Source: Apteryx mantelli (Eukaryota). From it: a stretch of DNA of 64,000 bases. The notes under the pieces are model-generated. The model did not search any database. It was given only the letters and a program-made list of their open reading frames with translations, and was not told the origin of the DNA. The stretch lies in contig NC_090015.1 in NCBI RefSeq assembly GCF_036417845.1, positions 1-64,000 of the forward strand, in the 5' to 3' direction. How positions within the stretch are numbered: position 1 is the stretch's first letter; every line of letters begins with the position of its first letter. Both the position numbers and the translations under genes were made by a program. This document shows, in pieces, positions 1 through 64,000 of this stretch.

Positions 1-840
1 TCTGGGGGCTCTATAGGGTGCTGGAGGGTGTCGGGGGGCTCTATAGGGTGCCGGGGGGGTGTTGGGGGCTCTATAGAGCCCTCGGGGGTGTCGGGGGGCT
101 CTCTAGGGTGTCGGGGGTCTCTATAGGCTGCTGGAGGCTCTATAGAGCCCTAGGGGTGTCGGGGGGCTCTCTAGGGTGTCGGGGGTCTCTATAGGGCACT
201 GGGGGGGGTGTCAGGGGTCTCTATAGGGTGCTGGGGGGCTCTATAGAGCCGGGGGGGTGTGTCGGGGGGCTCCCTAGAGCGCCAGGAGAGTGTCAGGGGT
301 CTCTATAGGGTGCTGGGGGGTGTCGGGGCTCTTTAGGGTCTCGGGGGGCTCTATAGGGTGCCGGGGGGGTGTTGGGGGCTCTATAGAGCCCTCGGGGGTG
401 TCGGGGGGCTCTCTAGGGTGTTGGGGGGCTCTATAGGGTGCTGGGGGGCTCTATAGGGCCTGGAGGGTGTCGGGGGGTCTCTATAGGGTGCTGGGTGGCT
501 CTATACGGCTGGCGGGGCGTCAGGGGTCTCTATAGGGTGCCGGGGGGGTGTTGGGGGCTCTATAGAGCCCTCGGGGGCGTCGGGGGGCTCTCTAGGGTGT
601 CGGGGGGGCTCTATAGGGTGCTGGGGGGCTCTATAGGGCCTGGAGGGTGTCGGGGTCTCTCTAGGGTGCTGGGGGGCTCCATACGGCTGGCGGGGCGTCA
701 GGGGTCTCTATAGGGCGTCGGGGGGCTCTCTAGGGTGTCAAGGGTCTCTATAGGGTGCCAGGGGGGTGTTGGGGGCTCTATAGAGCCCTCGGGGGCGCCG
801 GGGGGCTCTATAGGGCGCCGGGGGAGTCTCTATAGGGTGC
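1..840. repeat. Minisatellite of about 20-bp units containing a CTATAG core (gggggctctatagggtgctgg / ggtgtcggggggctctctagggtgtc), with about 180-bp higher-order periodicity
   Basis: Direct reading: the block at 1-110 recurs at 350-430 and at 530-600. Confidence 0.9.
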
Positions 841-908
841 TACGGGGCGGGTGGGGGGTCCCTCACTCCCCCCCACCCCGTGGTGGCACCGCGGCGGTGA
901 CGGCGCAG

Positions 909-1131
909 GCTGGTGCTGGGCCCCGTGCGCATGGTGACGGTGCCGGCGCGTCACTACTGCGTCGTCCTGAACCCGGTGGCGCGCGGTGGCAACGACGGTG
1001 ACGGTGACGACGACGGTGACGGTGACGTGCTGCTGGACGGCGCGGGGCAGGCGCGCCTGCGGCACGGCGACCTCGAGGTGCGCCTGGCCCGCGAGCCCTT
1101 CGCCCTCTACCCCGGCGAGCGCCTCCAGCAG
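909..1131 (+). CDS. MVP: MVP internal coding exon ([75 protein letters not shown]); acceptor AG 907-908, donor GT 1132-1133; 3' phase 0
   Basis: Translation aligns to vertebrate MVP '[27 protein letters not shown]...[29 protein letters not shown]'. An in-frame TGA at 898-900 means the exon cannot start further upstream. A clean GT donor follows, and the next exon continues the MVP alignment. The frame matches ORF 913..1200. Confidence 0.85.
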
Positions 1132-1133
1132 GT

Positions 1134-2630
1134 ACCTATAGCCCCTCCCTATAGCCCCCCCTATAGCCCCCCCTATAGAGCCCCTATAGAGCCTCTATAG
1201 CGCCCATCCGCCTGCCGCCCCGGGCGCCGGTTCCTATAGTCTCCATAGACTCCGCGTAGTTCCTATAGCTGCCCATCGCCCGCTCTGTTCTTTGTAGAGT
1301 CCCCTATAGCTCCTATAGATTTTATCATCTTTTCCAGCATGTATAGACACCTATGGCCCCCATAAGCTCTCTTGTAGTTCCTTGATCTTCGACGGTTCCT
1401 ATAGGACCTATAGCTTTCGCAGGCTCTCGTCGGGCCCCGCGGTGGCCTATAGTATCCGTCACCGCCGTGGCTCCCTATAGCCGCCCGTGGGCTCCTATAG
1501 CTCTTCCAGGATCCCTTTTCCTCCATAGGCTTTTTGGTTGCCTCGGGGTCTCTTATAGCTTCTATAATCTCCATGGTTTTCCTGTAGCTTTCTATAGTAT
1601 GTGTTGGTTCTTCTATAGGTTCCATAATTCTGATATGGTTTCCTATGTGCTTTATAGTCTTTCTATAGGCTCTAACCCACCCCTGCGTTGCTGCAGGTCC
1701 TATAGGCTCCCTAACACCGCCGTGGTCTCCTATAGCCCTTACGGCTCCTCCGCGGTGTCCTATAGGCTCGGTAACGCCACCGTGGTCTCCTATAGCCCTT
1801 ACGGCTCCTCCGCGGTGTCCTATAGGCTCCGTACCGCCGCCGGGGTCTCCTATAGCCCTTAGGGCTCCTCCACGGTGTCCTATAGGCTCGGTAACGCCAC
1901 CGTGGTCTCCTATAGCCCTTACGGCTCCTCCGCGGTGTCCTATAGGCTCCGTACCGCCGCCGGGGTCTCCTATAGCCCTTAGGGCTCCTCCACGGTGTCC
2001 TATAGGCTCGGTAACGCCACCGTGGTCTCCTATAGCCCTTACGGCTCCTCCGCGGTGTCCTATAGGCTCCGTACCGCTGCCGGGGTCTCCTATAGCCCTT
2101 AGGGCTCCTCCGCGGTGTCCTATAGGCTCCCTGTAGCCCCTCTAGCCACGCGTGGCCTCCTATAGGTTCTCCAGGCCCCATTGCCCCCTCTGGCCCTTCC
2201 GTGGGCTCCTATAGCTCCTATAGGCTCCGTGACACCTTGTGGGCTCCAATAGCTCCTCTAGGCCCCAGGGTCCCCTATAGCCCCTCTAGTTCCCCTCTAA
2301 GGTTTGCTATAGGTCCTATAGGGTTCATGAACCCATATAGGTGCTTTAGCCACCCCATGGGCACCTATAGGTCCTATAGGGTTCATGAACCCATATAGGT
2401 GCTTTAGCCACCCCATGGGCACCTATAGGTCCTATAGGGTTCATGAACCCATATAGGTGCTTTAGCCACCCCATGGGCACCTATAGGTCCTATAGGGTCC
2501 ATAAGTCTCCCATGGTTTCTTGTGGGACCTACAACTTCTTCATGGTCTTCTATAGGCTCCACGATCTTCTTTAGATCTTCTATATGTGTCGGTGGCTCCT
2601 ATAGCTCTTATAGGCTTTGTAAAACCTGCA
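1134..2630. repeat. Mixed CTATAG-containing tandem repeats in MVP intron 1. These comprise an 11-12-bp cctatagcccc run at 1134-1200, a 60-bp unit repeated about 8 times at 1690-2150, and a 60-bp unit repeated 3 times at 2320-2500
   Basis: tcctataggctccgtaacgccaccgtggtctcctatagcccttacggctcctccgcggtg recurs, and gttcatgaacccatataggtgctttagccaccccatgggcacctataggtcctatagg is repeated 3 times. Confidence 0.9.
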
Positions 2631-2639
2631 GGCACCTAT

Positions 2640-5600
2640 AGCCACCCGTGTCCCTGGCGTCCCCCCATGTCCCCAGGGTGTCACCTCGATGTCACCTGCA
2701 TCCCTGGTGTCCCCCCGTGTCCTCAGGGTGTCACCCTGTCACCTGGGTGTCACCTCCATCCCTGGTGTCACCTCCATCCCTGGTGTCCCCCATGTCCCTG
2801 GTGTCCCCCCATCCGTGGTGTCCCCCCATCCGTGGTGTCCCTCCGTCCTTGGTGTCCCTCCATCCCTGGTGTCCCCCATGTCCCTGGTGTCCCTCCATAC
2901 CTGGTGTCACCTCCATCCCTGATGTTCTTCCATCTCTGGTGTCCCTCCATCCCTGGTGTCCCCCATGTCCCTGGTGTTCCTCCACACCTGGTGTCACCTC
3001 CATCCCTGATGTTCTTCCATCTCTGGTGTTCCTCCATCCCTGGTGTCCCCCATGTCCCTGGTGTCCCCCCATCCGTGACGTCCCCTCATGCCCGGTGTCC
3101 CCCCGGCAGGACGTGACGCCGCTGCAGGTGGTGCTGGCCGACACGGCGCTGCGTCCCTGCTCCCCGCGTCCCCCGGGCGTCCCCCCCACGTCCCCCGGGT
3201 GTCCCCTGCTCCATCCGTGGTGTCCCTCCATCCTTAGTGTTCCTCTGTCCTTGGTGTCCCCCCATGTCCCTGGTGTCCCCCATGTCCCTGGTGTCTCTCC
3301 ATCTGTGGTGTCTCTCCATCCATGCTGTCCCCCCATCCGTGGTGTTCCTCCATCCGTGGTGTCCCCCATGTCCCTGGTGTCCCCCATGTCCCTGGTGTCC
3401 CCCCGTCCCTGGTGTCCCCCCGTCCCTGGTGTCCCCCCATCCCTGGTGTCATCTCCATCCCTGGTGTCATCTCCATCCCTGGTGTCCCCCATGTCCCTGG
3501 TGTCCCCCCATCCGTGGTGTCCCTCCGTCCTTGGTGTCCCTCCATCCCTGGTGTCCCCCATGTCCTTGGTGTCCCTCCATCCATGACGTCCCCTCATGCC
3601 CAGTGTCCCCCCGGCAGGACGTGACACCGCTGCAGGTGGTGCTGGCCGACACGGCCCTGCGTCCCTGCTCCCCGCATCCCCCGGGCGTCCCCCTCTCCAT
3701 CCCTGGTGTCCCCCCATCCTTGGTGTCCCCCCATCCTTAGTATCCCTCCATCCGTGGTGTCCCCCATGTCCCTGGTGTTCCCCCATCCCTGGTCTTCCTC
3801 CATCCGTGGTGTCCCCTCATCCGTGGTGTCCCCTCATCCGTGGTGTCCCCCATGTCCCTGGTGTCCCCCCATCCGGGGTGTCCCCCATTTCCCTGATGTT
3901 TCTCCATTCCTGGTGTCCCTCCATCCATGGTGTCCCCCATATCCCTGGTGTCCCACCATCCGTGGCGTCCCCTCATCCCTGGTGTCCCCCGTGTCCCTGG
4001 TGTCCCCCGTGTCCCTGGTGTCCCCCGTGTCCCTGGTTTCCCCCATGTCCCTGGTTTCCACCATGTCCCTGGTGTCCCCCCATCCCTGATGTTCCTCCAT
4101 CCCTGATGTCCCTCCATCCCTGATGTCTCTCCATCCGTGGTGTCCCCCTATCCGTGGTGTCCCCCATGTCCCTGGTGTCCCTCTGTGACGTCCCCTCATC
4201 CCTGGTGTCCCCCCGGCAGGACGTGACGCCGCTGCAGGTGGTGCTGGCCGACACGGCGCTGCGTCCCTGCTCCCTGCGTCCCCCGGGCGTCCCCCCCACG
4301 TCCCCTGGGTGTCCCCTGCTCCATCCGTGGTGTCCCTCCATCCTTAGTGTTCCTCCATCCCTGGTGTCCCCCATCCTTAGTATCCCTCCATCCGTGGTGT
4401 CCCTCCATCCGTGGTGTCCCCCATGTCCCTGGTGTTCCCCCATCCCTGGTCTTCCCCCATCCCTGGTGTCCCTCATCCGTGGTGTCCCCCCATGTCCCTG
4501 GTGTCCCCCCATGTCCCTGGTGTCTCCCATGTCCCTGGTGTCTCCCATGTCCCTGGTGTTCCTCCATCCATGGTGTCTCCCATGTCTCTGGTGTCCCTCC
4601 ATACCTGGTGTCCCCCATGTCCCTGGTGTCTCTCCATCTGTGGTGTCTCTCCATCCATGGTGTCCCCCCATCCGTGGTGTCCCCCATTTCCCTGATGTTC
4701 CTCCATTCCTGGTGTCCCTCCATCCCTGGTGTCCCCCATATCCCTGGTGTCCCTCCATCCGTGGTGTCCCCCATGTCCCTGGTTTCCCTCCATCCGTGGT
4801 GTCCCCCCATCCCTGGAGTTCCTCCATCGCTGGTGTTCCTCCATCCCTGGTGTCCCCCATATCCCTGGTGTCCCTCCATCCGTGGTGTCCCCCATGTCCC
4901 TGGTTTCCCTCCATCTGTGGTGTCCCCCCATCCCTGGAGTTCCTCCATCGCTGGTGTTCCTCCATCCCTGGTGTCCCCCATGTCCCTGGTGTCTCTCCAT
5001 CCCTGGTGTTCCTCCATCCATGGTGTCCCCCATGTCCCTGGTGTCTCTCCATCTGTGGTGTCTTTCCATCCCTGGTTTCCCTCCATCCATGGTGTCCCTC
5101 CATCCGTGGTGTCACCTCCATCCCTGATGTCCCTCTATCCCTGATGTCCCCTCATGCCCGGTGTCCCCCCGGCAGGATGTGACGCCGCTGCAGGTGGTGC
5201 TGGCTGACACGGCGCTGCGTCCCTGCTTTCTGCGTCCCCTGGGTGTCCCCACTCCATCCCTGGTGTCCCTCCATCCTTGGTGTCCCCCCATCCTTAGTGT
5301 TCCTCCATGTCCCTGGTGTTCCTCCATGTCCCTGGTGTTCCTCCATGTCCTTGGTGTTCCTCCATGTCCTTGGTGTCCCCCCATCCCTGGTGTCCCCCCA
5401 TCCCTGGTGTCCCTCCATCCGTGGTGTCCCCCATGTCCCTGGTGTCCCCCCATCCCTGATGTTCCTCCATCCCTGATGTTCCTCCATCCCTGATGTCCCT
5501 CCATCCGTGGTGTCCCCCATGTCCCTGGTGTCCCCCCATCCCTGATGTTCCTCCATCCCTGGTGTTCCTCCATCCGTGGTGTCCCCCATGTCCCTGGTGT

Positions 5601-5650
5601 CACCTCCATCCCTGATGTCTCTCCATCCCTGATGTCCCCTCACGCCCGGT
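2640..5650. repeat. Minisatellite of about 24-27-bp units (ccctggtgtcccccatgtccctggtgtccctccatccgtggtgtcc), organised into 500-960-bp higher-order units that carry the exon-2 junction copies
   Basis: Direct reading. Many reciprocal-strand spurious ORFs (PWCPPCPWC / GHGGHQGWRDTRD). Confidence 0.9.
3080..5260 (+). other. Four truncated copies of the exon-2 junction (acceptor plus the first 50 nt of the exon beginning at 5663), embedded in the intronic repeat; copies begin at 3109, 3618, 4219 and 5176
   Basis: The string ccccggcag|gacgtgacgccgctgcaggtggtgctggccgacacggc(g/c)ctgcgtc recurs nearly identically. After ctgcgtc the copies diverge (ccctgctcc...) where the real exon continues tccgcgccctgctcgac. 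Confidence 0.85.
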
Positions 5651-5662
5651 GTCCCCCGGCAG

Positions 5663-5786
5663 GACGTGACGCCGCTGCAGGTGGTGCTGGCCGACACGGC
5701 GCTGCGTCTCCGCGCCCTGCTCGACTTCGTGGCCCGGGACGGCAGCCGCTTCGTGGCCGGTGATGAGTGGCTCTTCGAAGGTCCCG
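5663..5786 (+). CDS. MVP: MVP coding exon ([42 protein letters not shown]); AG 5661-5662, donor GT 5787-5788; 3' phase 1
   Basis: Near-identical to MVP '[22 protein letters not shown]...[12 protein letters not shown]'. The frame continues from the previous exon. Donor is gtacgc. Confidence 0.9.
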
Positions 5787-5872
5787 GTACGCGGCGGACG
5801 GGGGGGGGGGACGCGCCCCAGGGTGGGGGACACCACCCACCCCGGTGACACCGTGTCCCCGTCCCCGCCAAG

Positions 5873-6004
5873 GCACCTACATCCCCCGCAAGGAGGTGGA
5901 GGTGGCCGAGACGCTGCAGGCCACCGTCATCGGGCCCAACCAGGCCGTGCGGCTGCGGGCGCGCAAGGAGTGCGTCGACCGCGAGGGCGTCCGCCGCGTC
6001 ACAG
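5873..6004 (+). CDS. MVP: MVP coding exon ([45 protein letters not shown]); AG 5871-5872, donor GT 6005-6006; phase 1 at both ends
   Basis: Matches MVP '[44 protein letters not shown]'. A split Gly codon joins it to the previous exon across a short 86-bp intron. Confidence 0.9.
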
Positions 6005-7990
6005 GTGACCCCCCCTGGCACCCATGGGTGCTCCTGGGACCCTCCTGCACCCTTGGGAGCTCCTGGGACCCCCCAGCACCTGTGGGTGCTCCTGGGACCC
6101 TCCTGCACCCTTGGGAGCTCCTGGGACCCACCAACACCCATGGGAGCTCCTGGGAGCTTCTGGGACCCCTGGGACCCCCCAGCACCCATGGGAGCTCCTG
6201 GGATCCTCCTGCACCTGTGGGTGCTCCTGGGACCCCCCAGCACCCATGGGAGCTCCTGGGACCCTCCTGCACCCATGGGAGCTCCTGGGACCCTCCTGCA
6301 CCCATGGGAGCTCCTGGGAGCTTCTGGGACCCCTGGGACCCCCCAGCACCCATGGGAGCTCCTGGGATCCTCCTGCACCTGTGGGTGCTCCTGGGACCCC
6401 CCAGCACCCATGGGAGCTCCTGGGACCCTCCTGCACCCATGGGAGCTCCTGGGAGCTTCTGGGACCCCTGGGACCCCCCAGCACCCATGGGAGCTCCTGG
6501 GACCCTCCTGCACCTGTGGGTGCTCCTGGGAGCCTCCTGCACCCTTGGGAGCTCCTGGGACCCCCCTGCACCCTTGGAAGCCCCCCAGCACCCATGGGAG
6601 CTCCTGGGAGTTCTTGGGACCCCTGGGACCCTCCTGCACCCTTGGGAGCTCCTGGGACCCTCCTGCACCCATGGGAGCTCCTGGGAGCTTCTGGGACCCC
6701 TGGGACCCCCCAGCACCCATGGGAGCTCCTGGGATCCTCCTGCACCCGTGGGAGCTCCTGGGAGCTCTTGGGACCCCTGGGACCCCCCTGCACCCATGGG
6801 AGCTCTTGGGACCCCTGAGACCCCCCTGCACCCGTGGGTGCTCCTGGGATCCTCCTGCACCCCTGGGAGCTCCTGGGAGCTCTTGGGACCCCTGGGACCC
6901 TCCCTGCACCCATGGGAGCTCCTGGGATCCTCCTGCACCCATGGGAGCTCCTGGGAGCTCCTGGGACCCCTGGGACCCCCCTGCACCCATGGGAGCTCCT
7001 GGCACCCCCCAGCACCCATGGGAGCTCCTGGGATCCTCCTGCACCCTTGGGAGCTCCTGGGAGCTCTTGGGACCCCTGGGACCCTCCCTGCACCCATGGG
7101 AGCTCTTGGGACCCTCCTGCACCCTTGGGAGCTCCTGGGAGCTCTTGGGACCCCTGGGACCCCCCAGCACCCATGGGAGCTCCTGGGACCCTCCTGCACC
7201 CCTGGGAGCTCCTGGGAGCTCTTGAGACCCCTGGGACCCCCCAGCACCCATGGGAGCTCCTGGGACCCCCCTGCACCCATGGGAGCTCCTGGGACCCTCC
7301 TGCACCCCTGGGAGCTCTTGGGAGCTCTTGGGACTCCTGGGACCCTCCCTGCACCCATGGGAGCTCCTGGGATCCTCCTGTACCTTTGGGAGCTCCTGGG
7401 AGCTCTTGAGACCCCTGGGACCCCCCAGCACCCATGGGAGCTCCTGGGACCCCCCTGCACCCATGGGAGCTCCTAGGAGCTCTTGGGACCCCTGGGATCC
7501 TCCCTGCACCCTTGGGAGCTCCTGGGAGCTCCTGGGACCCCTGGGACCCTCCCTGCACCCATGGGAGCTCCTGGGATCCTCCTGCACCCTTGGGAGCTCC
7601 TGGGAGCTCTTGGGACCCCTGGGACCCTCCCTGCACCCATGGGAGCTCTTGGGACCCTCCTGCACCCTTGGGAGCTCCTGGGAGCTCTTGGGACCCCTGG
7701 GACCCCCCAGCACCCATGGGAGCTCCTGGGATCCTCCTGCACCCATGGGAGCTCCTGGGACCCCCCTGTGCCCATGGGACCCCCCCAGCACCCATGGGAG
7801 CCCCCATGGGACCCCCTGCACCTGTGGAAGCCCCCAGCACCCATGGGTGCTCCTGGGAGCCCGCTGCACCCCTGGGAGCTCCTGGGACCCCCCTGCACCC
7901 CTGGGAGGCCCCCAGCACCCCTGGGAGCCCCTGGGATCCCCCCCGCACCCTTGGGATCCCACGGCCCCCCCTAGCACCCCTGGGACCCTC
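6005..7990. repeat. Tandem repeat of about 30-60-bp units (ctcctgggaccctcctgcacccatgggagctcctgggagcttctgggacccctgggaccccccagcacccatgggag), starting at the exon-3 donor
   Basis: Direct reading. Confidence 0.9.
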
Positions 7991-9190
7991 ATCCTTGGCC
8001 CAGCACCCTTGGGACCCCACGACCTCTCTAGGACCCCCTTGTCCCACCCCCAGCACCCTTGGGACCCCCCAGCACCCCCCCAGCACCCCCTTGTCCCACC
8101 CCGCAGCACCCCTAGGCCCCCCTTGTCCCACCCCCAGCACCCTTGGGACCCCCCAGCACCCTTGGGACCCCCTTGTCCCACCCCACAGCACCCTTGGGAC
8201 CCCCCAGCACCCTTGGGACCCCCTTGTCCCACCCCCAGCACCCTTGGGACCCCCCAGCACCCTTGGGACCTCCTTGTCCCACCCACAGCACCCTTGGGAC
8301 CCCCCAGCACCCCTAGGCCCCCCTTGTCCCCCCCCCAGCACCCTTGGGACCCCCCAGCACCCCTAGGCCCCCCTTGTCCCACCCCCAGCACCCTTGGGAC
8401 CCCCCAGCACCCTTGGGACCCCCTTGTCCCACCCCACAGCACCCTTGGGACCCCCCAGCACCCTTGGGACCCCCTTGTCCCACCCCAGCACCCTTGGGAC
8501 CCCCCAGCACCCCTAGGCCCCCCTTGTCCCCCCCCCAGCACCCTTGGGACCCCCCAGCACCCTTGGGACCCCCTTGTCCCACCCCACAGCACCCTTGGGA
8601 CCCCCCAGCACCCTTGGGACCCCCTTGTCCCACCCCCAGCACCCTTGGGACCCCCCAGCACCCTTGGGACCCCCTTGTCCCACCCCCAGCACCCTTGGGA
8701 CCCTCCAGCACCCTTGGGACCCCCTTGTCCCACCCCAGCACCCTTGGGACCCCCCAGCACCCCTAGGCCCCCCTTGTCCCCCCCCCAGCACCCTTGGGAC
8801 CCCCCAGCACCCTTGGGACCCCCTTGTCCCACCCCCAGCACCCTTGGGACCCTCCAGCACCCTTGGGACCCCCTTGTCCCACCCCAGCACCCTTGGGACC
8901 CCCCAGCACCCCTAGGCCCCCCTTGTCCCCCCCCCAGCACCCTTGGGACCCCCCAGCACCCTTGGGACCCCCTTGTCCCACCCCACAGCACCCTTGGGAC
9001 CCCCCAGCACCCTTGGGACCCCCTTGTCCCCCCCCCAGCACCCTTGGAACCCTCAACACCTGTAGGAACCTCCAACACCCATAAGACCCCCAGGCTCCCA
9101 CCACCCACAGGACCCCCCCCAGCACCCACAACACCCCCCCAGCACCCTTGGGACCCCCCCCAGCACCCTTGGGACCCCCCCACCCAGCAC
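7990..9190. repeat. Tandem repeat of about 55-60-bp units (ccccagcacccttgggaccccccagcacccttgggacccccttgtcccac), with about 200-250-bp higher-order periodicity
   Basis: ORFs 8344..8766, 8544..8915 and 8794..9084 encode nearly the same peptide. Confidence 0.9.
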
Positions 9191-9203
9191 CCCCTGCCCC
9201 CAG

Positions 9204-9298
9204 GCGAGGAGTGGCTGGTGAAGCGGGTGGGCGCCTACCTGCCCGGCGTCTACGAGGAGGTCCTCGACGTGGTGGACGCCATCGTCCTCACCGAGAAG
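9204..9298 (+). CDS. MVP: MVP coding exon ([31 protein letters not shown]); AG 9202-9203, donor GT 9299-9300
   Basis: Matches MVP '[31 protein letters not shown]'. The phase is consistent with the neighbouring exons. Confidence 0.9.
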
Positions 9299-9398
9299 GT
9301 ACCCGCCGGCACCCACGGGTGACCCCCACCCCACCCCACCCCACCCCACGGTGGTGGCAGCGGCGTCACCCACCTGGCCACCCGTCACCCCCCCCCAG

Positions 9399-9635
9399 AA
9401 AGCCCTGCACCTTCGGGCGACGAGGACCTTCCGGGACGCCCAGGGCACGGTGCGACGCACGGGCGAGGAGTGGCTGGTGACGCAGGAGCAGAGCGACGCC
9501 TACGTCCCCGACGTCTTCGAGGAGGTGGTGGCCCAGGTGGCCGTCACCACCCTGGGGCCCCGCCAGTACTGCGTCGTCCTCGACCCCGTGGGGCCCGACG
9601 GCAAGCCCCAGCTGGGCCAGCAGCGCGTCGTCAAG
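9399..9635 (+). CDS. MVP: MVP coding exon ([79 protein letters not shown]); AG 9397-9398, donor GT 9636-9637
   Basis: Matches MVP '[28 protein letters not shown]...[30 protein letters not shown]'. It is separated from the previous exon by a 100-bp repeat-free intron. Confidence 0.9.
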
Positions 9636-9639
9636 GTGG

Positions 9640-11350
9640 GGGCCCCGACCCGTCAGTGGTGGGTGGGAGGTGGACCTCCGAGGAGGTGGCCGCAGGTGGC
9701 CCTGAGGGACCTCAACGGGCTCCTGAGGGATCAGGGTGGCACCGAGGGACCCTAAGGTGGCCCTGAAGGACCTCAACGGGCTCCTGAGGGGTCTGAGGAG
9801 GCCTCAAGGGATCTCAGTGGACCCCTAAGGTGGCCCTGAGGGACCTCAACGGGCTCCTGAGGGATCAGGGTGGCACCGAGGGACCCTAAGGTGGCCCTGA
9901 GGGAACTCATTGGGCTCCTGAAGGGTCTGAGGAGGCCTCAAGAGATCTCGATGGACCCCTAAGGTGGCCCCGAGGGGCTCAGGGTGGCTCCAAGGGACCC
10001 TAAGGTGGCCCTGAGGGATCTGAGGAGGCCTCAAGGGATCTGAGGAGGCCTCAAGGGATCTCAGTGGACCCCTAAGGTGGCCCTGAGGGACCTCAACGGG
10101 CTCCTGAGGGGTCAGGGTGGCACCGAGGGACCCTAAGGTGGCCCTGAGGGAACTCAACGGGCTCCTGAGGGGTCTGAGATGGCCCCAAGGGATCTGAGGA
10201 GGCCTCAAGGGATCTCGATGGACCCCTAAGGTGGCCCCGAGGGGCTCAGGGTGGCCCCGAGGGACCCTAAGGTGGCCCTGAGGGGTCTGAGGTGGCCCCG
10301 AGGGATCTGAGAAGGCCTCAAGGGATCTCAGTGGACCCCTAAGGTGGCCCTGAGGGACCTCAACGGGCTCCTGAGGGGTCAGGGTGGCACCAAGGGACCC
10401 TAAGGTGGCCCTGAGAGATCTGAGGAGGCCTCAAGGGATCTCAATGGACCCCTAAGGTGGTCCTGAGGGGTCAGGGTGGCACTGAGGGACCCTAAGGTGG
10501 CCCTGAGGGGTTTGAGGAGGCCTCAAGGGATCTCAGTGGATCCCTAAGGTGGCCCCGAGGGGCTCAGGGTGGCACTGAGGGACCCTAAGGTGGCCCTGAG
10601 AGATCTGAGGAGGACTCAGGGGATCTCGATGGACCCCTAAGGTGTCCCCACGGGGCTCAGGGTGGCTCCAAGGGACCCTAAGGTGGCCCTGAGGGGTCTG
10701 AGGTGGCCACAAGGGATTTGAGGAGGCCTCAAGGGATCTCAGTGGATCCCTAAGGTGGCCCCGAGGGGCTCAGGGTGGCACTGAGGGACCCTAAGGTGGC
10801 CCTGAGGGATCTGAGGAGGACTCAGGGGATCTCGATGGACCCCTAAGGTGGCCCTGAGGGGCTCAGGGTGGCTCCAAGGGACCCTAAGGTGGCCCTGAGG
10901 GGTCTGAGGTGGCCACAAGGGATTTGAGGAGGCCTCAAGGGATCTCGATGGACCCCTAAGGTGGCCCCAAGGGGCTCAGGGTGGCCCCAAGGGACCTAAG
11001 GTGGCCCTGAGGGATCTGAGGAGGCCTCAAGGGATCTCGATGGACCCCTAAGGTGGCCCCAAGGGGCTCAGGGTGGCACTGAGGGACCCTAAGGTGGCCT
11101 TGAGTGGGCTGAGGAGACCTCACAGGATCTCAGTGGATCCCTAAGGTGTCCCCACGGGGCTCAGGGTGGCCCTGAGGGACCCGAATGGACATCTAAGGTG
11201 GCCTCAAGGGACCCTTAAGTGGTCCAGAGGAGCTCAGGGTGGCCCAGACTGACCCCTAAGGTGGCCCCGAGGGGCTCAAGGTGGCCCCAAAGCTCCCTGA
11301 GGTGGCCTCAAGGAGGCCTGAGGGGGTCGCAAGGGACCCCACCGTGTCAG
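9640..11350. repeat. Tandem repeat of about 60-70-bp units (ccctaaggtggccctgagggacctcaacgggctcctgaggggtcagggtggcaccgagggac) with higher-order structure
   Basis: Direct reading. Confidence 0.85.
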
Positions 11351-12480
11351 CGACGTGTCTCCCTGACATCCCACTGTCCCCGCCGTGTCGGTGACACGTC
11401 CCCATGGCGTCCCCGTGTCCCCGCCATGCTGGTGACACATCGTCATGGTGTCCCCACCATGCCAGCGGTGTCCCCATGGTGTCCCCATGTCCCCACCATG
11501 CCGGCGACATCTCCCCATGGCATCCCTGCATCCCCACCATGCCATTGAGACGTCCCCATGGTGTCCCCATGTCCCCGCCATGCCGGTGACATGTCCCCAT
11601 GGTGTCCCCGTGTCCCCTCCATGCCGGCGACATCTCCCCATGGCATCCCTGCATCCCCACCATGCCATTGAGACGTCCCCATGGCGTCCCCGTGTCCCCG
11701 CCATGCTGGTGACACATCGTCATGGTGTCCCCACCATGCCAGCGGTGTCCCCATGGTGTCCCCATGTCCCCACCATGCCGGCGACATCTCCCCATGGCAT
11801 CCCTGCATCCCCACCATGCCATTGAGACGTCCCCATGGTGTCCCCATGTCCCCGCCATGCCGGTGACATGTCCCCATGGTGTCCCCGTGTCCCCTCCATG
11901 CCGGCGACATCTCCCCATGGCATCCCTGCATCCCCACCATGCCATTGAGACGTCCCCATGGCGTCCCCGTGTCCCCGCCATGCTGGTGACACGTCCCCAT
12001 GGTGTCCCCCCCATGCCAGCGGCACGTCCCCATGGTGTCCCCATGTCCCCTCCATGCCAGTGACAGCTCCCCATGGCATCCCTGCATCCCCACTGTGCCA
12101 TTGAGATGTCCCCATGGTGTCCCCATGTCCCCCCCATGCCAGTGGCACGTCCCCATGGTGTCCCATGTCCCCACCATGCTGGCGACATCTCCCCATGGCA
12201 TCCCTGCATCCCCACCGTGCCATTGAGATGTCCCCATGGTGTCCCCGTGTCCCCGCCATGCTGGTGACACGTCCCCACAGTGTCCCCACCATGCCATTGA
12301 GACGTCCCCATGGTGTCCCCATGTCCCCACCAAGCCGGCGACATCTCCCCGTGACATCCCTGCCTCCCCGCCACCCTGGTGACACGTCCCCGTGGCGTCC
12401 CCATGTCCACTCCGTGCTGGTGACACGTCCCCGTAGTGTCCCCACCACGCCAGCGGCACGTCCCCATGGTGTCCCCGTGG
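11350..12480. repeat. Tandem repeat with a 277-bp higher-order period built from about 36-bp gtccccatggtgtccccatgtccccgccatgc units
   Basis: ORFs 11404..11589 and 11681..11866 are identical and offset by 277 bp. Confidence 0.9.
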
Positions 12481-12489
12481 TGTCCCCAG

Positions 12490-12615
12490 GGCGAGAAGTC
12501 CTTCTTCCTGCGGCCGGGCGAGCGTCTCCAGGCCGGCATCCAGGACGTCTACGTGCTGGCCGAGGACGAGGGGCTGCTGCTCCAGGCCCTGCAGACCCTC
12601 ACCCACCCCGACGAG
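12490..12615 (+). CDS. MVP: MVP coding exon ([42 protein letters not shown]); AG 12488-12489, donor GT 12616-12617
   Basis: Matches MVP '[41 protein letters not shown]'. Confidence 0.88.
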
Positions 12616-12619
12616 GTGC

Positions 12620-13745
12620 CCGGGGGGGCAACTGGGGACCCGGGGGGGCAACTGGGAGCCTGGGGGGGCAACTGGAGGTCCTGGGGGCAACTGGGGGCCC
12701 TGGGGGCAACTGGGACCTTGGGGTGGCAACTGGAGGTCCTGGGGGCAACTGGGAGCTTGGAGGAGGCAACTGGAGGTTCTGGGGGCATCTGGGAGCTTGG
12801 AGGAGGCAACTGGGACCTTGTGGGGGCAACTTGGGGTCTGGGGGGGCAACTGGGACCCTGGAGCTGCAACTGGGAGCTTGGAGGAGGCAACTGGAGGTCC
12901 TGGGGGCAACTGGGACTCTGGGGGGGCAACTGGAGGTTCTGGGGGCAACTGGAAGCTTGGAGGAGGCAACTGGGACCTTGGGGTGGCAACTGGAGGCCTG
13001 GGGGGCAACTGGGGACCGGGGGGGGCAACTGGGACTCTGGGGGGGCAACTGGGGGTTCTGGAGGCAACTGGGAGCTTGGAGGAGGCAACTGGGACCTTGT
13101 GGGGGCAACTTGGGGTCTGGGGGGGCAACTGGGACTCTGGGGGGGCAACTGGGAGCTTGGAGGAGGCAACTGGGACCTTGTGGGGGCAACTTGGGGTCTG
13201 GGTGGGTAACTGGGACTCGGGGGGGGGCAACTGGGAGCCTGGGGGGGCAACTGGAGGTCCTGGAGGCAACTGGGAGTTTGGAGGAGGCAACTGGGGGTCT
13301 GAGGGGCAACTGGGGACCGAGGGGGGCAACTGGGGACCTGGGGGGGCAACTGGAGGCCCTGGGGGCAACTGGGGACCGAGGGGGGCAACTGGAGGCCTGG
13401 GGGGCAACTGGGGACTGAGGGGGGCAACTGGGAGCTTGGAGGAGGCAACTGGGACCTTGTGGGGGCAACTTGGGGTCTGGGGGGGCAACTGGGACTCCGG
13501 GGGGGGCAACTGGGAGCCTGGGGGGGCAACTGGAGGTCCTGGGGGCAACTGGAGGCCTGGGGGGGCAACTGGGAGCCTGGGGGGGGCAACTGGAGGTCCT
13601 GGGGGCAACTGGGAGCTTGGAGGGGGCAACTGGGACCTTGTGGTGGCAACTGGGGACCCCGGGGGGCAACTGGGACTCTGGGGGGGCAACTGGGACCTTG
13701 TGGGGGCAACTTGGGGTCTGGGGGGGCAACTGGAGGTTTGGTGGG
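12620..13745. repeat. Minisatellite of about 20-21-bp units (gggggcaactgggagcctgg / ggaggaggcaactgggaccttgt)
   Basis: Direct reading. Confidence 0.9.
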
Positions 13746-14800
13746 TGCCACGGTGACGCCCCGGGGAGGACGGAGGTGACATCATGGTGTCCCCACGTTG
13801 ACATGGGCGACGTGGCCGCGGCCGGGGTGTCCGGGCTGGTGCCACCTCCACGTCCTTGTGGGCACCATGGTGCCACCACCACGTCCCTGTGGGTGCCAAG
13901 GTGCCACCACCACGTCCTTATGGGCGCCATGGTGATGCCACCACATCTTTACGGGTGCCATGGTGATGCCACCACGTCCTTATGGGTGCCAAGGTGATGC
14001 CACCACCATGTCCCTGTGGGTGCCATGGTGATGCCACCACGTCCTTATGGGCACTGAGGTGCCACCACCACATCTGTATGGATGCCAAGGTGCCACCTCC
14101 ATGTCCTTGTGGGCACCATGGTGATGCCACCACGTCTTTGTGGGTGCCAAGGTGCCACCACCACATCCTTGTGGGCGCCGAGGTGCCACCTCCACATCCC
14201 TGTGGGTGCCAAGGTGATGCCACCACCATGTCCTTGTGGGTGCCAAGGTGCCACCTCCACATCCGTATGGGTGCCAAGGTGCCACCTCCACGTCCCTATG
14301 GGTGCCATGGTGATGCCACCACGTCCCTACGGGCGCCACGGTGCCACCACCACATCCCTATGGGTGCCATGGTGATGCCACCACGTCCTTATGGGCGCCG
14401 AGGTGCCACCACCACATCCCTGTGGGCGCCATGGTGATGCCACCACGTCCCTATGGGTGCCAAGGTGATGCCACCACTTCCTTATGGGCGCCGAGGTGCC
14501 ACCACCACATCTGTATGGGTGCCAAGGTGCCACCTCCATGTCCTTATGGGCACTGAGGTGCCACCACCACGTCCCTATGGGTGCCATGGTGATGCCACCA
14601 CGTCCTTGTGGGCGCCGAGGTGCCACCTCCACATCCGTATGGGTGCCAAGGTGATGCCACCACGTCCTTATGGGCGCCGAGGTGCCACCACCACATCCCT
14701 ATGGGTGCCAAGGTGCCACCACCACGTCCTTGTGGGCGCCGAGGTGCCACCACCACGTCCCTCTGGGCGCCACGCTGATGCCACCACATCCTTATGGGCG
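13745..14800. repeat. Tandem repeat of about 30/60-bp units (gtgccaccaccacgtccttatgggcgccatggtgatgccaccacgtccctatgg)
   Basis: Direct reading. Confidence 0.9.
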
Positions 14801-14865
14801 CCGTGCCGGGGGTGGCGGGGGGTGGCGGGTGCCACGCGACGGTGACGCGCCGCTGTCCCCCGCAG

Positions 14866-15024
14866 GGCGGCGCGGAGGTGACGCGGCGGGCGGGCGAGCG
14901 CTGGCTGGCCCGCGGTCCCCTCGAGTACGTGCCGCCGGCCGAGGTGACCGTGCTGGAGCGACGCCGCGCCGTGGCCCTGGGCGAGGGCGAGGGCATCTAC
15001 GTGCGCGACATCCGCACCGGCAAG
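14866..15024 (+). CDS. MVP: MVP coding exon ([53 protein letters not shown]); AG 14864-14865, donor GT 15025-15026
   Basis: Matches MVP '...[47 protein letters not shown]'. Confidence 0.88.
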
Positions 15025-15039
15025 GTTGGGACCGCCCCC

Positions 15040-17700
15040 CCCGCGGCCCCTATAGAGCCCCTATAGGGTCCCTATAGAGTCCCCAACCCCCCGAGACCCC
15101 CTGGACCCCCTGGAGTCCCTATAGATCTTCTTGAACGTTCTGGAGCCCCTATAGATGTCCTACAGACCCCCGTAACTCCCTGCAGACATCTCCAGGACAC
15201 TCTCATGACCCTTATGGAGCTCCTGTAGAGCCCCTATGGAGCCCCTATGGAGTCCCTATGGAGTCTCCAACCCCCTGAGACCCCCTGGAGGCCCTGGAGG
15301 CCCTATAGACCTTCTTGAACCTCCTGGAGCCCCTATAGACGTCCTACAGACCCCCGTAGCTCCCTGCAGACATCTCCAGGATACCTTCATGACCCTATGG
15401 AGCCCCTATAGAGTCCCTATAGAGTCCCCAACCCCCCTGAGACCCCCTGGAGCCCCTGGAGGCCCTATAGACCTTCTTGAACCTCCTGGAGCCCCTATAA
15501 ACGTCATACAGACCCCCGTAACTCCCTGCAGACATCTCCAGGACACCCTCATGACCTTATGGAGGCCCTATAGAGTCCCTATGGAGTCCCCAACTCCCTG
15601 AGACCCCCTGGAGCCCCTGGAGTCCCTATAGACCTTCTTGAACCTCCTGGAGTCCCTATAGATGTTCTACAGACCCCTGTAGCTCCTTGCAGACATCTCC
15701 AGGACACCCTCATGACCCTATGGAGGCCCTATAGAGTCCCTATAGAGTCCCCAACCCCCCTGAGACCCCCTGGAGGCCCTGGAGGCCCTATAGACCTTCT
15801 TGAACCTTCTGGAGCCCCTATAGATGTCCTACAGACCCCCCATAGCTCCGTACAGACATCTCCAGGACGCCCTCATGACCCTTATGGAGCCCCTGTAGAG
15901 CTCCTATGGAGCCCCTACGGAGTCTCCAACCCCCTGAGACCCCCTGGAGGCCCTGTAGTCCCTATGGACGTCCCAACCCCCTGGAGCTCCTATAGAGCTC
16001 CCACAGCCCTTACAGACCCCTGTAACTCCCTATGGACACTCTCAGGACACCCGTGCGGCCCCTATGGAGTCCCCAACCCCCCGAGACCCCCTGGAGGCCC
16101 TGGAGGCCCTATAGACCTTCTTGAACCTCCTGGAGCCCCTATAGATGTCCTACAGACCCCTGTAACCCCCTACAGACACCCCCAGGACACCCTCATGACC
16201 CTATAGAGCCCCTATGGAGTCCCTATAGAGTCCCCAACCCCCCGAGACCCCCTGGAGGCCCTGGAGCCCCTATAGACCTTCTTGAACCTCCTGGAGCCCC
16301 TATAGATGTCCTACAGACCCCCGTAGCTCCTTACAGACATCTCCAGGACACCCTCATGACCCTATAGAGCCCCTATGGAGTCCCTATAGAGTCCCCAACC
16401 CCCCGAGACCCAATGAGACCCCCTGGAGCCCCTATAGACCTTCCCGAACCTCCTGGAGCCCCTATAGATGTCCTACAGACCCCCGTAACTCCCTGCAGAC
16501 ATCTCCAGGACACCCTCGCGACCCTATGGAGCCCCTGTAGAGCCCCTATGGAGTCTCCAACCCCCTGAGAGCCCCTGGAGGCCCTATAGACCTTCTTGAA
16601 CCTCCTGGAGCCCCTATAGATGTCCTACAGAACCCCATAACTCCCTGCAGACATCTCCAGGACACCCTCGCGACCCTATGGAGCTCCTGTAGAGCCCCTA
16701 TGGAGCCCCTATGGAGTCCCTATGGAGTCTCCAACCCCCTGAGACCCCCTGGAGCCCCTGGAGCCCCTATAGACCTTCTTGAACCTCTTGGAGCCCCTAT
16801 AGACGTCCTACAGACCCCCGTAGCTTCCTGCAGACATCTCCAGGACACCCTCATGACCCTATGGAGCCCCTATAGAGTCCCTATGGAGTCCCCAACCCCC
16901 TGAGACCCAATGAGACCCCCTGGAGCCCCTATAGACCTTCTTGAACCTTCTGGAGCCCCTATAGATGTCCTACAGACCCCCGTAGCTCCGTACAGACATC
17001 TCCAGGACGCCCTCATGACCCTATGGAGCCCCTGTAGAGCCCCTATGGAACCCCTATGGAGTCTCCAACCCCCTGAGACCCCCTGGAGCCCCTATAGACC
17101 TTCTTGAACCTCCTGGAGCCCCTATAGACATCATGCAGACCCCCATAGCTCCCTGCAGACATCTGCAGGACACCCTCATGACCCTGTAGAGCCCCTGTGG
17201 AGCCTCTATGGAGTCCCCAACCCCCCTGAGACCCCCTGGAGGCCCTATAGACCTTCCCGAACCTTCTGGAGCCCCTATAGACATCATGCAGACCCCCATA
17301 GCTCCCTACAGACATCTGCAGGACACCCTCATGACCCTGTAGAGCCCCTATGGAGCCCCTATGGAGTCTCCAACCCCCTGAGACCCCCCTGGAGCCCCTA
17401 TAGTCCCTATGGACCTTCCCGAACCTCCTGGAGCCCCTATAGATGTCCTACAGACCCCCATAACTCCTTGCAGACATCTCCAGGACACCCTCGCGACCCT
17501 ATGGAGCCCCTGTAGAGACCCTATGGAGCCCCTATGGAGCCCCCAACCCCCTGAGAGCCCCTGGAGCCCCTATAGATCTCCTATAGACCTCCCCAACCCC
17601 CTGGAGCCCCTATAGATCTCCTATAGGTCTCTGTAACCCCCTACAGACGCCCCCAGGACGCTCTCGTGACCCTATAGAGCACCTATAGGGTCCCTATAGA
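15040..17700. repeat. Satellite of about 160-bp units repeated about 16 times, rich in CTATAG (cccctatagagtccctatagagtccccaaccccctgagaccccctggaggccctatagaccttcttgaacctcctggagcccctatagatgtcctacagacccccgtagctccctgcagacatctccaggacaccctcatgaccctatggag); starts at the exon-7 donor
   Basis: ORFs 15236.., 15712.., 16700.., 16910.. and 17409.. encode the same peptide family. Confidence 0.9.
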
Positions 17701-19300
17701 GCCCCCAGCACCCTGGAGCCCCTATAGACCCCCCCAGCCCCCTCCCAGTGCATCCCAGTGGCTCCCAGTGCTCCCAGTCCTTCCCAGTCCCCCCCAGCCC
17801 TCTCCCAGTCCCTTCCCAGTGCTCCCAGTCCCCTCCCAGTCTCCTCCCAGTCCCTTCCCAGTGCTCCCAGTCCCCCCCAGTCCCCTCCCAGTCCCCTCCC
17901 AGTGCCCCCCAGCGGCTCCCAGTCCCTCCCCGTCCCCCCCAGCCCCCTCCCAGTGCCTCCCAGTGCCTCCCAGTGCCTCCCAGCACCTCCCAGTGCCTCC
18001 CAGTCCCCCCCAGCGCTCTCCCAGTGCCTCCCAGTGCCTCCCAGCACCTCCCAGTGCCTCCCAGTCCCCCCCAGCGCTCTCCCAGTGCCTCCCAGCACCT
18101 CCCAGTCCCCCCAGTCCCCCCCAGTCCTTCCCAGTCCCTCCCAGTGCCTCCCAGTGCCTCCCAGTGCCTCCCAGTGCCCCCCAATCCCCCCCAGCCCCCT
18201 CCCAGTGCCTCCCAGTCCCCTCCCAGTCCCTCCCAGTGCCTCCCAGTGCCTCCCAGTCCCCCCCAGCACTCTCCCAGCGCCTCCCAGCGCCTCCCAGTGC
18301 CTCCCAGTGCCTCCCAGTCCCCCCAGCGCTCTCCCAGTGCCTCCCAGTGCCTCCCAGTCCCCTCCCAGTGCCTCCCAGTCCCCTCCTAGTGCCTCCCAGT
18401 CCCCTCCCAGTGCCTCCCAGTCCCCCCCAGCGCTCTCCCAGTGCCTCCCTGTCCCCTCCCAGTGCCTCCCAGCGCCCTCCCAGTGCTTCCAGTGCCTCCC
18501 AGCACCCTCCCAGTCCCTCCCAGTGCCTCCTAGTGCCCCCCAGCACCCCTCCCAGTGCCTCCCAGCTCCTTCCCAGTGCCTCCCAGTCCCCCCCACTCCC
18601 CTCCCAGTGCTCCCAGTGCCTCCCAGCCTCCTCCCAGTGCCCCCCAGCCCCCCTCCCAGTCCCCTCCCAGCACCCTCAGTGCCCCTTCCCAGTACTCCCA
18701 GTCCCCCCCAGCCCCTCCCAGTGCCTCCCAGTGCCTCCCAGTCCCCCCCAGTACCCCCCAGTACCTCCCAGTCCCCTCCCAGTGCCTCCCAGCGCCTCCC
18801 AGCGCCCTCCCAGTATCCTCCCAGTCCCCCCCAGTCCCTCCCAGTGCCTCCCAGTCCCCTCCCAGTGCCTCCCAGCCCCCTCCCAGTCCCCCCCAGTACC
18901 TCCCAGTCCCCTCCCAGTGCCTCCCAGTGCCTCCCAGCGCCCTCCCAGTACCCTCCCAGTCCCCCCCAGTCCCTCCCAGTGCCTCCCAGTCCCCTCCCAG
19001 TCCCCTCCCAGCCCCCTCCCAGTCCCCTCCCAGTGCCTCCCAGTCCCCCCCAGTCCCCCCCAGTACCTCCCAGTCCCCTCCCAGTGCTCCCAGTCCCTCC
19101 CAGTGCCTCCCAGTCCCCCCCAGCGCTCTCCCAGTGCCTCCCAGTCCCCTCCCAGTGCCTCCCAGTGCCTCCCAGTACCTCCCAGTCCCCCCCACCCCCC
19201 CCAGTGCCTCCCAGTCCCCCCCACTCCCCTCCCAGCACCTCCCAGTCCCCCCCAGTCCCCTCCCAGTGCCTCCCAGCGCCTCCCAGTTCCCAGCGCCCCC
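17700..19300. repeat. Microsatellite-like repeat of 11-12-bp units (cctcccagtgc / cctcccagtcccc), ending at the exon-8 acceptor
   Basis: Direct reading. Confidence 0.9.
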
Positions 19301-19303
19301 CAG

Positions 19304-19569
19304 GTGCGGGCGGTGGTGGGCCAGACCTACATGCTGACGGCGACGGAGGAGCTGTGGGAGAAGGAGCTGGCGCCCGGCGTGGAGGCGCTGCTGGCGGCCG
19401 CCCGCGACCCCCGGGGCCAGCGCGGGGCCACCGCCGGGGACATCGGGGACGTCGGGGACGACGCCGGGGACACGGCGGGGCGGCGGCGCGACCGCACGCG
19501 GGCCGTCACCTTCCGCGTGCCCCACAACGCCGCCATGCAGCTCTACGACTACCGGGAGCGGCGGGCGCG
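19304..19569 (+). CDS. MVP: MVP coding exon ([88 protein letters not shown]+cg); AG 19302-19303, donor GT 19570-19571 (gtgagc); 3' phase 2
   Basis: Matches MVP '[30 protein letters not shown]...[25 protein letters not shown]'. It contains an in-frame GGGGAC(A/G)TC repeat (GDIGDVGDD) related to the downstream intronic satellite. Confidence 0.85.
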
Positions 19570-20949
19570 GTGAGCGGGGACGTTGGGGACATCGGGGACA
19601 TCGGGGAGGTTGGGGGCATCAGGGACATCTGGGACGTGGAGGACATCAGAGATGTTGGGGGTGTCAGGGATGTCGGGGACATTGGGGACATCAGGGATGT
19701 TGGGGACATCTGGGACATGGAGGACATCAGAGACGTTGGGGATGTTGGGGACGTCGGGGACATCGGGGGTGTTGGGGACGTCGGGGAGGTTGGGGGCGTC
19801 AGGGACATCTGGGACCTGGAGGACATCAGAGACGTTGGGAATATTGGGGATGTTGGGGACATCTGGGACGTGGAGGACATCAGGGACGTTGGGGATGTTG
19901 GGGACGTTGGGATGTCGGGGACATTGGGGACATCTGGGACGTGGAGGACATCAGGGACGGGGACGTTGGGGACCTCAGGGACATCTGGGACCTGGAGGAC
20001 ATCAGAGACGTTGGGGATGTTGGGGATGTTGGGGGCGTTGGGGACATCTGGGACATAGAGGACATCAGAGACGTTGGGGATGTTGGGGACATTGGGGACA
20101 TGGAGGACATCAGAGATGGGGATGTTGGGGACATTGGGGACATCTGGGACATGGAGGACATCAGGGACATTGGGGATGTTGGGGGCTTTGGGGATATGGA
20201 GGACATCAGAGACGTTGGGGATGTTGGGGATGTGGGGGACATCTGGGACCTGGAGGACATCAGAGACGTTGGGGATGTTGGGAGCATTGGGGACATGGAG
20301 GACATCAGAGATGGGGATGTTGGGGACATTGGGGACATCTGGGACATGGAGGACATCAGGGACATTGGGGATGTTGGGGACATTAAGGGGCATCAGGGAC
20401 ATCAGGGACTTGGAGGACATCAGAGACGTTGGGGACGTTGGGGGCGTCAGGGACGTCGGGGACATGGAGGACATCAGGGACTTTGGGGTTGTTGGGGACA
20501 TCAGGGACGTTGGGGACATCTGGGACACGGAGGACATCAGAGATGGGGACATTGGGGATGTCAGGGACATTGGGGACATCTGGGACACAGAGGACATCAG
20601 GGACGTTGGGGGACGTTGGGGGCGTCAGGGACATCTGGGACATGGAGGACATCAGAGACGGGGATGGTGGGGACGTTGGGGATGTTGGAGACATCTGGGA
20701 CATGGATGGCATCAGAGACAGGGACATTGGGGACATCTGGGACATGGAGGACATCTGAGACGTTGGGGATGTTGGGGACATCAGGGACATTGGGGATGTT
20801 GGGGACGTTGAGGACATCGGGGACATCAGGGACATCTGGGACATGGAGGACATCAGGGACATTGGGGCTGTCGGGGATGTTGGGGACGTTGGGGGTGTTG
20901 GGGACATGTGGGACATGGAGGACATCAGAGATGGGGATGGCGGGGACGT

Positions 20950-21080
20950 TGGGGACGCCGTTGGGGACACGGGGGACGCGGCGGGGCGGCGGCGCGACCG
21001 CACGCGGGCCGTCACCTTCCGCGTGCCCCACAACGCCGCCATGCAGCTCTACGACTACCGGGAGCGGCGGGCGCGGTGAG
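20950..21080 (+). other. Copy of the exon-8 3' end plus donor (…[35 protein letters not shown]|gtgagcgggg), inside the intron-8 satellite
   Basis: About 125 nt identical to 19445-19575, including the gtgagc donor, but lacking the 5' two-thirds of the exon. Confidence 0.85.
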
Positions 21081-23444
21081 CGGGGACGTTGGGGACATCG
21101 GGGACATCGGGGAGGTTGGGGGCATCAGGGACATCTGGGACGTGGAGGACATCAGAGATGTTGGGGGTGTCAGGGATGTCGGGGACATTGGGGACATCAG
21201 GGATGTTGGAGACATCTGGGACATGGAGGACATCAGAGACGTTGGGGATGTTGGGGACGTCGGGGACATCGGGGGTGTTGGGGACGTCGGGGAGGTTGGG
21301 GGCGTCAGGGACATCTGGGACCTGGAGGACATCAGAGACGTTGGGAATATTGGGGATGTTGGGGACATCTGGGACGTGGAGAACATCAGAGACATTGGGG
21401 ATGTTGGGGACATGGGGGACATTGGGGACATCAGGGACATGGAGGACATCAGGGACATTGGGGATGTTGGGGATGTTGGGGACATCTGGGACATGGAGGA
21501 CATCAGGGACGTTGGGGATGGTGGGGACGTTGGGGACATCTGGGACATGGAGGACATCAGGGATGCTGGGGACATTGGGGAGGTTGGGGATGTTGGGGAC
21601 ATCTGGGACATGGAGGACATCAGGGACATTGGGGCTGTCGGGGATGTCAGGGATGTTGGGGACGTTGGGGGCGTTGGGGACATGTGGGACATGGAGGACA
21701 GCAGAGACGTTGGGGATGTTGGGGACGTTAAGGGGCATCAGGGACATCAGGGACATGGAGGACATCAGAGACGGGGATGTTGGGGACATTGGAGGTGTCG
21801 GGGACATCTGGGACATGGAGGACATCAGAGATGTTGGGGACATTGGGGAGGTTGGGGATGTTGGGAACGTTGGGGACATCAGGGACATTGGGGACATCTG
21901 GGACCTGGAGAACATCAGAGACGTTGGGAATATTGGGGACGTCGGGGACATCTGGGATCTGGAGGACATCAGAGACGTTGGAGATGTTGGGGGCGTTGGG
22001 GACATTGGAGACATGGAGGACATCAGGGACGTTGGGGACATTGGGGATGTTGGGAACATGGAGGACATCAGGGACATTGGGGCTGTTGGGGACGTTGGGG
22101 ATGTCAGGGACGTTGGGGACATCTGGGACCTGGAGGACATCAGAGACGTTGGGGATGTTGGGGACATTGGGGACATGGAGGACATCAGAGATGGGGATGT
22201 TGGGGACATTGGGGACATCTGGGACATGGAGGACATCAGAGACGTTGGGGATGTTGGGAGCATTGGGGACATGGAGGACATCAGGGACATTGGGGATGTT
22301 GGGGACATTAAGGGGCATCAGGGACATCAGGGACTTGGAGGACATCAGAGACGTTGGGGACGTTGGGGGCGTCAGGGACGTCGGGGACATGGAGGACATC
22401 AGGGACGTTGGGGATGTTGGGGACATCAGGGACGTTGGGGACATCTGGGACACGGAGGACATCAGAGACGGGGACATTGGGGATGTCAGGGACATTGGGG
22501 ACATCTGGGACACAGAGGACATCAGGGACGTTGGGGACATCGGGGTCGTTGGGGACATCTGGGACGTGGAGGACATCAGGGACGTTGGGGATGTTGGGAG
22601 CATTGGGGACATGGAGGACATCAGGGACATTGGGCCTGTTGGGGACGTTGGGGACGTTGGGGACATCTGGGACATGGAGGACATCAGGGACGTTGGGGAT
22701 GTTGGGGACATTGGAGGTGTTGGGGACATCTGGGACATGGAGGACATCAGAGACGGGGACATTGGGGATGTTGGGGACGTTGGGGACATCAGGGACATGG
22801 AGGACATCAGGGACGTTGGGATGTTGGGGGCATTGGGGACATCGGGGACATGGAGAACATCAGAGACGTTGGGGACATTGGGGACGTTGGGGACATCGGG
22901 GACACAGAGGACATCAGGGACGTTGGGGATGTTGGGGACGTTGGGGACATCTGGGACGTGGAGGACATCAGGGACGTTGGGGATGTTGGGGACATCAGGG
23001 ACGTTGGGGACATCTGGGACACGGAGGACATCAGAGATGGGGACATTGGGGATGTCAGGGACATTGGGGACATCTGGGACACAGAGGACATCAGGGACGT
23101 TGGGGACGTCGGGGGCGTCAGGGACATCTGGGACATGGAGGACATCAGAGACGGGGATGGTGGGGACGTTGGGGATGTTGGAGACATCTGGGACATGGAT
23201 GGCATCAGAGACAGGGACATTGGGGACATCTGGGACATGGAGGACATCTGAGACGTTGGGGATGTTGGGGACATCAGGGACATTGGGGATGTTGGGGACG
23301 TTGAGGACATCGGGGACATCAGGGACATCTGGGACATGGAGGACATCAGGGACATTGGGGCTGTCGGGGATGTTGGGGACGTTGGGGGTGTTGGGGACAT
23401 GTGGGACATGGAGGACATCAGAGATGGGGATGGCGGGGACGTTG

Positions 23445-23575
23445 GGGACGCCGTTGGGGACACGGGGGACGCGGCGGGGCGGCGGCGCAACCGCACGCGG
23501 GCCGTCACCTTCCGCGTGCCCCACAACGCCGCCATGCAGCTCTACGACTACCGGGAGCGGCAGGCGCGGTGAGCG
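23445..23575 (+). other. Second copy of the exon-8 3' end plus donor, carrying two substitutions (D>N and R>Q)
   Basis: Same 125-nt block with cgcaaccgc and cggcaggcgcgg variants. The donor gtgagc lies at 23569. Confidence 0.85.
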
Positions 23576-24399
23576 GGGACGTTGGGGACATCGGGGACAT
23601 CGGGGAGGTTGGGGGCATCAGGGACATCTGGGACGTGGAGGACATCAGAGATGTTGGGGGTGTCAGGGATGTCGGGGACATTGGGGACATCAGGGATGTT
23701 GGAGACATCTGGGACATGGAGGACATCAGGGACGTTGGGGATGTTGGGGACATTGGGATGTCGGGGACATTGGGGACATCTGGGACATGGAGGACATCAG
23801 AGACAGGGATGTTGGGGACCTCAAGGATATCTGGGACCTGGAGGACATCAGAGATGTTGGGGATGTTGGGGATGTTGGGGGCGTTGGGGACATCTGGGAC
23901 ATGGAGAACATCAGGGACATTGGGGATGTTGGGGGCTTTGGGGATATGGAGGACATCAGAGACGTTGGGAACGTTGGGGATGTTGGGGACATCTGGGACG
24001 TGGAGGACATCAGGGACGGGGACGTTGGGGACGTTGGGGACATCTGGGACATGGAGGACATCAGAGACATTGGGCCTGTTGGGGACGTTGGGGATGTTGG
24101 GGACATCTGGGACATGGAGGACATCAGAGACATTGGGCCTGTTGGGGACATTAAGGGGCATCAGGGACATCAGGGACTTGGAGGACATCAGAGACGTTGG
24201 GGACGTTGGGGGCGTTGGGGACATCGGGGACTTGGAGGACATCAGAGATGTTGGGGATGTCGGGGACGTTGGGGATGTTGGGGACATCTGGGACAGGGAC
24301 ATCTGGGACACGGAGGACATCAGGGACGTTGGGGACGTTGGGGACGTCGGGGCTGTTGGGGATGTCGGGGACGTTGAGGACATCATGGATGTCCATGGC

Positions 24400-27300
24400 G
24401 CTGGTGCCACCGGGGGGGGGGGCACGTGTGTGGGTGCGTGTGACCTGCGTGTGGGTGCGTGTGGGGGCACGTGACACCCACGTGACACCCGTGTGGGTGC
24501 GTGTGACACACATGTAGGTGCGTGTGACCTGCGTGTGGGTGCGTGTGACACCCGTGTTGGTGCGCGTGACGTGTGTGGGTGCCTATAACACACGTGTGGG
24601 TGCGTGACATTGCGTGTGGGTGCGTGTGACGTGTGTGGGTGCGTGTGACCCACGTGTGGGTGCATGTGGGTGCGTGTGGGGGGGCGTGACACCTGTGTGA
24701 CACCCGTGTGGGCGCGTGTGACCCGTGTGTGGGTCTGTGTGGGTGCGTGTGACACCCGTGTGGGTGCGTGTGGGTGTGTGTGACCCACATGTGGGTGTGT
24801 GCGACCTGTGTGTGGGTGCGTGTGGCCCGCGTGTGGGCCCGTGTGACACCCGTGGGTGCGTGTGACACGCATGTGGATGCGTGTAGGTGCGTGTGACCCA
24901 CGTGTGGGGGCATGTGGGGGTGCGTGACACCTGTGTGACACCCGTGTGGGTGCGTGTGACACACGTGTGGGTGCGTGTGACACATGTGGGTGCGTGTGAC
25001 CCATGTGTGTGTGCGTGTGACACACGTGGGTGCGTGTGAAATGCATGTGGCTGCGTGTGACCCACGTGTGGGTGTGTGTGACACACGTGTGGGTGCGTGT
25101 GGGTGCGTGTGACACCCATGTGGGTGCGTGTGACCTGCGTGTGGGTGCATGTGACCCACGTGTGGGTGCGTGTGACACGTGTGGGTGCGTGTGGGTGCAT
25201 GTGACACCCATGTGGGTGCGTGTGACCCGTGTGTGGGCCTGTGTGACCACTGTGGGTGCGTGTGACACACGTGTGGGTGCGTGTGACGTGGGAGTGGGTG
25301 CGTGTGACCTGCGTGTGGGTGCGTGTGACCCACGTGTGGGTGTGTGTGACCCACATGTGGCTGCATGTGACACCCGTGTGGGTGTGTGTGACCCACGTGT
25401 GGGGGCATGTGACCCACGTGTGGGGGCGTGTGGGGGCGCATGACACCTGTGTGACACCCGTGTGGGTGTGTGTGACCTGTGTGTGGGTGCGTGTGGGTGC
25501 GTGTGACACGTGTGGGTGTGTGTGACACCCGTGTGGGTGCGTGTGACCTGCGTGTGGGTGGGTGGGACACACGTGCGGGTGCGTGTAAAATGCGTGTGGG
25601 TGCGTGTGACACACATGTGGGGGTGTGTGACACGTGTGTGGGTGCGTGTGGGTGCGTGTGACACCTATGTGGGTGCATGTGACCTGCGTGTGGGTGCGTG
25701 TGACACGTGTGTGGGTGTGTGTGGGTGCGTGGGACCCGCATGTGGGTGCGTGTGACCTGCGTGTGGGCCTGTGTGACCCCCGTGGGCGCGTGTAACACGC
25801 GTGTGGGTGCGTGTAACACGTGTGTGGGTGCGTGTGACCTGCGTGTGGGCCCATGTGACCCCTGTGGACGCGTGTAACACACGTGTGGGTGCGTGTGGGT
25901 GTGTGTGACCCACGTGTGGGTGCGTGTGACCTGCGTGTGGGCCTGTGTGACCCCCGTGGGTGTGTGCAACATGCGTGTGGGGGCGTGTGACCCACGTGTG
26001 GGGGCGTGTGGGGGCGCATGACACCTGTGTGACACCCGTGTGGGTGCGTGTGACCTGTGTGTGGGTGCGTGTGGGTGTGTGTGACACGTGTGGGTGTGCG
26101 TGACCCACGTGTGGGTGTGTGTGACCTGCGTGTGGGTGGGTGGGACACACGTGGGTGCGTGTAAAATGCGTGTGGGTGCGTGTGACCCGCGTGTGGGTGT
26201 GTGACACGTGTGTGGGTGCGTGTGGGTGCGTGTGACACCCATGTGGGTGCGTGTGACCTGCGTGTGGGTGCATGTGACCCGCGTGTGGGTGCGTGTGACC
26301 TGCGTGTGGGCCCGTGTGACCCCCGTGGGTGCGTGTAACACGCGTGTGGGTGCGTGTGGGTGCGGGTGACCCACGTGTGGGTGCGTGTGACCTGCGTGTG
26401 GGCCTGTGTGACCCCCGTGGGTGGGTGCAACACGCGTGTGGGTGCGTGTGATGCGCGTGTGGCTGCGTGTGACCCCTGTGTGGCTGCGTGTGGGGACGCG
26501 TGACACCCGTGGGACCCCCGTGGGGTGACCCCCGTGTCCCCCGTGTCCCCACGCAGGGTGGTGCTGGGCCCCGAGCTGGCGCTGCTGGCGCCCGGCGAGC
26601 AGCCCACGGCGCCGTCCCTCTCCGGGGGGGGACACGTGTGACCCCCGCGTGGGTGCGTGTGACACCTGTGGGGTGACACGTCACGCGTGTGGGTGCGTGT
26701 GACATGTGTATGGGTGCGTGGGAGACGTGTGGGTGCGTGTGACCCGTATGTGGGTGTGGGTGACCTGCGTGTGGGTCCATGTGACACACACGTGGGTGCG
26801 TGTGACATGCGTGTGGGTGCGTGTGACGTGGGAGTGGGTGCGTGTGACCTGCGTGTGGGTGCGTGTGACCCACGTGTGGGGGTGTGTGGGGGCGCATGAC
26901 ACCTGTGTGACACCCGTGTGGGTGCGTGTGACCTGCGTGTGGGTGCGTGTGGGTGTGTGTGACACGTGTGGGTGTGCGTGACCCACGTGTGGGTGTGTGT
27001 GACCTGCGTGTGGGTGGGTGGGACACACGTGCGGGTGCGTGTGAAATGCGTGTGGGTGCGTGTGACCCACATGTGGGGGTGTGTGACGCGTGTGTGGGTG
27101 CGTGTGGGTGCGTGTGACACCTATGTGGGTGCATGTGACCTGCGTGTGGGGGCGTGTGACCCGCGTGTGGGTGCGTGACATGTGTGTGGGTGTGTGTGGG
27201 TGCGTGGGACCCGCGTGTGGGTGCGTGTGACCTGCGTGTGGGCCTGTGTGACCCCCGTGGGTGCGTGTAACACGCGTGTGGGTGCGTGTAACACGTGTGT

Positions 27301-28160
27301 GGGTGCGTGTGACCTGCGTGTGGGCCCGTGTGACCCCCGTGGGCGCGTGTAACACACGTGTGGGTGCGTGTGGGTGCGTGTGACCCATGTGTGGGTGCGT
27401 GTGACCGGCGCGTGGGTGCGTGTGGGTGCGTGTGACGTGGGTGTGGGTGCGTGTGGGTGCATGTGACATGCATGTGGGTGCGCGTGACCCCCGTGGGGTG
27501 ACCCCCGTGTCCCCCCCACCCACGCAAGGTGGTGCTGGGCCCCGAGCTGGCGCTGCTGGCGCCCGGCGAGCAGCCCACGGCGCCGTCCCTCTCCGGGGTG
27601 GGACGCGTGTGACCCCCGTGGGGACCCGCGTGGGTGCGTGTGACCCCCGTGGGGTGACCCCCGTGTCCCCCCCACCCACGCAGGGTGGTGCTGGGCCCCG
27701 AGCTGGCGCTGCTGGCGCCCGGCGAGCAGCCCACGGTGCTGTCCCTCTCCGGGGGGGGACGCGTGTGACCCCCGCGTGGGTGCGTGTGGGTGCGTGTGAC
27801 CCCCGTGGGGATGCGTGTGACCCCCGTGGGGTGACCCCCGTGTCCCCCGTGTCCCCACGCAGGGTGGTGCTGGGCCCCGAGCTGGCGCTGCTGGCGCCCG
27901 GCGAGCAGCCCACGGCGCCGTCCCTCTCCGGGGTGGGACACGTGTGACCCCCGTGGGGACCCGCGTGGGTGCGTGTGACCCCCGTGGGGTGACCCCCGTG
28001 TCCCCCGTGTCCCCACGCAGGGTGGTGCTGGGCCCCGAGCTGGCGCTGCTGGCGCCCGGCGAGCAGCCCACGGCGCCGTCCCTCTCCGGGGGGGGACGCG
28101 TGTGACCCCCGCGTGGGTGCGTGTGACCCCCGTGGGGTGACCCCCGTGTCCCCCGTGTCC
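24400..28160. repeat. GT-rich repeat of 9-30-bp units (gtgtgggtgcgtgtgacccacgtgtgggtgcgtgtgac), carrying the exon-9 junction copies near its 3' end
   Basis: Direct reading. The alternating purine-pyrimidine GT/GC character is evident. Confidence 0.9.
26530..28100 (+). other. Five truncated copies of the exon-9 acceptor plus its 5' 80 nt, starting at 26556, 27529, 27684, 27863 and 28021; they lie upstream of the real exon at 28169
   Basis: The string ccccacgcag|ggtggtgctgggccccgagctggcgctgctggcgcccggcgagcagcccacgg(c/t)gc(c/t)gtccctctccgggg recurs, with each copy diverging after ctctccgggg. The second copy has caag in place of cag. Confidence 0.85.
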
Positions 28161-28168
28161 CCACGCAG

Positions 28169-28366
28169 GGTGGTGCTGGGCCCCGAGCTGGCGCTGCTGG
28201 CGCCCGGCGAGCAGCCCACGGTGCTGTCCCTCTCCGGGGGACGCCCCAAGCGTCCCCACGCCCGCCGCGCCCTCTGCCTGCTGCTGGGCCCCGACTTCTG
28301 CGCCGACCTCGTGGCCATCGAGACCGCCGACCACGCCCGCCTCCAGCTCCAGCTCGCCTACAACTG
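28169..28366 (+). CDS. MVP: MVP coding exon ([68 protein letters not shown]); AG 28167-28168, donor GT 28367-28368; phase 2 at both ends
   Basis: Almost identical to MVP '[66 protein letters not shown]'. It is the last and only complete copy in a series of five upstream truncated copies. Confidence 0.88.
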
Positions 28367-28369
28367 GTG

Positions 28370-29690
28370 GGCGGGGCTTCGCGGGGGGGGCGGGGCTTGG
28401 CCCGCGGGGGCGGGTGGGGCTCGAGGGGGCGGGGGCTCATGTGGAGGAGGGCTGGGGGCTGGGGAGCTCCTAGGTGGGGAGAAGGGGAGGTGGGGCCTAG
28501 GGAGGGGGCGTGGCTTAACAGAGGAGGCAGGGTTTGTGGGCGGGGCTTGGACCTAGGGGTGGGGCTTGAGGGGGCGGGGCTCAGGGGAGGAGGTCTGGGG
28601 GAGGAGGTCTGGGGGCTGGGGTGCTCCCGGGTGGGGAGAAAGGGAGGTGGGGCCTAGGGAGGGGGCGTGGCTTAACACAGGAGGCGGGGATTGTGGGCGG
28701 GGCTTGGCCGCAGGGTGGGGCTTGAGGGGGCAGGGCTTATGGGAAGAGGTCTGGGGGAGGTGGGATGGGGCTGGGGAGCTCTTAGGTAGGGAGAAAGGGA
28801 GGTGGGGCCTAGGGAGGGGCGGGGCTTAAGCCAGGAGGCGGGGCTTGTGGGCGGGGTTTGGACCGGGGGGGCAGGACTTAGCCCAGGGGGGCGGCACTTG
28901 GCTCCAGCAGGGGGCTGGGGAGCTCCTAGGTAAGGAGAAAGGGAGGTGGACCCTGGGGAGGGGGTGTGGTTTAAGACAGGGGGTGGGGCTTGTGGGCGGG
29001 GTTCGGACAAGGGGGCGGGACTTAGCCCAGGGGGGCGGTGCTTGGTTCCAGTAGGGGACCAGGGAGCTGTGATGGGGCTGGGAAGCTCCCAGGTGGGGAG
29101 ACAGGGAGGCGGAGCCTGGGCAGGGGGTGGGGCTTAATCAAGGGGCAGGACTGGTGAGCAGAAGGGGGGTGGTGCTAGGTGGAAGGGGGCGTGGCTTGGT
29201 GGAAGGGGGCGTGGCTAGGTGGAAGGGGGCGTGGCCAGGGGATTCCACTCTGGTTTCTGCAAAGGGGGCCGAGCCTGGCAGGGGAAGGGGCAGGAAGGGG
29301 GGCGTGGCCTGGCGGTGGGGCGTGGCCTGAGGCGGGGGCGTGGCCAGGGGAAAGGGGGCGTGTGTTTGTAGGGGGCGTGGCCAGGGGATTCCGCTCTGGC
29401 TTCCTCAAAGGGGGCCGAGCCTGGCAGGGGAAGGGGCAGGAAAGGGGGGGGCGTGGCCTAGCATTTTAGGGGGGGCGTGCCCTGGCGGTGGGGCGTGTCT
29501 TGGCGGTGGGCGTGGCCAGGGGAAGGGGGCGTGGCCAGGGGAGAAGGGGGCGTGGCCTGGGGTGGCCGTAGGAGTTCTTACTGCTGCAAAGGACGGGAAG
29601 GAGAAGGAGCAGGAAAAAGGGGGGCGGGGCCTGGTGGGTGATGGGGGCGTGGCCCCGTGGCGCGGAGGGGGCGGGGACACTGAGGCCACG
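28370..29690. repeat. Degenerate GC-rich repeat of about 18-30-bp units (ggaagggggcgtggcc / ggggcgtggcctgg)
   Basis: Direct reading. Confidence 0.8.
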
Positions 29691-29700
29691 CCCCCCGCAG

Positions 29701-29839
29701 GCACTTCGAGGTGCCGGAGGCGCCGGAGGAGCTGGGCCGCCTCTTCAGCGTCCCCGACTTCGTGGGTGACGCCTGCAAGGCCCTGGCGTCCCGCGTGCGC
29801 GGCGCCGTCGCCGCCGTCTCCTTCGACGACTTCCACAAG
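29701..29839 (+). CDS. MVP: MVP coding exon ([47 protein letters not shown]); AG 29699-29700, donor GT 29840-29841
   Basis: Matches MVP '[48 protein letters not shown]'. The Trp codon is split with the previous exon. Confidence 0.88.
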
Positions 29840-29859
29840 GTGACGTCGTGTCCCGTCAC

Positions 29860-31640
29860 CGTGTGTCACCGCGCGTCACCCCGTGTCACCCCCCCGGGGC
29901 CTCCCGCCTCCTCCCGGCCGCGGCGCGGCACGGCCGCGGGTCTCCGCGTCGTCTCCCGGCGCCCCGTGTCACCCCCAGGTCATCCCGTCTCGCCCTCAGG
30001 TCATCACATGTCATCACCAGGTCATCCCGTGTCATCACTAGGTCATCCCGTGTCACCCCCAGGTCAACCCATGTCGTCACTAGGTCATCCCGTGTCACCC
30101 CTAGGTCAACACGTGTCACCCCTAGGTCATCCCATGTCATTGCCAGGTCATCCCGTGTCGCCCTCAGGTCATCATGTGTCATCACCAGGTCATCCCGTGT
30201 CATCACTAGGTCATCCCGTGTCACCCCTAGGTCAACCCGTGTCACCCCCAGGTCAACCCATGTCGTCACTAGGTCATTCCGTGTCACCCCTAGGTCAACA
30301 CGTGTCACCCCTAGGTCATCCCATGTCATTGCCAGGTCATCCCGTGTCCCCCCTAGGTCAACCTGTGTCACCCTCAGGTCAACCCGTGTCACCCCCAGGT
30401 CATCCCATGTCACCCCCATGTCATCCCATGTCATTGCCAGATCATCCCGTGTCACCCCCAGGTCATCCCGTGTCATTGCCAGGTCATCCCATGTCACCCT
30501 TAGGTCAACCCATGTCACCCTCAGGTCATCCCATGTCATCGCTAGGTCATCCCATGTCACCCCTAGGTCAACCTGTGTCACCCCCAGGTCATCCCAAGTC
30601 ATCGCTAGGTCATCCCATGTCATTGCCAGGTCATCCCGTGTCACCCCTAGGTCAACCCGTGTCACCCCCAGGTCATCCCACATCATCCCCAGGTCGTCCC
30701 CTGTCATTGCCAGGTCATCTCCTGGCACCCCATATCACCCCCAGGTCATCCCGTGTCACCGCTAGGTCATCCCGTGTCACCCCTGGGTCATCCCGTGTCA
30801 TCGCTAGGTCATCCCATGCCACCTCCAGATCATCCCGTGTCATCACCAGGTCATCTGGCACCTCCTGTCATTGCCAGGTCCTCCCATGTCATTGCCAGGT
30901 CATCCCCTGTCACCCCCGGGTCATCCCATGTCACCCCCAGGTTGCCCTGCGTCATTCCGTGTCGCTGCACGTCATCCCGTGTCATCCCCGGGTGTCCCCG
31001 CGTCACCCAACATTATTCCGCTGTCATCCTGTGTCACCACATGTCATCCCGTGTCACCACATGTCATCGCCGTGTCCCCTTGTGTCACCCCATGTCACCC
31101 CATGTTGTCCTGGGTCATCCCTGGGTCAACCCGTGTCACCCGGGGTTACTCTGTGTCACCTCAAGTCATCCCCATGTCATCCTGTGTCATCCCCATGTCA
31201 CTCCATGTCCCCCATGACATCCCTGTGTTGTCCCATGTCACCCCATGTCACTGCACGTCACCCTGTGTCAACCCCGTGTGTCCTCATGTCATCCCGTGTC
31301 AGCCTTGAGTCATCTTTTGTCACCCCATGTCATCGCGTGTCCACATTATGTCACCATATGTCATCCAGGTCACCCCATGTCCTGTGTCACTGTGTGTCAC
31401 GCCTGTGTCACCCCCCGTGTCCCCACGTCACCCCCACGACGCCTTGTGCCAGCCCGTGTCGTTCCTGCGTGTCCCCGTGTTGCTCCTTGTCCCCTTGTCC
31501 CCACCATGTCCCCGCTGTCCCAATGGCCTTGTGTCCCCTGGTGTCCCTGTGTCCCCAATGTGCCCTAATGTCCGTGGTGTCCCCAGTGCCCCCAACATCT
31601 CCAATGTCCCTGCTGTCCCCTAACTTCCCTGGTGTCCCCT
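29860..31640. repeat. Minisatellite of 21-bp units (ccaggtcatcccgtgtcaccc), grown from the exon-10 donor-proximal sequence gtgacgtcgtgtcccgtcacc
   Basis: Direct reading. The ORF 29848..30765 periodicity reads RSSRVTP. Confidence 0.9.
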
Positions 31641-33150
31641 AATGTCCCCAGAGCTCGAACCCCGTGATCTGCCCGGCCCTGTTCAGCTTCAGCGAGGCCC
31701 CATGTCCCCAATGTCCCCAATGTCCCCGACGTCCCCAATGTCCCTGATGTCCCCAATGCCCCCAATATCTCCAATGTCCCCGATGTCCCCAATGTCCCTG
31801 ATGTCCCTGATGTCCCCAATGTCCCCGACGTCCCCATCGTCCCTGATGTCCCCAATGCCCCCAATATCTCCAATGTCCCCGATGTCCCCAATGTCCCTGA
31901 TGTCCCTGATGTCCCCAACGTCCCTGATGTCCCCAATGCCCCCAATATCTCCAATGTCCCCGATGTCCCCAATGTCCCTGATGTCCCCGATGTCCCCAGA
32001 ACTCCAACCGGGTGATCTGCTCGGCCGTGTTCGGCTTCAACGAGGCCCCATGTCCCTAATGTCCCGTAATGTCCCCAATGCCCCGTAATGTCCCCGATGT
32101 CCCCAACATCCTCAATGTCCCCAATGTCCCCAACGTCCCCGATGTCCCCGACGTCCCCGCCGTCCCCAGAACTCCAACCGGGTGATCTGCTCGGCCGTGT
32201 TCGGCTTCGATGAGGCCCCGTGTCCATAATGTCCCGTAATGTCCCCAATGTCCCCAACATCCTCAATGTCCCCAATGTCCCCGATGTCCCTGATGTCCCT
32301 GACGTCCCCGCCGTCCCCAGAACTCCAACCGGGTGATCTGCTCGGCCACGTTCGGCTTCGACGAGGCCCCGTGTCCATAATGTCCCGTAATGTCCCCAAT
32401 GTCCCCAAGGTCCCCGACATCCCCAATGTCCCCGATGTCCTGACATCCCCGATGTCCCCAATGTCCCCGATGTCCCCAGAACTCCAACTGGGTGATCTGC
32501 TCGGCTGTGTTCGGCTTCGATGAGGCCCCGTGTCCCTAATGTCCTGTAATGTCCCCGATGTCCCAACGTCCCCAACGTCCCCAATGTCCTCAATGTCCCC
32601 AACATCCCTGATGTCCCCAACGTCCCTGATGTCCCCAGAACTCCAACCGGGTGATCTGCTCAGCCGTGTTCGGCTTCGACGAGGCCCCGTGTCCATAATG
32701 TCCCATGATGTCCCCAACATCCCTGATGGCCCTGATGTCCCCGACGTCCCTGATGTCCCCGATGTCCCTGATGTCCCCAACGTCCCTGCTGTCCCCAGAA
32801 CTCCAACCGGGTGATCTGCTCGGCCGTGTTCGGCTTCAACGAGGCCCCGTGTCCCTAATGTCCCATGATGTCCCCGATGTCCCCAACGTCCCTGATGTCC
32901 CCGATGTCCCCGACGTCCCCAACGTCCCCAGAACTCCAACCGGGTGATCTGCTCGGCCGTGTTCGGCTTCGACAAGACCCTATGTCCCTAATGTCCCGTA
33001 ATGTCCCCGATGTCCCGTAATGTCCCTGCTGTCCCCAACATCCTCAATGTCCCCAACGTCTCCGATGTCCCCGACATCCCTGATGTCCCCGATGTCCCCA
33101 GAACTCCAACCGGGTGATCTGCTCGGCCGTGTTCGGCTTCGACGAGGCCC
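31640..33150 (+). other. Nine copies of the exon-11 acceptor plus its 5' 50 nt (ccccag|aactccaaccgggtgatctgctcggccgtgttcggcttcgacgag), starting at 31652 (degenerate), 32000, 32170, 32321, 32480, 32639, 32799, 32932 and 33102
   Basis: Near-identical strings recur every 133-170 bp inside a higher-order repeat of 15-21-bp 'gatgtcccc' units. The copies continue gccccgtgtcc, whereas the real exon at 33253 continues ggcggccgcctgcgc. Confidence 0.85.
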
Positions 33151-33252
33151 CGTGTCCCTAATGTCCCGTAATGTCCCCAATGTCCCCAACGTCCCCGATG
33201 TCCCCGATGTCCCTGACGTCCCCGATGTCCCCAATGTCCCCGATGTCCCCAG

Positions 33253-33465
33253 AACTCCCAACCGGGTGATCTGCTCGGCCGTGTTCGGCTTCGACGAGGG
33301 CGGCCGCCTGCGCGAGCGCCTCCGCTTCGCCCCCAACGGCCTGGTGGTCACCAGCGTGGACATCCAGAGCGTGGAGCCCGTGGACCAGCGGACGCGCGAC
33401 GCCCTGCAGCGCAGCGTCCAGCTCGCCATCGAGATCGCCACCAACTCCCAGGAGGCCACCGCCAG
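33253..33465 (+). CDS. MVP: MVP coding exon ([70 protein letters not shown]-ag); AG 33251-33252, donor GT 33466-33467. Apparent +1 frameshift in a C-run near 33257-33259
   Basis: Matches MVP 'NSARIIRMAVFGFE...[47 protein letters not shown]'. The nine upstream truncated copies read aactccaaccgg in frame, whereas this copy reads aactcccaaccgg. Confidence 0.7.
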
Positions 33466-33469
33466 GTCC

Positions 33470-35300
33470 CGTGGCCCCGCGCGTCCCCGCGGGTCCCCAA
33501 GGGTCCCCCCCGTGTTGTCCCGCGTCCTCCTGTATCTCCCACCTTGCCCGTGTCTTGACCTTCCCATGTTCTCATGTATCTTCTCATGTCTTGCCATGTT
33601 CTCCATGTCCCCATGGGTCCCCGTGGGTCCCTCTCGTCCCCTATCCCCCACCTTGCCCATGTCCTGGTGGTCCCGTGTTCTCTCATGACCTGCCACGTCC
33701 CTCATGTCACCTCCATGTCCCCATGGGTCCCCAAGGGTCCCCCCCCGTGTTGTCCCGCGTCCTCCTGTATCCCCCACCTTGCCCGTGTCTTGATGTCCCC
33801 ATGTTCTCATGCATCTTCTCATGTCTTGCCACGTTCTTCATGTCACCTCCATGTCCCCATGGGTCCCCAAGGGTCCCCCTCGTGTTGTCCCACGTCCTCC
33901 CGTATCCCCCACCTTGCCCATGTCCTGGTGTCCCCATGTTCTCATGTATCTTCTCATGTCTTGCCATGTTCTCCATGTCACCTCCATGTCATCATGGGTC
34001 CCCAAGGGTCCCTCTCGTCCCCTATCCCACACCTTGCCCGTGTCCTGGTGGTCCCATGTTCTCATGTATCTTTTCCTGACCTGCCACGTCCCCCATGTCA
34101 CCTCCATGTCACCATGGGTCCCCGTGGGTCCCTCTCGTCCCCTATCCCCCACCTTGCCCATGTCCCGGTGGTTCCGTGTTCTCATGTATCTTCTCATGAC
34201 CTGCCACGTCCCCCGTGTCACCCCTATGTCCCCATGGGTCCCCAAGGGTCCCTCTCGTCCCCTATCCCCCACCTTGCCCATGTCCTGGTGGTCCCGTGTT
34301 CTCTCATGACCTGCCACGTCCCCCATGTCACCTCCATGTCACCATGGGTCCCCAAGGGTCCCCCCCGTGTTGTCCCGCGTTCTCCCATATCCCCCACTTT
34401 GCCCGTGTCTTGATGTCCCCATGTTCTCATGCATCTTCTCATGTCTTGCCATGTTCTCCATGTCACCTCCATGTCCCCATGGGTCCCCGTGGGTCCCTCC
34501 CGTGTTGTCCCGTGTCCTCCCGTATCCCCCACTTTGCCCGTGTCCTGGTGTCCCCATGTTCTCATGTATCTTCTCATGACCTGCCACATCCCCCATGTCC
34601 CCATGGGTCCCCAAGGGTCCCTCTCGTCCCCTATCCCCCACCTTGCCCGTGTCCCGGTGGTTCCGTGTTCTCATGTATCTTCTCATGACCTGCCACGTCC
34701 CCCTGTGTCACCCCTATGTCCCCATGGGTCCCCGTGGGTCCCTCTCGTCCCCTATCCCCCACCTTGCCCATGTCCTGGTGGTCCCATGTTCTCTCATGAC
34801 CTGCCACGTCCCTCATGTCACCTCCATGTCCCCATGGGTCCCCAAGGGTCCCCCCCGTGTTGTCCCGCGTCCTCCTGTATACCCCACCTTGCCCGTGTCC
34901 TGGTGTCCCCATGTTCTCATGCATCTTCTCATGTCCTGCCATGTTCTCCATGTCACCTCCATGTCATCATGGGTCCCCAAGGGTCCCTCTCGTCCCCTAT
35001 CCCCCACCTTGCCCGTGTCCTGGTGGTCCTGTGTCCTCATGTATCTTCTCATGACCTGCCACGTCCCCCGTGTCACCTCCATGTCATCATGGGTCCCCGT
35101 GGGTCCCTCTTGTCCCCTATCCCCCACCTTGCCCGTGTCCTGGTGGTCCTGTGTCCTCATGTATCTTTTCCTGACCTGCCACGTCCCCCATGTGACCTCC
35201 ATGTCCCCATGGGTCCCCGTGGGTCCCTCTTGTCCCCTATCCCCCACCTTGCCCGTGTCCTGGTGGTCCCGTGTCCTCATGTATCTTCTCCTGACCTGCC
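33470..35300. repeat. Satellite of about 120-bp units (…caccttgcccatgtcctggtggtcccgtgttctctcatgacctgccacgtccctcatgtcacctccatgtccccatgggtccccaagggtccc…), starting at the exon-11 donor
   Basis: Repeated peptide blocks appear in ORFs 33471.., 33574.. and 33809... Confidence 0.9.
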
Positions 35301-36230
35301 ACGTCCCTCATGTCACCTCCATGTCCCTCCATGTCCCCCCATGTCCTCCATGTCCCCCATGTCCCCCATGTCACCTCCATGTCCCTCCATGTCCCTCCAT
35401 GTCCCCCATGTCCCTCCATGTCCCCCCATGTCCCTCCATGTCCTTCCATGTCCCTCCATGTCCCATGTCCCCCATGTCCCCCCACGTCCCCCCACGTCCC
35501 CCCACGTCCCCCATGTCCCTCCATGTCCCCCCATGTCCATGTCCCCCCATGTCCCTCCATGTCCCACCATGTCCTCCATGTCCCTCCATGTCCCCCATGT
35601 CCCCCATGTCCCTCCATGTCCCCCCATGTCCCTCCATGTCCCCCCATGTCCCCCAAGTCCCCCCATGTCCCCCCCATGTCCCTCCATGTCCCTCCATGTC
35701 CCCCCATGTCCCCCCATGTCCCTCCATGTCCCCCCATGTCCCCCATGTCCCCCATGTCCCCCCATGTCCCCCCATGTCCCCCATGTCCCTCCATGTCCCT
35801 CCATGTCCCCCCATGTCCCCCCATGTCCCTCCATGTCCCCCACGTCCCCCCACGTCCCCCAAGTCCCTCCATGTCCCCCCATGTCCCTCCATGTCCCTCC
35901 ATGTCCCCCCATGTCCCCCATGTCCCCCATGTCCCCCATGTCCCTCCATGTCCCCCCATGTCCCTCCATGTCCCTCCATGTCCCCCCATGTCCCCCATGT
36001 CCCTCCATGTCCCTCCATGTCCCCCCATGTCCCACCATGTCCTCCATGTCCCTCCATGTCCCTCCATGTCCCCCATGTCCTTCCATGTCCTTCCATGTCC
36101 CCCCATGTCCCTCCATGTCCCTCCATGTTCTCCATATCCACGTCCACGTCCCCCCCATGTTCCCCATCCCCCCGCGTCCCCCCGCGCCCCACGTGTCCCC
36201 CTGCGTCCCCACGTGTCCCCCCGTGTCCCC
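35300..36230. repeat. Microsatellite of 9-10-bp units (ccatgtccc(t/c)), about 95 copies, ending at the exon-12 acceptor
   Basis: Direct reading. Confidence 0.9.
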
Positions 36231-36236
36231 TCGCAG

Positions 36237-36353
36237 GCAGGAAGCAGAGCGCCTGGCGCAGGAGGCCCGGGGTCGCCTCGAGCGGCAGCGGCTGCTCGAC
36301 CAGGCCGAGGCCGAACGGGCGCGTCGGGCCCTGCTCGAGCTCGAGGCCCTCAG
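36237..36353 (+). CDS. MVP: MVP coding exon (g-[38 protein letters not shown]-ag); AG 36235-36236, donor GT 36354-36355 (gtgagc)
   Basis: Matches MVP '[39 protein letters not shown]'. Confidence 0.88.
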
Positions 36354-36359
36354 GTGAGC

Positions 36360-36950
36360 CCTTCCCAGCATGCCCCGGGGCTCCTCCGCCTTCCCAGCGT
36401 GCCCCGGGGCAACTGCCTTCCCAGCATGCCCTGGGGCAACCACCCTCCCGGGGGACCTGGGCGCCCTCCGCTAGTCTAGACCATCTCAGGCTCCTCCACT
36501 ATCCCAGAATGCCCTGGGGGCCTTTGCTATCCCAGCATGCCCTAGGGCTCCTCTGCCTTCCCAGCATGCCCCGGGGCTCCTCCACCTTCCCAGCATGCCC
36601 TGGGGTTCCTCCACCTTCCCAGCATGCCCCGGGGCAACCACCCTCCCAGGGGACCTGGGCGCCCTCTGCTAGTCTAGACCATCTCCGGCTCCTCCACTAT
36701 CCCAGAATGCCCTGGGGGGGCCTCTGCTATCCCAGCGTGCCCCGGGGCTCCTCCACCTTCCCAGCATGCTCCGGGGCTCCTCTGCTATCCCAGCATGCCC
36801 TGGGGCCTTCAGCCATCCCAGCATGCCCTGGGTTCCTCCACCATCCCACCATGCCCCAGGGCCCCTCCACTATCCCAGCATCCCCCAGGGCTGCTCTGAT
36901 ATCCCAGCATGCACCAGGGCCCTCAGCCATCCCAGCATGCCCTGGGGCTC
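36360..36950. repeat. Tandem repeat of about 30-bp units (cccagcatgccc(c/t)ggggctcctccaccttc), with about 180-bp higher-order periodicity
   Basis: The blocks at 36361-36480 and 36541-36670 are near-identical. Confidence 0.85.
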
Positions 36951-37311
36951 CTCCGGGGGCAGAGCCACGTGTGTGTGGGGGGGGTGCCTTGGTGTGGGGG
37001 CGTGGCCTGAGGGAGGGCAGGTGCTGGGTGGGGGCGTGGCTTTGGCAGGGGGCGTGGCCTGGGGTGGCTGGCGCTCTGGAGGGGGGCGTGGCTTGGCGCA
37101 AGGGCTGGGTGGGGGTGGGCAGGGCTGGGCGTGGGGGGGCGTGGCTTGGCGGTGGGCGTGGCCCGGTGGGCGGGAACACCCCCAGGAGCAGGGGAGGTGG
37201 GAATGGAGCCCCTGGGCCAGGGGGAGGGGGGCTCCCGCAGCTCAGTTTGGGAGGGGGCGTGGCCTGGGGCGGGGGGGCGGGGTCACCTCGCGGTGACCCC
37301 GCCCCTTGCAG

Positions 37312-37438
37312 CGCGGCGGTGGAGAGCACGGGGGCGGCGCGGGCGGAGGCGCAGGCCCGGGCGGAGGCCGCCCGCATCGAGGGCGAAGCCGCCATCCTGC
37401 AGGCCAAGCTCAAGGCCGAGGCCGCCGCCATCGAGGCG
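37312..37438 (+). CDS. MVP: MVP coding exon (c-[42 protein letters not shown]); AG 37310-37311, donor GT 37439-37440
   Basis: Matches MVP '[42 protein letters not shown]'. Confidence 0.88.
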
Positions 37439-37439
37439 G

Positions 37440-38580
37440 TGCGTGCGGGGCGGGCGGGGGGCGGGGCTTGGCGGCGCGGGGGGCGGGGCTTGGCGGCGGG
37501 GGGGGCGACCGCGTGGCGGAGGGGGGGCGGGCAGGGTGGAGGGGGGGGGTGTCTGAGCGCGGCCACGCCCCCAGGGGGCGGGGCTGCCGCACGCGCAGGC
37601 GCGGTAGCCGCGGGGGGGGGGTGAAGGGGAGCGCGCAGGCGCAGTAGCCGCGGAAAGGGGGGGCGGCCAGGTGAGCGCGCAGGCGCAGTAGCCGCCGTGG
37701 GGGGGGCCGAGTGCGCAGGCGCGGTTGCCCGGGGGGGGGGCAAGGGGAGCGCGGAGGCGCAGTAGCCGCGGTGGGGGGGGGGGGGTTGAGTCGAGCGCGC
37801 AGGCGCAGAAGCCGCGGGGGGGGGGGGGTGAGGCGAGCGCGCAGGCGCAGTAGCGACGGTGGGGGGCGGCCAGAAGAGCGCGCAGGCGCAATAGCCGCGG
37901 GGGGGGGGGGTTGAGGGGAGCGCGCAGGCGCAGTAGCCACGTGGGGGGGGTTGAGGCGAGCGCGCAGGCGCAGTAGCCGCGGGGGGGTGGCAAGGGGAGC
38001 GCGCAGGCGCAGTAGCCGCGGTGGGGGGGGGGTTGAGTCGAGCGCGCAGGCGCAGAAGCCGCGGGGGGGGGGGTGAGGCGAGCGCGCAGGCGCAGTAGCG
38101 ACGGTGGGGGGGCGGCCAGAAGAGCGCGCAGGCGCAGTAGCCGCGGGGGGGGGGGGTTGAGGCGAGCGCGCAGGCGCAGTAGCCGCGGGGGGGGGGGGCA
38201 GGGCGGCAAGGGGAGCGCGCAGGCGCAGTAGCCACGTGGGGGGTTGAGGGGAGCGCGCAGGCGCAGTAGCCGGGGGGGTGAGGGGAGCGCGCAGGCGCAG
38301 TTGCCGCGGGGGGGGGGCTGAGGCGAGCACGCAGGCGCAGTAGCCGCGGAGGGGGGGGGGGGGGGGCGGCAAGGCGAGCGCGCAGGCGCAGTAGCTGCGG
38401 TGGGGGGGTGAGGCGAGCGCGCAGGCGCAGTAGCCGCGGGGGGGGGCTGAGGCGAGCGCGCAGGCGCAGTAGCCGCGGGGGGGGGGGAGAAGCGGCGGCC
38501 AGGGGAGAGCGCAGGCGCGGCAGGTTCGCCGGGCGCGGGGGGGGGGGGGGGAGGTGTCCCGCGGCGGGCGGGGCCGTGCC
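37440..38580. repeat. Tandem repeat of about 40-45-bp units (tgaggcgagcgcgcaggcgcagtagccgcg + G8-12) with a 240-bp higher-order period. The core GAGCGCGCAGGCGCAG matches the exon-14 5' region
   Basis: 37741-37980 equals 37981-38220. Every unit carries a G-run of 8-12 nt. Confidence 0.9.
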
Positions 38581-38612
38581 TGACGGCGGCCCCGCCCCCC
38601 CCCACCGCGCAG

Positions 38613-38802
38613 GAGGCGGAGCTGGCGCGGCTGGAGCGCGCGCAGGCGCAGGAGCTGCGGGTGCGGCGGGCGCGGGCGGAGGCGGAGGCGGCGCACGCGC
38701 AGGCCATGGCCGAGGTGGAGGGGGGGGCGCGTGCGCGACGTGGCCGCCGCCCTCGGCCCTGACGTCATCCGCGACATCGCGCGCGCCGGGCCCGAGCTCC
38801 AG
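38613..38802 (+). CDS. MVP: MVP coding exon (EAELARLERAQAQELRVRRARAEAEAAHAQAMAEVEGG[fs]RVRDVAAALGPDVIRDIARAGPELQ); AG 38611-38612, donor GT 38803-38804. Apparent +1 frameshift in the G7 run at 38721-38727
   Basis: Matches MVP '[63 protein letters not shown]'. The upstream frame (phase from 38613) and the downstream frame (from 38731) differ by one nucleotide across a 7-G run. Confidence 0.7.
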
Positions 38803-38804
38803 GT

Positions 38805-39420
38805 GGGCGGGGCCTCTGCGCGTGCGCGGGGGGGGGAACCGCGCGGTGGGGGGGCGGGGCCTGCGCGGTGGGGGGCGGGGCCATGGGGGGGTTGCCCCGG
38901 GGGTGGGGTCGCGGGGGGGTTGGGGTCCCAATGGGGGAGGGGCCCCAAAGGTGGTGGGCGGGACCTGGAGGGGGCGGGGTCTCCGTGGGTGGGGGCGTGG
39001 CCCTGGCGGGGGTGGGCGGGCCAAGAAGGGGGGGTCTCCCCACAGGAGCAGGGTCCAAGTGGGCTGGGCGGGGCCTCGGTGGGGGCGGGGCCTGAAGGGG
39101 AGTGGGTGGAGCACGAAGGGGGCACCCAATGGGGGTGGGGCCTCGAGGGGGGTCCCCAGGGGAGTGGGCGGGGCCTCGAGGCAGAGGTGGGGCCCGATGG
39201 GGGCGGGGCCTCCAAGGAGAGTGGGGCCTTGAAGGGGAGGGGCTCCCTCTGAGGGGCGTGACTTCTACTTGGGGGCGGGGCCAGGGGCAGCTCGCTCTCC
39301 CCCAGGGAGGGCGGGGGAGGCCGCCGGGGCGGGAAAGAGGGGAGGGGCGTGGCCCGTGGCTGGTGGGTGTGGCCTGAGGGGTGTGGCCCGAGGAGGGGGC
39401 GTGGCCTGAGAGGGGGCGTG
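38805..39420. repeat. Degenerate GC-rich repeat (gggcggggcctcgaggg / ggggcgtggcc) in MVP intron 14
   Basis: Direct reading. Confidence 0.6.
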
Positions 39421-39428
39421 TCCCACAG

Positions 39429-39566
39429 GTGAAGCTGCTGCAGGGCCTGGGGCTGCAGTCGACGCTCATCACCGACGGCGCCGCCCCCCTCAACCTCTTC
39501 GCCACCGCCCGGGGGCTCCTGGGGCTGGCCCCGCCCCCCGACCCCGCCCCCGGACACGCCCCCTGA
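39429..39566 (+). CDS. MVP: MVP terminal coding exon ([45 protein letters not shown]); AG 39427-39428; stop TGA 39564-39566
   Basis: Matches MVP C-terminus '[43 protein letters not shown]'. The frame matches ORF 39381..39566. Confidence 0.9.
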
Positions 39567-39596
39567 GCCCCCCGGGCTCCGCCCCCCCCGCTCGCC

Positions 39597-39602
39597 AATA
39601 AA
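39597..39602 (+). terminator. MVP: AATAAA polyadenylation signal of MVP (3'UTR about 39567-39620)
   Basis: Canonical aataaa lies 31 nt after the stop codon, followed by a GT-rich stretch (ggcagtgatgatgtcgtgg). Confidence 0.7.
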
Positions 39603-40150
39603 GGCGGCCCTTGGCAGTGATGATGTCGTGGCGGTGATGTCAGCGGTGGGGGCGGGGCACTGGGGGCGGGGTGTCACAGGATTGGGGGCTGGGCACTGTG
39701 ACGTCATCAAGGCGGGGCTGCTGCTGGCTGTGATGTCACAGCTCTGGGAGCGTGGCGACCAATGAGGTCGGGGCGGCGCACCCGGGCGTGATGTCATCAG
39801 CTTTGGGGGGGAGGGGGCCGGGGTGTGATGTCATGGCCCCGGGGGGGGGGGCGTTGGGGGCCGTGATGTCATAGGGCCGGGGGAGGGGGCGGGGCTGCGA
39901 TGTCGCAGGGCGGCGCCGGGGGCTGTGATGTCACCGGGCTGGGGCGTGACGTCACCAGGCTGCGGTGTGATGTCACCGGGGTGGGGGCGTGATGTCACCG
40001 GGCTGCGGTGTGATGTCACCGGGCTGGGACGCGACGTCGGGGTGGGGGGGGGGGGCAGCGCTGGGGGTCGTGATGTCACCAGGCTGCATGTGTGATGTCA
40101 CCGAGCTGGGGTGTGATGTCACCGAGCTGGGGCGTGATGTCACCAGGGTG
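39600..40150. repeat. Array of about 16 units of about 30-40 bp centred on GTGA(T/C)GTCA(C/T) (CRE-like TGACGTCA / TGATGTCA), in the convergent intergenic space
   Basis: gtgatgtcaccgggctgg, gcgtgacgtcaccaggctgcg and ctgtgacgtcatcaaggcgg recur. Confidence 0.85.
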
Positions 40151-40232
40151 GGGGAGGGGGGGGGCGGTGCGGGGGTCCCCGGACACCTGGGCCCCCCCCC
40201 GAAAACAGGACGCGGCGGCTCCCGAAGGCTCC

Positions 40233-40238
40233 TTTAAT
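40233..40238 (-). terminator. TLCD3B: Putative ATTAAA poly(A) signal for TLCD3B (implied 3'UTR about 40215-42032, running through the 42-bp satellite)
   Basis: Plus-strand tttaat is the only hexamer-variant signal I found between the TLCD3B stop (42033) and the MVP 3' end. I found no tttatt or tttaat in 40400-42033. Confidence 0.4.
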
Positions 40239-40286
40239 ACTGAGGTTATTGCTGCTGCGCGGGGGCCCCCCCCGGGGGGGGGGACG

Positions 40287-40312
40287 GACGGACGGACGGA
40301 CGGACCCAGGTG
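40287..40312. repeat. (GGAC)6 tetranucleotide microsatellite
   Basis: ggacggacggacggacggacggac. Confidence 0.9.
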
Positions 40313-40399
40313 TCCCCGGAGCCCCCCGGGGGGGCTGCTACTGTCCCGGGGGCACCCAAGGGTGCTCCTGGGGGGGGGGAGGGGCGTCACCGCCACCTG

Positions 40400-41900
40400 G
40401 GGAGCCGGGGGGGGGGGCTGCTACGGTCCTGGGGACAACCAAGGAGGGGGGGGGGCTGGGTGTCCTGGGGGCACCCATGGGTGCTCCTGGGGGGGGTCCC
40501 CACCCCTAGGATGGGTGCTGGACACCCTGAAGACATCTAAGGTGGCTTCTAGGGGGTGGTCACCACCCCTAGGACACCCCGGGGTGGGTGCTGGACACCC
40601 TGAAGACATCTAAGGTGGCTTCTGGGGGGTGGTCACCACCACTAGGACACCCTGGGGTGGGTGCTGGGTGCCCTAGGGGCACCCGTGGGGGCTCCTGGGA
40701 GATGGTCACCACCCCAGGACGCTACAAGGTGGGTCCTAAGTACGCTGGGGGCACCCAAGGGTGCTCCTGGGGGATGGGCAACATCTTGAGGGCGCCCAAG
40801 GGTGCTCGTAGGAGACGCCCACCACCCTGAGAACAAGCAGATGTGCTCCTGGGAGGCCCTGGAGACACCTAAAGGTGCTTCTAGGAGACGGCCACCACCC
40901 TGGTGACACCCAAGGGTGCTCCTAGGAGACGACCACCACCCTGAGAACACCCAAAAGTGCTTCTAGGAGATGACTACCACCCTCGTGACACCCAAGGGTG
41001 CTCCTAGAAGATGGCCACCACCTTGAGAACACCCAAGGGTGCTCCCGGGAGATGGTCTTCACCCTTGTGACACCCAAGGGTGCTCCTAGAAGATGGCCAC
41101 CACCCTGAGGACACCCAAGGGTGCTCCTAGGAGATGGCCACCACCTTGAGAACACCCAAGGGTGCTCCCAGGAGACAACCACCACCCTGGTGACACCCAA
41201 GGGTGCTCCTAAAAGATGGCCACCACCCTGAGGACACCCAAGGGCGCTCCCAGGAGATGGCCACCACTCTGAGAACACCCAAGGGTGCTCCCAGGAGATG
41301 GCCACCACCCTGGTGACACCCAACAGTGCTCCTATGAGACGACCACCACCCTGGTGACACCCAAGGGTGCTCCTAAAAGATGGCCACCACCCTGATGACA
41401 CCCAGAGGAGCTCCTAGAAGATGGCCACCACCCTGAGAACACCCAAAAGTGCTTCTAGGAGATGACCACCACCCTGGTGACACCCCAGGGTGCTCCTATG
41501 AGATAACCACCACTCTGGTGACACCCCAGGGTGCTCCTAAGAGACGACCACCACCCTGGTGACACCCCAGGGTGCTCCTATGAGATAACTACCACTCTGG
41601 TGACACCCAAGGGTGCTCCTAGGAGATGGCCACCACTCTGGTGACACCCAAGGGTGCTCCTAAGAGACAACCACCACCCTGGTGACACCCCAGGGTGCTC
41701 CTAGGAGATGGCCACCACTCTGGTGACACCCAAGGGTGCTCCTAGGAGATGGCCACCACTCTGGTGACACCCAAGGGTGCTCCTAAGAGACAACCATCAC
41801 CCTGGTGACACCCAAGGGTGCTCCTAGGAGATGGCCACCACTCTGGTGACACCCAAGGGTGCTCCTATGAGATACCCACCACCCTGGTGACACCCCCATG
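40400..41900. repeat. Satellite of about 42-bp units (gtgacacccaagggtgctcctaggagatggccaccaccctg) repeated about 35 times, within the presumed TLCD3B 3'UTR
   Basis: Direct reading. Confidence 0.9.
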
Positions 41901-42032
41901 GCGGGTCCTGGTCACCCCAGACACCCCCCCCCCCTCCCCCAAACCAGGGCTACACCCCCCCCACCCCCACCCCACCCACACCCCACCTCGCACCCCGACG
42001 GGCGCCGCAGCACCCCGGGGTGCCGGGCGGCA

Positions 42033-42293
42033 TCAGGGAGGCGCCGGTGGGCGGAAGAGGCGCCAGGCGCCGCGGCAGATGAGGCCGAACCAGTAGAGCT
42101 GGGGGGCGAGGAGGGCGGCGGCGGCAGCGTTGTAGGCAGCAGGCAGCGCCGCCGGCACCCGCAGCAGCGGCAGCCCCGCGTGGCGCCCGTAGGCCCAGTA
42201 CAGGTAAGGGAAGAGCAGCACCCGGCACCCGAAGAAGGTCACCAGCATGGCCAAGCCGTTGAGCTTGTGCAGCGCCGTGTGTTGCCGCTTGTA
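42033..42293 (-). CDS. TLCD3B: TLCD3B (FAM57B) terminal coding exon ([86 protein letters not shown])
   Basis: Minus-strand translation aligns to the TLC-domain protein FAM57B/TLCD3B C-terminus '...[48 protein letters not shown]...[21 protein letters not shown]'. The minus-strand acceptor cag lies at plus 42294-42296. The frame matches ORF 42033..42317(-). Confidence 0.85.
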   Translation of the reverse strand, partial: [86 protein letters not shown]

Positions 42294-42339
42294 CTGCCGG
42301 GTGAAGAGGGGGGACAACGGGGGACGCGGTCAGCGCGTA

Positions 42340-42900
42340 GGGGGTGGCCGGGGTCACCTCTATGGTCTCCCGAGGGATCCTGGTGGCCGGGGACCCTGGT
42401 TCACCCCTATGTTCTCCTGAGGGACCCGGGTGTCTGGTGGCCCCGATCCATCCCTACGTCCTCCTGAGGGACCCAGGTGTCCGGGGATCCTGGTGTCTGG
42501 TGGCCCCGATCCATCCCTACGTCCTCCCGAGGGACCCAGGTGTCCGGGGACCCTGGTTCACCCCTATGTTCTCCTGAGGAACCCGGGTGTCTGGTGGCCC
42601 CGATCCATCCCTACGTCCTCCCGAGGGACCCAGGTGGCCGGGGATCCTGGTTCACCCCTATGTTCTCCTGAGGAACCCGGGTGTCTGGTGGCCCCGATCC
42701 ATCCCTACGTCCTCCTGAGGGACCCAGGTGGCCAGGGACCCTGGTTCACCCCTATGTTCTCCTGAGGGACCCGGGTGTCTGGTGGCCCCGATCCATCCCT
42801 ACGTCCTCCCGAGGGACCCAGGTGGCCGGAGACCCAAGTGACCAGTGGCCCCGATCCACCCCACGTCTTCCCAAGGGACCCAGGCGTCCGGGCCCCACCC
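42340..42900. repeat. Tandem repeat of about 46/92-bp units (ctggtggccccgatccatccctacgtcctcctgagggacccaggtgtccgg…ggttcacccctatgttctcctgag), in the last TLCD3B intron
   Basis: ORFs 42344.., 42430.. and 42477.. share peptides. Confidence 0.85.
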
Positions 42901-42936
42901 CGCCCTCCCCCCGAGGGGCCCAGGCGTCCGGCTCAC

Positions 42937-43032
42937 CAGGATGAGCACCTTGCCGAGGCAGACGAAGGGGGTGCTCAGCTCCGCCATGAGGAGGCAGCCC
43001 AAGAAGAAGTCGCCCTTGCCCTGGCGCCACAG
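42937..43032 (-). CDS. TLCD3B: TLCD3B coding exon ([32 protein letters not shown]); 96 bp, phase 0 at both ends; minus-strand donor gtgagc
   Basis: Aligns to FAM57B '[32 protein letters not shown]'. It is flanked by cag|ctg on the acceptor side and ctg|gtgagc on the donor side on the minus strand. Confidence 0.8.
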
Positions 43033-43039
43033 CTGGGGA

Positions 43040-43760
43040 CACGAGGGGGGACACGGGGGGACACGGGGGGGGACACGGGTCACACGGGGGGGGGACACGG
43101 ACACAGGTCACAAGGGGGAACAGGAGGACATGGGTCACATGACGTGGAGGACACCACCAGGACGTGGGGTGGCCTACCCGGGTTGCCCCCATCCCCACGG
43201 TGTCCCCAAGGTGTCCCCAACCCCCTCCCAACTCACGGAGGCCACAGGGAAGCAGAGCAGCACCGTGGTGGCCACCTCCTTGCCATGGTGGTGGCCTCCC
43301 ATCCCGTGTTCCCCAAGAGGTTCCTCCATCCCCGAGCCATCTCTGTCCCCATGGTGTCCCCAGCTGCTGTCCCCACTCGATGGGGAAGCAGACGAGGACC
43401 ATGGTGGCCACCACGAGCCCATCCTCGCCGACGTGGTGGCCACCCATCCCGTGTCTCCAAGAGGTTCCTCCGTCTCCAAGCCATGCTGGTGCCCCCAGGG
43501 TGTCCCCAACCCCCGTCCCCACTCATGGTGACCACGAGGACGCAGACGAGCACCACGGTGGCCACCACGAGAACGTCCCCGCCGAGGTGGTGGCCCCCCA
43601 ACGCCACGTCCCCAAGAAGGTTCCTCCGCCCCCCCCAAGCCCCGTCCCCACGGGGAAGCAGACGAGCACCACGGCGGCCACCACGAGACCATCCCCGCCA
43701 CGGTGGTGGCCCTCCATGCCACGTCCCCAAGAAGGTTCCTCCATCCCCGTCCCCTACTCA
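43040..43760. repeat. Tandem repeat of about 130-150-bp units derived from the TLCD3B exon end and donor
   Basis: See the TLCD3B copy feature above. Recurrent strings are gaagcagacgagcaccacgg(c/t)ggccaccacgag. Confidence 0.75.
43225..43700 (-). other. Four degenerate copies of the TLCD3B exon 3' end plus donor (…LVCFPVAA|gtgagt), in the adjacent intron at plus 43225-43290, 43355-43420, 43510-43580 and 43625-43700
   Basis: Minus-strand strings such as ctgctctgcttccctgtggcctccgtgagttgg, ctgcgtcctcgtggtcaccatgagtgggg and ctcgtctgcttccccgtggggacgg recur at a period of about 130-150 bp. Confidence 0.7.
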
Positions 43761-43761
43761 C

Positions 43762-43981
43762 GGCGGCCACGGGGAAGCAGACGAGCACCATGGCGGCGTG
43801 GTGGAGCACCATGAGCAGGTCCTTGCGGAGGTAGGCGGCGGCGGCGGCCCGCAGCGACGGCGGTGGCCCGGCCTCGTGGCCCTTGACGCGTCCCCGGTGC
43901 CAGTGGCAGAGGAACATGGCGTAGACGTCGTAGACGAAGTAGGGCACCGCGAACTCCGGGTAGGCGCCCGCCAGCCAGTGC
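43762..43981 (-). CDS. TLCD3B: TLCD3B coding exon (g-HWLAGAYPEFAVPYFVYDVYAMFLCHWHRGRVKGHEAGPPPSLRAAAAAYLRKDLLMVLHHAAMVLVCFPVAA); minus-strand donor gtgagt. The 5' (acceptor) boundary is uncertain
   Basis: Aligns to FAM57B 'QHWLSSAYTQFAVPYFIYDIYAMFLCHWH...YLHKEFLMVLHHAAMVLVCFP'. The conserved HH motif of the TLC domain is present. The open frame continues upstream into the 58-bp satellite, so I inferred the acceptor at 'acag|g' (plus 43981-43983). Confidence 0.65.
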
Positions 43982-43989
43982 CTGTCCCC

Positions 43990-46900
43990 AAAAATGACGT
44001 CAGGGGACCCAGGCGTCCGGGAGGGACCCAGGCGTCCGGGCAGGGACCCGGGTGTCCAGGGGACCCGGGTGTTTGGTGGCCTCGTGGCCACCATCTCCCC
44101 TGGTTTCACTCTACATCTGGGTCATCTTCAAGGGACCCAGGCGTCCGGGGAGACTCGTGTCACCTCTAGAGGGACCAGGCGTCCGGGAGGGGCCCAGGCG
44201 TCCGGGGAGTCTCGCGTCACCTCTAGGGGGACCCGGGCGTCCGGGAGGGGCCCAGGCGTCCGGGGAGTCTCGCGTCACCTCTAGGGGGACCCGGGCGTCC
44301 GGGAGGGGCCCAGGCGTCCGGGGAGCCTCGCGTCACCTCTAGGGGACCCGGGCGTCCGGGAGGGGCCCAGGCGTCCGGGGAGTCTCGCGTCACCTCTAGG
44401 GGGACCCGGGCGTCCGGGAGGGGCCCAGGCGTCCGGGGAGTCTCGCGTCACCTCCAGGGGGACCCGGGCGTCCGGGAGGGGCCCAGGCGTCCGGGGAGCC
44501 TCGCATCACCTCTAGGGGGACCCGGGCGTCCGGGAGGGGCCCAGGCGTCCGGGGAGTCTCGCGTCACCTCTAGAGGGACCCGGGCGTCCGGGAGGGGCCC
44601 AGGCGTCCGGGGAGTCTCGCGTCACCTCTAGAGGGACCCGGGCGTCCGGGAGGGGCCCAGGCGTCCGGGGAGTCTCGCGTCACCTCTAGGGGCACCCGGG
44701 CGTCCGGGAGGGGCCCAGGCGTCCGGGGAGTCTCGCGTCACCTCTAGGGGGACCCGGGCGTCCGGGAGGGGCCCAGGCGTCCGGGGAGTCTCGCGTCGCC
44801 TCTAGGGGGACCCGGGCGTCCGGGAGGGGCCCAGGCGTCCGGGGAGTCTCGCGTCACCTCTAGGGGGACCCGGGCGTCCGGGAGGGGCCCAGGCGTCCGG
44901 GGAGTCTCGCGTCACCTCTAGGGGGACCCGGGCGTCCGGGAGGGGCCCAGGCGTCCGGGGAGTCTCGCGTCACCTCTAGGGGGACCCGGGCGTGCTGGAG
45001 GGGCCCAGGCGTCCGGGGAGTCTCGCGTCGCCTCTAGGGGGACCCGGGCGTCCGGGAGGGGCCCAGGCGTCCGGGGAGTCTCGCGTCGCCTCTAGGGGGA
45101 CCCGGGCGTCCGGGAGGGGCCCAGGCGTCCGGGGAGCCTCGCGTCACCTCTAGGGGGACCCGGGCGTCCGGGAGGGGCCCAGGCGTCCGGGGAGCCTCGT
45201 GTCACCTCTAGGGGGGCCCGGGCGTCCGGGAGGGGCCCAGGCGTCCGGGGAGTCTCGCGTCACCTCTAGGGGGACCCGGGCGTCCGGGAGGGGCCCAGGC
45301 GTCCGGGGAGTCTCCTGTCACCTCTAGGGGCACCCGGGCGTCCGGGAGGGGCCCAGGCGTCCGGGGAGTCTCGCGTCACCTCTAGGGGACCCGGGCGTGC
45401 GGGAGGGGCCCAGGCGTCCGGGGAGTCTCGCGTCACCTCTAGGGGGACCCGGGCGTCCGGGAGGGGCCCAGGCGTCCGGGGAGCCTCGCGTCACCTCTAG
45501 GGGGACCCGGGCGTCCGGGAGGGGCCCAGGCGTCCGGGGAGTCTCGCGTCACCTCTAGAGGGACCCGGGCGTCCGGGAGGGGCCCAGGCGTCCGGGGAGC
45601 CTCGCGTCACCTCTAGAGGGACCCGGGCGTCCGGGAGGGGCCCAGGCGTCCGGGGAGTCTCGCGTCACCTCTAGGGGGACCCGGGCGTCCGGGAGGGGCC
45701 CAGGCGTCCGGGGAGTCTCGCGTCACCTCTAGGGGGACCCGGGCGTCCGGGAGGGGCCCAGGCGTCCGGGGAGTCTCGCGTCGCCTCTAGGGGGACCCGG
45801 GCGTCCGGGAGGGGCCCAGGCGTCCGGGGAGTCTCGCGTCACCTCTAGGGGGACCCGGGCGTCCGGGAGGGGCCCAGGCGTCCGGGGAGTCTCGCGTCAC
45901 CTCTAGGAGACCCGGGCGTCCGGGAGGGGCCCAGGCGTCCGGGGAGTCTCGCGTCACCTCTAGGGGGACCCGGGCGTCCGGGAGGGGCCCAGGCGTCCGA
46001 GGAGTCTGGCGTCACCTCTAGGGGGACCCGGGCGTCCGGGAGGGGCCCAGGCGTCCGGGGAGTCTCGCGTCACCTCTAGGGGGACCCGGGCGTCCGGGAG
46101 GGGCCCAGGCGTCCGGGGAGTCTCGCGTCACCTCTAGGGGGACCCGGGCGTCCGGGAGGGGCCCAGGCGTCCGGGGAGTCTCGCGTCACCTCTAGGGGGA
46201 CCCGGGCGTCCGGGAGGGGCCCAGGCGTCCGGGGAGTCTCGCGTCACCTCTAGAGGGACCCAGGTGTCCGGGAGGGGCCCAGGCGTCCGGGGAGTCTCGC
46301 GTCGCCTCTAGGGGGACCCGGGCGTCCGGGAGGGGCCCAGGCGTCCGGGGAGTCTCGCGTCACCTCTAGGGGGACCCGGGCGTCCGGGAGGGGCCCAGGC
46401 GTCCGAGGAGTCTGGCGTCACCTCTAGGGGGACCCGGGCGTCCGGGAGGGGCCCAGGCGTCCGGGGAGTCTCGCGTCACCTCTAGGGGGACCCGGGCGTC
46501 CGGGAGGGGCCCAGGCGTCCGGGGAGTCTCGCGTCACCTCTAGGAGACCCGGGCGTCCGGGAGGGGCCCAGGCGTCCGGGGAGTCTCGCGTCACCTCTAG
46601 AGGGACCCAGGCGTGCGGGAGGGGCCCAGGCGTCCGGGGAGTCTCGCGTCACCTCTAGAGGGACCCAGGCGTGCGGGAGGGGCCCAGGCGTCCGGGGAGT
46701 CTCGCGTCACCTCTAGGGGGACCCGGGCGTCCGGGAGGGGCCCAGGCGTCCGGGGAGTCTCGCGTCACCTCTAGGGGGACCCAGGTGTCCGAGAGGGGCC
46801 CAGGCGTCCGGGGAGTCTCGCGTCACCTTTACGGGGACCCAGGAGTCCGGGAGGGGCCCAGGCGTCCGGGGAGTCTCGCGTCGCCTCTAGGGGGACCCGG

Positions 46901-49900
46901 GTGTCCGGGAGGGGCCCAGGCGTCCGGGGAGGGGCCCAGGCGTCCGGGGAGTCTCGCGTCACCTCTAGGGGGACCCGGGCGTCCGGGAGGGGCCCAGGCG
47001 TCCGGGGAGTCTCGCGTCACCTCTAGGGGACCCGGGCGTCCGGGAGGGGCCCAGGCGTCTGGGGAGCCTCGTGTCACCTCTAGAGGGGCCCAGGCGTCCG
47101 GGGAGTCTGGCGTCACCTCTAGGGGGACCCGGGCGTCCGGGAGGGGCCCAGGCGTCTGGGGAGCCTCGTGTCACCTCTAGAGGGGCCCAGGCGTCCGGGG
47201 AGTCTGGCGTCACCTCTAGGGGGACCCGGGCGTCCGGGAGGGGCCCAGGCGTCTGGGGAGCCTCGTGTCACCTCTAGAGGGGCCCAGGCGTCCGGGGAGT
47301 CTGGCGTCACCTCTAGGGGGACCCGGGCGTCCGGGAGGGGCCCAGGCGTCCGGGGGGTCTCGCGTCACCTCTAGAGGGGCCCAGGCGTCCGGGGAGTCTG
47401 GCGTCACCTCTAGGGGGACCCGGGCGTCCGGGAGGGGCCCAGGCGTCTGGGGAGCCTCGTGTCACCTCTAGAGGGGCCCAGGCGTCCGGGGAGTCTCGCG
47501 TCACCTCTAGAGGGACCCGGGCGTCCGGGAGGGGCCCAGGCGTCCGGGGAGCCTCGCGTCACCTCTAGGGGGACCCGGGCGTGCGGGAGGGGCCCAGGCG
47601 TCCGGGGAGTCTCGTGTCACCTCTAGGGGGACCCAAGTGTCCGGGAGGGGCCCAGGCGTCCGGGGAGTCTCGCGTCACCTCTAGGGGGACCCGGGCGTGC
47701 GGGAGGGGCCCAGGCGTCCGGGGAGTCTCGCGTCACCTCTAGGGGGACCCGGGCGTGCGGGAGGGGCCCAGGCGTCCGGGGAGTCTCGTGTCACCTCTAG
47801 GGGGACCCGGGCGTCCGGGAGGGGCCCAGGCGTCCGGGGAGTCTCGCGTCACCTCTAGAGGGACCCGGGCGTCCGGGAGGGGCCCAGGCGTCCGGGGAGT
47901 CTCGTGTCACCTCTAGGGGGACCCGGGCGTCCGGGAGGGGCCCAGGCGTCCGGGGAGTCTCGCGTCACCTCTAGGGGGACCCGGGCGTCCGGGAGGGGCC
48001 CAGGCGTCCGGGGAGCCTCGCGTCACCTCTAGGGGGACCCGGGCGTCCGGGAGGGGCCCAGGCGTCCGGGGAGTCTCGCGTCACCTCTAGGGGGACCCGG
48101 GCGTCCGGGAGGGGCCCAGGCGTCCGGGGAGTCTCGCGTCACCTCTGGGGGGACCCGGGCGTCCGGGAGGGGCCCAGGCGTCCGGGGAGTCTCGCGTCAC
48201 CTCTAGAGGGGCCCAGGCGTCCGGGGAGTCTCGCGTCACCTCTGGGGGGACCCGGGCGTCCGGGAGGGGCCCAGGCGTCCGGGGAGTCTCGCGTCACCTC
48301 TAGGGGGACCCGGGCGTCCGGGAGGGGCCCAGGCGTCCGGGGAGCCTCGCGTCACCTCTAGGGGGACCCGGGCGTCCGGGAGGGGCCCAGGCGTCCGGGG
48401 AGTCTCGCGTCACCTCTAGGGGGACCCAGGCGTCCGGGAGGGGCCCAGGCGTCCGGGGAGTCTCGCGTCACCTCTAGGGGGACCCGGGCGTCCGGGAGGG
48501 GCCCAGGCGTCCGGGGAGTCTCGCGTCACCTCTAGGGGGACCCGGGCGTCCGGGAGGGGCCCAGGCGTCAGGGGAGTCTGGCGTCACCTCTAGGGGGACC
48601 CGGGCGTCCGCGAGGGGCCCAGGCGTCCGGGGAGCCTCGCGTCACCTCTAGGGGGACCCGGGCGTCCGGGAGGGGCCCAGGCGTCCGGGGAGTCTCGCGT
48701 CACCTCTAGGGGGACCCGGGCGTCCGGGAGGGGCCCAGGCGTCCGGGGAGTCTCGCGTCGCCTCTACGGGGACCCGGGCGTCCGGGAGGGGCCCAGGCGT
48801 CCGGGGAGTCTCGCGTCACCTCTAGAGGGACCCGGGCGTCCGGGAGGGGCCCAGGCGTCCGGGGAGTCTCGCGTCACCTCTAGGGGGACCCGGGCGTCCG
48901 GGAGGGGCCCAGGCGTCCGGGGAGCCTCGCGTCACCTCTAGGGGGACCCGGGCGTCCGGGAGGGGCCCAGGCGTCCGGGGAGTCTCGCGTCACCTCTAGG
49001 GGGACCCGGGCGTCCGGGAGGGGCCCAGGCGTCCGGGGAGTCTCGCGTCACCTCTAGGGGGACCCGGGCGTCCGGGAGGGGCCCAGGCGTCCGGGGAGCC
49101 TCGCGTCGCCTCTAGGGGGACCCGGGCGTCCGGGAGGGGCCCAGGCGTCCGGGGAGTCTCGCGTCACCTCTAGAGGGACCCGGGCGTCCGCGAGGGGCCC
49201 AGGCGTCCGGGGAGTCTCGCGTCGCCTCTAGGGGACCCGGGCGTCCGGGAGGGGCCCAGGCGTCCGGGGAGCCTCGCGTCACCTCTAGGGGGACCCGGGC
49301 GTCCGGGAGGGGCCCAGGCGTCCGGGGAGTCTCGCGTCACCTCTAGGGGGACCCGGGCGTCCGGGAGGGGCCCAGGCGTCCGGGGAGTCTCGCGTCACCT
49401 CTAGGGGGGCCCAGGCGTCCGGGGAGTCTCGCGTCACCTCTAGGGGGACCCGGGCGTCCGGGAGGGGCCCAGGCGTCCGGGGAGTCTCGCGTCACCTCTA
49501 GGGGGGCCCAGGCGTCCGGGGAGTCTCGCGTCACCTCTAGGGGGACCCGGGCGTCCGGGAGGGGCCCAGGCGTCCGGGGAGTCTCGCGTCACCTCTAGGG
49601 GGACCCAGGTTTCCGGGAGGGGCCCAGGCGTCCGGGGAGTCTCGCGTCACCTCTAGGGGGACCCGGGCGTCCGGGAGGGGCCCAGGCGTCCGGGGCATCT
49701 CGCGTCACCTCTAGGGGGACCCGGGCGTGCGGGAGGGGCCCAGGCGTCCGGGGAGTCTCGCGTCACCTCTAGGGGGACCCGGGCGTCCGGGAGGGGCCCA
49801 GGCGTCCGGGGAGTCTCGCGTCACCTCTAGGGGACCCGGGCGTCCGGGAGGGGCCCAGGCGTCCGGGGAGCCTCGCGTCACCTCTAGGGGGGCCCGGGCG

Positions 49901-52900
49901 TCCGGGAGGGGCCCAGGCGTCCGGGGAGTCTCGCGTCACCTCTAGGGGGACCCGGGCGTCCGGGAGGGGCCCAGGCGTCCGGGGAGTCTCGCGTCACCTC
50001 TAGGGGGACCCGGGCGTCCGGGAGGGGCCCAGGCGTCCGGGGAGTCTCGCGTCACCTCTGGGGGGACCCGGGCGTGCGGGAGGGGCCCAGGCGTCCGGGG
50101 AGTCTCGCGTCACCTCTAGGGGGACCCGGGCGTCCGGGAGGGGCCCAGGCGTCCGGGGAGTCTCGCGTCACCTCTAGGGGGACCCGGGCGTCCGAGGGGG
50201 GCCCAGGCGTCCGGGGAGTCTCGCGTCACCTCTAGGGGGACCCGGGCGTCCGGGAGGGGCCCAGGCGTCCGGGGAGCCTCGCGTCACCTCTAGGGGGACC
50301 CGGGCGTCCGGGAGGGGCCCAGGCGTCCGGGGAGTCTCGCGTCACCTCTAGGGGGACCCGGGCGTCCGGGAGGGGCCCAGGCGTCCGGGGAGCCTCGCGT
50401 CACCTCTAGGGGGACCCGGGCGTCCGGGAGGGGCCCAGGCGTCCGGGGAGTCTCGCGTCACCTCTAGGGGGACCCGGGCGTCCGGGAGGGGCCCAGGCGT
50501 CCGGGGAGCCTCGCGTCACCTCTAGAGGGGCCAGGCGTCCGCGGAGTCTCGCGTCACCTCTAGGGGACCCAGGTGTCCGGGGAGTCTCGTGTCATCTCTA
50601 GGGGACCCAGGTGTCCGGGGAGTCTCGTGTCACCTCTAGGGGGACCCGGGCGTCCGGGAGGGGCCCAGGCGTCCGCGGAGTCTCGCGTCACCTCTAGGGG
50701 ACCCAGGTGTCCGGGGAGTCTCGTGTCATCTCTAGGGGACCCAGGTGTCCGGGGAGTCTCGCGTCACCTCTAGGGGGACCCGGGCGTCCGGGAGGGGCCC
50801 AGGCGTCCGGGGAGTCTCGCGTCATCTCTAGGGGACCCAGGTGTCCGGGGAGTCTCGTGTCACCTCTAGGGGGACCCGGGCGTCCGGGAGGGGCCCAGGC
50901 GTCCGGGGAGTCTCGCGTCACCTCTAGAGGGACCAGGTGTCCGTGAGGGGCCCAGGTGTCCGGGAGGGGCCCAGGCGTCCGGGGAGCCTCGCGTCACCTC
51001 TAGGGGGACCCGGGCGTCCGGGAGGGGCCCAGGCGTCCGGGGAGTCTCGCGTCACCTCTAGAGGGACCCGGGCGTCCGGGAGGGGCCCAGGCGTCCGGGG
51101 AGTCTCGCGTCACCTCTAGGGGGACCCGGGCGTCCGGGAGGGGCCCAGGCGTCCGGGGAGTCTCGCGTCACCTCTAGGGGGACCCGGGCGTCCGGGAGGG
51201 GCCCAGGCGTCCGGGGAGTCTGGCGTCACCTCTACGGGGACCCGGGCGTCCGGGAGGGGCCCAGGCGTCCGGGGAGTCTCGCGTCACCTCTAGAGGGACC
51301 CGGGCGTCCGGGAGGGGCCCAGGCGTCCGGGGAGTCTCGCGTCACCTCTAGGGGGACCCGGGCGTCCGCGAGGGGCCCAGGCGTCCGGGGAGCCTCGCGT
51401 CACCTCTAGGGGGACCCGGGCGTCCGGGAGGGGCCCAGGCGTCCGGGGAGTCTCGCGTCACCTCTAGGGGGACCCGGGCGTCCGGGAGGGGCCCAGGCGT
51501 CCGGGGAGTCTCGCGTCACCTCTAGGGGGACCCGGGCGTCCGGGAGGGGCCCAGGCGTCCGGGGAGTCTCGCGTCACCTCTAGGGGGACCCGGGCGTCCG
51601 GGAGGGGCCCAGGCGTCCGGGGAGTCTCGCGTCACCTCTAGGGGGACCCGGGCGTCCGGGAGGGGCCCAGGCGTCCGGGGAGCCTCGCGTCACCTCTAGG
51701 GGGGCCCGGGTGTCCGGGAGGGGCCCAGGCGTCCGGGGAGCCTCGCGTCACCTCTGAGGGGACCCGGGCGTGCGGGAGGGGCCCAGGCGTCCGGGGAGCC
51801 TCGCGTCACCTCTAGGGGGACCCGGGCGTCTGGGAGGGGCCCAGGCGTCCGGGGAGTCTCGCGTCACCTCTAGGGGGACCCGGGCGTCCGGGAGGGGCCC
51901 AGGCGTCCGGGGAGTCTCGCGTCACCTCTAGGGGGACCCGGGCGTCCGGGAGGGGCCCAGGCGTCCGGGGAGTCTCGCGTCACCTCTAGGGGGACCCGGG
52001 CGTCCGGGAGGGGCCCAGGCGTCCGGGGAGTCTTGCGTCACCTCTAGGGGGACCCGGGCGTCCGGGAGGGGCCCAGGCGTCCGGGGAGCCTCGCGTCGCC
52101 TCTAGGGGGACCCGGGCGTCCGGGAGGGGCCCAGGCGTCCGGGGAGCCTCGCGTCACCTCTAGGGGCACCCGGGCGTCCGGGAGGGGCCCAGGCGTCCGG
52201 GGAGTCTCGCGTCACCTCTAGAGGGACCCGGGCGTCCGCGAGGGGCCCAGGCGTCCGGGGAGTCTCGCGTCGCCTCTAGGGGACCCGGGCGTCCGGGAGG
52301 GGCCCAGGCGTCCGGGGAGTCTCGCGTCACCTCTAGGGGGACCCGGGCGTCCGGGAGGGGCCCAGGCGTCCGGGGAGTCTCGCGTCACCTCTAGGGGGGC
52401 CCAGGCGTCCGGGGAGTCTCGCGTCACCTCTAGGGGGACCCGGGCGTCCGGGAGGGGCCCAGGCGTCCGGGGAGTCTCCTGTCACCTCTAGGGGGACCCG
52501 GGCGTCCGGGAGGGGCCCAGGCGTCCGGGGAGTCTCGCGTCACCTCTAGGGGGACCCGGGCGTCCGGGAGGGGCCCAGGCGTCCGGGGAGTCTCGCGTCA
52601 CCTCTAGGGGGACCCGGGCGTCTGGGAGGGGCCCAGGCGTCCGGGGAGTCTCGCGTCACCTCTAGGGGGCCCAGGCGTCCGGGAGGGGCCCAGGCGTCCG
52701 GGGAGTCTCGCGTCACCTCTAGGGGGACCCGGGCGTCCGGGAGGGGCCCAGGCGTCCGGGGAGTCTCGCGTCACCTCTAGGGGGACCCGGGCGTCCGGGA
52801 GGGGCCCAGGCGTCCGGGGAGTCTCGCGTCACCTCTAGAGGGACCCGGGCGTCCGGGAGGGGCCCAGGCGTCCGGGCAGTCTCGCGTCACCTCTAGGGGG

Positions 52901-55900
52901 ACCCGGGCGTCCGGGAGGGGCCCAGGCGTCCGGGGAGTCTCGCGTCGCCTCTAGGGGGACCCGGGCGTCCGGGAGGGGCCCAGGCGTCCGGGGAGTCTCG
53001 CGTCACCTCTAAGGGGACCCGGGCGTCCGCGAGGGGCCCAGGTGTCCGGGGAGTCTCGCGTCACCTCTGGGGGGACCCGGGCGTCCGGGAGGGGCCCAGG
53101 CGTCCGGGGAGTCTCGCGTCACCTCTAGGGGGACCCGGGCGTCCGGGAGGGGCCCAGGCGTCCGGGGAGTCTCGCGTCACCTCTAGGGGGACCCGGGCGT
53201 CCGGGAGGGGCCCAGGCGTCCGGGGAGTCTCGCGTCACCTCTAGGGGGGCCCAGGCGTCCGGGGAGTCTCGCGTCACCTCTAGGGGGACCCGGGCGTCCG
53301 GGAGGGGCCCAGGCGTCCGGGGAGTCTCCTGTCACCTCTAGGGGGACCCAGGTTTCCGGGAGGGGCCCAGGCGTCCGGGGAGTCTCGCGTCACCTCTAGG
53401 GGGACCCGGGCGTCCGGGAGGGGCCCAGGCGTCCGGGGCATCTCGCGTCACCTCTAGGGGGACCCGGGCGTGCGGGAGGGGCCCAGGCGTCCGGGGAGTC
53501 TCGCGTCACCTCTAGGGGACCCGGGCGTCCGGGAGGGGCCCAGGCGTCCGGGGAGTCTCGCGTCACCTCTAGGGGGACCCGGGCGTGCGGGAGGGGCCCA
53601 GGCGTCCGGGGAGTCTCGCGTCACCTCTAGGGGGCCCAGGCGTCCGGGAGGGGCCCAGGCGTCCGGGGAGTCTCGCGTCACCTCTAGGGGGACCCGGGCG
53701 TCCGGGAGGGGCCCAGGCGTCCGGGGAGTCTCGCGTCACCTCTAGGGGGACCCGGGCGTCCGGGAGGGGCCCAGGCGTCCGGGGAGTCTCGCGTCACCTC
53801 TAGGGGACCCGGGCGTCCGGGAGGGGCCCAGGCGTCCGGGGAGTCTCGCGTCACCTCTAGGGGGACCCGGGCGTCCGGGAGGGGCCCAGGCGTCCGGGGA
53901 GTCTCGCGTCACCTCTAGGGGGGCCCGGGCGTCCGGGAGGGGCCCAGGCGTCCGGGGAGTCTCGCGTCACCTCTAGGGGACCCGGGCGTCTGGGAGGGGC
54001 CCAGGTGTCCGGGGAGGGGCCCAGGCGTCCGGGGAGTCTCGCGTCACCTCTAGGGGACCCGGGCGTCCGGGAGGGGCCCAGGCGTCCGGGGAGCCTCGCG
54101 TCACCTCTAGGGGGACCCGGGCGTCCGGGAGGGGCCCAGGCGTCCGGGGAGTCTCGCGTCACCTCTAGGGGGACCCGGGCGTCCGGGAGGGGCCCAGGCG
54201 TCCGGGGAGTCTCGCGTCACCTCTAGGGGGACCCGGGCGTCCGGGAGGGGCCCAGGCGTCCGGGGAGTCTCGCGTCACCTCTAGGGGGACCCGGGCGTCC
54301 GGGAGGGGCCCAGGCGTCCGGGGAGTCTCGCGTCACCTCTAGGGGGACCCGGGCGTCCGGGAGGGGCCCAGGCGTCCGGGGAGTCTCGCGTCACCTCCGG
54401 GGGGACCCGGGCGTGCGGGAGGGGCCCAGGCGTCCGGGGAGTCTCGCGTCACCTCTAGGGAGACCCGGGCGTCCGGGAGGGGCCCAGGCGTCCGGGGAGT
54501 CTCGCGTCACCTCTAGGGGGACCCGGGCGTCCGGGAGGGGCCCCAGGCGTCCGGGGAGTCTCGCGTCACCTCTGGGGGGACCCGGGCGTCCGGGAGGGGC
54601 CCAGGCGTCCGGGGAGTCTCGCGTCACCTCTAGGGGGACCCGGGCGTCCGGGAGGGGCCCAGGCGTCCGGGGAGTCTCGCGTCACCTCTAGGGGGACCCG
54701 GGCGTCCGGGAGGGGCCCAGGCGTCCGGGGAGTCTCGCGTCACCTCTAGGGGGACCCGGGCGTCCGGGAGGGGCCCAGGCGTCCGGGGAGCCTCGCGTCA
54801 CCTCTAGGGGACCCGGGCGTCCGGGAGGGGCCCAGGCGTCCGGGGAGTCTGGCGTCACCTCTAGGGGGACCCGGGCGTCCGGGAGGGGCCCAGGCGTCCG
54901 GGGAGTCTCGCGTCACCTCTAGGGGGACCCGGGCGTGCGGGAGGGGCCCAGGCGTCCGGGGAGTCTCGCGTCACCTCTAGGGGGACCCGGGCGTCCGGGA
55001 GGGGCCCAGGCGTCCGGGGAGTCTCGCGTCACCTCTAGGGGGACCCGGGCGTCCGCGAGGGGCCCAGGCGTCCGGGGAGTCTCGCGTCACCTCTAGGGGA
55101 CCCGGGCGTCCGGGAGGGGCCCAGGCGTCCGGGGAGTCTGGCGTCACCTCTAGGGGGACCCGGGCGTCCGGGAGGGGCCCAGGCGTCCGGGGAGTCTCGC
55201 GTCACCTCTAGGGGGACCCGGGCGTCCGGGAGGGGCCCAGGCGTCCGGGGAGTCTCGCGTCACCTCTAGGGGGACCTAGGAGTCCGGGAGGGGCCCAGGC
55301 GTCCGGGGAGTCTCCTGTCACCTCTAGGGGGACCCGGGCGTCCGGGAGGGGCCCAGGCGTCCGGGCAGTCTCGCGTCACCTCTAGGGGGACCCGGGCGTC
55401 CGGGAGGGGCCCAGGCGTCCGGGGAGCCTCGCGTCACCTCTAGGGGGACCCGGGCGTGCGGGAGGGGCCCAGGCGTCCGGGGAGCCTCGCGTCACCTCTA
55501 GAGGGACCCGGGCGTCCGGGAGGGGCCCAGGCGTCCGGGGAGCCTCGCGTCACCTCTAGGGGACCCGGGCGTGCGGGAGGGGCCCAGGCGTCCGGGGAGT
55601 CTCGCGTCACCTCTAGGGGGACCCGGGCGTCCGGGAGGGGCCCAGGCGTCCGGGAGGGGCCCAGGCGTCCGGGGAGCCTCGCGGTCACCTCTAGGGGGAC
55701 CCGGGCGTCCGGGAGGGGCCCAGGCGTCCGGGGAGCCTCGCGTCACCTCTAGGGGGACCCGGGCGTCCGGGAGGGGCCCAGGCGTCCGGGGAGTCTCGCG
55801 TCACCTCTAGGGGGACCCGGGCGTCCGGGAGGGGCCCAGGCGTCCGGGGAGTCTCGCGTCACCTCTAGGGGGACCCGGGCGTCCGGGAGGGGCCCAGGCG

Positions 55901-58900
55901 TCCGGGGAGTCTCGCGTCACCTCTAGGGGGACCCGGGCGTCCGGGAGGGGCCCAGGCGTCCGGGGAGTCTCGCGTCGCCTCTAGGGGGACCCGGGCGTCC
56001 GGGAGGGGCCCAGGCGTCCGGGGAGTCTCGCGTCACCTCTAGGGGGACCCGGGCGTCCGGGAGGGGCCCAGGCGTCCGGGAGGGGCCCAGGCGTCCGGGG
56101 AGCCTCGCGTCACCTCTAGGGGGACCCGGGCGTCCGGGAGGGGCCCAGGCGTCCGGGGAGCCTCGCGTCACCTCTAGGGGGACCCGGGCGTCCCGGAGGG
56201 GCCCAGGCGTCCGGGGAGTCTCGCGTCACCTCTAGGGGGACCTGGGCGTCCGGGAGGGGCCCAGGCGTCCGGGGAGTCTGGCGTCACCTCTAGGGGGACC
56301 CGGGCGTGCGGGAGGGGCCCAGGCGTCCGGGGAGTCTCGCGTCACCTCTAGGGGGACCCGGGCGTCCGGGAGGGGCCCAGGCGTCCGGGAGGGGCCCAGG
56401 CGTCCGGGGAGCCTCGCGTCACCTCTAGGGGGACCCGGGCGTCCGGGAGGGGCCCAGGCGTCCGGGGAGCCTCGCGTCACCTCTAGGGGGACCCGGGCGT
56501 CCGGGAGGGGCCCAGGCGTCCGGGGAGTCTCGCGTCGCCTCTAGGGGGACCCGGGCGTGCGGGAGGGGCCCAGGCGTCCGGGGAGTCTCGCGTCACCTCT
56601 AGGGGGACCCGGGCGTCCGGGAGGGGCCCAGGCGTCCGGGAGGGGCCCAGGCGTCCGGGGAGCCTCGCGTCACCTCTAGGGGGACCCGGGCGTCCGGGAG
56701 GGGCCCAGGCGTCCGGGGAGTCTCGCGTCACCTCTAGGGGGACCCGGGCGTCCGGGAGGGGCCCAGGCGTCCGGGGAGGCTGGCGTCACCTCTAGGGGGA
56801 CCCGGGCGTCCGGGAGGGGCCCAGGCGTCCGGGGAGCCTCGCGTCACCTCTAGGGGGACCCGGGCGTCCGGGAGGGGCCCAGGCGTCCGGGGCGTCTCGC
56901 GTCAACTCTGGGGGGACCCGGGCGTGCGGGAGGGGCCCAGGTGTCCGGGGAGTCTCGCGTCACCTCTAGGGGGACCCAGGTGTCCGGGAGGGGCCCAGGC
57001 GTCCGGAGGGGCCCAGGCGTCCGGGGAGTCTCGCGTCACCTCTAGGGGGACCCAGGCGTCCGGGAGGGGGCCCAGGCGTCCGGGAGGGGCCCAGGCGTCC
57101 GGGGAGTCTCGCGTCACCTCTAGGGGGACCCGGGCGTCCGGGAGGGGCCCAGGCGTCCGGGGAGTCTCGCGTCACCTCTAGGGGACCCGGGCGTCCGGGA
57201 GGGGCCCAGGCGTCCGGGGAGTCTCGCGTCACCTCTAGGGGGACCCGGGCGTCCGGGAGGGGCCCAGGCGTCCGGGGAGTCTCGCGTCACCTCTAGGGGG
57301 ACCCGGGCGTCCGGGAGGGGCCCAGGCGTCCGGGGAGTCTCGCGTCACCTCTGGGGGGACCCGGGCGTCCGGGAGGGGCCCAGGCGTCCGGGGAGTCTCG
57401 CGTCACCTCTAGGGGGACCCGGGCGTCCGGGAGGGGCCCAGGCGTCCGGGGAGTCTCGCGTCACCTCTAGGGAGGGACCCGGGCGTCCGGGAGGGGCCCA
57501 GGCGTCCGGGGAGCCTCGCGTCACCTCTAGAGGGACCCAGGTGTCCGGGAGGGGCCCAGGCGTCCGGGGAGTCTCGCGTCACCTCTAGGGGGACCCGGGC
57601 GTCCGGGAGGGGCCCAGGCGTCCGGGGAGCCTCGCGTCACCTCTAGGGGGACCCGGGCGTCCGGGAGGGGCCCAGGCGTCCGGGGAGTCTCGCGTCACCT
57701 CTAGAGGGACCCGGGCATCCGGGAGGGGCCCAGGCGTCCGGGGAGCCTCGCGTCACCTCTAGAGGGACCCAGGTGTCCGGGAGGGGCCCAGGTGTCCGGG
57801 GAGTCTCGCGTCACCTCTAGAGGGACCTGGGCGTCCCGGAGGGGCCCAGGCGTCCGGGGAGTCTCGCGTCACCTCTAGAGGGACCCGGGCATCTGGGAGG
57901 GGCCCAGGCGTCCGGGGAGTCTCGCGTCACCTCTAGGGGGACCCGGGCGTCCGGGAGGGGCCCAGGCGTCCGGGGAGTCTCGCGTCACCTCTAGAGGGAC
58001 CAGGTGTCCGGGAGGGGCCCAGGTGTCCGGGAGGGGCCCAGGCGTCCGGGGAGTCTCGCGTCACCTCTAGGGGGACCCGGGCGTCCGGGAGGGGCCCAGG
58101 CGTCCGGGGAGTCTCGCGTCACCTCTAGGGGGACCCGGGCGTCCGGGAGGGGCCCAGGCGTCCGGGGAGTCTCGCGTCACCTCTAGGGGGACCCGGGCGT
58201 CCGGGAGGGGCCCAGGCGTCCGGGGAGTCTCGCGTCACCTCTAGGGGGACCCGGGCGTCCGGGAGGGGCCCAGGCGTCCGGGGAGTCTGGCGTCACCTCT
58301 AGAGGGACCCGGGCGTCCGGGAGGGGCCCAGGCGTCCGGGGAGTCTCGCGTCACCTCTGGGGGGACCCGGGCGTCCGGGAGGGGCCCAGGCGTCCGGGGA
58401 GCCTCGCGTCACCTCTAGGGGGACCCGGGCGTCCGGGAGGGGCCCAGGCGTCCGGGGAGTCTCGCGTCACCTCTGGGGGGACCCGGGCGTCCGGGAGGGG
58501 CCCAGGCGTCCGGGGAGTCTCGCGTCACCTCTAGGGGGACCCGGGGCGTCCGGGAGGGGCCCAGGCGTCCGGGGAGTCTCGCGTCACCTCTGGGGGGACC
58601 CGGGCGTCCGGGAGGGGCCCAGGCGTCCGGGGAGTCTCGCGTCACCTCTAGGGGGACCCGGGCGTCCGGGAGGGGCCCAGGCGTCCGGGGAGTCTCGCGT
58701 CACCTCTAGGGGGACCCGGGCGTCCGGGAGGGGCCCAGGCGTCCGGGGAGTCTCGCGTCACCTCTAGGGGGACCCGGGCGTCCGGGAGGGGCCCAGGCGT
58801 CCGGGGAGTCTCGCGTCACCTCTAGGGGGACCCGGGCGTCCGGGAGGGGCCCAGGCGTCCGGGGAGTCTCGCGTCACCTCGAGGGGCACCCGGGCGTGCG

Positions 58901-61900
58901 GGAGGGGCCCAGGCGTCCGGGGAGTCTCGCGTCACCTCTAGGGGGACCCGGGCGTCCCGGAGGGGCCCAGGCGTCCGGGGAGTCTCGCGTCACCTCTAGG
59001 GGGACCCAGGTGTCCGGGAGGGGCCCAGGCGTCCGGGGAGTCTCGCGTCACCTCCAGGGGAACCCGGGCGTCCGGGAGGGGCCCAGGCGTCCGGGCAGTC
59101 TCGCGTCACCTCTAGGGGGACCCGGGCGTCCGGGAAGGGCCCAGGCGTCCGGGGAGTCTCGCGTCACCTCTAGGGGGACCCGGGTGTCCGGGAGGGGCCC
59201 AGGCGTCCGGGAGGGGCCCAGGCGTCCGGGGAGTCTCGCGTCACCTCTAGGGGGACCCGGGCGTCCGGGAGGGGCCCAGGCGTCCGGGGAGTCTCGCGTC
59301 ACCTCTAGGGGGACCCGGGCGTGCGGGAGGGGCCCAGGCGTCCGGGGAGTCTCGCGTCACCTCTAGGGGGACCCGGGCGTCCGGGAGGGGCCCAGGCGTC
59401 CGGGGAGCCTCGCGTCACCTCTAGAGGGGCCCAGGCGTCCGGGGAGCCTCGCGTCACCTCTAGAGGGACCCAGGTGTCCGGGAGGGGCCCAGGCGTCCGG
59501 GGAGTCTCGCGTCACCTCTAGGGGACCCGGGCGTCCGGGAGGGGCCCAGGCGTCCGGGGAGTCTCGCGTCACCTCTAGGGGGACCCGGGCGTCCGGGAGG
59601 GGCCCAGGCGTCCGGGGAGTCTCGCGTCACCTCTAGAGGGACCCGGGCGTCCGGGAGGGGCCCAGGCGTCCGGGGAGTCTCGCGTCACCTCTAGGGGGAC
59701 CCGGGCGTCCGGGAGGGGCCCAGGCGTCCGGGGAGTCTCGCGTCACCTCTAGGGGGACCCGGGTGTCCCGGAGGGGCCCAGGCGTCCGGGGAGTCTCGCG
59801 TCGCCTCTAGAGGGGCCCAGGCGTGCGGGAGGGGCCCAGGCGTCCGGGGAGTCTCGCGTCACCTCTAGGGGGACCCGGGCGTCCGGGAGGGGCCCAGGCG
59901 TCCGGGGAGTCTCGCGTCACCTCTAGAGGGACCCACGTGTCCGGGAGGGGCCCAGGCGTCCGGGGAGTCTCGCGTCACCTCTAGAGGGACCCGGGCGTCC
60001 GGGAGGGGCCCAGGCGTCCGGGGAGTCTCGCGTCACCTCTAGGGGCACCCGGGCGTCCGGGAGGGGCCCAGGCGTCCGGGGAGTCTCGCGTCACCTCTAG
60101 GGGGACCCGGGTGTCCGGGAGGGGCCCAGGCGCCCGGGGAGTCTCGCGTCACCTCTAGGGGGGCCCAGGCGTCCGGGGAGTCTCGCATCACCTCTAGGGG
60201 GACCCGGGCGTCCGGGAGGGGCCCAGGCGTCCGGGGAGCCTCGCGTCACCTCTAGGGGGACCCGGGCGTCCGGGAGGGGCCCAGGCGTCCGGGGAGTCTC
60301 GCGTCACCTCTAGGGGGACCCGGGCGTCCGGGAGGGGCCCAGGCGTCCGGGGAGTCTCGCGTCACCTCTAGGGGGACCCAGGTGTCCGGGAGGGGCCCAG
60401 GCGTCCGGGGAGTCTCGCGTCACCTCTAGGGGGACCCGGGCGTCCGGGAGGGGCCCAGGCGTCCGGGGAGTCTCGCGTCGCCTCTAGGGGGACCCGGGCG
60501 TCCGGGAGGGGCCCAGGCGTCCGGGGAGTCTCGCGTCACCTCTAGAGGGACCAAGGCGTCCGGGAAGGGCCCAGGCGTCCGGGGAGTCTCGCGTCACCTC
60601 TAGGGGGACCCGGGCGTCCGGGAGGGGCCCAGGCGTCCGGGGAGGCTCGCGTCACCTCTAGGGGGACCCGGGCGTCCGGGAGGGGCCCAGGCGTCCGGGG
60701 AGTCTGGCGTCACCTCTAGGGGGACCCGGGCGTCCGGGAGGGGCCCAGGCGTCCGGGGAGTCTCGCGTCACCTCTAGGGGGACCCGGGCGTCCGGGAGGG
60801 GCCCAGGCGTCCGGGGCGTCTCGCGTCAACTCTGGGGGGACCCGGGCGTGCGGGAGGGGCCCAGGTGTCCGGGGAGTCTCGCGTCACCTCTAGGGGGACC
60901 CAGGTGTCCGGGAGGGGCCCAGGCGTCCGGGAGGGGCCCAGGCGTCCGGGGAGTCTCGCGTCACCTCTAGGGGGACCCAGGCGTCCGGGAGGGGCCCAGG
61001 CGTCCGGGAGGGGCCCAGGCGTCCGGGGAGTCTCGCGTCACCTCTAGGGGGACCCGGGCGTCCGGGAGGGGCCCAGGCGTCCGGGGAGTCTCGCGTCACC
61101 TCTGGGGGGACCCGGGCGTGCGGGAGGGGCCCAGGCGTCCGGGGAGTCTCGCGTCACCTCTAGGGGGACCCGGGCGTGCGGGAGGGGCCCAGGCGTCCGG
61201 GGAGTCTCGCGTCACCTCTAGGGGGACCCGGGCGTCCGGGAGGGGCCCAGGCGTCCGGGGAGTCTCGCGTCACCTCTAGAGGGACCCGGGCGTCCGGGAG
61301 GGGCCCAGGCGTCCGGGGAGTCTCGCGTCACCTCTAGGGGGACCCGGGCGTCCGGGAGGGGCCCAGGCGTCCGGGGAGTCTCGCGTCACCTCTAGGGGGA
61401 CCCGGGCGTCCGGGAGGGGCCCAGGCGTCCGGGGAGTCTCGCGTCACCTCTAGGGGGACCCGGGCGTCCGGGAGGGGCCCAGGCGTCCGGGGAGTCTCGC
61501 GTCACCTCTAGGGGGACCCGGGCGTCCGGGAGGGGCCCAGGCGTCCGGGGAGTCTCGCGTCACCTCTAGAGGGGCCCGGGCGTCCGGGAGGGGCCCAGGC
61601 GTCCGGGGAGTCTCGTGTCACCTCTAGAGGGGCCCAGGCGTCCGGGGAGTCTCGCGTCACCTCTAGGGGGACCCGGGCGTCCGGGAGGGGCCCAGGCGTC
61701 CGGGGAGTCTCGCGTCACCTCTAGAGGGACCCGGGCGTCCGGGAGGGGCCCAGGCGTCCGGGGAGCCTCGCATCACCTCTGGGGGGACCTGGGCGTCCGG
61801 GAGGGGCCCAGGCGTCCGGGGAGCCTCGCGTCACCTCTAGGGGGACCCGGGCGTCCGGGAGGGGCCCAGGCGTCCGGGGAGTCTCGCGTCACCTCTAGGG

Positions 61901-64000
61901 GGACCCGGGCGTCCGGGAGGGGCCCAGGCGTCCGGGGAGCCTCGCGTCACCTCTAGGGGGACCCGGGCGTCCGGGAGGGGCCCAGGCGTCCGGGGAGTCT
62001 CGCGTCACCTCTAGGGGGACCAAGGTGTCCGGGAGGGGCCCAGGCGTCCGGGGAGCCTCGCGTCACCTCTAGGGGGACCCGGGCGTGCGGGAGGGGCCCA
62101 GGCGTCCGGGGAGCCTCGCGTCACCTCTAGGGGGACCCGGGCGTCCGGGAGGGGCCCAGGCGTCCGGGGAGTCTCGCGTCACCTCTAGGGGGACCAAGGT
62201 GTCCGGGAGGGGCCCAGGCGTCCGGGGAGCCTCGCGTCACCTCTAGGGGGACCCGGGCGTGCGGGAGGGGCCCAGGCGTCCGGGGAGTCTCGCGTCACCT
62301 CTAGGGGGACCCGGGCGTCCGGGAGGGGCCCAGGCGTCCGGGGAGTCTCGTGTCACCTCTAGAGGGGCCCAGGCGTCCGGGGAGCCTCGCGTCACCTCTA
62401 GGGGGACCCGGGCGTCCGGGAGGGGCCCAGGCGTCCGGGGAGCCTCGCGTCACCTCTAGGGGGACCCGGGCGTCCGGGAGGGGCCCAGGCGTCCGGGGAG
62501 TCTCGCGTCACCTCTAGGGGGACCAAGGTGTCCGGGAGGGGCCCAGGCGTCCGGGGAGCCTCGCGTCACCTCTAGGGGGACCCGGGCGTGCGGGAGGGGC
62601 CCAGGCGTCCGGGGAGTCTCGCGTCACCTCTAGGGGGACCCGGGCGTCCGGGAGGGGCCCAGGCGTCCGGGGAGCCTCGCGTCACCTCTAGAGGGACCCG
62701 GGCGTCCGGGAGGGGCCCAGGCGTCCGGGGAGTCTCGCGTCACCTCTAGGGGGACCCGGGCGTCCGGGAGGGGCCCAGGCGTCCGGGGAGTCTCGCGTCA
62801 CCTCTAGGGGGACCCGGGCGTGCGGGAGGGGCCCAGGCGTCCGGGGAGTCTCGCGTCACCTCTAGGGGACCCGGGCGTGCGGGAGGGGCCCAGGCGTCCG
62901 GGGAGTCTCGCGTCACCTCTAGGGGGACCCAGGCGTCCGGGAGGGGCCCAGGCGTCCGGGGAGCCTCGCGTCACCTCTAGGGGGACCCGGGCGTGCGGGA
63001 GGGGCCCAGGCGTCCGGGGAGTCTCGCGTCACCTCCGGGGGGACCCGGGCGTGCGGGAGGGGCCCAGGCGTCCGGGGAGTCTCGCGTCACCTCTAGGGGG
63101 ACCCGGGCGTCCGGGAGGGGCCCAGGCGTCCGGGGAGTCTCGCGTCACCTCTAGGGGGACCCGGGCGTCCGGGAGGGGCCCAGGCGTCCGGGGAGTCTCG
63201 CGTCACCTCTGGGGGGACCCGGGCGTGCGGGAGGGGCCCAGGCGTCCGGGGAGTCTCGCGTCACCTCTAGGGGGACCCGGGCGTCCGGGAGGGGCCCAGG
63301 CGTCCGGGGAGTCTCGCGTCACCTCTAGAGGGACCCAGGTGTCCGGGAGGGGCCCAGGCGTCCGGGGAGTCTCGCGTCACCTCTAGGGGGACCCGGGCGT
63401 CCGGGAGGGGCCCAGGCGTCCGGGGAGTCTCGCGTCACCTCTAGAGGGGCCCGGGCGTCCGGGAGGGGCCCAGGCGTCCGGGGAGTCTCGTGTCACCTCT
63501 AGAGGGGCCCAGGCGTCCGGGGAGTCTCGCGTCACCTCTAGAGGGGCCCGGGCGTCCGGGAGGGGCCCAGGCGTCCGGGGAGTCTCGCGTCACCTCTAGA
63601 GGGACCCAGGTGTCCGGGAGGGGCCCAGGCGTCCGGGGAGTCTCGCGTCACCTCTAGGGGGACCCGGGCGTCCGGGAGGGGCCCAGGCGTCCGGGGAGCC
63701 TCGCGTCACCTCTAGGGGGACCCGGGCGTCCGGGAGGGGCCCAGGCGTCCGGGGAGTCTCGCGTCACCTCTAGGGGGACCCGGGCGTCCGGGAGGGGCCC
63801 AGGCGTCCGGGGAGTCTCGCGTCACCTCTAGAGGGACCCAGGTGTCCGGGAGGGGCCCAGGCGTCCGGGGAGTCTCGCGTCACCTCTAGGGGGACCCAGG
63901 TGTCCGGGAGGGGCCCAGGCGTCCGGGGAGTCTCGCGTCACCTCTAGGGGGACCCAGGTGTCCGGGAGGGGCCCAGGCGTCCGGGGAGTCTCGCGTCACC
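43990..64000. repeat. Satellite array of at least 20 kb built from a 58-bp unit (ctagggggacccgggcgtccgggaggggcccaggcgtccggggagtctcgcgtcacct), at least 340 copies, continuing past the window end. A 97-bp higher-order sub-domain lies at about 47040-47500
   Basis: The ctagggggac anchor recurs at 58-bp steps (44223, 44281, ...). The unit is an internal 20-bp half-duplication (gggacccgggcgtccgggag / gggcccaggcgtccggggag) plus tctcgcgtcacctcta. ORFs 47071, 47168 and 47265 show the 97-bp period. Confidence 0.95.

Follow-up and report, generated by a model that had tools for sequence, protein, structure and literature searches.

The window analysed here is a 64 kb stretch of Apteryx mantelli DNA (64,000 nucleotides) with a G+C content of 69.5%. 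It carries the major vault protein (MVP) gene on the + strand. The exons were mapped by tblastn using a human MVP sequence, the residue numbering of which agreed with the PDB match given below. The map consists of 15 collinear exons, labelled a to o, at 892–39590, and extends over 38.7 kb (913–39590); all exon ends apart from those of m and n are approximate. A search of the window against Rfam at gathering thresholds gave no hits.

Exon m (37312–37438, + strand, residues 713–755 in the cap-helix domain, donor GCG|GTGCGT) and exon n (38613–38802, + strand, residues 756–818, 190 nt) were placed by PDB search, tblastn and comparison with orthologues. Orthologous exons are 81–91% identical, which served as evidence for exon m. 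After joining the two exons and correcting one base, the PDB search matched them to MVP residues 715–818 in solved vault structures (E = 2e-25); the only Pfam match to exons m and n was a sub-threshold one to OmpH, which was disregarded. Exon n contains a G8 run (38720–38727, + strand) with an apparent +1 frameshift: the tblastn frame changes between 38720 and 38728, and orthologues read GCCTCG at this point. Because of this run the exon is 190 nt long in the window, whereas its length is 189 nt in each of the eight orthologous contigs, and homopolymer lengths in this region are therefore unreliable.

The intron between these exons (m–n intron, 37439–38612, + strand) is 1174 nt long and was found by Tandem Repeats Finder to be 88% covered by tandem repeats. 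Its 5' end is occupied by a separate G-rich mini-array of ~4–5 copies of a 22 bp repeat (GGCGGCGCGGGGGGCGGGGCTT, 37445–37549, + strand, Tandem Repeats Finder), the similarity of which to either flanking exon shows no excess. The main minisatellite follows, on the coding strand. Tandem Repeats Finder delimited it to 37592–38486 (period 42, 21.8 copies, 76% matches, 13% indels), and a parse anchored on the core gave 22 well-formed units with a spacing of 35–52 bp at 37591–38500 (+ strand). The consensus unit is GAGGCGAGCGCGCAGGCGCAGTAGCCGCGG followed by a G run of 6–16 and then TT/TGA. The first unit carries 30 additional nt (GAGCGCG-GCCACGCCCCCAGGGGGCGGGGCTGCCGCA-CGCGCAGG, 37556–37600), and a degenerate terminal unit (GAGAGCGCAGGCGCGGCAGGTTCGCC..., 38501–38551, + strand) ends in a G15 run at 38537–38551. 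With up to two mismatches allowed, the core 17-mer GCGCAGGCGCAGTAGCC has 22 occurrences in the array, and the only further one in the 64 kb window is in exon n; shuffles of the window gave a chance expectation of 0.00 matches. The intron ends with a unique segment (38552–38612, + strand, pyrimidine fraction 0.80) comprising a C-rich polypyrimidine tract and the real acceptor (cag|G); the acceptor reads ccgcgcag|GAGGCGGAG, and exon n starts downstream of the array at 38613.

An earlier note on this DNA had placed a satellite in an intron upstream of a real acceptor, and the array does lie in the intron 37439–38612, ahead of the exon n start at 38613. Its numbering as intron 13 and exon 14 holds only if the count starts with the first MVP exon seen in the window; an exon for MVP residues 1 to ~38 was not found in the 64 kb. 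The copy number of about 25 was too high, the present count being 22 well-formed units and one degenerate unit (~22–23). The G8–12 runs attributed to every unit are present in 12 of the 22; measured by its longest G run, a unit has between 6 and 16 Gs, with seven units below 8 and three above 12. Overall, 13 of the 21 G runs of at least 10 in the window fall inside the m–n intron, and the CpG density over the array is 134 per kb compared with a window median of 69.

An internal block duplication (37748–38251, + strand) was delineated by global alignment and lag analysis. Block 37748–37997 is 89% identical overall to block 37998–38251, and the first four units of the duplicated block (37748–37918 versus 37998–38164) are distinguished by three base differences plus G-run lengths. 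This duplication is recent. Higher-order periods of 164 and 129 within the array were also reported by Tandem Repeats Finder. The exon G8 frameshift and the G10–16 runs mark the locus as unsafe for base-level assembly accuracy, and both the error-like +1 frameshift at the exon n G8 run and the error-prone nature of G runs of 10–16 could suggest mis-assembly of a GC- and homopolymer-rich region, with the array itself or its length being unreal. We regard this as very improbable: the unit substitutions are arranged in an ordered higher-order pattern that does not arise from artefacts, the order of the flanking sequence is the one seen in orthologues, with which it is collinear, and the same architecture is found in all other introns.

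For dating of the array, single-exon bird fragments were obtained by protein search (best identity not above 78%) and their contigs were then fetched, yielding eight orthologous bird contigs. The array unit is absent from all eight, in which the m–n intron measures 66–151 nt: 66 nt in a Colinus virginianus contig (L001, the blocks of which matching the window span 8.4 kb at 2434–10834), 72 nt in four galliform-like contigs and 151 nt in contig L002, the closest relative available (exons 82–94% identical). The unit 17-mer was likewise absent from all eight fetched orthologous loci, and the unit 23-mer gave no matches in JGI metagenome contigs. With orthologous introns of this length lacking the unit, the array is lineage-specific, and it can be dated as such because the short ancestral intron is known from eight contigs. 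Older repeats in introns k–l and l–m are common to L002 and the window; since the m–n array is nevertheless absent from L002, it is younger than that split. Judged by these comparisons, the array has inflated the intron from roughly 70–150 bp to 1.2 kb. The 3' ends of the window intron (38552–38612) and the L002 intron are homologous. At the other end, the L002 intron start GGAAGGGGGGGGCGGCCGGGA resembles the unit variant GGAAAGGGGGGGCGGCCAGGTGA at 37653–37675, so that the G run and the CGGCCAG part of some units look ancestral and intronic.

Repeats of this type have been defined in avian dot-chromosome genes as 'sequence stuttering', with 'exon stuttering' as a subset (Hron et al. 2026, Genome Biol Evol, PMC12954441). 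As in avian sequence or intron stuttering (PMC12954441), the m–n array is an imperfect tandem expansion with a unit of tens of bp, is restricted to one intron with conserved exons as bounds, and belongs to an extremely GC-rich bird gene in which introns consist almost wholly of tandem repeat and each intron has its own motif of local origin. The imperfect repeat fills its intron (88% coverage by Tandem Repeats Finder) and is confined to it, the array at 37591–38551 lying inside 37439–38612 and the core 17-mer occurring otherwise only in exon n within the 64 kb. In the MVP gene as a whole, tandem repeats make up 93% of the intron sequence, again with a separate motif in each intron. Published sequence stuttering is marked by length variation between individuals, whereas the m–n array is known from one haplotype, in which the block duplication with its differing G-run lengths and the lack of the array in related species are indirect signs of recent change. 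Neither the paper nor its supplement names MVP (PMC12954441). ALDOA and PPP4C are located on chicken chr38 (PMC12954441); from 16p11.2-type synteny with these genes and from the repeat landscape we infer a dot-chromosome location for the locus. The array qualifies as intron stuttering, and we consider it reasonably likely that it is a young, lineage-specific, GC-rich minisatellite generated by the local repeat instability of avian dot-chromosome genes ('sequence stuttering').

The very high G-quadruplex potential claimed earlier for the coding strand found qualitative support, not as something exceptional. The predicted potential of the array is high (G4Hunter mean 1.19, with 34% of 25-nt windows reaching 1.5), yet it is typical of neighbouring introns: introns i–j and n–o score 1.41 and 1.34, respectively, and six other introns are C-rich on the coding strand. 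ViennaRNA with G-quadruplex terms predicted 13 G4 blocks, each within single long G runs, with a change in folding energy from −394 to −608 kcal/mol. Only three canonical G4 motifs are present in the array because the G tracts are ~30 nt apart. Watson–Crick hairpins or cruciforms were also tried as a driver and rejected, as they showed no excess over shuffles (z = 0.66 and −1.29). The human CEB1 minisatellite is GC-rich, forms G-quadruplexes and is unstable when G4 unwinding is impaired. In common with CEB1, the array has a GC-rich unit of ~40 bp, G tracts on one strand, internal block duplications and variation in tract length. It differs in having one long G homopolymer per unit instead of four spaced G triplets, with the three canonical motifs noted above, and in being intragenic on the coding strand, its G4 folding being a prediction.

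The hexamer GCGCAG occurs twice per unit (40 sites in the array), and three of the eight copies outside the array sit in exon n. The earlier note had called the motif acceptor-like, a role that is not supported. The sites are without a polypyrimidine tract, and their pyrimidine fraction at positions −22 to −3 has a mean of 0.31 and a maximum of 0.45, compared with 0.60–0.80 at all but one of the located real acceptors (the exception is the uncertain exon a site at 0.45). The purine-rich sequence upstream of the GCGCAG sites makes them poor acceptors. Among donor-like sites in the array, CAG|GTGAGC at 37671–37679 (+ strand) ranks first with 10.3 bits against a median of 4.9 for real donors, and there are four further donor-like GGG|GTGAGG sites at 37828, 38073, 38278 and 38408; these values were calculated with an approximate 5' splice-site matrix, so only the ranking is meaningful. 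That the repeated GCGCAG acts as a decoy competing with the real acceptor is suggested by the presence of 40 such sites no more than 1 kb upstream of an acceptor that likewise ends in GCGCAG. A purine run precedes each site, however, and the donor-like GGTGAG sites mimic splice sites better; decoy acceptors were ruled out on pyrimidine content, and the idea is to be considered extremely improbable.

The core GCGCAGGCGC fits the NRF1 consensus GCGCNTGCGC (consensus from PMC10810270) as a sequence match only, and its reverse complement is the TFAM promoter site GCGCCTGCGC. The consensus has 25 matches in the 64 kb, every one of them within 37593–38827, with 21 in the array, three in exon n and one at the start of the next intron (these last four within 38640–38827). 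This clustering, the CpG density of 134 per kb against a window median of 69 and the 13 G4 blocks predicted in the pre-mRNA would be expected if the array were a functional cis-element cluster, with 21 putative NRF1-type sites serving as an intronic enhancer or protected CpG island, or with G runs serving as intronic splicing enhancers or RNA G-quadruplexes. Such a role appears improbable. The array is absent from all orthologues examined, so any function would have to be new; the unit number and G-run length look unconstrained; and every other intron has a different array, six of these introns being C-rich on the coding strand, so that there is no common motif or strand rule.

The unit had further been described as derived from the downstream exon (exon n) on the basis of a 16-nt match. 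The exact 16-mer GAGCGCGCAGGCGCAG, which is present 17 times in the array, does not occur in exon n, which has an extra GC and reads GAGCGCGCGCAGGCGCAG. The longest exact word common to the unit and exon n is the 14-mer GCGCGCAGGCGCAG at 38638. It begins an array-like segment of the exon (38638–38669, + strand) that matches the consensus at 27/32 positions without gaps; gapped similarity of exon n to the array reaches ~38736, and unit 20 (38378–38400) matches the exon at 22/23 positions. No other place in the 64 kb, on either strand, matches the unit as well as exon n, the ungapped score of which is 19.5 compared with 14.5 for the next match outside this exon.

The pairwise alignment and composition check suggested in the earlier note was carried out with shuffled sequences. 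The ungapped score of 19.5 (27/32 to the consensus) was reached by 15 of 20000 codon shuffles and 25 of 20000 dinucleotide shuffles of exon n. When four tandem units were used as the query in a long-gap alignment, exon n scored 36.1 against 16.7 ± 3.5 for the shuffles, none of 10000 reaching it; the same score was 13.7–25 for orthologous exons and 6–15 for other MVP exons. As a control, 24 arrays were each compared with the exons on their two sides. For unrelated pairs z did not go beyond about ±1.6, and the only array–exon pairs standing out were those with evident sharing: h/h–i (z = 10), j/j–k (6), m/l–m (4.5) and n/m–n (4.5). The exon n match itself is short and of low complexity, consisting of Ala/Arg/Gln/Glu codons at ~82% GC.

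The similarity was also evaluated by re-running the exon-stuttering screen of PMC12954441, which uses blastn-short with a minimum hit length of 20 nt and a cut-off of 42.1 bits. In the adjacent intron, 13 hits of that length were obtained with exon n, seven of which reach 32.2 bits; the best, to unit 20 (22/23), scores 38.2 bits, which is above the maximum of 34.2 for shuffled controls and below the published 42.1. In more than 90% of the published cases the sequence that was copied lies directly at the exon border and includes the splice site (PMC12954441). The matching part of exon n begins at position 26 of the exon (38638), 24 nt in from the border, and neither the splice site nor the C-rich acceptor region is among the sequence copied in the units. 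The array resembles exon stuttering in that the adjacent intron holds many direct tandem copies of sequence similar to part of a coding exon, the similarity being beyond that of shuffles but short and of low complexity. It departs from exon stuttering in its best hit (23 nt, 38.2 bits, below 42.1), in a source that is off the border with the splice site uncopied, and in that exon n itself appears to have changed toward the repeat, coding regions being intact in the published cases (PMC12954441). As exon stuttering, the array is sub-threshold and atypical. Four other exon borders of MVP clearly passed the same screen, with 76–200 bits: the 5' 56 nt of exon b (four copies), the 3' 105 nt of exon h (two copies), the 5' 74 nt of exon i (five copies) and the 5' 58 nt of exon k (eight copies).

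The claim of derivation from the exon therefore stands as far as similarity beyond composition is concerned (0/10000 gapped codon shuffles, best match in the 64 kb) and falls short at 38.2 against 42.1 bits. It seems somewhat probable that the core shares ancestry or exchanges sequence with exon n, in either direction (exon to array or array to exon), as opposed to resembling it by chance. A purely intronic stuttering, in which an ancestral G run was joined by a de novo GC-rich core and the likeness to exon n is a by-product of shared GC/CpG composition and Ala/Gln/Arg codon periodicity, would account for the failure of the published exon-stuttering criteria (38.2 versus 42.1 bits, a source 24 nt from the border, no splice site; PMC12954441). 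The extra 30 nt of the first unit (37556–37600) could then be an older intronic form, and the G run and CGGCCAG variants are like the 5' end of the L002 intron. The same reading draws on orthologous exons which were never beside the array and still score 13.7–25, and on the intrinsic 36-nt periodicity of the exon: the orthologous exon of L002 is periodic at 36 nt, and the array may therefore echo an old exon periodicity. Composition and periodicity leave unexplained, however, why none of 10000 codon shuffles reaches the gapped score, why nothing else in the 64 kb, on either strand, matches the unit as well as exon n, why unrelated array–exon pairs have |z| of no more than 1.6, and why exon n gained three decamers (P = 0.0011; see below); moreover, exon-derived repeats are demonstrably common in the MVP gene itself. 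We consider a purely intronic origin rather unlikely.

The decamer GCGCNNGCGC occurs three times in exon n and in none of five orthologues; for codon shuffles, P(≥3) = 0.0011. The 35 substitutions assigned to the window lineage in exon n raise its array-likeness. When their spectrum was redistributed over random sites, a rise as large as this arose in 0/2000 trials under long gaps and in 12/2000 under standard gaps; when, under standard gaps, the substituted sites were left in place, it was not significant (556/2000). The polarity of derived sites flips with the sequence chosen as the basis of the alignment, 16/18 in one case and 2/21 in the other matching the unit. Clustering of substitutions was rejected as a sign of conversion, a run of four among 35 changes in 189 nt having an estimated probability of ~0.2 and not being rare. 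Exon h contains 3–4 in-frame copies of the 9-bp motif GGGGACRTY (Gly-Asp-Ile/Val) that forms a 4.8 kb array immediately downstream. Because exon n gained three of the decamers and a frameshift-prone G8 run and exon h carries an array motif, stuttering might extend beyond introns: intronic arrays and neighbouring coding exons might exchange sequence, by non-allelic gene conversion or templated repair, and so remodel the protein. We hold this to be doubtful. Coding regions have been reported to be intact in stuttering genes, and the link between repeat instability and protein evolution or gene loss was left open (PMC12954441). Array–exon exchange, if true, would be a direct mechanism leading from dot-chromosome repeat instability to faster protein evolution and gene loss in birds, and would thus bear on the fast evolution of dot-chromosome proteins and the loss of genes there. 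The m–n and exon h cases suggest internal exon–repeat links that the published border-based screen would miss.

The array, a lineage-specific tandem amplification with a recent multi-unit duplication, is probably a neutral product of local repeat instability. In the origin proposed here, the ancestral m–n intron would have been short (about 70–150 bp), and a segment of ~42 bp within it would have been amplified in tandem. This segment may have combined the G run of the ancestral intron with a core of roughly 30 nt, the latter akin to the 5' part of exon n downstream, a stretch with cryptic periodicity. Growth could have proceeded by two routes: slipping of the G runs in length and duplication of multi-unit blocks, the second being consistent with unequal exchange. 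Replication slippage or template switching at G-quadruplex-prone DNA may have been the mechanism; in addition or instead, meiotic exchange out of register and gene conversion may have acted, in a region that is very rich in GC and recombines strongly. Out-of-register exchange and slippage-type mechanisms have likewise been proposed for stuttering (PMC12954441). The value of the locus is as a well-resolved case in which growth by G-run slippage plus multi-unit block duplication is visible. Once formed, the array would be transcribed as part of the intron and spliced out, with no need of a function of its own.

A comparable situation has been described for Drosophila Y-linked genes, in which intronic satellite DNA forms giant introns (Fingerhut and Yamashita 2022, as cited in PMC12954441). 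Those introns differ from the m–n intron in scale and setting, the present array measuring kilobases and not megabases, lying in a euchromatic, GC-rich and gene-dense environment and having a locally derived unit instead of a genome-wide satellite; what the two have in common is a satellite that is transcribed inside an intron and must be spliced out.

Tandem copies of the borders of four exons of the major vault protein gene (MVP; exons lettered a to o on the plus strand) were found in the adjacent introns, with 93–100% identity over 51–105 nt, and the copied segments begin no more than 3 nt from the exon edge. Copies of the exon b border lie at 3100–3155, 3608–3663, 4210–4265 and 5166–5221 and those of exon h at 20972–21076 and 23465–23569; five copies of the exon i border occupy 26555–28092 and eight of exon k 31989–33147. 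The copies at exons b, h, i and k are textbook cases of exon stuttering, the tandem copying of exon-border sequence into a neighbouring intron (PMC12954441). Stuttering is far clearer at these exons than for exon n and the 42 bp array that resembles it, a 22-unit G-rich minisatellite at 37591–38500 in the preceding intron. The copies of the four borders give rise to numerous pseudo splice sites.

All 25 matches to the NRF1 consensus GCGCNTGCGC in the 64 kb, searched on both strands, fall within 1.24 kb (37593–38827). By sequence match, the 42 bp array holds 21 of them and exon n another three, at 38640, 38691 and 38727; the remaining one lies in the next intron (38818). Within exon n, the decamer at 38691 is the reverse complement of that at 38727, and the pair forms a 10 bp inverted repeat with a 26 nt spacer.

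Exon n (38613–38802) is 190 nt long, compared with 189 nt in eight orthologous bird contigs, and is shifted by +1 relative to these at a G8 run (38720–38727) where the orthologues have GCCTCG. The shift is probably a homopolymer error of the assembly rather than the mark of a pseudogene, because the next exon downstream, o, is both conserved and intact. Against a five-orthologue consensus exon n carries 35 differences, 19 of which exchange G and C (14 G-to-C and five C-to-G transversions); this spectrum is unusual, and GC-biased conversion alone is insufficient to explain it.

Exon h comprises 90 codons, compared with 84 in Colinus virginianus, and contains in-frame tandem copies of GGGGACRTY at 19435–19480 (Gly-Asp-Ile, Gly-Asp-Val, Gly-Asp-Asp and so on). 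An array of ∼538 copies of this 9 bp motif starts 6 nt past the exon end and fills 19576–24383 of intron h–i; the coding sequence thus has a repeat motif in common with the adjacent intron array.

The mapped MVP exons cover 38.7 kb (913–39590), compared with 8.4 kb for the matching blocks in Colinus, and tandem repeats account for 93% of the intron sequence. Their unit lengths cluster near multiples of ∼10 (10, 17–21, 29–31, 41–42, 50–52 and 58–63), in line with what has been reported for introns on zebra finch dot chromosomes. An exon encoding residues 1 to ∼38 was not found by tblastn in 1–912, and the alignment upstream of exon a meets an in-frame stop near 895–905; the window may lack the 5′ end of the gene, or this end may have diverged beyond detection. 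Downstream of MVP, a 58 bp satellite (GGGGCCCAGGCGTCCGGGGAGTCTCGCGTCACCTCTAGGGGGACCCGGGCGTCCGGGA) with higher-order periods of 116 and 174 bp extends over at least 20 kb (44131–64000) and continues past the window end, whereas Colinus has a TLC-domain gene there, ∼3 kb downstream of MVP.

Follow-up and report, generated by a model that had tools for sequence, protein, structure and literature searches.

The MVP gene in the 64,000-nucleotide stretch of DNA analyzed here (the window) lacks an uninterrupted reading frame: as written, its coding sequence leaves the frame at 33259 and shifts again in a run of G residues at 38720–38727. The question raised by the second site is whether the surplus G belongs to the genome, so that a conserved gene has been broken, or was introduced on the way to the assembled sequence. 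What is observed is an extra base at the position of the longest homopolymer of the coding sequence, intact genes in the relatives, and constraint downstream of the break. As developed below, the extra base is probably a homopolymer-length error of the assembly, which we consider the best explanation.

Identity and organization of the MVP locus

The part of MVP that lies in the window comprises 2,484 nt of coding sequence, with the ATG exon upstream of the window (Table 1). The exons were mapped by tblastn with a human MVP sequence that served as a probe only. The 15 acceptors in the window are invariably AG and the 14 internal donors invariably GT, the stop codon is TGA (39564–39566), and a poly(A) signal, AATAAA, is present at 39597–39602. 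The translation of the repaired gene, from which both extra bases have been removed, matches the Pfam families Vault, Vault_2/3/4, and MVP_shoulder (PF01505, PF17794-6, PF11978), all five far above their cut-offs. Its C-terminal 254 residues (NSNR to the C terminus) align with residues 594–857 of human MVP in solved vault structures (E = 1e-89), an alignment that was obtained only with both extra bases removed. In a search with the full-length repaired protein, the nearest sequences are those of emu (~92% identity) and ostrich (~91%; 91–93% for the pair) and a partial sequence from Rhea pennata (89%), and the MVPs of neognath birds are 77–83% identical. A query consisting of the C-terminal 374 residues matched only turtle and fragmentary sequences; the bird MVPs were reached with the full-length query. 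With the 63 residues of the repaired penultimate exon as the sole query, a word-indexed protein search gave no match, a false negative without weight, as emu MVP in that database shares 60 of the 63 residues; short low-complexity queries are prone to this.

Table 1. Positions and supporting observations for the features of the window
Feature	Position	Strand	Basis or remarks
Part of MVP gene within the window, 15 coding exons	909–39566	+	tblastn exon map; AG/GT ends; Pfam; identity to emu
MVP exon with the other +1 break, 213 nt (emu, ostrich 212 nt)	33253–33465	+	AAC TCC C AAC CGG
G-rich minisatellite, 42 nt, CGCGCAGGCGCAGTAGCCGCGGGGGGGGGGTGAGGCGAG, ~22 copies, G10–G18 runs	37592–38518	+	Intron just upstream of the affected exon
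Penultimate MVP coding exon, 190 nt (emu, ostrich 189 nt)	38613–38802	+	AG/GT ends
Upstream exon segment, window frame 3, EAELARLERAQAQELRVRRARAEAEAAHAQAMAEVEGG plus one surplus G	38613–38727	+	Alignment with emu and ostrich
8-G run holding the +1 insertion	38720–38727	+	Emu, 7 G; ostrich, GGGCGCG
Downstream exon segment, window frame 1, RVRDVAAALGPDVIRDIARAGPELQ	38728–38802	+	Identical to emu peptide
Last MVP coding exon	39429–39566	+	In frame with the downstream segment only; zero gaps versus emu and ostrich
Two overlapping antisense ORFs, 795 and 800 aa, over the 3' exons of MVP	36727–39797	−	P/A/R-rich; no Pfam match
TLC-domain (TRAM_LAG1_CLN8) gene, three exons	42033–44109	−	Intact; 97–100% protein identity to ostrich
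GC-rich 58-bp satellite array, ~20 kb, consensus GGGGCCCAGGCGTCCGGGGAGTCTCGCGTCACCTCTAGGGGGACCCGGGCGTCCGGGA	44131–64000		Higher-order periods of 116 and 174 bp; extends to the end of the window

Orthologous DNA was compared from the MVP loci of emu (GCA_036370855.1) and ostrich (GCA_040807025.1). The exons of the window gene correspond one for one to those of both species, with the same phases and lengths except for the two exons that carry an extra nucleotide (213 versus 212 nt and 190 versus 189 nt) and for differences in multiples of 3 nt that are confined to two low-complexity patches. The domain set, which comprises the Vault repeats, the shoulder, and the cap-helix and cap-ring region, is the same, and the minus-strand TLC-domain gene lies downstream of MVP in all three genomes; the gene on the other side of MVP falls beyond the window. 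The window gene differs from its two counterparts in having longer introns and far more intronic repeats of exon edges. It is most likely the orthologous, functional MVP of a palaeognath bird, situated on a small chromosome that is very rich in GC and in minisatellites; the bird is distinct from emu, ostrich, and Rhea pennata, to which the MVP of the window is about equally close. The first exon in the window (909–1131) has a 27-nt in-frame GAC/GGT expansion at 986–1030, in a loop of the first Vault repeat; this expansion, being absent in all other aligned birds, is lineage-specific.

The extra G in the penultimate coding exon

An earlier note on this DNA had described a second apparent +1 frameshift in a G7 run inside exon 14 of MVP. 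The string gggggggcgc does lie exactly at 38721–38730, and the frames on its two sides differ by one nucleotide, the conserved peptide being read in frame 3 upstream and in frame 1 downstream. The complete run comprises 8 G residues, the first of which is the last base of a GAG codon, and the 7 G residues of the note are the part that follows this codon. The exon is the 14th of MVP in the window but, counting the ATG exon upstream, the gene has at least 16 coding exons, of which this is the penultimate. The note had the downstream frame begin at 38731; it begins at 38728, with CGC (Arg). The sequence across the site is GTGGAGGGGGGGGCGCGTG. Read in frame 3 from 38613, the exon encodes a peptide ending in AQAMAEVEGG, continues past the G run as nonsense, and meets a TGA stop codon at 38760. 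Read in frame 1 from 38728, it encodes RVRDVAAALGPDVIRDIARAGPELQ and reaches a canonical donor (CAG/gt) at 38802/38803. The G8 run is the longest homopolymer of the MVP coding sequence and the sole run of at least 7 nt in any MVP exon; across the entire gene span there are 118 such runs, almost exclusively in introns.

The corresponding exon of emu reads GAG GGG GGG CGC and that of ostrich reads GAG GGC GCG CGC, both in exons of 189 nt, as compared with GAG GGGGGGG CGC in the 190-nt exon of the window. Alignments of the exon with emu and ostrich (~95% DNA identity) have only one gap, which falls within the G run of the window. Relative to its close orthologues, the window thus has a one-base difference within a mononucleotide run (G8 versus G7 in emu), and deletion of one G gives AEVEGGRVRDVAAALGPDVIRDIARAGPELQ, the same peptide as in emu. 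The repaired exon is identical to the emu protein in 60 of 63 residues. The note was therefore right that both flanks are well conserved and that a single G is in excess. The spacing of the peptide across the run is the same in 10 of 10 aligned birds and reptiles.

The exon maps to residues ~756–818 of human MVP and encodes the end of the cap-helix region, and the break is at the equivalent of human residues 792–794. This position is presumably near the end of the vault cap-helix as in the rat vault structure.

Antisense coding across the site was considered and rejected. The two minus-strand ORFs that overlap the 3' exons are low-complexity strings of Pro, Ala, and Arg, and such long ORFs are a by-product of the 75–78% GC content, so that ORF length by itself is meaningless here.

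The second frame break

The other break is in the exon that begins at 33253, where an extra C can be placed within 33257–33259 (CC to CCC). The start of this exon in emu, ostrich, and rhea reads AAC TCG AAC CGG (AACTCGAACCGG); the Rhea pennata locus (JAQOLV010000166.1) covers only this first break, its contig ending at about exon 12. The window itself has eight intronic copies of the exon start, and all eight read AAC TCC AAC CGG, in frame (AACTCCAACCGG). The earlier note had counted two homopolymer-associated frameshifts in MVP; a second break is indeed present, but CC to CCC barely qualifies as a homopolymer. The possibility that the two frameshifts cancel each other was rejected, since they add up to +2 and the alignment of the last exon has no gaps.

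Selection and integrity of the repaired gene

A codon alignment of the repaired window gene with emu and ostrich was used to assign differences to branches. Over the whole coding sequence, the window branch has 55 synonymous and 28 non-synonymous changes (pN/pS 0.19). The corresponding numbers are 18 and 4 past the first break (pN/pS 0.08) and 15 and 3 between the two breaks (pN/pS 0.07). Under neutrality, 72.5% of the changes past the first break are expected to be non-synonymous as compared with the 4 of 22 observed (P = 1.8e-7), and the constraint on the window branch in this part of the gene is at least as strong as on the emu and ostrich branches. The 68 codons past the G run have 3 synonymous changes and 1 non-synonymous change, too few for a separate test.

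The repaired coding sequence has no in-frame stop codons and, beyond the two +1 insertions, no further lesions were found in the window gene among stop codons, splice-site losses, and indels that are not multiples of 3 nt. Apart from the insertions, the gene carries the signs of function that an assembly error would leave untouched: constraint, intact splice sites, and the lack of stop codons. Two features expected of a unitary pseudogene are missing. The gene has not accumulated additional lesions and shows no relaxation of constraint (dN/dS near 1), although a very recent inactivation would escape the latter test. Constraint, intact splice sites, the absence of stop codons, and indels in multiples of 3 nt together show that the frame has been under selection for essentially the whole of the lineage; an inactivation, if real, could only be extremely recent.

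Repeats and sequence context

Local GC content around the affected exon is 78%. The minisatellite in the intron just upstream, which probably folds into G-quadruplexes, is hard for any sequencing platform and is likely to impair read quality or depth there. Several exon edges of MVP are repeated within introns of the window. (i) The 5' end of the exon at 33253, together with the polypyrimidine tract and the AG acceptor, recurs in the eight upstream copies described above (31998–33251; period ~150–170 bp); two extra copies of the exon start occur in emu and none in ostrich and rhea. (ii) The 3' end of the exon at 19304–19569 has two further copies (19520/21026/23519). (iii) The 5' end of the exon at 28169 has five further copies in intron 8 (26557, 27528, 27684, 27863, 28021, 28169). 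One exon edge of the TLC-domain gene is likewise repeated in an intron in both emu and ostrich. This stuttering of exon edges fits the intronic minisatellites and the "sequence stuttering" reported for bird dot chromosomes. Decoy acceptors in the copies could affect splicing.

The 58-bp satellite array appears to occupy an intron of the TLC-domain gene on the minus strand. Emu and ostrich have related repeats of much greater divergence (~63–67% identity) in the TLC-domain gene region downstream of MVP. Among the satellite units of 57–58 bp, 174 of 188 measure exactly 58 bp, and G4 replaces G5 in 14; in these units real variants are inseparable from errors. The three exons of the TLC-domain gene (~200 codons) contain no frame breaks. 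Because these exons are unbroken and most of the satellite units have the exact length, the region is not generally noisy.

Origin of the extra base

If the surplus G is an assembly error, the true exon sequence would most likely read GAG GGG GGG CGC (Glu-Gly-Gly-Arg), as in emu. The consensus would then contain 8 G residues in place of 7, and the resulting +1 shift would make MVP appear truncated about 70 codons short of its end. The additional base would have arisen during sequencing, consensus building, or polishing and not in the germ line. The suspicion of an error voiced in the earlier note is favored by the intact splice sites, the lack of stop codons, the indels in multiples of 3 nt, and the strong purifying selection, which fall short of proof. 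The homopolymer location is uninformative in this respect because slippage in the germ line also prefers homopolymers. An independent copy was sought through the exact products of three ORFs that span or adjoin the run, and none is on record.

Published work on comparable sequences is in keeping with an error. Dot chromosomes of birds contain intronic minisatellites and G-quadruplex motifs, and lower PacBio depth goes together with this non-B DNA (10.1101/2025.10.17.683159). False indels and frameshifts in bird assemblies are concentrated in GC-rich exons (10.1101/2021.04.09.438906). The residual errors of long-read assemblies are described as mostly of homopolymer length (PMC8812927). Other bird assemblies also have visible difficulty with MVP: the model from the black-headed gull has the NCBI label "LOW QUALITY PROTEIN," and the Rhea pennata contig stops at the LLDQA codons.

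An unlikely alternative is that the extra G is real and arose by very recent slippage in the germ line, the mutation being either fixed or present on the assembled haplotype. Together with the extra C at 33257–33259, it would make MVP a young unitary pseudogene or loss-of-function allele. A gene with two independent +1 breaks is what is expected of an early pseudogene, and runs of G are slippage hot spots. Neighboring coding sequence (~200 codons) and the satellite array have little indel noise, and CC to CCC is no classical context for a sequencing error. Mice in which MVP has been knocked out are viable, so that its loss could be tolerated. Against these points stands the lack of any other lesion, with stop codons at zero, splice sites kept, and only indels in multiples of 3 nt elsewhere. 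The low pN/pS past the first break (0.08, P = 1.8e-7) would confine inactivation to a tiny fraction at the tip of the branch. No breakage of MVP was found outside the window, the gene being intact in every other bird retrieved, and the in-frame CC is kept in each of the intronic copies of the exon-33253 start. That both insertions are real, so that the window would document a freshly inactivated MVP and a natural knockout of the vertebrate vault shell through slippage in a coding G run built by GC bias, appears quite improbable.

The many partial exon copies in the window could suggest a duplicated and decaying paralogue of MVP. They are intronic stutters of exon edges and do not form a second gene, each exon has its counterpart in emu and ostrich, with matching order, length, and phase, the same minus-strand neighbor lies downstream, and the gene is strongly constrained, which together make a paralogue very improbable. 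Rescue of the frame is hardly credible, whether through a micro-intron or an alternative splice site, through programmed +1 frameshifting of the ribosome, or through slippage of transcription in the G run; all that speaks for it is the open and conserved downstream frame. Residues conserved in emu flank the run directly (AEVEGG and RVRD), so that an intron would not fit, and the run offers neither another AG nor another GT that would restore the frame; the micro-intron or alternative splice named in the refuting scenario of the earlier note is thereby excluded. The peptide is read in one frame in both emu and ostrich, and hence neither a shift site nor a two-frame arrangement is conserved. The unrelated break at 33257–33259, where there is no NAGNAG-type acceptor, would need a rescue of its own. 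Transcriptional slippage is documented mainly for long runs of A or T.

Significance and comparison with known systems

The extra G most likely reflects an error of base calling or assembly where the sequence is very GC-rich, and not a biological feature; as such it has little biological weight, and its value is practical. If the extra G and the extra C are left uncorrected, annotation pipelines would call MVP a pseudogene, truncated, or a low quality protein, and the breaks could feed a false claim that MVP has been lost in a bird lineage. They also mark this GC-rich stretch of a small chromosome as in need of targeted polishing. Were the base real, this would be a vertebrate that has naturally lost its vault shell protein, a matter of modest interest because the function of vaults is still unclear.

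The window gene can be compared with two classes of known cases. Like young unitary pseudogenes inactivated by homopolymer slippage, it is frameshifted within a mononucleotide run and carries more than one disabling change; unlike them, it has no relaxed constraint, no stop codon, and no loss of splice sites, and its other indels are in frame. It differs from the homopolymer consensus errors of long-read assemblies in its companion break, CC to CCC, which involves no long homopolymer, and in being a case known from consensus sequence alone. With such errors in GC-rich bird genes it shares the one-base change, the position in the longest homopolymer of the coding sequence, and the otherwise intact and constrained gene. 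It also shares with this class, which is described in three sources (10.1101/2021.04.09.438906; PMC8812927; 10.1101/2025.10.17.683159), a setting rich in G-quadruplex motifs and minisatellites that resembles a dot chromosome.

Follow-up and report, generated by a model that had tools for sequence, protein, structure and literature searches.

A CRE-type motif array between the convergent 3' ends of MVP and TLCD3B in Apteryx mantelli, probably a lineage-specific expansion of a site shared among birds

The short intergenic stretch between the 3' ends of MVP and TLCD3B in Apteryx mantelli is occupied by a tandem array of motifs resembling the cAMP response element (CRE). It probably arose when a conserved CREB/ATF-type site in the 3' flank of TLCD3B was expanded in tandem in this lineage, as a comparison of the orthologous flank among birds suggests. 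As arrays go it is unremarkable, being a minisatellite attributable to stuttering in a region made up largely of tandem repeats, and it is of modest interest for the conserved CRE seed from which it appears to have grown. The evidence comes from the 64,000 nucleotides analyzed here (the window; contig NC_090015.1) and from the TLCD3B loci of eight other species, namely chicken, swan, falcon, crane, budgerigar, garden warbler, cuckoo, and turtle.

The identities proposed for the two genes that flank the array hold. MVP is encoded on the plus strand, with exons spanning 910-39566. Nine translated exons match the Pfam families Vault, Vault_2, Vault_3, Vault_4, and MVP_shoulder, with the Vault/MVP_shoulder matches falling on plus-strand exons within 910-33475, and searches with the C-terminal exons brought up proteins bearing the name major vault protein. 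The exon map was obtained by tblastn with a human MVP probe, and exons were accepted only after Pfam confirmation. A protein database search with the MVP query returned no close bird MVP, the best full-length match being a frog protein with 57% identity; on the MVP side the comparison therefore covered the turtle locus, in which there is no CRE. On the minus strand, TLCD3B exons are found at 44001-43723, 43032-42928, and 42293-42054, which match the TLC domain (Pfam, E = 1e-25) and share 75-89% identity with TLCD3B/FAM57B from birds and reptiles. One Apteryx gene model, P0182, reads into non-coding sequence and matches the window there, including peptides of the 58-bp satellite; the exon shared between this model and the window is identical at 73 of 74 positions as judged by eye. 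The features between and around the two 3' ends are as follows.

39429-39566, plus strand: last coding exon of MVP, with the stop codon TGA at 39564-39566 (translation, homologs, and tblastn map)
39597-39602, plus strand: MVP poly(A) signal AATAAA, 31 nt past the stop codon
39616-39916, plus strand: MVP-side half of the array, with about nine CRE-like cores 28-58 bp apart and G-rich spacers
39917-40160, plus strand: TLCD3B-side half of the array, with 10 units of 21-22 bp and the consensus GGGGCGTGATGTCACCGGGCT
40191-40212, minus strand: downstream element of the TLCD3B poly(A) site, U-rich and with a G-run, minus-strand sequence cctgttttcggggggggg
40233-40238, minus strand: TLCD3B poly(A) signal ATTAAA (TTTAAT on the plus strand), from the hexamer scan and cross-species conservation
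40239-42032, minus strand: predicted TLCD3B 3' UTR of about 1.8 kb, from the position of the stop codon, with arrays found by Tandem Repeats Finder (TRF)
42033-42296, minus strand: last coding exon of TLCD3B, with the Pfam TLC domain and the stop codon TGA at 42035-42033

The sequence-only reading of this DNA had proposed that the two genes converge with facing AATAAA and ATTAAA signals about 630 bp apart, and this arrangement is confirmed by the hexamer scan, the Pfam matches, and the homologs, with a gap of 630 bp between the two signals. When 14 poly(A) hexamer variants were scanned, the AATAAA at 39597 was the sole poly(A)-type hexamer on the plus strand in 39560-40300, and the ATTAAA was the sole one on the minus strand in 39600-42040. 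A GU-rich stretch (39612-39650) comes after the MVP signal and overlaps with the earliest of the degenerate copies of the motif. In other species the same signals recur: ATTAAA closes the TLCD3B 3' UTR in all eight, in the extended form ATTAAAGGA in six of them, and falcon, crane, budgerigar, and swan carry a G-run of 7-24 bases after it. The turtle MVP, which likewise converges with TLCD3B, has an AATAAA at most about 30 nt from the end of its coding sequence. Convergent MVP and TLCD3B poly(A) sites are thus supported, since at the TLCD3B 3' end seven other birds and the turtle have retained ATTAAA together with its context. Both genes are poorly represented in bird assemblies, and the comparison provides sequence-based support for both poly(A) sites. 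Within its predicted 3' UTR, the window's TLCD3B holds a 73-bp array (40512-40777) and a 41-bp array of 28 copies (40745-41895), as delineated by TRF, and repeat-filled TLCD3B 3' UTRs of 1.2-7.7 kb are present in most of the other species examined.

Between the two signals, the octamer TGAYGTCA occurs at 15 sites in 39635-40142, where about 0.02 would be expected. Elsewhere in the window it is found at three sites only, of which 38760 and 43995 are Asp-Val codons in exons and 13777 is isolated. The longer form GTGAYGTCAC is matched without mismatch at 10 sites, where 0.45 would be expected across the window as a whole, and none of 100 shuffles reached this count. An earlier count of about 16 copies of GTGA(T/C)GTCAC was fair: there are 15 copies with at most one mismatch and 17 with at most two, and two further copies in register with three mismatches (39616 and 40031) bring the total to 17-19. 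Two of the 15 octamers are canonical TGACGTCA sites (39699-39706 and 39947-39954), and the remaining 13 are TGATGTCA, the TG-variant, all of them reading so on the plus strand, where TGACATCA is found at none. Perfect CRE palindromes had been placed at about 39739 and 39947; the latter stands, but the former was off by 40 bp, the actual site being at 39699, and position 39731 carries TGATGTCA. The extended palindrome GTGACGTCAC is also present in the array.

The two halves of the array differ in their architecture. The previously described spacing of 30-40 bp holds for the MVP-side half only, where copies are 28-38 bp apart in 39634-39925 (58 and 60 bp at decayed copies), but not for the TLCD3B-side half, where a spacing of 21-22 bp runs across 39925-40143; here TRF reports 11.2 copies of period 21 and, at a higher order, periods of 64 and 103 bp. 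Likewise, the single 36-bp tandem repeat that had been invoked does not exist; the periods reported by TRF are 21 and 34. The MVP-side spacers contain GC boxes (39649, 39663, and 39886), a CCAAT box (39759), and two G5AG5 elements (39807 and 39879), and TRF reports a repeat in this half for 39807-39911 only (period 34, three copies). The TLCD3B-side half contains, beside its canonical TGACGTCA at 39947-39954, a third G5AG5 at 40150 and the decayed unit at 40031, which reads GCGACGTCGG and keeps its central CpG. Despite these differences in period, the flanks of MVP-side and TLCD3B-side copies are 67-82% alike over 30-38 nt (direct-repeat families D1-D6), which indicates that all copies descend from duplication. 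Inside the 21-bp units, 5 of 100 core bases depart from the majority as compared to 31 of 110 spacer bases (Fisher p = 6e-6). This low variability of the core is suggestive of constraint, and mutable CpG and G-run spacers or homogenization of the units could account for it equally well.

The setting in which the array is found is itself highly repetitive. The GC content is 0.70 in the window and 0.78 around the array, TRF arrays, which fall into 25 blocks of 200 bp or more, account for 89% of the 64 kb, and the introns of MVP are filled with arrays. Parts of MVP exons are also stuttered: the exon at about 19480-19570 has further copies at 20993 and 23486, and the start of the exon at 28167 is repeated at 27682 and 28019. 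Sequence stuttering has been described on chicken dot chromosomes as a process in which locally unique sequence, exon edges included, gives rise to imperfect tandem copies, and it touches intergenic DNA as well (PMC12954441); further context on avian dot chromosomes is available (PMC9974502). The window therefore has a dot-chromosome-like character in its GC content, its array content, and the stuttering of nearby exons. The array has the properties of a minisatellite, with imperfect head-to-tail copies and a unit of tens of bases (TRF and families D1-D6), and its origin appears local, in that relatives have a low copy number at the orthologous place and the window contains no dispersed family. 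Given that tandem arrays cover 89% of the window and that exons are stuttered, an intergenic array at this position needs no special explanation. A repeat by itself yields a high motif count, and the suggestion that the array is a plain minisatellite was right as far as copy number is concerned, as the shared flanks and the abundance of arrays attest.

What the repeat does not account for is seen in the other species. The exact octamer occurs 55-97 nt downstream of the TLCD3B ATTAAA in six of the eight birds, and in six birds an alignment recovers the same layout, in which ATTAAAGGA is followed by a G-run and then by the CRE. The offsets of CRE octamers from ATTAAA (nt) are listed below.

Chicken: 77 and 97, both canonical, and a one-mismatch TGACGCCA at 64
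Swan: 56, 72, 89, 109, and 129
Falcon: 65
Crane: 82
Budgerigar: 55 and 76
Window: 96-596, 15 sites

The copy number is therefore one in falcon and crane, two in budgerigar, two in chicken (plus the one-mismatch copy), five in swan, and 17-19 in the window. These counts are to be read with the caveat that several of the comparison assemblies are fragmentary here, which leaves the orthology of the far flank uncertain; a tinamou contig stops short of the poly(A) site and is not part of the 3'-end comparison. In an unbiased count of 8-mers in the 150 nt past ATTAAA of seven birds, TGACATCA and GACATCAC rank first (five of seven) and TGACGTCA is present in three of seven, with a chance expectation for the octamer family of about 0.005 per 100 nt and a mean column identity of 46% in the alignment. 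The CRE differs between species almost only by swaps of CG to TG or CA. In garden warbler, the same place is occupied by a long array of GAGTGACC-type units, which is degenerate and contains the one-mismatch forms TGATGTCT, TGACGTCT, and TGACATCT. Cuckoo and turtle have no CRE after the TLCD3B ATTAAA.

The gene that lies beyond the CRE is not the same in all species, being the 3' end of MVP in the window, the 5' end of KIF22 in swan, and the 5' end of VKORC1 in budgerigar. In turtle, which is without the CRE, it is the 3' end of MVP. Sequence beyond the CRE is poorly shared: the 'cccagtacaaactgg' array that follows the CRE position in swan, falcon, crane, and cuckoo was not found in the window, a blastn comparison of the swan KIF22 region with the other loci gave simple-repeat matches only, and an RFX/YY1-like array is present in swan and chicken only. 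Promoter-like sequence is found 0.1-1.1 kb beyond the CRE site in swan, chicken, and budgerigar. From the alignments compared, crown birds have conserved a CRE-type site beyond the poly(A) signal of TLCD3B despite the differing neighbor gene, and we infer that this site predates the split between palaeognaths and neognaths. To judge by the cuckoo, which is without it, and the warbler, which has one-mismatch derivatives only, the site is dispensable in some birds.

The identity of this motif is consistent with previous work on CREs. The TGATGTCA octamer is a known deamination variant of the CRE, the 'TG' variant, which is functional at lower affinity; where TGACGTCA has been replaced at an orthologous position in mammals, this octamer is the form most often found (PMC1796609). 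The octamer TGACATCA/GTGACATCAT is an ATF2/c-Jun site in the E-selectin and JUN promoters (PMC4973847, PMC11108773). In the array, every one of the 15 octamers is thus a recognized CRE form, and their counterpart at the orthologous position is the most widely shared 8-mer there. The central CpG, on the other hand, is intact in only two of the 15 octamers, and its loss in the other 13 would imply germline methylation and weaker CREB binding. CREs usually act no more than about 150 bp upstream of a transcription start site (PMC1796609), whereas the array sits between two poly(A) signals and not within that distance upstream of a known start. The array had been read alternatively as a cluster of bZIP sites. 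This holds in part: the seed is a CRE-type octamer conserved across birds in one to five copies, but the copy number belongs to the repeat. The conservation of the same octamer at the same position is what places the seed beyond random repeat content. Enrichment of the motif over what the repeat supplies is accordingly borne out only by the cross-species conservation and by the segment 39603-39806, which no TRF repeat covers and which has four octamers against 0.003 expected.

Taken together, these observations point to a plausible history for the array. The seed would be a CREB/ATF-type CRE, (C)GTGAC(G/A)TCAC, situated in birds at 55-97 nt past the poly(A) signal of TLCD3B. Its ancestral form may have been the canonical TGACGTCA, which persists in chicken, swan, and budgerigar and in two copies of the window. 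Expansion would have proceeded by replication slippage or unequal exchange, as in the stuttering generated on GC-rich avian dot-type chromosomes, and the unit that was amplified would already have been deaminated, with its central CpG turned to TpG. It is the decayed unit that appears to have been amplified because all 13 variants read TGATGTCA on the same strand, while independent decay of the CpG would give a mixture. The high copy number would then be mainly a neutral by-product of regional instability. The seed itself is a putative bZIP (CREB/ATF1/ATF2-Jun) site that may have been retained by selection, the evidence for which is its conservation, and this conserved site probably has a regulatory role. 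It would most likely be a small regulatory module of the CpG-island type at the TLCD3B 3' end, with candidate roles as a 3' regulatory element for TLCD3B or as a promoter-like element for an antisense or neighboring transcript. The CpG ratio of the stretch (observed/expected 0.73 vs. 0.57 for the window) and the GC and CCAAT boxes close by are in keeping with such a module. If unmethylated, the array could provide two sites of high strength and, as TG-variants, about 13 weaker ones.

An alternative possibility is that the array is a purely neutral minisatellite, in which the CRE-like near-palindrome arose by chance, has no function in any species, and in the other birds is simply an inherited, slowly decaying sequence beside a conserved poly(A) site. 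We consider this explanation unlikely. In its favor, an array is the default state of this DNA, all of the copies are related by duplication, and most have the CpG-decayed variant. The site is moreover absent in cuckoo and turtle and present in the warbler as degenerate derivatives only, and the sequence from ATTAAA to the CRE can also be aligned in part. Speaking against it is an octamer expected about 0.005 times per 100 nt that has been kept 55-97 nt from ATTAAA in six lineages covering palaeognaths, Galloanserae, and Neoaves, and that is the most shared 8-mer in an alignment whose columns average 46% identity. The differences between species, nearly all CG to TG or CA, follow a pattern reported for functional CREs (PMC1796609), and within the array the core varies less than the spacer.

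Two further explanations assign a function to the intergenic stretch as a whole. In one, which we regard as quite improbable, the CRE, GC boxes, and CCAAT box form a CpG-island promoter for an antisense or intergenic non-coding transcript, and in neognaths the element adds to the promoter of whichever gene lies downstream (KIF22 or VKORC1). The ratio of observed to expected CpG is higher here than in the window (0.73 vs. 0.57), GC boxes are interspersed with the cores, as is the CCAAT box at 39759, a ccATTGG separates the two CREs of budgerigar, and GACCAATGAG recurs in the warbler array. The CRE and its TG-variant are characteristically promoter-proximal (PMC1796609), and in swan, chicken, and budgerigar the site is 0.1-1.1 kb upstream of promoter-like sequence. 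In the window, however, the array is flanked by 3' ends on both sides, and budgerigar has a distinct set of CREs, 370 bp beyond, that belongs to its VKORC1 promoter. The co-occurrence with CCAAT is not robust either, as the ATTGG in crane belongs to the unit of the next array and falcon and chicken are without one; a conserved module of CRE and CCAAT was rejected for this reason, with CCAAT/ATTGG accompanying the CRE in the window and in budgerigar, swan, crane, and warbler but absent in falcon and chicken. The other explanation, very improbable in our estimation, is that G-rich spacers (G5AG5 'MAZ' elements, GC boxes, and G4-prone runs), perhaps together with bZIP roadblocks, slow Pol II past the MVP poly(A) signal and so avert collision with, or read-through into, TLCD3B 630 bp away. 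G-rich and MAZ elements past poly(A) sites are documented pause or termination elements between close genes (PMC3145960, PMC8972054), and GC skew is +0.36 over 39603-40232. Of the five G5AG5 elements in the window, three are located here (39807, 39879, and 40150), each of them on the plus strand at 210-550 nt past the MVP AATAAA, several G4-type runs are found in the array, and a G-run follows the TLCD3B ATTAAA in most birds. These three elements are nonetheless copies of one repeat unit (families D3 and D5), so that their independence was rejected, and G-runs are common throughout a window of 70% GC. The strand bias would serve MVP only and not TLCD3B, whether the MAZ motif contributes specifically to termination has been questioned (PMC8972054), and across birds it is the CRE that is conserved and not G5AG5, even where the neighbor is a promoter. 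An insulator variant of this explanation fares no better, as the CTCF core motif is absent: a regular expression for CCASYAGRKGGCR had no matches on either strand of the whole window. The termination or insulator role once suggested for the CRE motif consequently finds no specific support, with no CTCF core and with termination-like features that are generic G-rich spacers.

Two other candidates were tried and set aside. Instability driven by cruciforms or hairpins of the palindromic cores was rejected because the DNA fold of 39917-40160 has no excess structure relative to shuffles (z = -0.89). A known RNA family was rejected as well, an Rfam scan of 38500-42500 having returned only a sub-threshold MIR1882 match (29 bits vs. 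a gathering threshold of 107) in the 41-bp array.

The array alone is one more tandem repeat among repeats, and its existence requires no special function. The CRE past the TLCD3B poly(A) signal, by contrast, is a small regulatory candidate that was previously unremarked, and the locus offers a natural series of 0, 1, 2, 5, and about 18 transcription factor site copies at an orthologous position. Such a series could be used to test stuttering for regulatory consequences as opposed to pure neutrality. A broader idea, which we hold to be rather unlikely, is that stuttering recurrently turns conserved transcription factor sites into homotypic clusters on the dot-type chromosomes of birds, with their cores under selection. 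Were it true, it would provide for fast, lineage-specific tuning of regulatory strength at gene ends and promoters. Several side observations fit such stuttering. Copy number is about 18 in the kiwi-like array, 5 in swan, 2-3 in chicken, and 2 in budgerigar, with degenerate copies in warbler, and the expansions are possibly independent. The VKORC1 promoter of budgerigar has three tandem 42-bp units, each with GGTGACGTCAC, and RFX-like/YY1-like tandem units number at least 17 in chicken and 2-4 in swan, those of swan lying directly upstream of KIF22.

The array can be compared with several known systems, each of which it resembles in part. It is like established CREs in its octamers, in the GTGACGTCAC palindrome, and in the CG to TG or CA replacements that are also seen among orthologous mammalian CREs (PMC1796609), and it is unlike them in its location 55-97 nt past a poly(A) signal and in the lack of a central CpG in most copies. 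The MAZ pause elements of C2/Factor B (PMC3145960, PMC8972054) share with it the sense-strand G5AG5 elements and G-runs 200-550 nt past the MVP signal and the short gap of 630 bp. Those systems separate tandem genes, however, while the genes here are convergent, the G5AG5 elements are passengers of the repeat, and the conserved part is the CRE. The 21-bp Tax-responsive repeats in the LTRs of HTLV-1 and BLV (PMC509288, PMC506788) are similar in their length of about 21 bp, CRE-like core, G/C-rich flanks, and organization as a homotypic bZIP cluster. There, three dispersed repeats reside in a retroviral promoter, whereas here 17-19 head-to-tail copies occur without LTR context, and the likeness is a resemblance only; the check for retroviral features covered open reading frames and RNA families and gave no match. 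The closest parallel in process is avian stuttering (PMC12954441), with which the locus shares imperfect local multiplication, a GC-rich and repeat-dense region, a copy number that varies among species, and stuttered MVP exons. The report on stuttering concerns introns and exon edges in chicken and treats intergenic DNA in passing, while the seed described here is a conserved transcription factor site in intergenic DNA of a palaeognath. Unlike in the chicken report, the same seed has been expanded in several lineages.

Tandem repeats dominate the window, with arrays detected by TRF covering 89% of positions 1-64000 (25 blocks, each 200 bp or longer), and the islands without repeats correspond mostly to MVP and TLCD3B exons. 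Even the exons are not spared local imperfect tandem multiplication, or stuttering, as seen on the plus strand in two successive exons of MVP:

19301-19570, plus strand: MVP exon containing the part that codes for a 28-residue stretch
20993-21076, plus strand: additional copy of that part
23486-23569, plus strand: additional copy of that part
27682-27756, plus strand: occurrence of the 5' start of the following MVP exon
28019-28093, plus strand: further occurrence of this 5' start
28167-28367, plus strand: the following MVP exon

Both additional copies of the 28-residue part are embedded in an intronic (GGGGACATT)n array. The start of the following exon occurs at least three times, in an array with a period of 156 bp and 4.8 copies according to TRF, and the rest of the exon is attached to the last start copy only.

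The 58-bp satellite AGGGGCCCAGGCGTCCGGGGAGTCTCGCGTCACCTCTAGGGGGACCCGGGCGTCCGGG lies immediately upstream of the first exon detected for TLCD3B, a minus-strand gene. It occupies 44131-64000, a stretch of 19.9 kb or more that continues up to the window's end, and includes higher-order variants of 97, 116, 135, and 174 bp. The exon for the first ~64 residues of TLCD3B was not found within the window, and this satellite therefore probably fills a giant TLCD3B intron. Inside the TLCD3B intron, a repeat with a 116-bp period (43511-43797) carries multiple copies of a sequence similar to the end of the exon upstream of it, which suggests that TLCD3B is exon-stuttered too; peptides like …MVLVCFP… recur in the minus-strand ORFs 42752-43522 and 43174-44109. 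The A. mantelli gene model P0182 (LOC106495222, named "uncharacterized protein"), when compared with window positions 44094-43211, runs from satellite sequence through a TLCD3B exon into the intron. It agrees with the window in the non-coding satellite and intron parts as well, which marks the window as kiwi or a close relative. It also includes a peptide derived from the 58-bp satellite, and appears to be a mis-predicted gene model.

Minisatellites also fill the TLCD3B 3' UTR, in the window as a 41-bp x 28 array:

Window 40512-41895, minus strand: minisatellite-filled TLCD3B 3' UTR
Swan (L001) 12160-13540: the same
A further compared locus (L003) 14230-15340: the same
Chicken (L004) 15800-23480: the same

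The sequence of their units varies between species, and the distance from stop codon to ATTAAA ranges from 0.23 kb in falcon to 7.7 kb in chicken. What lies past this 3' end was compared between window positions 39567-40240 and the swan, turtle (L006), and budgerigar (L008) loci. The neighbor is convergent MVP in the window and in turtle, whereas in swan it is KIF22 and in budgerigar VKORC1-BCKDK, both on the same strand as TLCD3B. Either rearrangement breakpoints are clustered just past the CRE, or some assemblies are misassembled or incomplete in these GC-rich regions.

Outside the array, the canonical octamer TGACGTCA occurs in the window only at 38760-38767 (MVP) and 43995-44002 (TLCD3B), both within coding exons. 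Each encodes Pro-Asp-Val-Ile, and the two are therefore codon coincidences rather than array members.

Directly upstream of the KIF22 start in swan (14620-14790) lie 2-4 copies of a ~36-bp unit GTTGCYAGGCAACCGCCGCCATYTTGT, in which an RFX X-box-like palindrome is paired with a YY1-like GCCGCCATCTTG; the chicken array, from 23640 to past 24400, holds at least 17. NRF1-like, CCAAT, and CHR-like elements are present in the swan KIF22 promoter. In the budgerigar VKORC1 promoter (19340-19465), two CCAAT boxes are followed by three tandem 42-bp units directly before the ATG, each containing GGTGACGTCAC, and these units are a second case of a tandemly multiplied CRE.

Follow-up and report, generated by a model that had tools for sequence, protein, structure and literature searches.

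TLCD3B exons A and B and the intron between them

The window analysed here (the whole stretch of DNA, 64 kb in length) carries MVP on the plus strand and part of TLCD3B (FAM57B) on the minus strand. TLCD3B exon A lies at 43762..43986 on the minus strand and was delimited by translation, Pfam and homologues. It encodes DRHWLAGAYPEF...HHAAMVLVCFPVAA and ends in phase 0; its translation (43986-43762, minus strand) is DRHWLAGAYPEFAVPYFVYDVYAMFLCHWHRGRVKGHEAGPPPSLRAAAAAYLRKDLLMVLHHAAMVLVCFPVAA, and its 3′ end reads ...MVLVCFPVAA|GTGAGT. The authentic 5′ splice site is the GTGAGT at 43756..43761 on the minus strand (9-mer GCC|GTGAGT), and splicing from it to exon B (42937..43040, minus strand, ending ...VLIL|gtgagc) restores the conserved junction. 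The last coding exon of the gene is found at approximately 42293-42036 (minus strand), and the N-terminal exons are absent from the 64-kb window. The peptide encoded by exons A and B together matched the Pfam TLC domain PF03798 (E = 2.9e-12) and was 91-97% identical to bird TLCD3B/FAM57B proteins. In the homologue alignment the protein join CFPV(AA)|LWRQGKGDF is kept from fish to mammals, and all vertebrate homologues join CFPV(xx) directly to LWRQGKGDF. The first-pass annotation had assigned the gene to TLCD3B and placed the exon end at this donor, and the Pfam match, the homologue identity and the conserved join bear out both assignments. They also indicate that the coding exon is unaltered, as the A-B join gives continuous TLC-domain sequence.

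The intron between exons A and B is 729 nt long in the window and contains about 68-69% G+C, with 39% G on the sense strand. At its exon B side an 11-12/22-nt repeat of the ccccccgtgt type on the sense strand (43035..43100, minus strand, from TRF rows) forms the pyrimidine tract before exon B, and this repeat is purely intronic material. When the exons of the window were compared with their adjacent introns by blastn, no copies of exon B were found.

Two further observations concern the gene structure. In gene models of kiwi, tinamou, chicken, ground finch and owl the exon-end residues AA/AT are missing; such models would agree with a GT lying six bases further upstream, CCC|GTGGCC (43767-43762, minus strand), which may be either a tandem alternative donor or an alignment-driven annotation choice. 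In addition, a motif of ~18 nt, GGGNCCCAGGCGTCCGGG, builds repeats in different TLCD3B introns (42354-42931, 44004-44057 and 44131-64000). These repeats include a 58/174-bp satellite upstream of exon A, which was followed by TRF to 62381, with the motif running onward to the end of the window.

Copies of the exon A junction form a tandem array

Repeats in the introns of chicken dot-chromosome genes have been termed sequence stuttering (Hron et al., Genome Biol Evol 2026, PMC12954441; preprint 10.1101/2025.09.16.676548, September 2025). In exon stuttering, a subset of it, the neighbouring intron contains repeated copies of a lateral part of an exon, along with its donor or acceptor, and the exon itself is unchanged (PMC12954441). 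In the TLCD3B intron between exons A and B we identified an exon-stutter array of five imperfect tandem units of 116-154 bp (43201..43797, minus strand), based on TRF, unit alignment and self-blastn. Exon A contributes its final 36-66 nt, and with them the real donor, to the first unit. Anchors of the CTGCTTCCC type are found at plus-strand positions 43780 (the true junction), 43661, 43545, 43391 and 43255, spaced by 119, 116, 154 and 136 bp (mean 131). TRF reported the stretch 43511-43797 with a period of 116, 2.4 copies and 81% matches, and this is the best-preserved part of the array; self-alignment by blastn (offsets 119, 271 and 415) widens it to 43201-43797. Aligned over both their exon-derived and their intronic parts, the five units show 62-82% pairwise identity.

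To score the copies we used ungapped matching of a 42-nt junction probe, made of the last 36 bases of exon A and GTGAGT. Copies 1-4 matched the probe at 34, 35, 28 and 36 of 42 positions, respectively. Elsewhere in the 64-kb window, on both strands, no match to this probe exceeded 26/42, and the best match per shuffle, over 1000 dinucleotide-preserving shuffles of the intron, averaged 21.6 and never exceeded 26. A 25-mer search allowing up to 3 mismatches gave four hits where none was expected. By blastn copy 1 reached 52.7 bits, over the published threshold of 42.1 bits, which is the shuffled-control maximum for blastn of exons against adjacent introns (PMC12954441); copies 2-4 were below blastn detection and were obtained by nhmmer with E-values of 1.4e-6 to 2.9e-3. 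The feature is real and is not due to chance. About four degenerate copies with a period of 130-150 bp had been claimed for this intron by the first-pass annotation. We indeed found four, at 28-36/42 against the shuffle maximum of 26, and the period agrees with the mean spacing, with single spacings of 116-154 bp; the string quoted as an example was located where it had been placed, at 43255-43228.

The alignment of all four copies continues across the last base of the exon and into the GTGAGT position, and the copies differ in what became of the donor. Copy 1 (43637..43678, minus strand; 34/42), in which the exon part is 97% identical over 31 nt, had its donor taken out by a deletion of ~12-13 nt (…CCCCGTGG^GGACGGGG). 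In copy 2 (43521..43562, minus strand; 35/42) the donor is dead by a G to A change at +1 (CACC|ATGAGT), and in copy 3 (43367..43408, minus strand; 28/42 ungapped, with a deletion inside) 8 nt comprising the exon-derived end and the GT were removed (…CCCCATCGAGTGGGG). Copy 4 (43231..43272, minus strand; 36/42) is the only one with an intact GTGAGT, at 43236-43231, within the 9-mer TCC|GTGAGT. The GT donor was thus retained in one of the four intronic copies, and the three others lost it through three different lesions. The earlier description of the copies as exon end plus donor needs this one qualification. No acceptor accompanies any of the copies, which begin inside the exon. The donor of copy 4 lies 525 nt (175 codons) downstream of the real donor, in frame, and the sequence between the two (43761-43237, minus strand) is free of stops.

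The copies are restricted to the intron between exons A and B, as seen in the 64-kb scan. Three G-quadruplex-type motifs were found on the sense (minus) strand, at 43629-43649, 43492-43520 and 43204-43229, each just 3′ of a junction copy, where 0.39 were expected from 500 composition-preserving shuffles (maximum 3). A search of 41900-44300 with Rfam 15 reported only mir-598, at 42108-42162, outside the array, with 20.9 bits against a gathering threshold of 69.

Exon-edge copies in MVP introns and the regional pattern

We surveyed the region by comparing the window with itself under the published criterion, a blastn hit of more than 42.1 bits in the adjacent intron. MVP exons were placed with a human MVP sequence, which served for exon location only. 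Exon-edge copies were detected in four MVP introns and in one TLCD3B intron, five of roughly 17 introns in the window. All four MVP arrays are on the plus strand. The first (3100-5221) contains four copies of an acceptor and exon start upstream of the exon at about 5653, and the second (20941-23569) two copies of a 136-nt exon end with its donor downstream of 19570. In the remaining two the acceptor side was copied again, with 74 nt of exon in five copies upstream of 28167 (26555-28092) and with 40 nt in eight copies upstream of 33260 (32006-33147). Donor-side and acceptor-side edges are therefore both hit, and in genes of opposite strands (MVP plus, TLCD3B minus).

Identity of the MVP copies to their exons is 91-100%, and with a single exception the inspected copies keep an intact acceptor (..CAG|) or donor (G|GTGAGC). 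As nearly all the inspected copies keep their splice signals, MVP contains many potential decoy splice sites. The MVP arrays are much younger than the TLCD3B array. Exon-edge copying as a property of the region is supported by these results, and the proposal of the first-pass annotation that the phenomenon is regional and not a matter of MVP alone fits the five introns. The GC content of the window varies between 59 and 78%, and TRF returned 197 rows scoring at least 150 across the 64 kb, which consist almost entirely of tandem repeats. In chicken the neighbouring genes PPP4C and ALDOA are listed on dot chromosome 38 (chr38; PMC12954441). The composition and these chicken neighbours suggest a dot-chromosome location for the window.

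The same intron in other birds and in a snake

We compared the intron with orthologous loci of six fetched birds, Pygoscelis adeliae (penguin, L001), Stercorarius parasiticus (skua, L002), Columba guinea (pigeon, L003), Anser cygnoides (goose, L004), Manacus candei (manakin, L005) and Limosa lapponica (godwit, L007), which together with the window make seven birds, and with one non-avian locus, that of the snake Notechis scutatus (L006). Copies were counted by nhmmer and blastn with the junction probe; except for the manakin, each count contains the authentic junction as well. All seven birds had copies of this exon end in the intron that follows it, with ten junction-probe hits in goose, six in penguin, four in skua, three each in godwit and pigeon, at least two in manakin and five in the window. 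In the snake, in which the orthologous intron is 152 nt long, only the true junction was found and no copy. The intron measures 729 nt in the window, 366 in godwit, 606 in skua, 1045 in penguin, 1143 in goose and 3294 in pigeon. Of the exon, the copies hold 36 nt in the window and as much as about 66 nt in the other birds.

The copies carry bases that set them apart from the exons. At three columns all bird exons have C/T/C, and most of the intronic copies of goose, penguin and skua have G/A/G; a GT to GG change at the donor position is also common to most copies. In a neighbour-joining (NJ) tree the copies of penguin, skua and godwit group by position (bootstrap 74, 79 and 87), and the introns of these three species align colinearly. 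In the same tree, goose, pigeon, manakin and the window each have their copies in a cluster of their own. Window copies 1-3 cluster together (bootstrap 96) and share a 9-nt deletion that is absent from the other birds; the window copies share only one of the 3-4 derived bases that mark the neognath copies.

Traces of further events were seen in individual species. In goose the block 166-726, which extends from the last ~60 nt of the exon through the fifth unit, has been re-duplicated at an offset of 570, and CCACCAC divides the new junction copy into a 5′ part of the intronic type and a 3′ part that matches the exon. We considered whether an identical 47-nt core in goose was a sign of selection or of short-tract conversion, and rejected this on the full block alignment, which shows a fairly recent duplication of ~570 bp; as this block is highly similar throughout except for indels, the identity of the core needs no special explanation. 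In pigeon the intact copy and the exon junction of the species share a pigeon-only intron sequence, GTGAGTCTGGGGACATGGGGAC, and the two manakin copies have GTCGCCACCGTGAGC in common. The pigeon intron (L003 6051-9340), 3.3 kb long, is filled by a repeat with a period of ~143 bp (self-alignment offsets 143, 279, 332...), and compared with the 366 nt of godwit this amounts to a roughly nine-fold variation in length between species.

Origin and age of the array

The copies are derived from the exon, with the direction of copying running from exon to intron. Because the junction is conserved in vertebrates, the snake intron is free of copies and every bird has them, the exon is the source and the structure is avian. 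Since goose, penguin and skua copies share bases unlike those of every bird exon, the founding duplication is probably older than the split between goose and Neoaves (Galloanserae–Neoaves), a date that is partly shown and partly inferred. The G/A/G columns and the GT to GG change point to one founder copy with a dead donor that would have been amplified before this split. As judged by tree and alignment, the individual copies of penguin, skua and godwit are orthologous by position. The clustering by species in goose, pigeon, manakin and the window indicates, on the same kind of evidence, lineage-specific re-amplification. The window array and the neognath array are likely to be of common origin, which is less than firm for the window lineage because copies 1-3 share the 9-nt deletion and only one derived base.

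Two other explanations bear on whether the array is real and old. The similarity might have arisen by chance from GC-rich, low-complexity sequence, the explanation that the first-pass annotation had itself named as the one that would overturn its claim, and the intron is indeed 68% G+C and G-rich, in a window full of simple repeats. We regard this as having practically no probability. Against matches of 34-36/42, neither the 1000 dinucleotide shuffles nor the remainder of the window gave more than 26, the 25-mer search gave four hits with none expected, the copies keep register at a period of 116-154 bp that includes non-exonic unit sequence, and the same pattern recurs in six independent assemblies of other birds. 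A weightier, although still unlikely, explanation is that the array arose recently and independently in a kiwi-like lineage, its likeness to the arrays of other birds reflecting a recurrent hotspot at the same junction. The clustering of window copies 1-3 (bootstrap 96), their deletion missing in other birds and the presence of just one of the 3-4 derived bases marking neognaths all speak for it, as does the published finding that the repeat structure of orthologous introns varies between related species (PMC12954441). It is countered by the recurrence of copies of this exon edge in one and the same intron of all seven birds, by the positional orthology of copies across penguin, skua and godwit, and by the identity between units of only 62-82%, far under the 91-100% of MVP copies to their exons. 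Given this difference in identity the array is not young, and the positional orthologues and shared derived bases in the same intron of other birds make it old rather than recent. The first-pass annotation had attributed the copies to local repeat dynamics. This holds at the regional level, but the TLCD3B array is not simply a product of the current repeat turnover of the genome, because it is old, present in every bird examined and far more decayed than the MVP arrays.

Comparison with known systems

In chicken, exon stuttering was reported for 115 genes. Of the 236 introns affected, 190 belong to dot chromosomes; the exon part measured 20-187 bp (median 36), the copies numbered 1-44 (median 4), and in over 90% of cases no more than 1 base separated the source from the exon border (PMC12954441). 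Extensive intron-length polymorphism among individuals is one of three features stressed in that study, and on the evidence of other introns the repeats were seen as recent and independently expanded in individual species (PMC12954441). TLCD3B, FAM57B and MVP are not named in its text or text-form supplements, the list of 115 genes being partly in the form of images (PMC12954441). At the level of sequence the TLCD3B array agrees with exon stuttering in every defining feature. It has an exon part of ~36 nt or more with a splice site, four copies spaced by 116-154 bp that all lie between exons A and B, and units of tens to hundreds of bp; the exon is intact, the DNA is GC-rich, tandem-repeat-saturated bird DNA, and several introns of neighbouring genes are hit. 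It differs from the published cases in the species and in being decayed and common to distant birds, which share it by position or by derived bases. The family of GGGNCCCAGGCGTCCGGG repeats spans several introns, whereas the stuttering paper (PMC12954441) stresses a single-intron pattern.

The array also resembles GC-rich minisatellites (VNTRs), with which it has in common tandem units of ~100-150 bp in G-rich sequence, signs of unequal exchange (the goose chimeric block) and the sharing of variants within species (pigeon and manakin). Unlike them, its end unit is anchored in a selected coding exon and would so be able to re-seed the array, and the units of penguin, skua and godwit are positional orthologues that have not been homogenised. 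Tandem exon duplication likewise involves local tandem duplication of exonic sequence within a gene, but in TLCD3B only the 3′ 36-66 nt were copied, with no acceptor and, in three of the four copies, no donor. As the acceptor is absent and three copies are without a donor, the array holds no complete alternative exon, and a complete duplicated (mutually exclusive) exon was rejected on these grounds. Tandem or cryptic alternative 5′ splice sites share with the array a duplicated donor with the same intronic consensus in the same intron. The putative second donor of TLCD3B differs from these in lying 525 nt away rather than a few nucleotides and in a frame that is not conserved.

Proposed mechanism

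We consider it very probable that the array is a case of exon stuttering, in other words of sequence stuttering at an exon edge, as known from genes on avian dot chromosomes. A segment running from the last ~40-65 nt of exon A across the 5′ splice site and ~60-100 nt into the intron would have been tandemly duplicated into the intron and then re-amplified, giving an imperfect minisatellite in which the first unit is the real exon junction, maintained by selection. The driving process would be misaligned homologous exchange between units, by unequal crossing-over, non-crossover gene conversion or replication template switching, in a compartment rich in GC and G4 motifs where recombination is high. 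The conserved exon may act as a permanent template that re-seeds fresh copies with a working donor, while older copies decay. The copies would have no function of their own, those with a working donor being potential decoy splice sites whose decay is possibly aided by selection.

We infer misaligned exchange as the mechanism from the structure of the arrays. It may take place in meiosis, as unequal crossover or non-crossover conversion, or during replication, as template switching where the DNA is G4-rich. The chimeric copy of goose is what would be expected if the exon copy and an intronic copy downstream of it had undergone unequal exchange. The authors who named stuttering also offered only speculation about its mechanism (PMC12954441). 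The three independent donor-killing lesions in the window may hint at selection; the loss of the copy 2 donor alone has a chance probability of ~0.3 by our own calculation (7 mismatches in 42).

Possible use of the copy 4 donor

The donor at 43236-43231 might serve as an alternative or decoy 5′ splice site that is regenerated in birds because it is useful, either in an isoform with a 175-residue in-frame insert or through U1 titration that tunes TLCD3B splicing. The 9-mer TCC|GTGAGT is near the real GCC|GTGAGT, the 525 nt between the donors are in frame with no intervening stop, one intronic copy with an intact donor is also present in goose, penguin and pigeon and at least one in manakin, and a goose GenBank gene model splices from the duplicated donor. 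Against these points, the penguin frame has stops at +111, +177 and +243 before the second donor and the goose frame has one at +33, the second donor of pigeon is out of frame, and skua and godwit are without an intact second donor. At 69% GC open stretches are frequent, and the other two frames of this intron have only 2-3 stops in 729 nt; all vertebrate homologues join the two exons straight at CFPV(xx) and LWRQGKGDF; and the goose model, with its start within the intron, has the appearance of an annotation artefact. Taken together, we find such a regulatory or coding use very improbable. A related proposal, which we also hold to be highly doubtful, is that the exon-anchored array is long-lived and self-renewing and that its donors, re-seeded time and again from the exon junction by unequal exchange, act in splicing as alternative or decoy sites (in the window through the 175-codon extension) before being purged by selection. 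If true, it would explain the loss of the donor in three window copies by three different lesions, and stuttering would then be more than neutral, recent instability, namely a recurrent splice-site competition on dot-chromosome genes lasting for tens of millions of years.

Two specific candidates were tried and rejected. A conserved alternative coding extension is incompatible with the absence of the open frame in penguin, goose and pigeon, the open frame of the window being regarded as an effect of GC composition. A recursive splice site (YnAG|GTRAGT) was rejected on the sequence of the intact copy, CCTCC|GTGAGT, in which no AG precedes the GT.

Implications for annotation and for the evolution of stuttering

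Duplicated exon ends with splice signals mislead gene models. Two models from these loci are examples. The goose GenBank model P0033 (L004 8001-8252) begins in intronic repeats (MAMRTDVLMEVHHAVVGFSVV...) and uses a duplicated donor 570 nt downstream of the real donor, which may be either an annotation artefact of the stutter or a hint that a duplicate donor is used. The Apteryx owenii UniProt model P0002 translates intron on both sides of the two exons, and its intron read-through matches the window at 44094-43987 and 42936-42916 nearly exactly, almost residue for residue. On this match the window appears to come from Apteryx, the kiwi genus, or from a near relative.

Taken alone, the TLCD3B array is an ordinary example of a recently named and already published phenomenon. 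What goes beyond the literature is its deep, partly positional conservation across birds, together with the chimeric duplication in goose that involves the exon copy. A stutter array can thus persist at one junction across distant bird orders. This qualifies the published reading of the expansions as recent and species-specific, as at least some arrays are old and partly orthologous, and it makes the TLCD3B intron a small, alignable locus for the rates of unit gain, unit loss and splice-site decay.

Follow-up and report, generated by a model that had tools for sequence, protein, structure and literature searches.

The TLCD3B locus and its repeat-rich setting

The window, by which we mean the whole 64-kb stretch of DNA analysed, carries two neighbouring genes, MVP and TLCD3B (FAM57B). 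The following TLCD3B features, listed in the direction of transcription, were located in it:

43762..43981, minus strand: internal coding exon ("exon C"), corresponding to about aa 70-143 in human TLCD3B (homology, Pfam TLC domain, splice sites)
43213..43761, minus strand: intron downstream of exon C, with four extra partial copies of the exon 3' end and donor ("exon stuttering")
42937..43032, minus strand: next exon (tblastn, boundaries)
42354..42931, no strand: 47/94-bp arrays in the last intron, containing the core motif (GGGACCCAGGTGTCCGGG) of the 58-bp array described below, oriented as it is there (Tandem Repeats Finder, TRF; core matches 42468-42932)
42033..42293, minus strand: last coding exon, with TGA stop (tblastn; Pfam TLC, E 1.5e-10; boundaries)

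Human TLCD3B and MVP sequences were the probes of the tblastn searches. The TLCD3B probe matched a primate entry at 100%, and the MVP probe served only for locating exons, whose identity Pfam then confirmed from the translation of the window itself.

Exon C is a genuine avian TLCD3B exon under selective constraint. The initial annotation had placed such an exon at exactly these coordinates, and both splice sites are in place there, the acceptor being ...GGGGACAG|GCACTGG and the donor GCCGCC|GTGAGT, with AG and GT both present. The assignment to TLCD3B/FAM57B was likewise correct: the best matches are bird FAM57B-like proteins (89-91%), with 91% identity to the protein of the penguin Pygoscelis, and the three exons together match the TLC domain (Pfam PF03798) with an E-value of 1.7e-26. 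Comparison with TLCD3B of another bird yielded a dN/dS of 0.089 at dS 0.60 (pS 0.41). The exon starts at a canonical acceptor and not with a start codon, and its reading frame opens mid-codon; the TLC match covers profile positions 49-198 only, positions 1-48 being missing. The two upstream coding exons (A/B, aa 1-70) are, as annotated, absent from the 64-kb window. In an owl protein model upstream exon B is spliced onto exon C. The bird TLCD3B proteins found by database search were all fragments, and a search with the N-terminal peptide for the N-terminal exons of birds gave mammalian and fish sequences only.

The partial copies of the exon C 3' end in the downstream intron are at 43647-43672, 43531-43556, 43377-43402 and 43241-43266 (tblastn pseudo-copies, motif count), and TRF reports a 116-bp period over 43511-43797. 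Comparable exon-end copies are present in the introns of the penguin and of another bird (L002).

The window is GC-rich throughout (0.59-0.78), and tandem repeats make up 89% of it. MVP has repeat-filled introns, in which copied exon edges are present 3, 6 and 9 times; the best MVP homology match was 83% and covered only part of the query. MVP and TLCD3B are 16p11.2-type genes; chicken chromosome 38 carries their relatives ALDOA, PPP4C and MAZ. The gene probably lies on a GC-rich, repeat-saturated avian microchromosome, in all likelihood the equivalent of the chicken dot chromosome 38. More than 70% of the intron sequence of dot chromosomes has been described as tandem repeat, rich in G-quadruplex motifs (bioRxiv 10.1101/2025.10.17.683159). 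The long array upstream of exon C had been called unusual for a coding locus; in this setting it is the norm, since tandem repeats occupy 84.5% of the other 44 kb, MVP introns are filled likewise, and the phenomenon has been published.

Anatomy of the 58-bp array

Upstream of exon C, with respect to the gene, the sequence is repetitive almost without interruption up to the end of the window. None of the features below carries a strand assignment:

44004..44057: three proximal cores (19 bp) on their own, at 22 bp from the exon acceptor (TRF period 19, 2.8 copies; core matches at 44004, 44023 and 44043)
44058..44130: 73 bp of non-repeated sequence separating the proximal cores from the regular array (TRF coverage islands, sequence)
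44131..64000: 58-bp tandem array of at least 19,870 bp, about 343 unit equivalents, continuing past the window end (TRF, segmentation)
47046..47530: 97-bp higher-order patch, in which 58-bp and 39-bp (single-core) units strictly alternate five times (anchor spacings, unit map 'IOIOI.ZOI')
49309..49617: second 97-bp patch, 3.2 copies, 98% matches (TRF, unit map 'AKAKA')
50429..51080: patch of 38-bp and 58-bp units, periods 96 and 134 bp (TRF, unit map 'ef.ef')
55501..56273: 135/136-bp patches of 77-bp (three-core) and 58-bp units (TRF, length map)
57878-58166, 59063-59616 and 60779-61201: further 135-bp patches of the same kind (TRF, length map)

TRF found the 58-bp period over the whole of 44131-64000, with 93-97% matches in the cleanest blocks, and segmentation on an anchor resolved 344 head-to-tail units between 44156 and 63934. 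Most units are 58 bp long (n=287), the others measure 57 bp (n=20), 39 bp (n=15), 38 bp (n=6) or 76-78 bp (n=13). The 58-mers are on average 98.1% identical to their own consensus, 114 of the 287 are exact copies of it, and 80 distinct sequences occur among them. This agrees with the previous description of more than 340 near-identical units running to the window end. The first core copy is 22 bp and the regular array 149 bp away from the exon. The 58-bp unit covers 99.6% of 44001-64000, where the 73-bp stretch at 44058..44130 is the sole gap in tandem-repeat cover, and the array is at least four times longer than any other array within the window.

Each 58-bp unit consists of a 20-bp spacer (GAGTCTCGCGTCACCTCTAG) and two 19-bp cores (GGGGACCCGGGCGTCCGGG / AGGGGCCCAGGCGTCCGGG). 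The unit is therefore an internal duplication, as had been proposed, although the sizes differ from those suggested (a 20-bp half-unit and a 16-18-bp spacer). The 39-bp units have one core and the 77-bp units three; the 39-, 58- and 77-bp length classes step by exactly one 19-bp core. A search with an 18-bp version of the core gave 690 matches when up to 3 mismatches were allowed, where 1.75 would be expected by chance.

All units are in a single orientation. The plus strand of the array, which is the template strand of TLCD3B, is the G-rich one (GC 0.77, GC skew +0.15), and it carries 274 G-quadruplex motifs, compared with 0 on the minus strand. The locus is hard to sequence and assemble because the array is 77% GC and each unit contains about 6.7 CpG and one G-quadruplex motif. 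Read in the direction of the gene, every unit has a 3'-splice-like CCCCCTAG, followed 2 nt on by a 5'-splice-like AG|GTGAC (321 and 241 copies). A coding reading of the array was rejected, 58 not being a multiple of 3 and TAG/TGA occurring within the unit; there is no long open frame in the array, the stop-free stretches reaching at most 218 and 119 codons. The whole window gave no match to known RNA families in Rfam at gathering thresholds. When a unit dimer was folded as DNA, neither strand was more stable than its shuffles (z -0.25 and +0.27).

The 97-bp (58+39) sub-domain noted earlier does alternate five times at 47046-47530, and TRF reports the 97-bp period with 8.2 copies over 46792-47587. 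It is not unique, as other such patches occur in the array. All the higher-order patches (97, 134 or 135 bp) are short, with 2-8 copies each, and duplicated unit strings at the kilobase scale are also present, without periodicity. An array-wide higher-order period was not found: in the lag autocorrelation the only signals were at 58 bp and multiples of it, and they decayed through indels. The local homogenisation that had been read from the sub-domain could not be demonstrated beyond the short length-variant patches. At the scale of single units it was rejected, since adjacent 58-mers differ at 1.95 positions and random pairs at 2.02, a difference reached by 84 of 1000 permutations and hence not significant.

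Probable local origin of the motif, and the matching site in other birds

Apart from the array, copies of the core motif are limited to the TLCD3B region (40178-44060), with none in 1-40000. The idea of a centromeric or chromosome-wide satellite was not supported: in the window the motif is found in TLCD3B alone, and nothing ties the array to a centromere. Pattern scans of public metagenome contigs found no independent copies of the repeat, and a literature search with the core sequence turned up a single, unrelated paper on goat miRNA.

Alignment revealed the core-spacer-core unit just 5' of the orthologous TLCD3B exon in the penguin and in L002, and in both birds a 58-mer profile detected full-length units directly adjoining that exon on its 5' side (E 4e-6 to 2e-2). 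In short-read assemblies all four bird contigs with an exon C orthologue end, or enter N gaps, 0-375 bp away on the array side. This bears out the suggestion that such arrays are a reason why genes are missing from short-read assemblies.

It is useful to compare the array with the "sequence stuttering" of avian dot-chromosome genes, which spans up to 23.6 kb, consists of imperfect, less organized repeats and usually differs in repeat sequence between orthologous introns (Hron et al. 2026, PMC12954441). Stuttering expansions are strictly local, arising from sequence of the same intron or gene between exons that remain intact; they now and then copy pieces of exon edges into the adjoining intron, and they make intron length highly variable within a species. 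As in stuttering, a tandem expansion with units of tens of bp, within the published range of tens to hundreds of bases, fills what is most likely an intron (344 units), and on its proximal side the conserved exon is intact. The motif is probably of local origin; its core is present also in another TLCD3B intron (42468-42932). The setting is GC-rich and without interspersed repeats, and the size is inside the reported span. Exon-edge copying is absent from the 58-bp array itself and present nearby, in the neighbouring intron, where the exon C 3' end, counted with the exon, occurs five times, and in the neighbouring gene. Unlike the published repeats, which are imperfect and loosely organised, the array is 98% identical to its consensus and more satellite-like; it is at the top of the size range although the window cuts it off, and other birds have a recognisable version of its unit at the orthologous position. 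The regularity, far greater than that of repeats described as stuttering, is an observation that counts against an account in terms of stuttering, and so does the length, at least four times that of any other array in the window.

The intronic minisatellites of dot chromosomes in zebra finch and other birds likewise fill introns and carry G-quadruplex and direct-repeat motifs (bioRxiv 10.1101/2025.10.17.683159). They differ in that the intronic G-quadruplexes of zebra finch are mostly on the coding strand, while in the array all of them are on the host gene's template strand, an observation that also fits poorly with the stuttering model. The 58-bp unit, moreover, is no multiple of 10-11 bp, reported there as most common. 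With centromeric and pericentromeric satellites such as the 41-bp CNM repeat of chicken (PMC9974502) the array shares the head-to-tail arrangement, single orientation, high identity and some higher-order periodicity. It departs from those with higher-order repeats in having only patches of 2-8 copies, and from centromeric satellites in starting 22-149 bp from a conserved exon, with the motif confined to one gene within the window.

A more distant parallel is offered by Drosophila, to which the array is similar in that a long homogeneous satellite probably interrupts a conserved protein-coding gene and would have to be transcribed through and spliced out. The satellite introns of Drosophila Y-linked genes reach megabases, are composed of simple 5-10-bp satellites and belong to testis-specific genes in heterochromatin, whereas the present array, set in gene-dense, GC-rich DNA, has a 58-bp compound unit and a length of at least 20 kb. 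Gigantic satellite-filled introns were reportedly described in the Y-linked fertility genes by Fingerhut and Yamashita in 2022, a study cited by Hron et al.

Position, origin and meaning of the array

Most likely the array is a satellite-filled intron of TLCD3B, at least 20 kb long, that separates the second coding exon from the third. The view of the initial annotation that it interrupts the gene stands as far as the intact acceptor, the dN/dS of 0.089 and the owl model joining exon B to exon C suggest it; the far side of the array is outside the window. The array could instead lie upstream of a TLCD3B gene starting near 44 kb, with an alternative first exon or promoter or in 5'-truncated form, or mark the point at which the gene-rich part of the chromosome passes into a heterochromatic satellite block. 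Twenty kb without a visible upstream exon, the length and homogeneity of a satellite-like sequence, and the reportedly satellite-rich pericentromeric heterochromatin forming about 40% of dot chromosomes would fit such an arrangement. We consider it unlikely, as exon C opens mid-codon at a canonical acceptor and not with a start codon, the TLC domain lacks profile positions 1-48, the strong purifying selection argues for a complete, functional gene, an upstream exon is spliced to exon C in the owl protein model, and the motif is local to TLCD3B and found at the same intronic position in other birds.

Two further possibilities accept a real repeat in this position. The length and internal pattern of the array could be an assembly artefact (over-expansion, collapse or mis-join), as the sequence is extremely GC-rich and G-quadruplex-dense, and according to the literature HiFi and short reads cover such regions poorly and local variation can be technical. 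This is very improbable in view of the 80 distinct 58-mers, the structured length variants and the non-periodic kilobase-scale duplications, which are not what a monotonous copy would look like, and of the independent assemblies of four other birds, which fail at exactly this position, as expected from a real long array. It is also conceivable that selection maintains the array as a functional element, for example as a chromatin boundary or a regulator of TLCD3B transcription or splicing, and that it is more than a neutral product of instability. Although dS is about 0.6, the architecture of the unit can still be made out at this position in three bird lineages, and every unit has its template-strand G-quadruplex motif and its 3'-splice-like CCCCCTAG preceding a 5'-splice-like AG|GTGAC. 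On the other hand, the unit copies of the other birds look, judged by eye from the alignment, about as diverged as synonymous sites (pS 0.41), signals of structure and of RNA families are absent, and arrays of comparable kind with unrelated units fill all other introns in the window; we give selection for function hardly any credence. An ancient, positionally conserved intronic satellite maintained for a role in TLCD3B is, for us, equally hard to believe. If it were true, the G-quadruplex and the paired splice-like sites of the unit could pace transcription or permit a stepwise (recursive-like) removal of the giant satellite intron, and vertebrates would have, in this array, an equivalent of the regulated satellite introns found in Y-linked genes of Drosophila.

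We think that the array is probably a locally generated minisatellite in a TLCD3B intron, an extreme and unusually regular instance of sequence stuttering on the dot-chromosome counterpart. The seed may have been a short intronic motif beside the exon, the 19-bp core, which would have already had the core-spacer-core form in the common ancestor of several bird lineages. Replication slippage, unequal exchange or gene conversion may then have amplified it. The 39-, 58- and 77-bp length classes could have arisen through mis-alignment by one core, and the short higher-order patches, like the internal duplications of kilobase scale, through duplication of small blocks. The non-coding array would presumably be transcribed in the pre-mRNA and then spliced out. 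As to slippage, it is a point against it that neither strand had above-background hairpin stability. Neighbouring units are not significantly closer to each other than distant ones, therefore very local duplication at the scale of single units receives no direct support.

The array is a very large and very uniform case of the known repeat-filled introns of dot-microchromosome genes and not a new kind of element; it stands out by its size, regularity and positional conservation. It provides a clean, fully resolved example of why conserved genes like TLCD3B look partial or "missing" in bird genomes. For annotation it is a warning that the first exons of TLCD3B may be more than 20 kb away across pure repeat, a distance that many gene-finding and RNA-mapping settings would fail to bridge. 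It also adds a nuance to the picture of stuttering, in that such arrays can reach the regularity of classical satellites. A seed unit can persist at one intronic position across bird lineages, thus not all expansions use species-specific sequence.

The TLCD3B gene and the position of the array

TLCD3B (FAM57B) is represented in the window by three coding exons, which lie immediately beside a 58-bp tandem array. All their splice sites within the window are canonical.

43762-43981, - strand: internal coding exon (exon C)
43032-42937, - strand: next exon
42293-42033, - strand: last exon, ending in TGA

The translation of exon C matches FAM57B-like (TLCD3B) proteins of birds (penguin, owl) at 89-91% and has a Pfam TLC domain match; the 191 joined residues of the three exons cover TLC-domain positions 49-198 (E 1.7e-26). 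Comparison with the orthologous exons of a second bird locus (L002) gave a dN/dS of 0.089 at a dS of 0.60, which indicates strong purifying selection, and the gene is clearly functional. Tblastn was run with human TLCD3B and MVP (major vault protein) sequences as probes. The TLCD3B probe was 100% identical to a primate entry. The MVP probe did no more than show where exons lie, and Pfam then confirmed these exons.

Two upstream exons (exons A and B) encode residues 1-70 of TLCD3B in mammals and fish, and an owl protein model splices exon B to exon C. Neither exon was detected anywhere in the window, even by permissive searches, and between 44001 and 64000 the sole non-repeat interruption able to hide an exon is a gap of 73 bp. 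Since exon C opens mid-codon after an intact acceptor and belongs to a functional gene, exons A and B should lie beyond the array. From exon C and the integrity of the gene we infer that the array is a TLCD3B intron of at least 20 kb.

Repeated sequence is also found on the other side of exon C. In the downstream intron (43213-43761, - strand) the 3' end of exon C (...HHxxMVLVCFPV plus the donor) recurs in part four more times, making five occurrences in total. Degenerate counterparts of these copies are present in the penguin Pygoscelis adeliae (locus L001, 10240-11160) and in L002 (700-1100), thus the duplication appears to be old and not specific to one species. The core motif of the 58-bp array also seeds arrays of 47/94 bp at 42468-42932, in the last intron of TLCD3B and in the same orientation, so related repeats occupy two introns with exons between them. 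One inverted core copy lies downstream of the gene (40178-40195), and none was found in 1-40000.

Structure of the 58-bp array

According to Tandem Repeats Finder (TRF), the 58-bp repetition starts at 44131 and goes on to the final base of the window; matches amount to 93-97% where the blocks are cleanest. Segmentation at a spacer anchor yielded 344 units between 44156 and 63934. This confirms the initial annotation, which had described a 58-bp satellite continuing to the window end. The assembled length is a lower bound because the array runs past the window; even so, no other array in the window exceeds a quarter of it. In each unit a spacer of 20 bp, GAGTCTCGCGTCACCTCTAG, comes before two cores of 19 bp that are nearly identical, GGGGACCCGGGCGTCCGGG and AGGGGCCCAGGCGTCCGGG. 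With as many as 3 mismatches allowed, the 18-bp core gave 690 matches, where 1.75 would be expected on the basis of shuffled sequence. All units have the same orientation; no inverted unit was found in the array.

Unit lengths in the 58-bp array (anchor segmentation)
58 bp: 287 units
57 bp: 20 units
39 bp: 15 units
38 bp: 6 units
76-78 bp: 13 units
59-60 bp: 3 units

The length variants keep the spacer and carry either one core (38/39 bp) or three (76-78 bp), which shows that length changes occur in steps of one core. The 58-mers are on average 98.1% identical to their consensus and differ pairwise by 3.5%; there are 80 distinct sequences, and 114 copies are exact matches to the consensus. Composition is uniform throughout, with a GC content of 0.76-0.78 and a GC skew of about +0.15. 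There are about 6.7 CpG per unit, and the observed/expected ratio of CpG is 0.79, compared with 0.44 for positions 1-44000. The high ratio could reflect recent amplification or homogenisation, or else germline hypomethylation. Transitions at the 14 CpG positions account for 77 of the 314 deviations from the consensus. On the + strand there are 274 instances of the canonical G-quadruplex pattern, on the - strand none. The array also contains splice-like AG|GTGAC and CCCCCTAG sites, which are putative cryptic sites. The array cannot be protein-coding, as its unit length is not divisible by three and both strands contain stops. No Rfam family reached threshold in the entire window.

Between exon C and the array, and within the array itself, the following features can be distinguished:

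44004-44057: three bare core copies, the nearest one 22 bp from exon C
44058-44130: non-repeat stretch of 73 bp, proximal to the array
about 47046-47530: 97-bp patch, strict 58/39 alternation repeated five times
49309-49617: second 97-bp patch
50429-51080: patch of 38- and 58-bp units
between 55.5 and 61.2 kb: four 135-bp patches (77+58 bp)

The first of these patches is the 97-bp sub-domain of the initial annotation, which thus exists, as one of several; TRF reports a looser 97-bp period over 46792-47587. No higher-order period runs through the whole array. In the map of unit types, variant strings recur several kilobases apart (e.g. at about 49.7 and 53.3 kb, and at about 56.7 and 60.6 kb), pointing to block duplications inside the array.

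Genomic setting and orthologous loci

Of positions 1-44000, 84.5% are tandem repeat; the arrays, some twenty in number and unrelated to one another, measure 0.8-4.8 kb. Most of this region is taken up by MVP (about 910-39533, + strand, at least 38.6 kb), identified by Pfam Vault, Vault_2 and MVP_shoulder matches and by colinear exon matches. Its first exon or exons precede the window start. Each MVP intron is filled by its own repeat, and the exons are small islands between unrelated arrays. Edges of three exons have been copied in tandem into the introns next to them:

32009-33291, + strand: exon at about 33251, its 5' end present nine times
26557-28198, + strand: exon at about 28167, its edge present six times
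19541-23569, + strand: exon ending at 19570, its 3' end present three times, two of these copies lying 1.5 and 4 kb into a 9/18-bp array

These copies, with their potential splice sites, are textbook 'exon stuttering'.

The last exons of MVP and TLCD3B, which are arranged tail to tail, are separated by only about 2.5 kb (39533-42033). In human 16p11.2 the two genes have about ten others between them, including DOC2A, KCTD13, SEZ6L2, CDIPT, TAOK2, HIRIP3 and INO80E; ALDOA, PPP4C, MAZ and KAT8 are neighbours of the two genes in the same human region. According to the supplement of Hron et al. 2026 (PMC12954441), at least DOC2A, KCTD13 and SEZ6L2 were lost in all birds, which fits the direct adjacency seen here, and ALDOA, PPP4C, MAZ and KAT8 are on chicken chromosome 38.

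Two unrelated arrays in the window have a 41-bp period (40745-41895 and 11375-12443); the chicken CNM and PO41 repeats described in the literature share this unit length. The penguin locus also contains a 41-bp array (L001 3470-4857, 34 copies, 99% matches), on the 5' side of TLCD3B and past two assembly gaps. With the 10/31-bp CCTCCCAGTG array at 17743-19303 of the window, inside an MVP intron, it shares 69-77% similarity, probably through low-complexity resemblance or a scaffold mis-join rather than orthology.

A profile made from the 58-mers of the window was searched against orthologous bird loci. Full-length units in the same orientation, with the same core-spacer-core layout in the alignment, were found directly 5' of the exon C orthologue in both the penguin and L002, and a godwit contig starts with a core copy 57 bp before this exon. 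The divergence of the penguin and L002 copies from the window consensus is, judged by eye, about that of synonymous sites (pS 0.41). Neutral descent of an old seed that was amplified independently in the different lineages would suffice to account for this. All four short-read bird contigs carrying exon C end or run into N gaps at a distance of 0-375 bp from it, on the side facing the array. This is indirect evidence that a long array is present at the same place in other birds, and it directly supports the suggestion of the initial annotation that the array explains fragmentary gene models.

Relation to dot-chromosome introns and possible origin

It is instructive to compare the locus with the introns of chicken dot-chromosome genes, which are filled with locally expanded repeats termed sequence stuttering (Hron et al. 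2026, PMC12954441). In that study the units were tens to hundreds of bases long and isolated between intact exons, the repeats spanned 112-23,555 bp (median 1,751), occasionally copied an exon edge with its splice site, and differed extremely in length among individuals. The window shares the repeat-filled introns and the copied exon edges, and exon C is intact at the near side of the array. The 58-bp array differs in the much greater uniformity of its units, compared with the published imperfect repeats and also with the other arrays of the window (TRF matches 59-99%, mostly 60-90%). Moreover, its unit is present at the orthologous site in other birds, whereas orthologous introns are stated in general to carry different repeats (PMC12954441). 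In the complete zebra finch genome, over 70% of the intron sequence on dot chromosomes consists of tandem repeats, with an enrichment of G-quadruplex motifs; contrary to the intronic trend there, the G-quadruplex motifs of the array are on the TLCD3B template strand. The complete chicken genome paper gives the reason for the absence of such GC-rich euchromatin from earlier assemblies. The interpretation in the initial annotation was largely right, apart from its view that the setting is unusual for a coding locus: the repeat cover elsewhere in the window, the similarly filled MVP introns and the published descriptions of the phenomenon speak against this.

Most likely, the array grew out of a short direct repeat, intronic and situated in a GC-rich part of the chromosome, through slippage during replication, gene conversion or unequal exchange. 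Mis-pairing by one core would generate the 39- and 77-bp variants, and block duplications would give rise to local higher-order patches. Neighbouring units were only marginally, and not significantly, more alike than random pairs, and folding of a unit dimer as single-stranded DNA gave, for both strands, a stability not above that of shuffled controls. With both tests negative, we infer the mechanism from structural features, namely the length classes one core apart, the duplicated variant strings and the uniform orientation. Kindred mechanisms were put forward for stuttering (PMC12954441). Together with the zebra finch and chicken reports, the picture drawn by Hron et al. places the array in a class already described, of which it is a large, regular and positionally conserved member.
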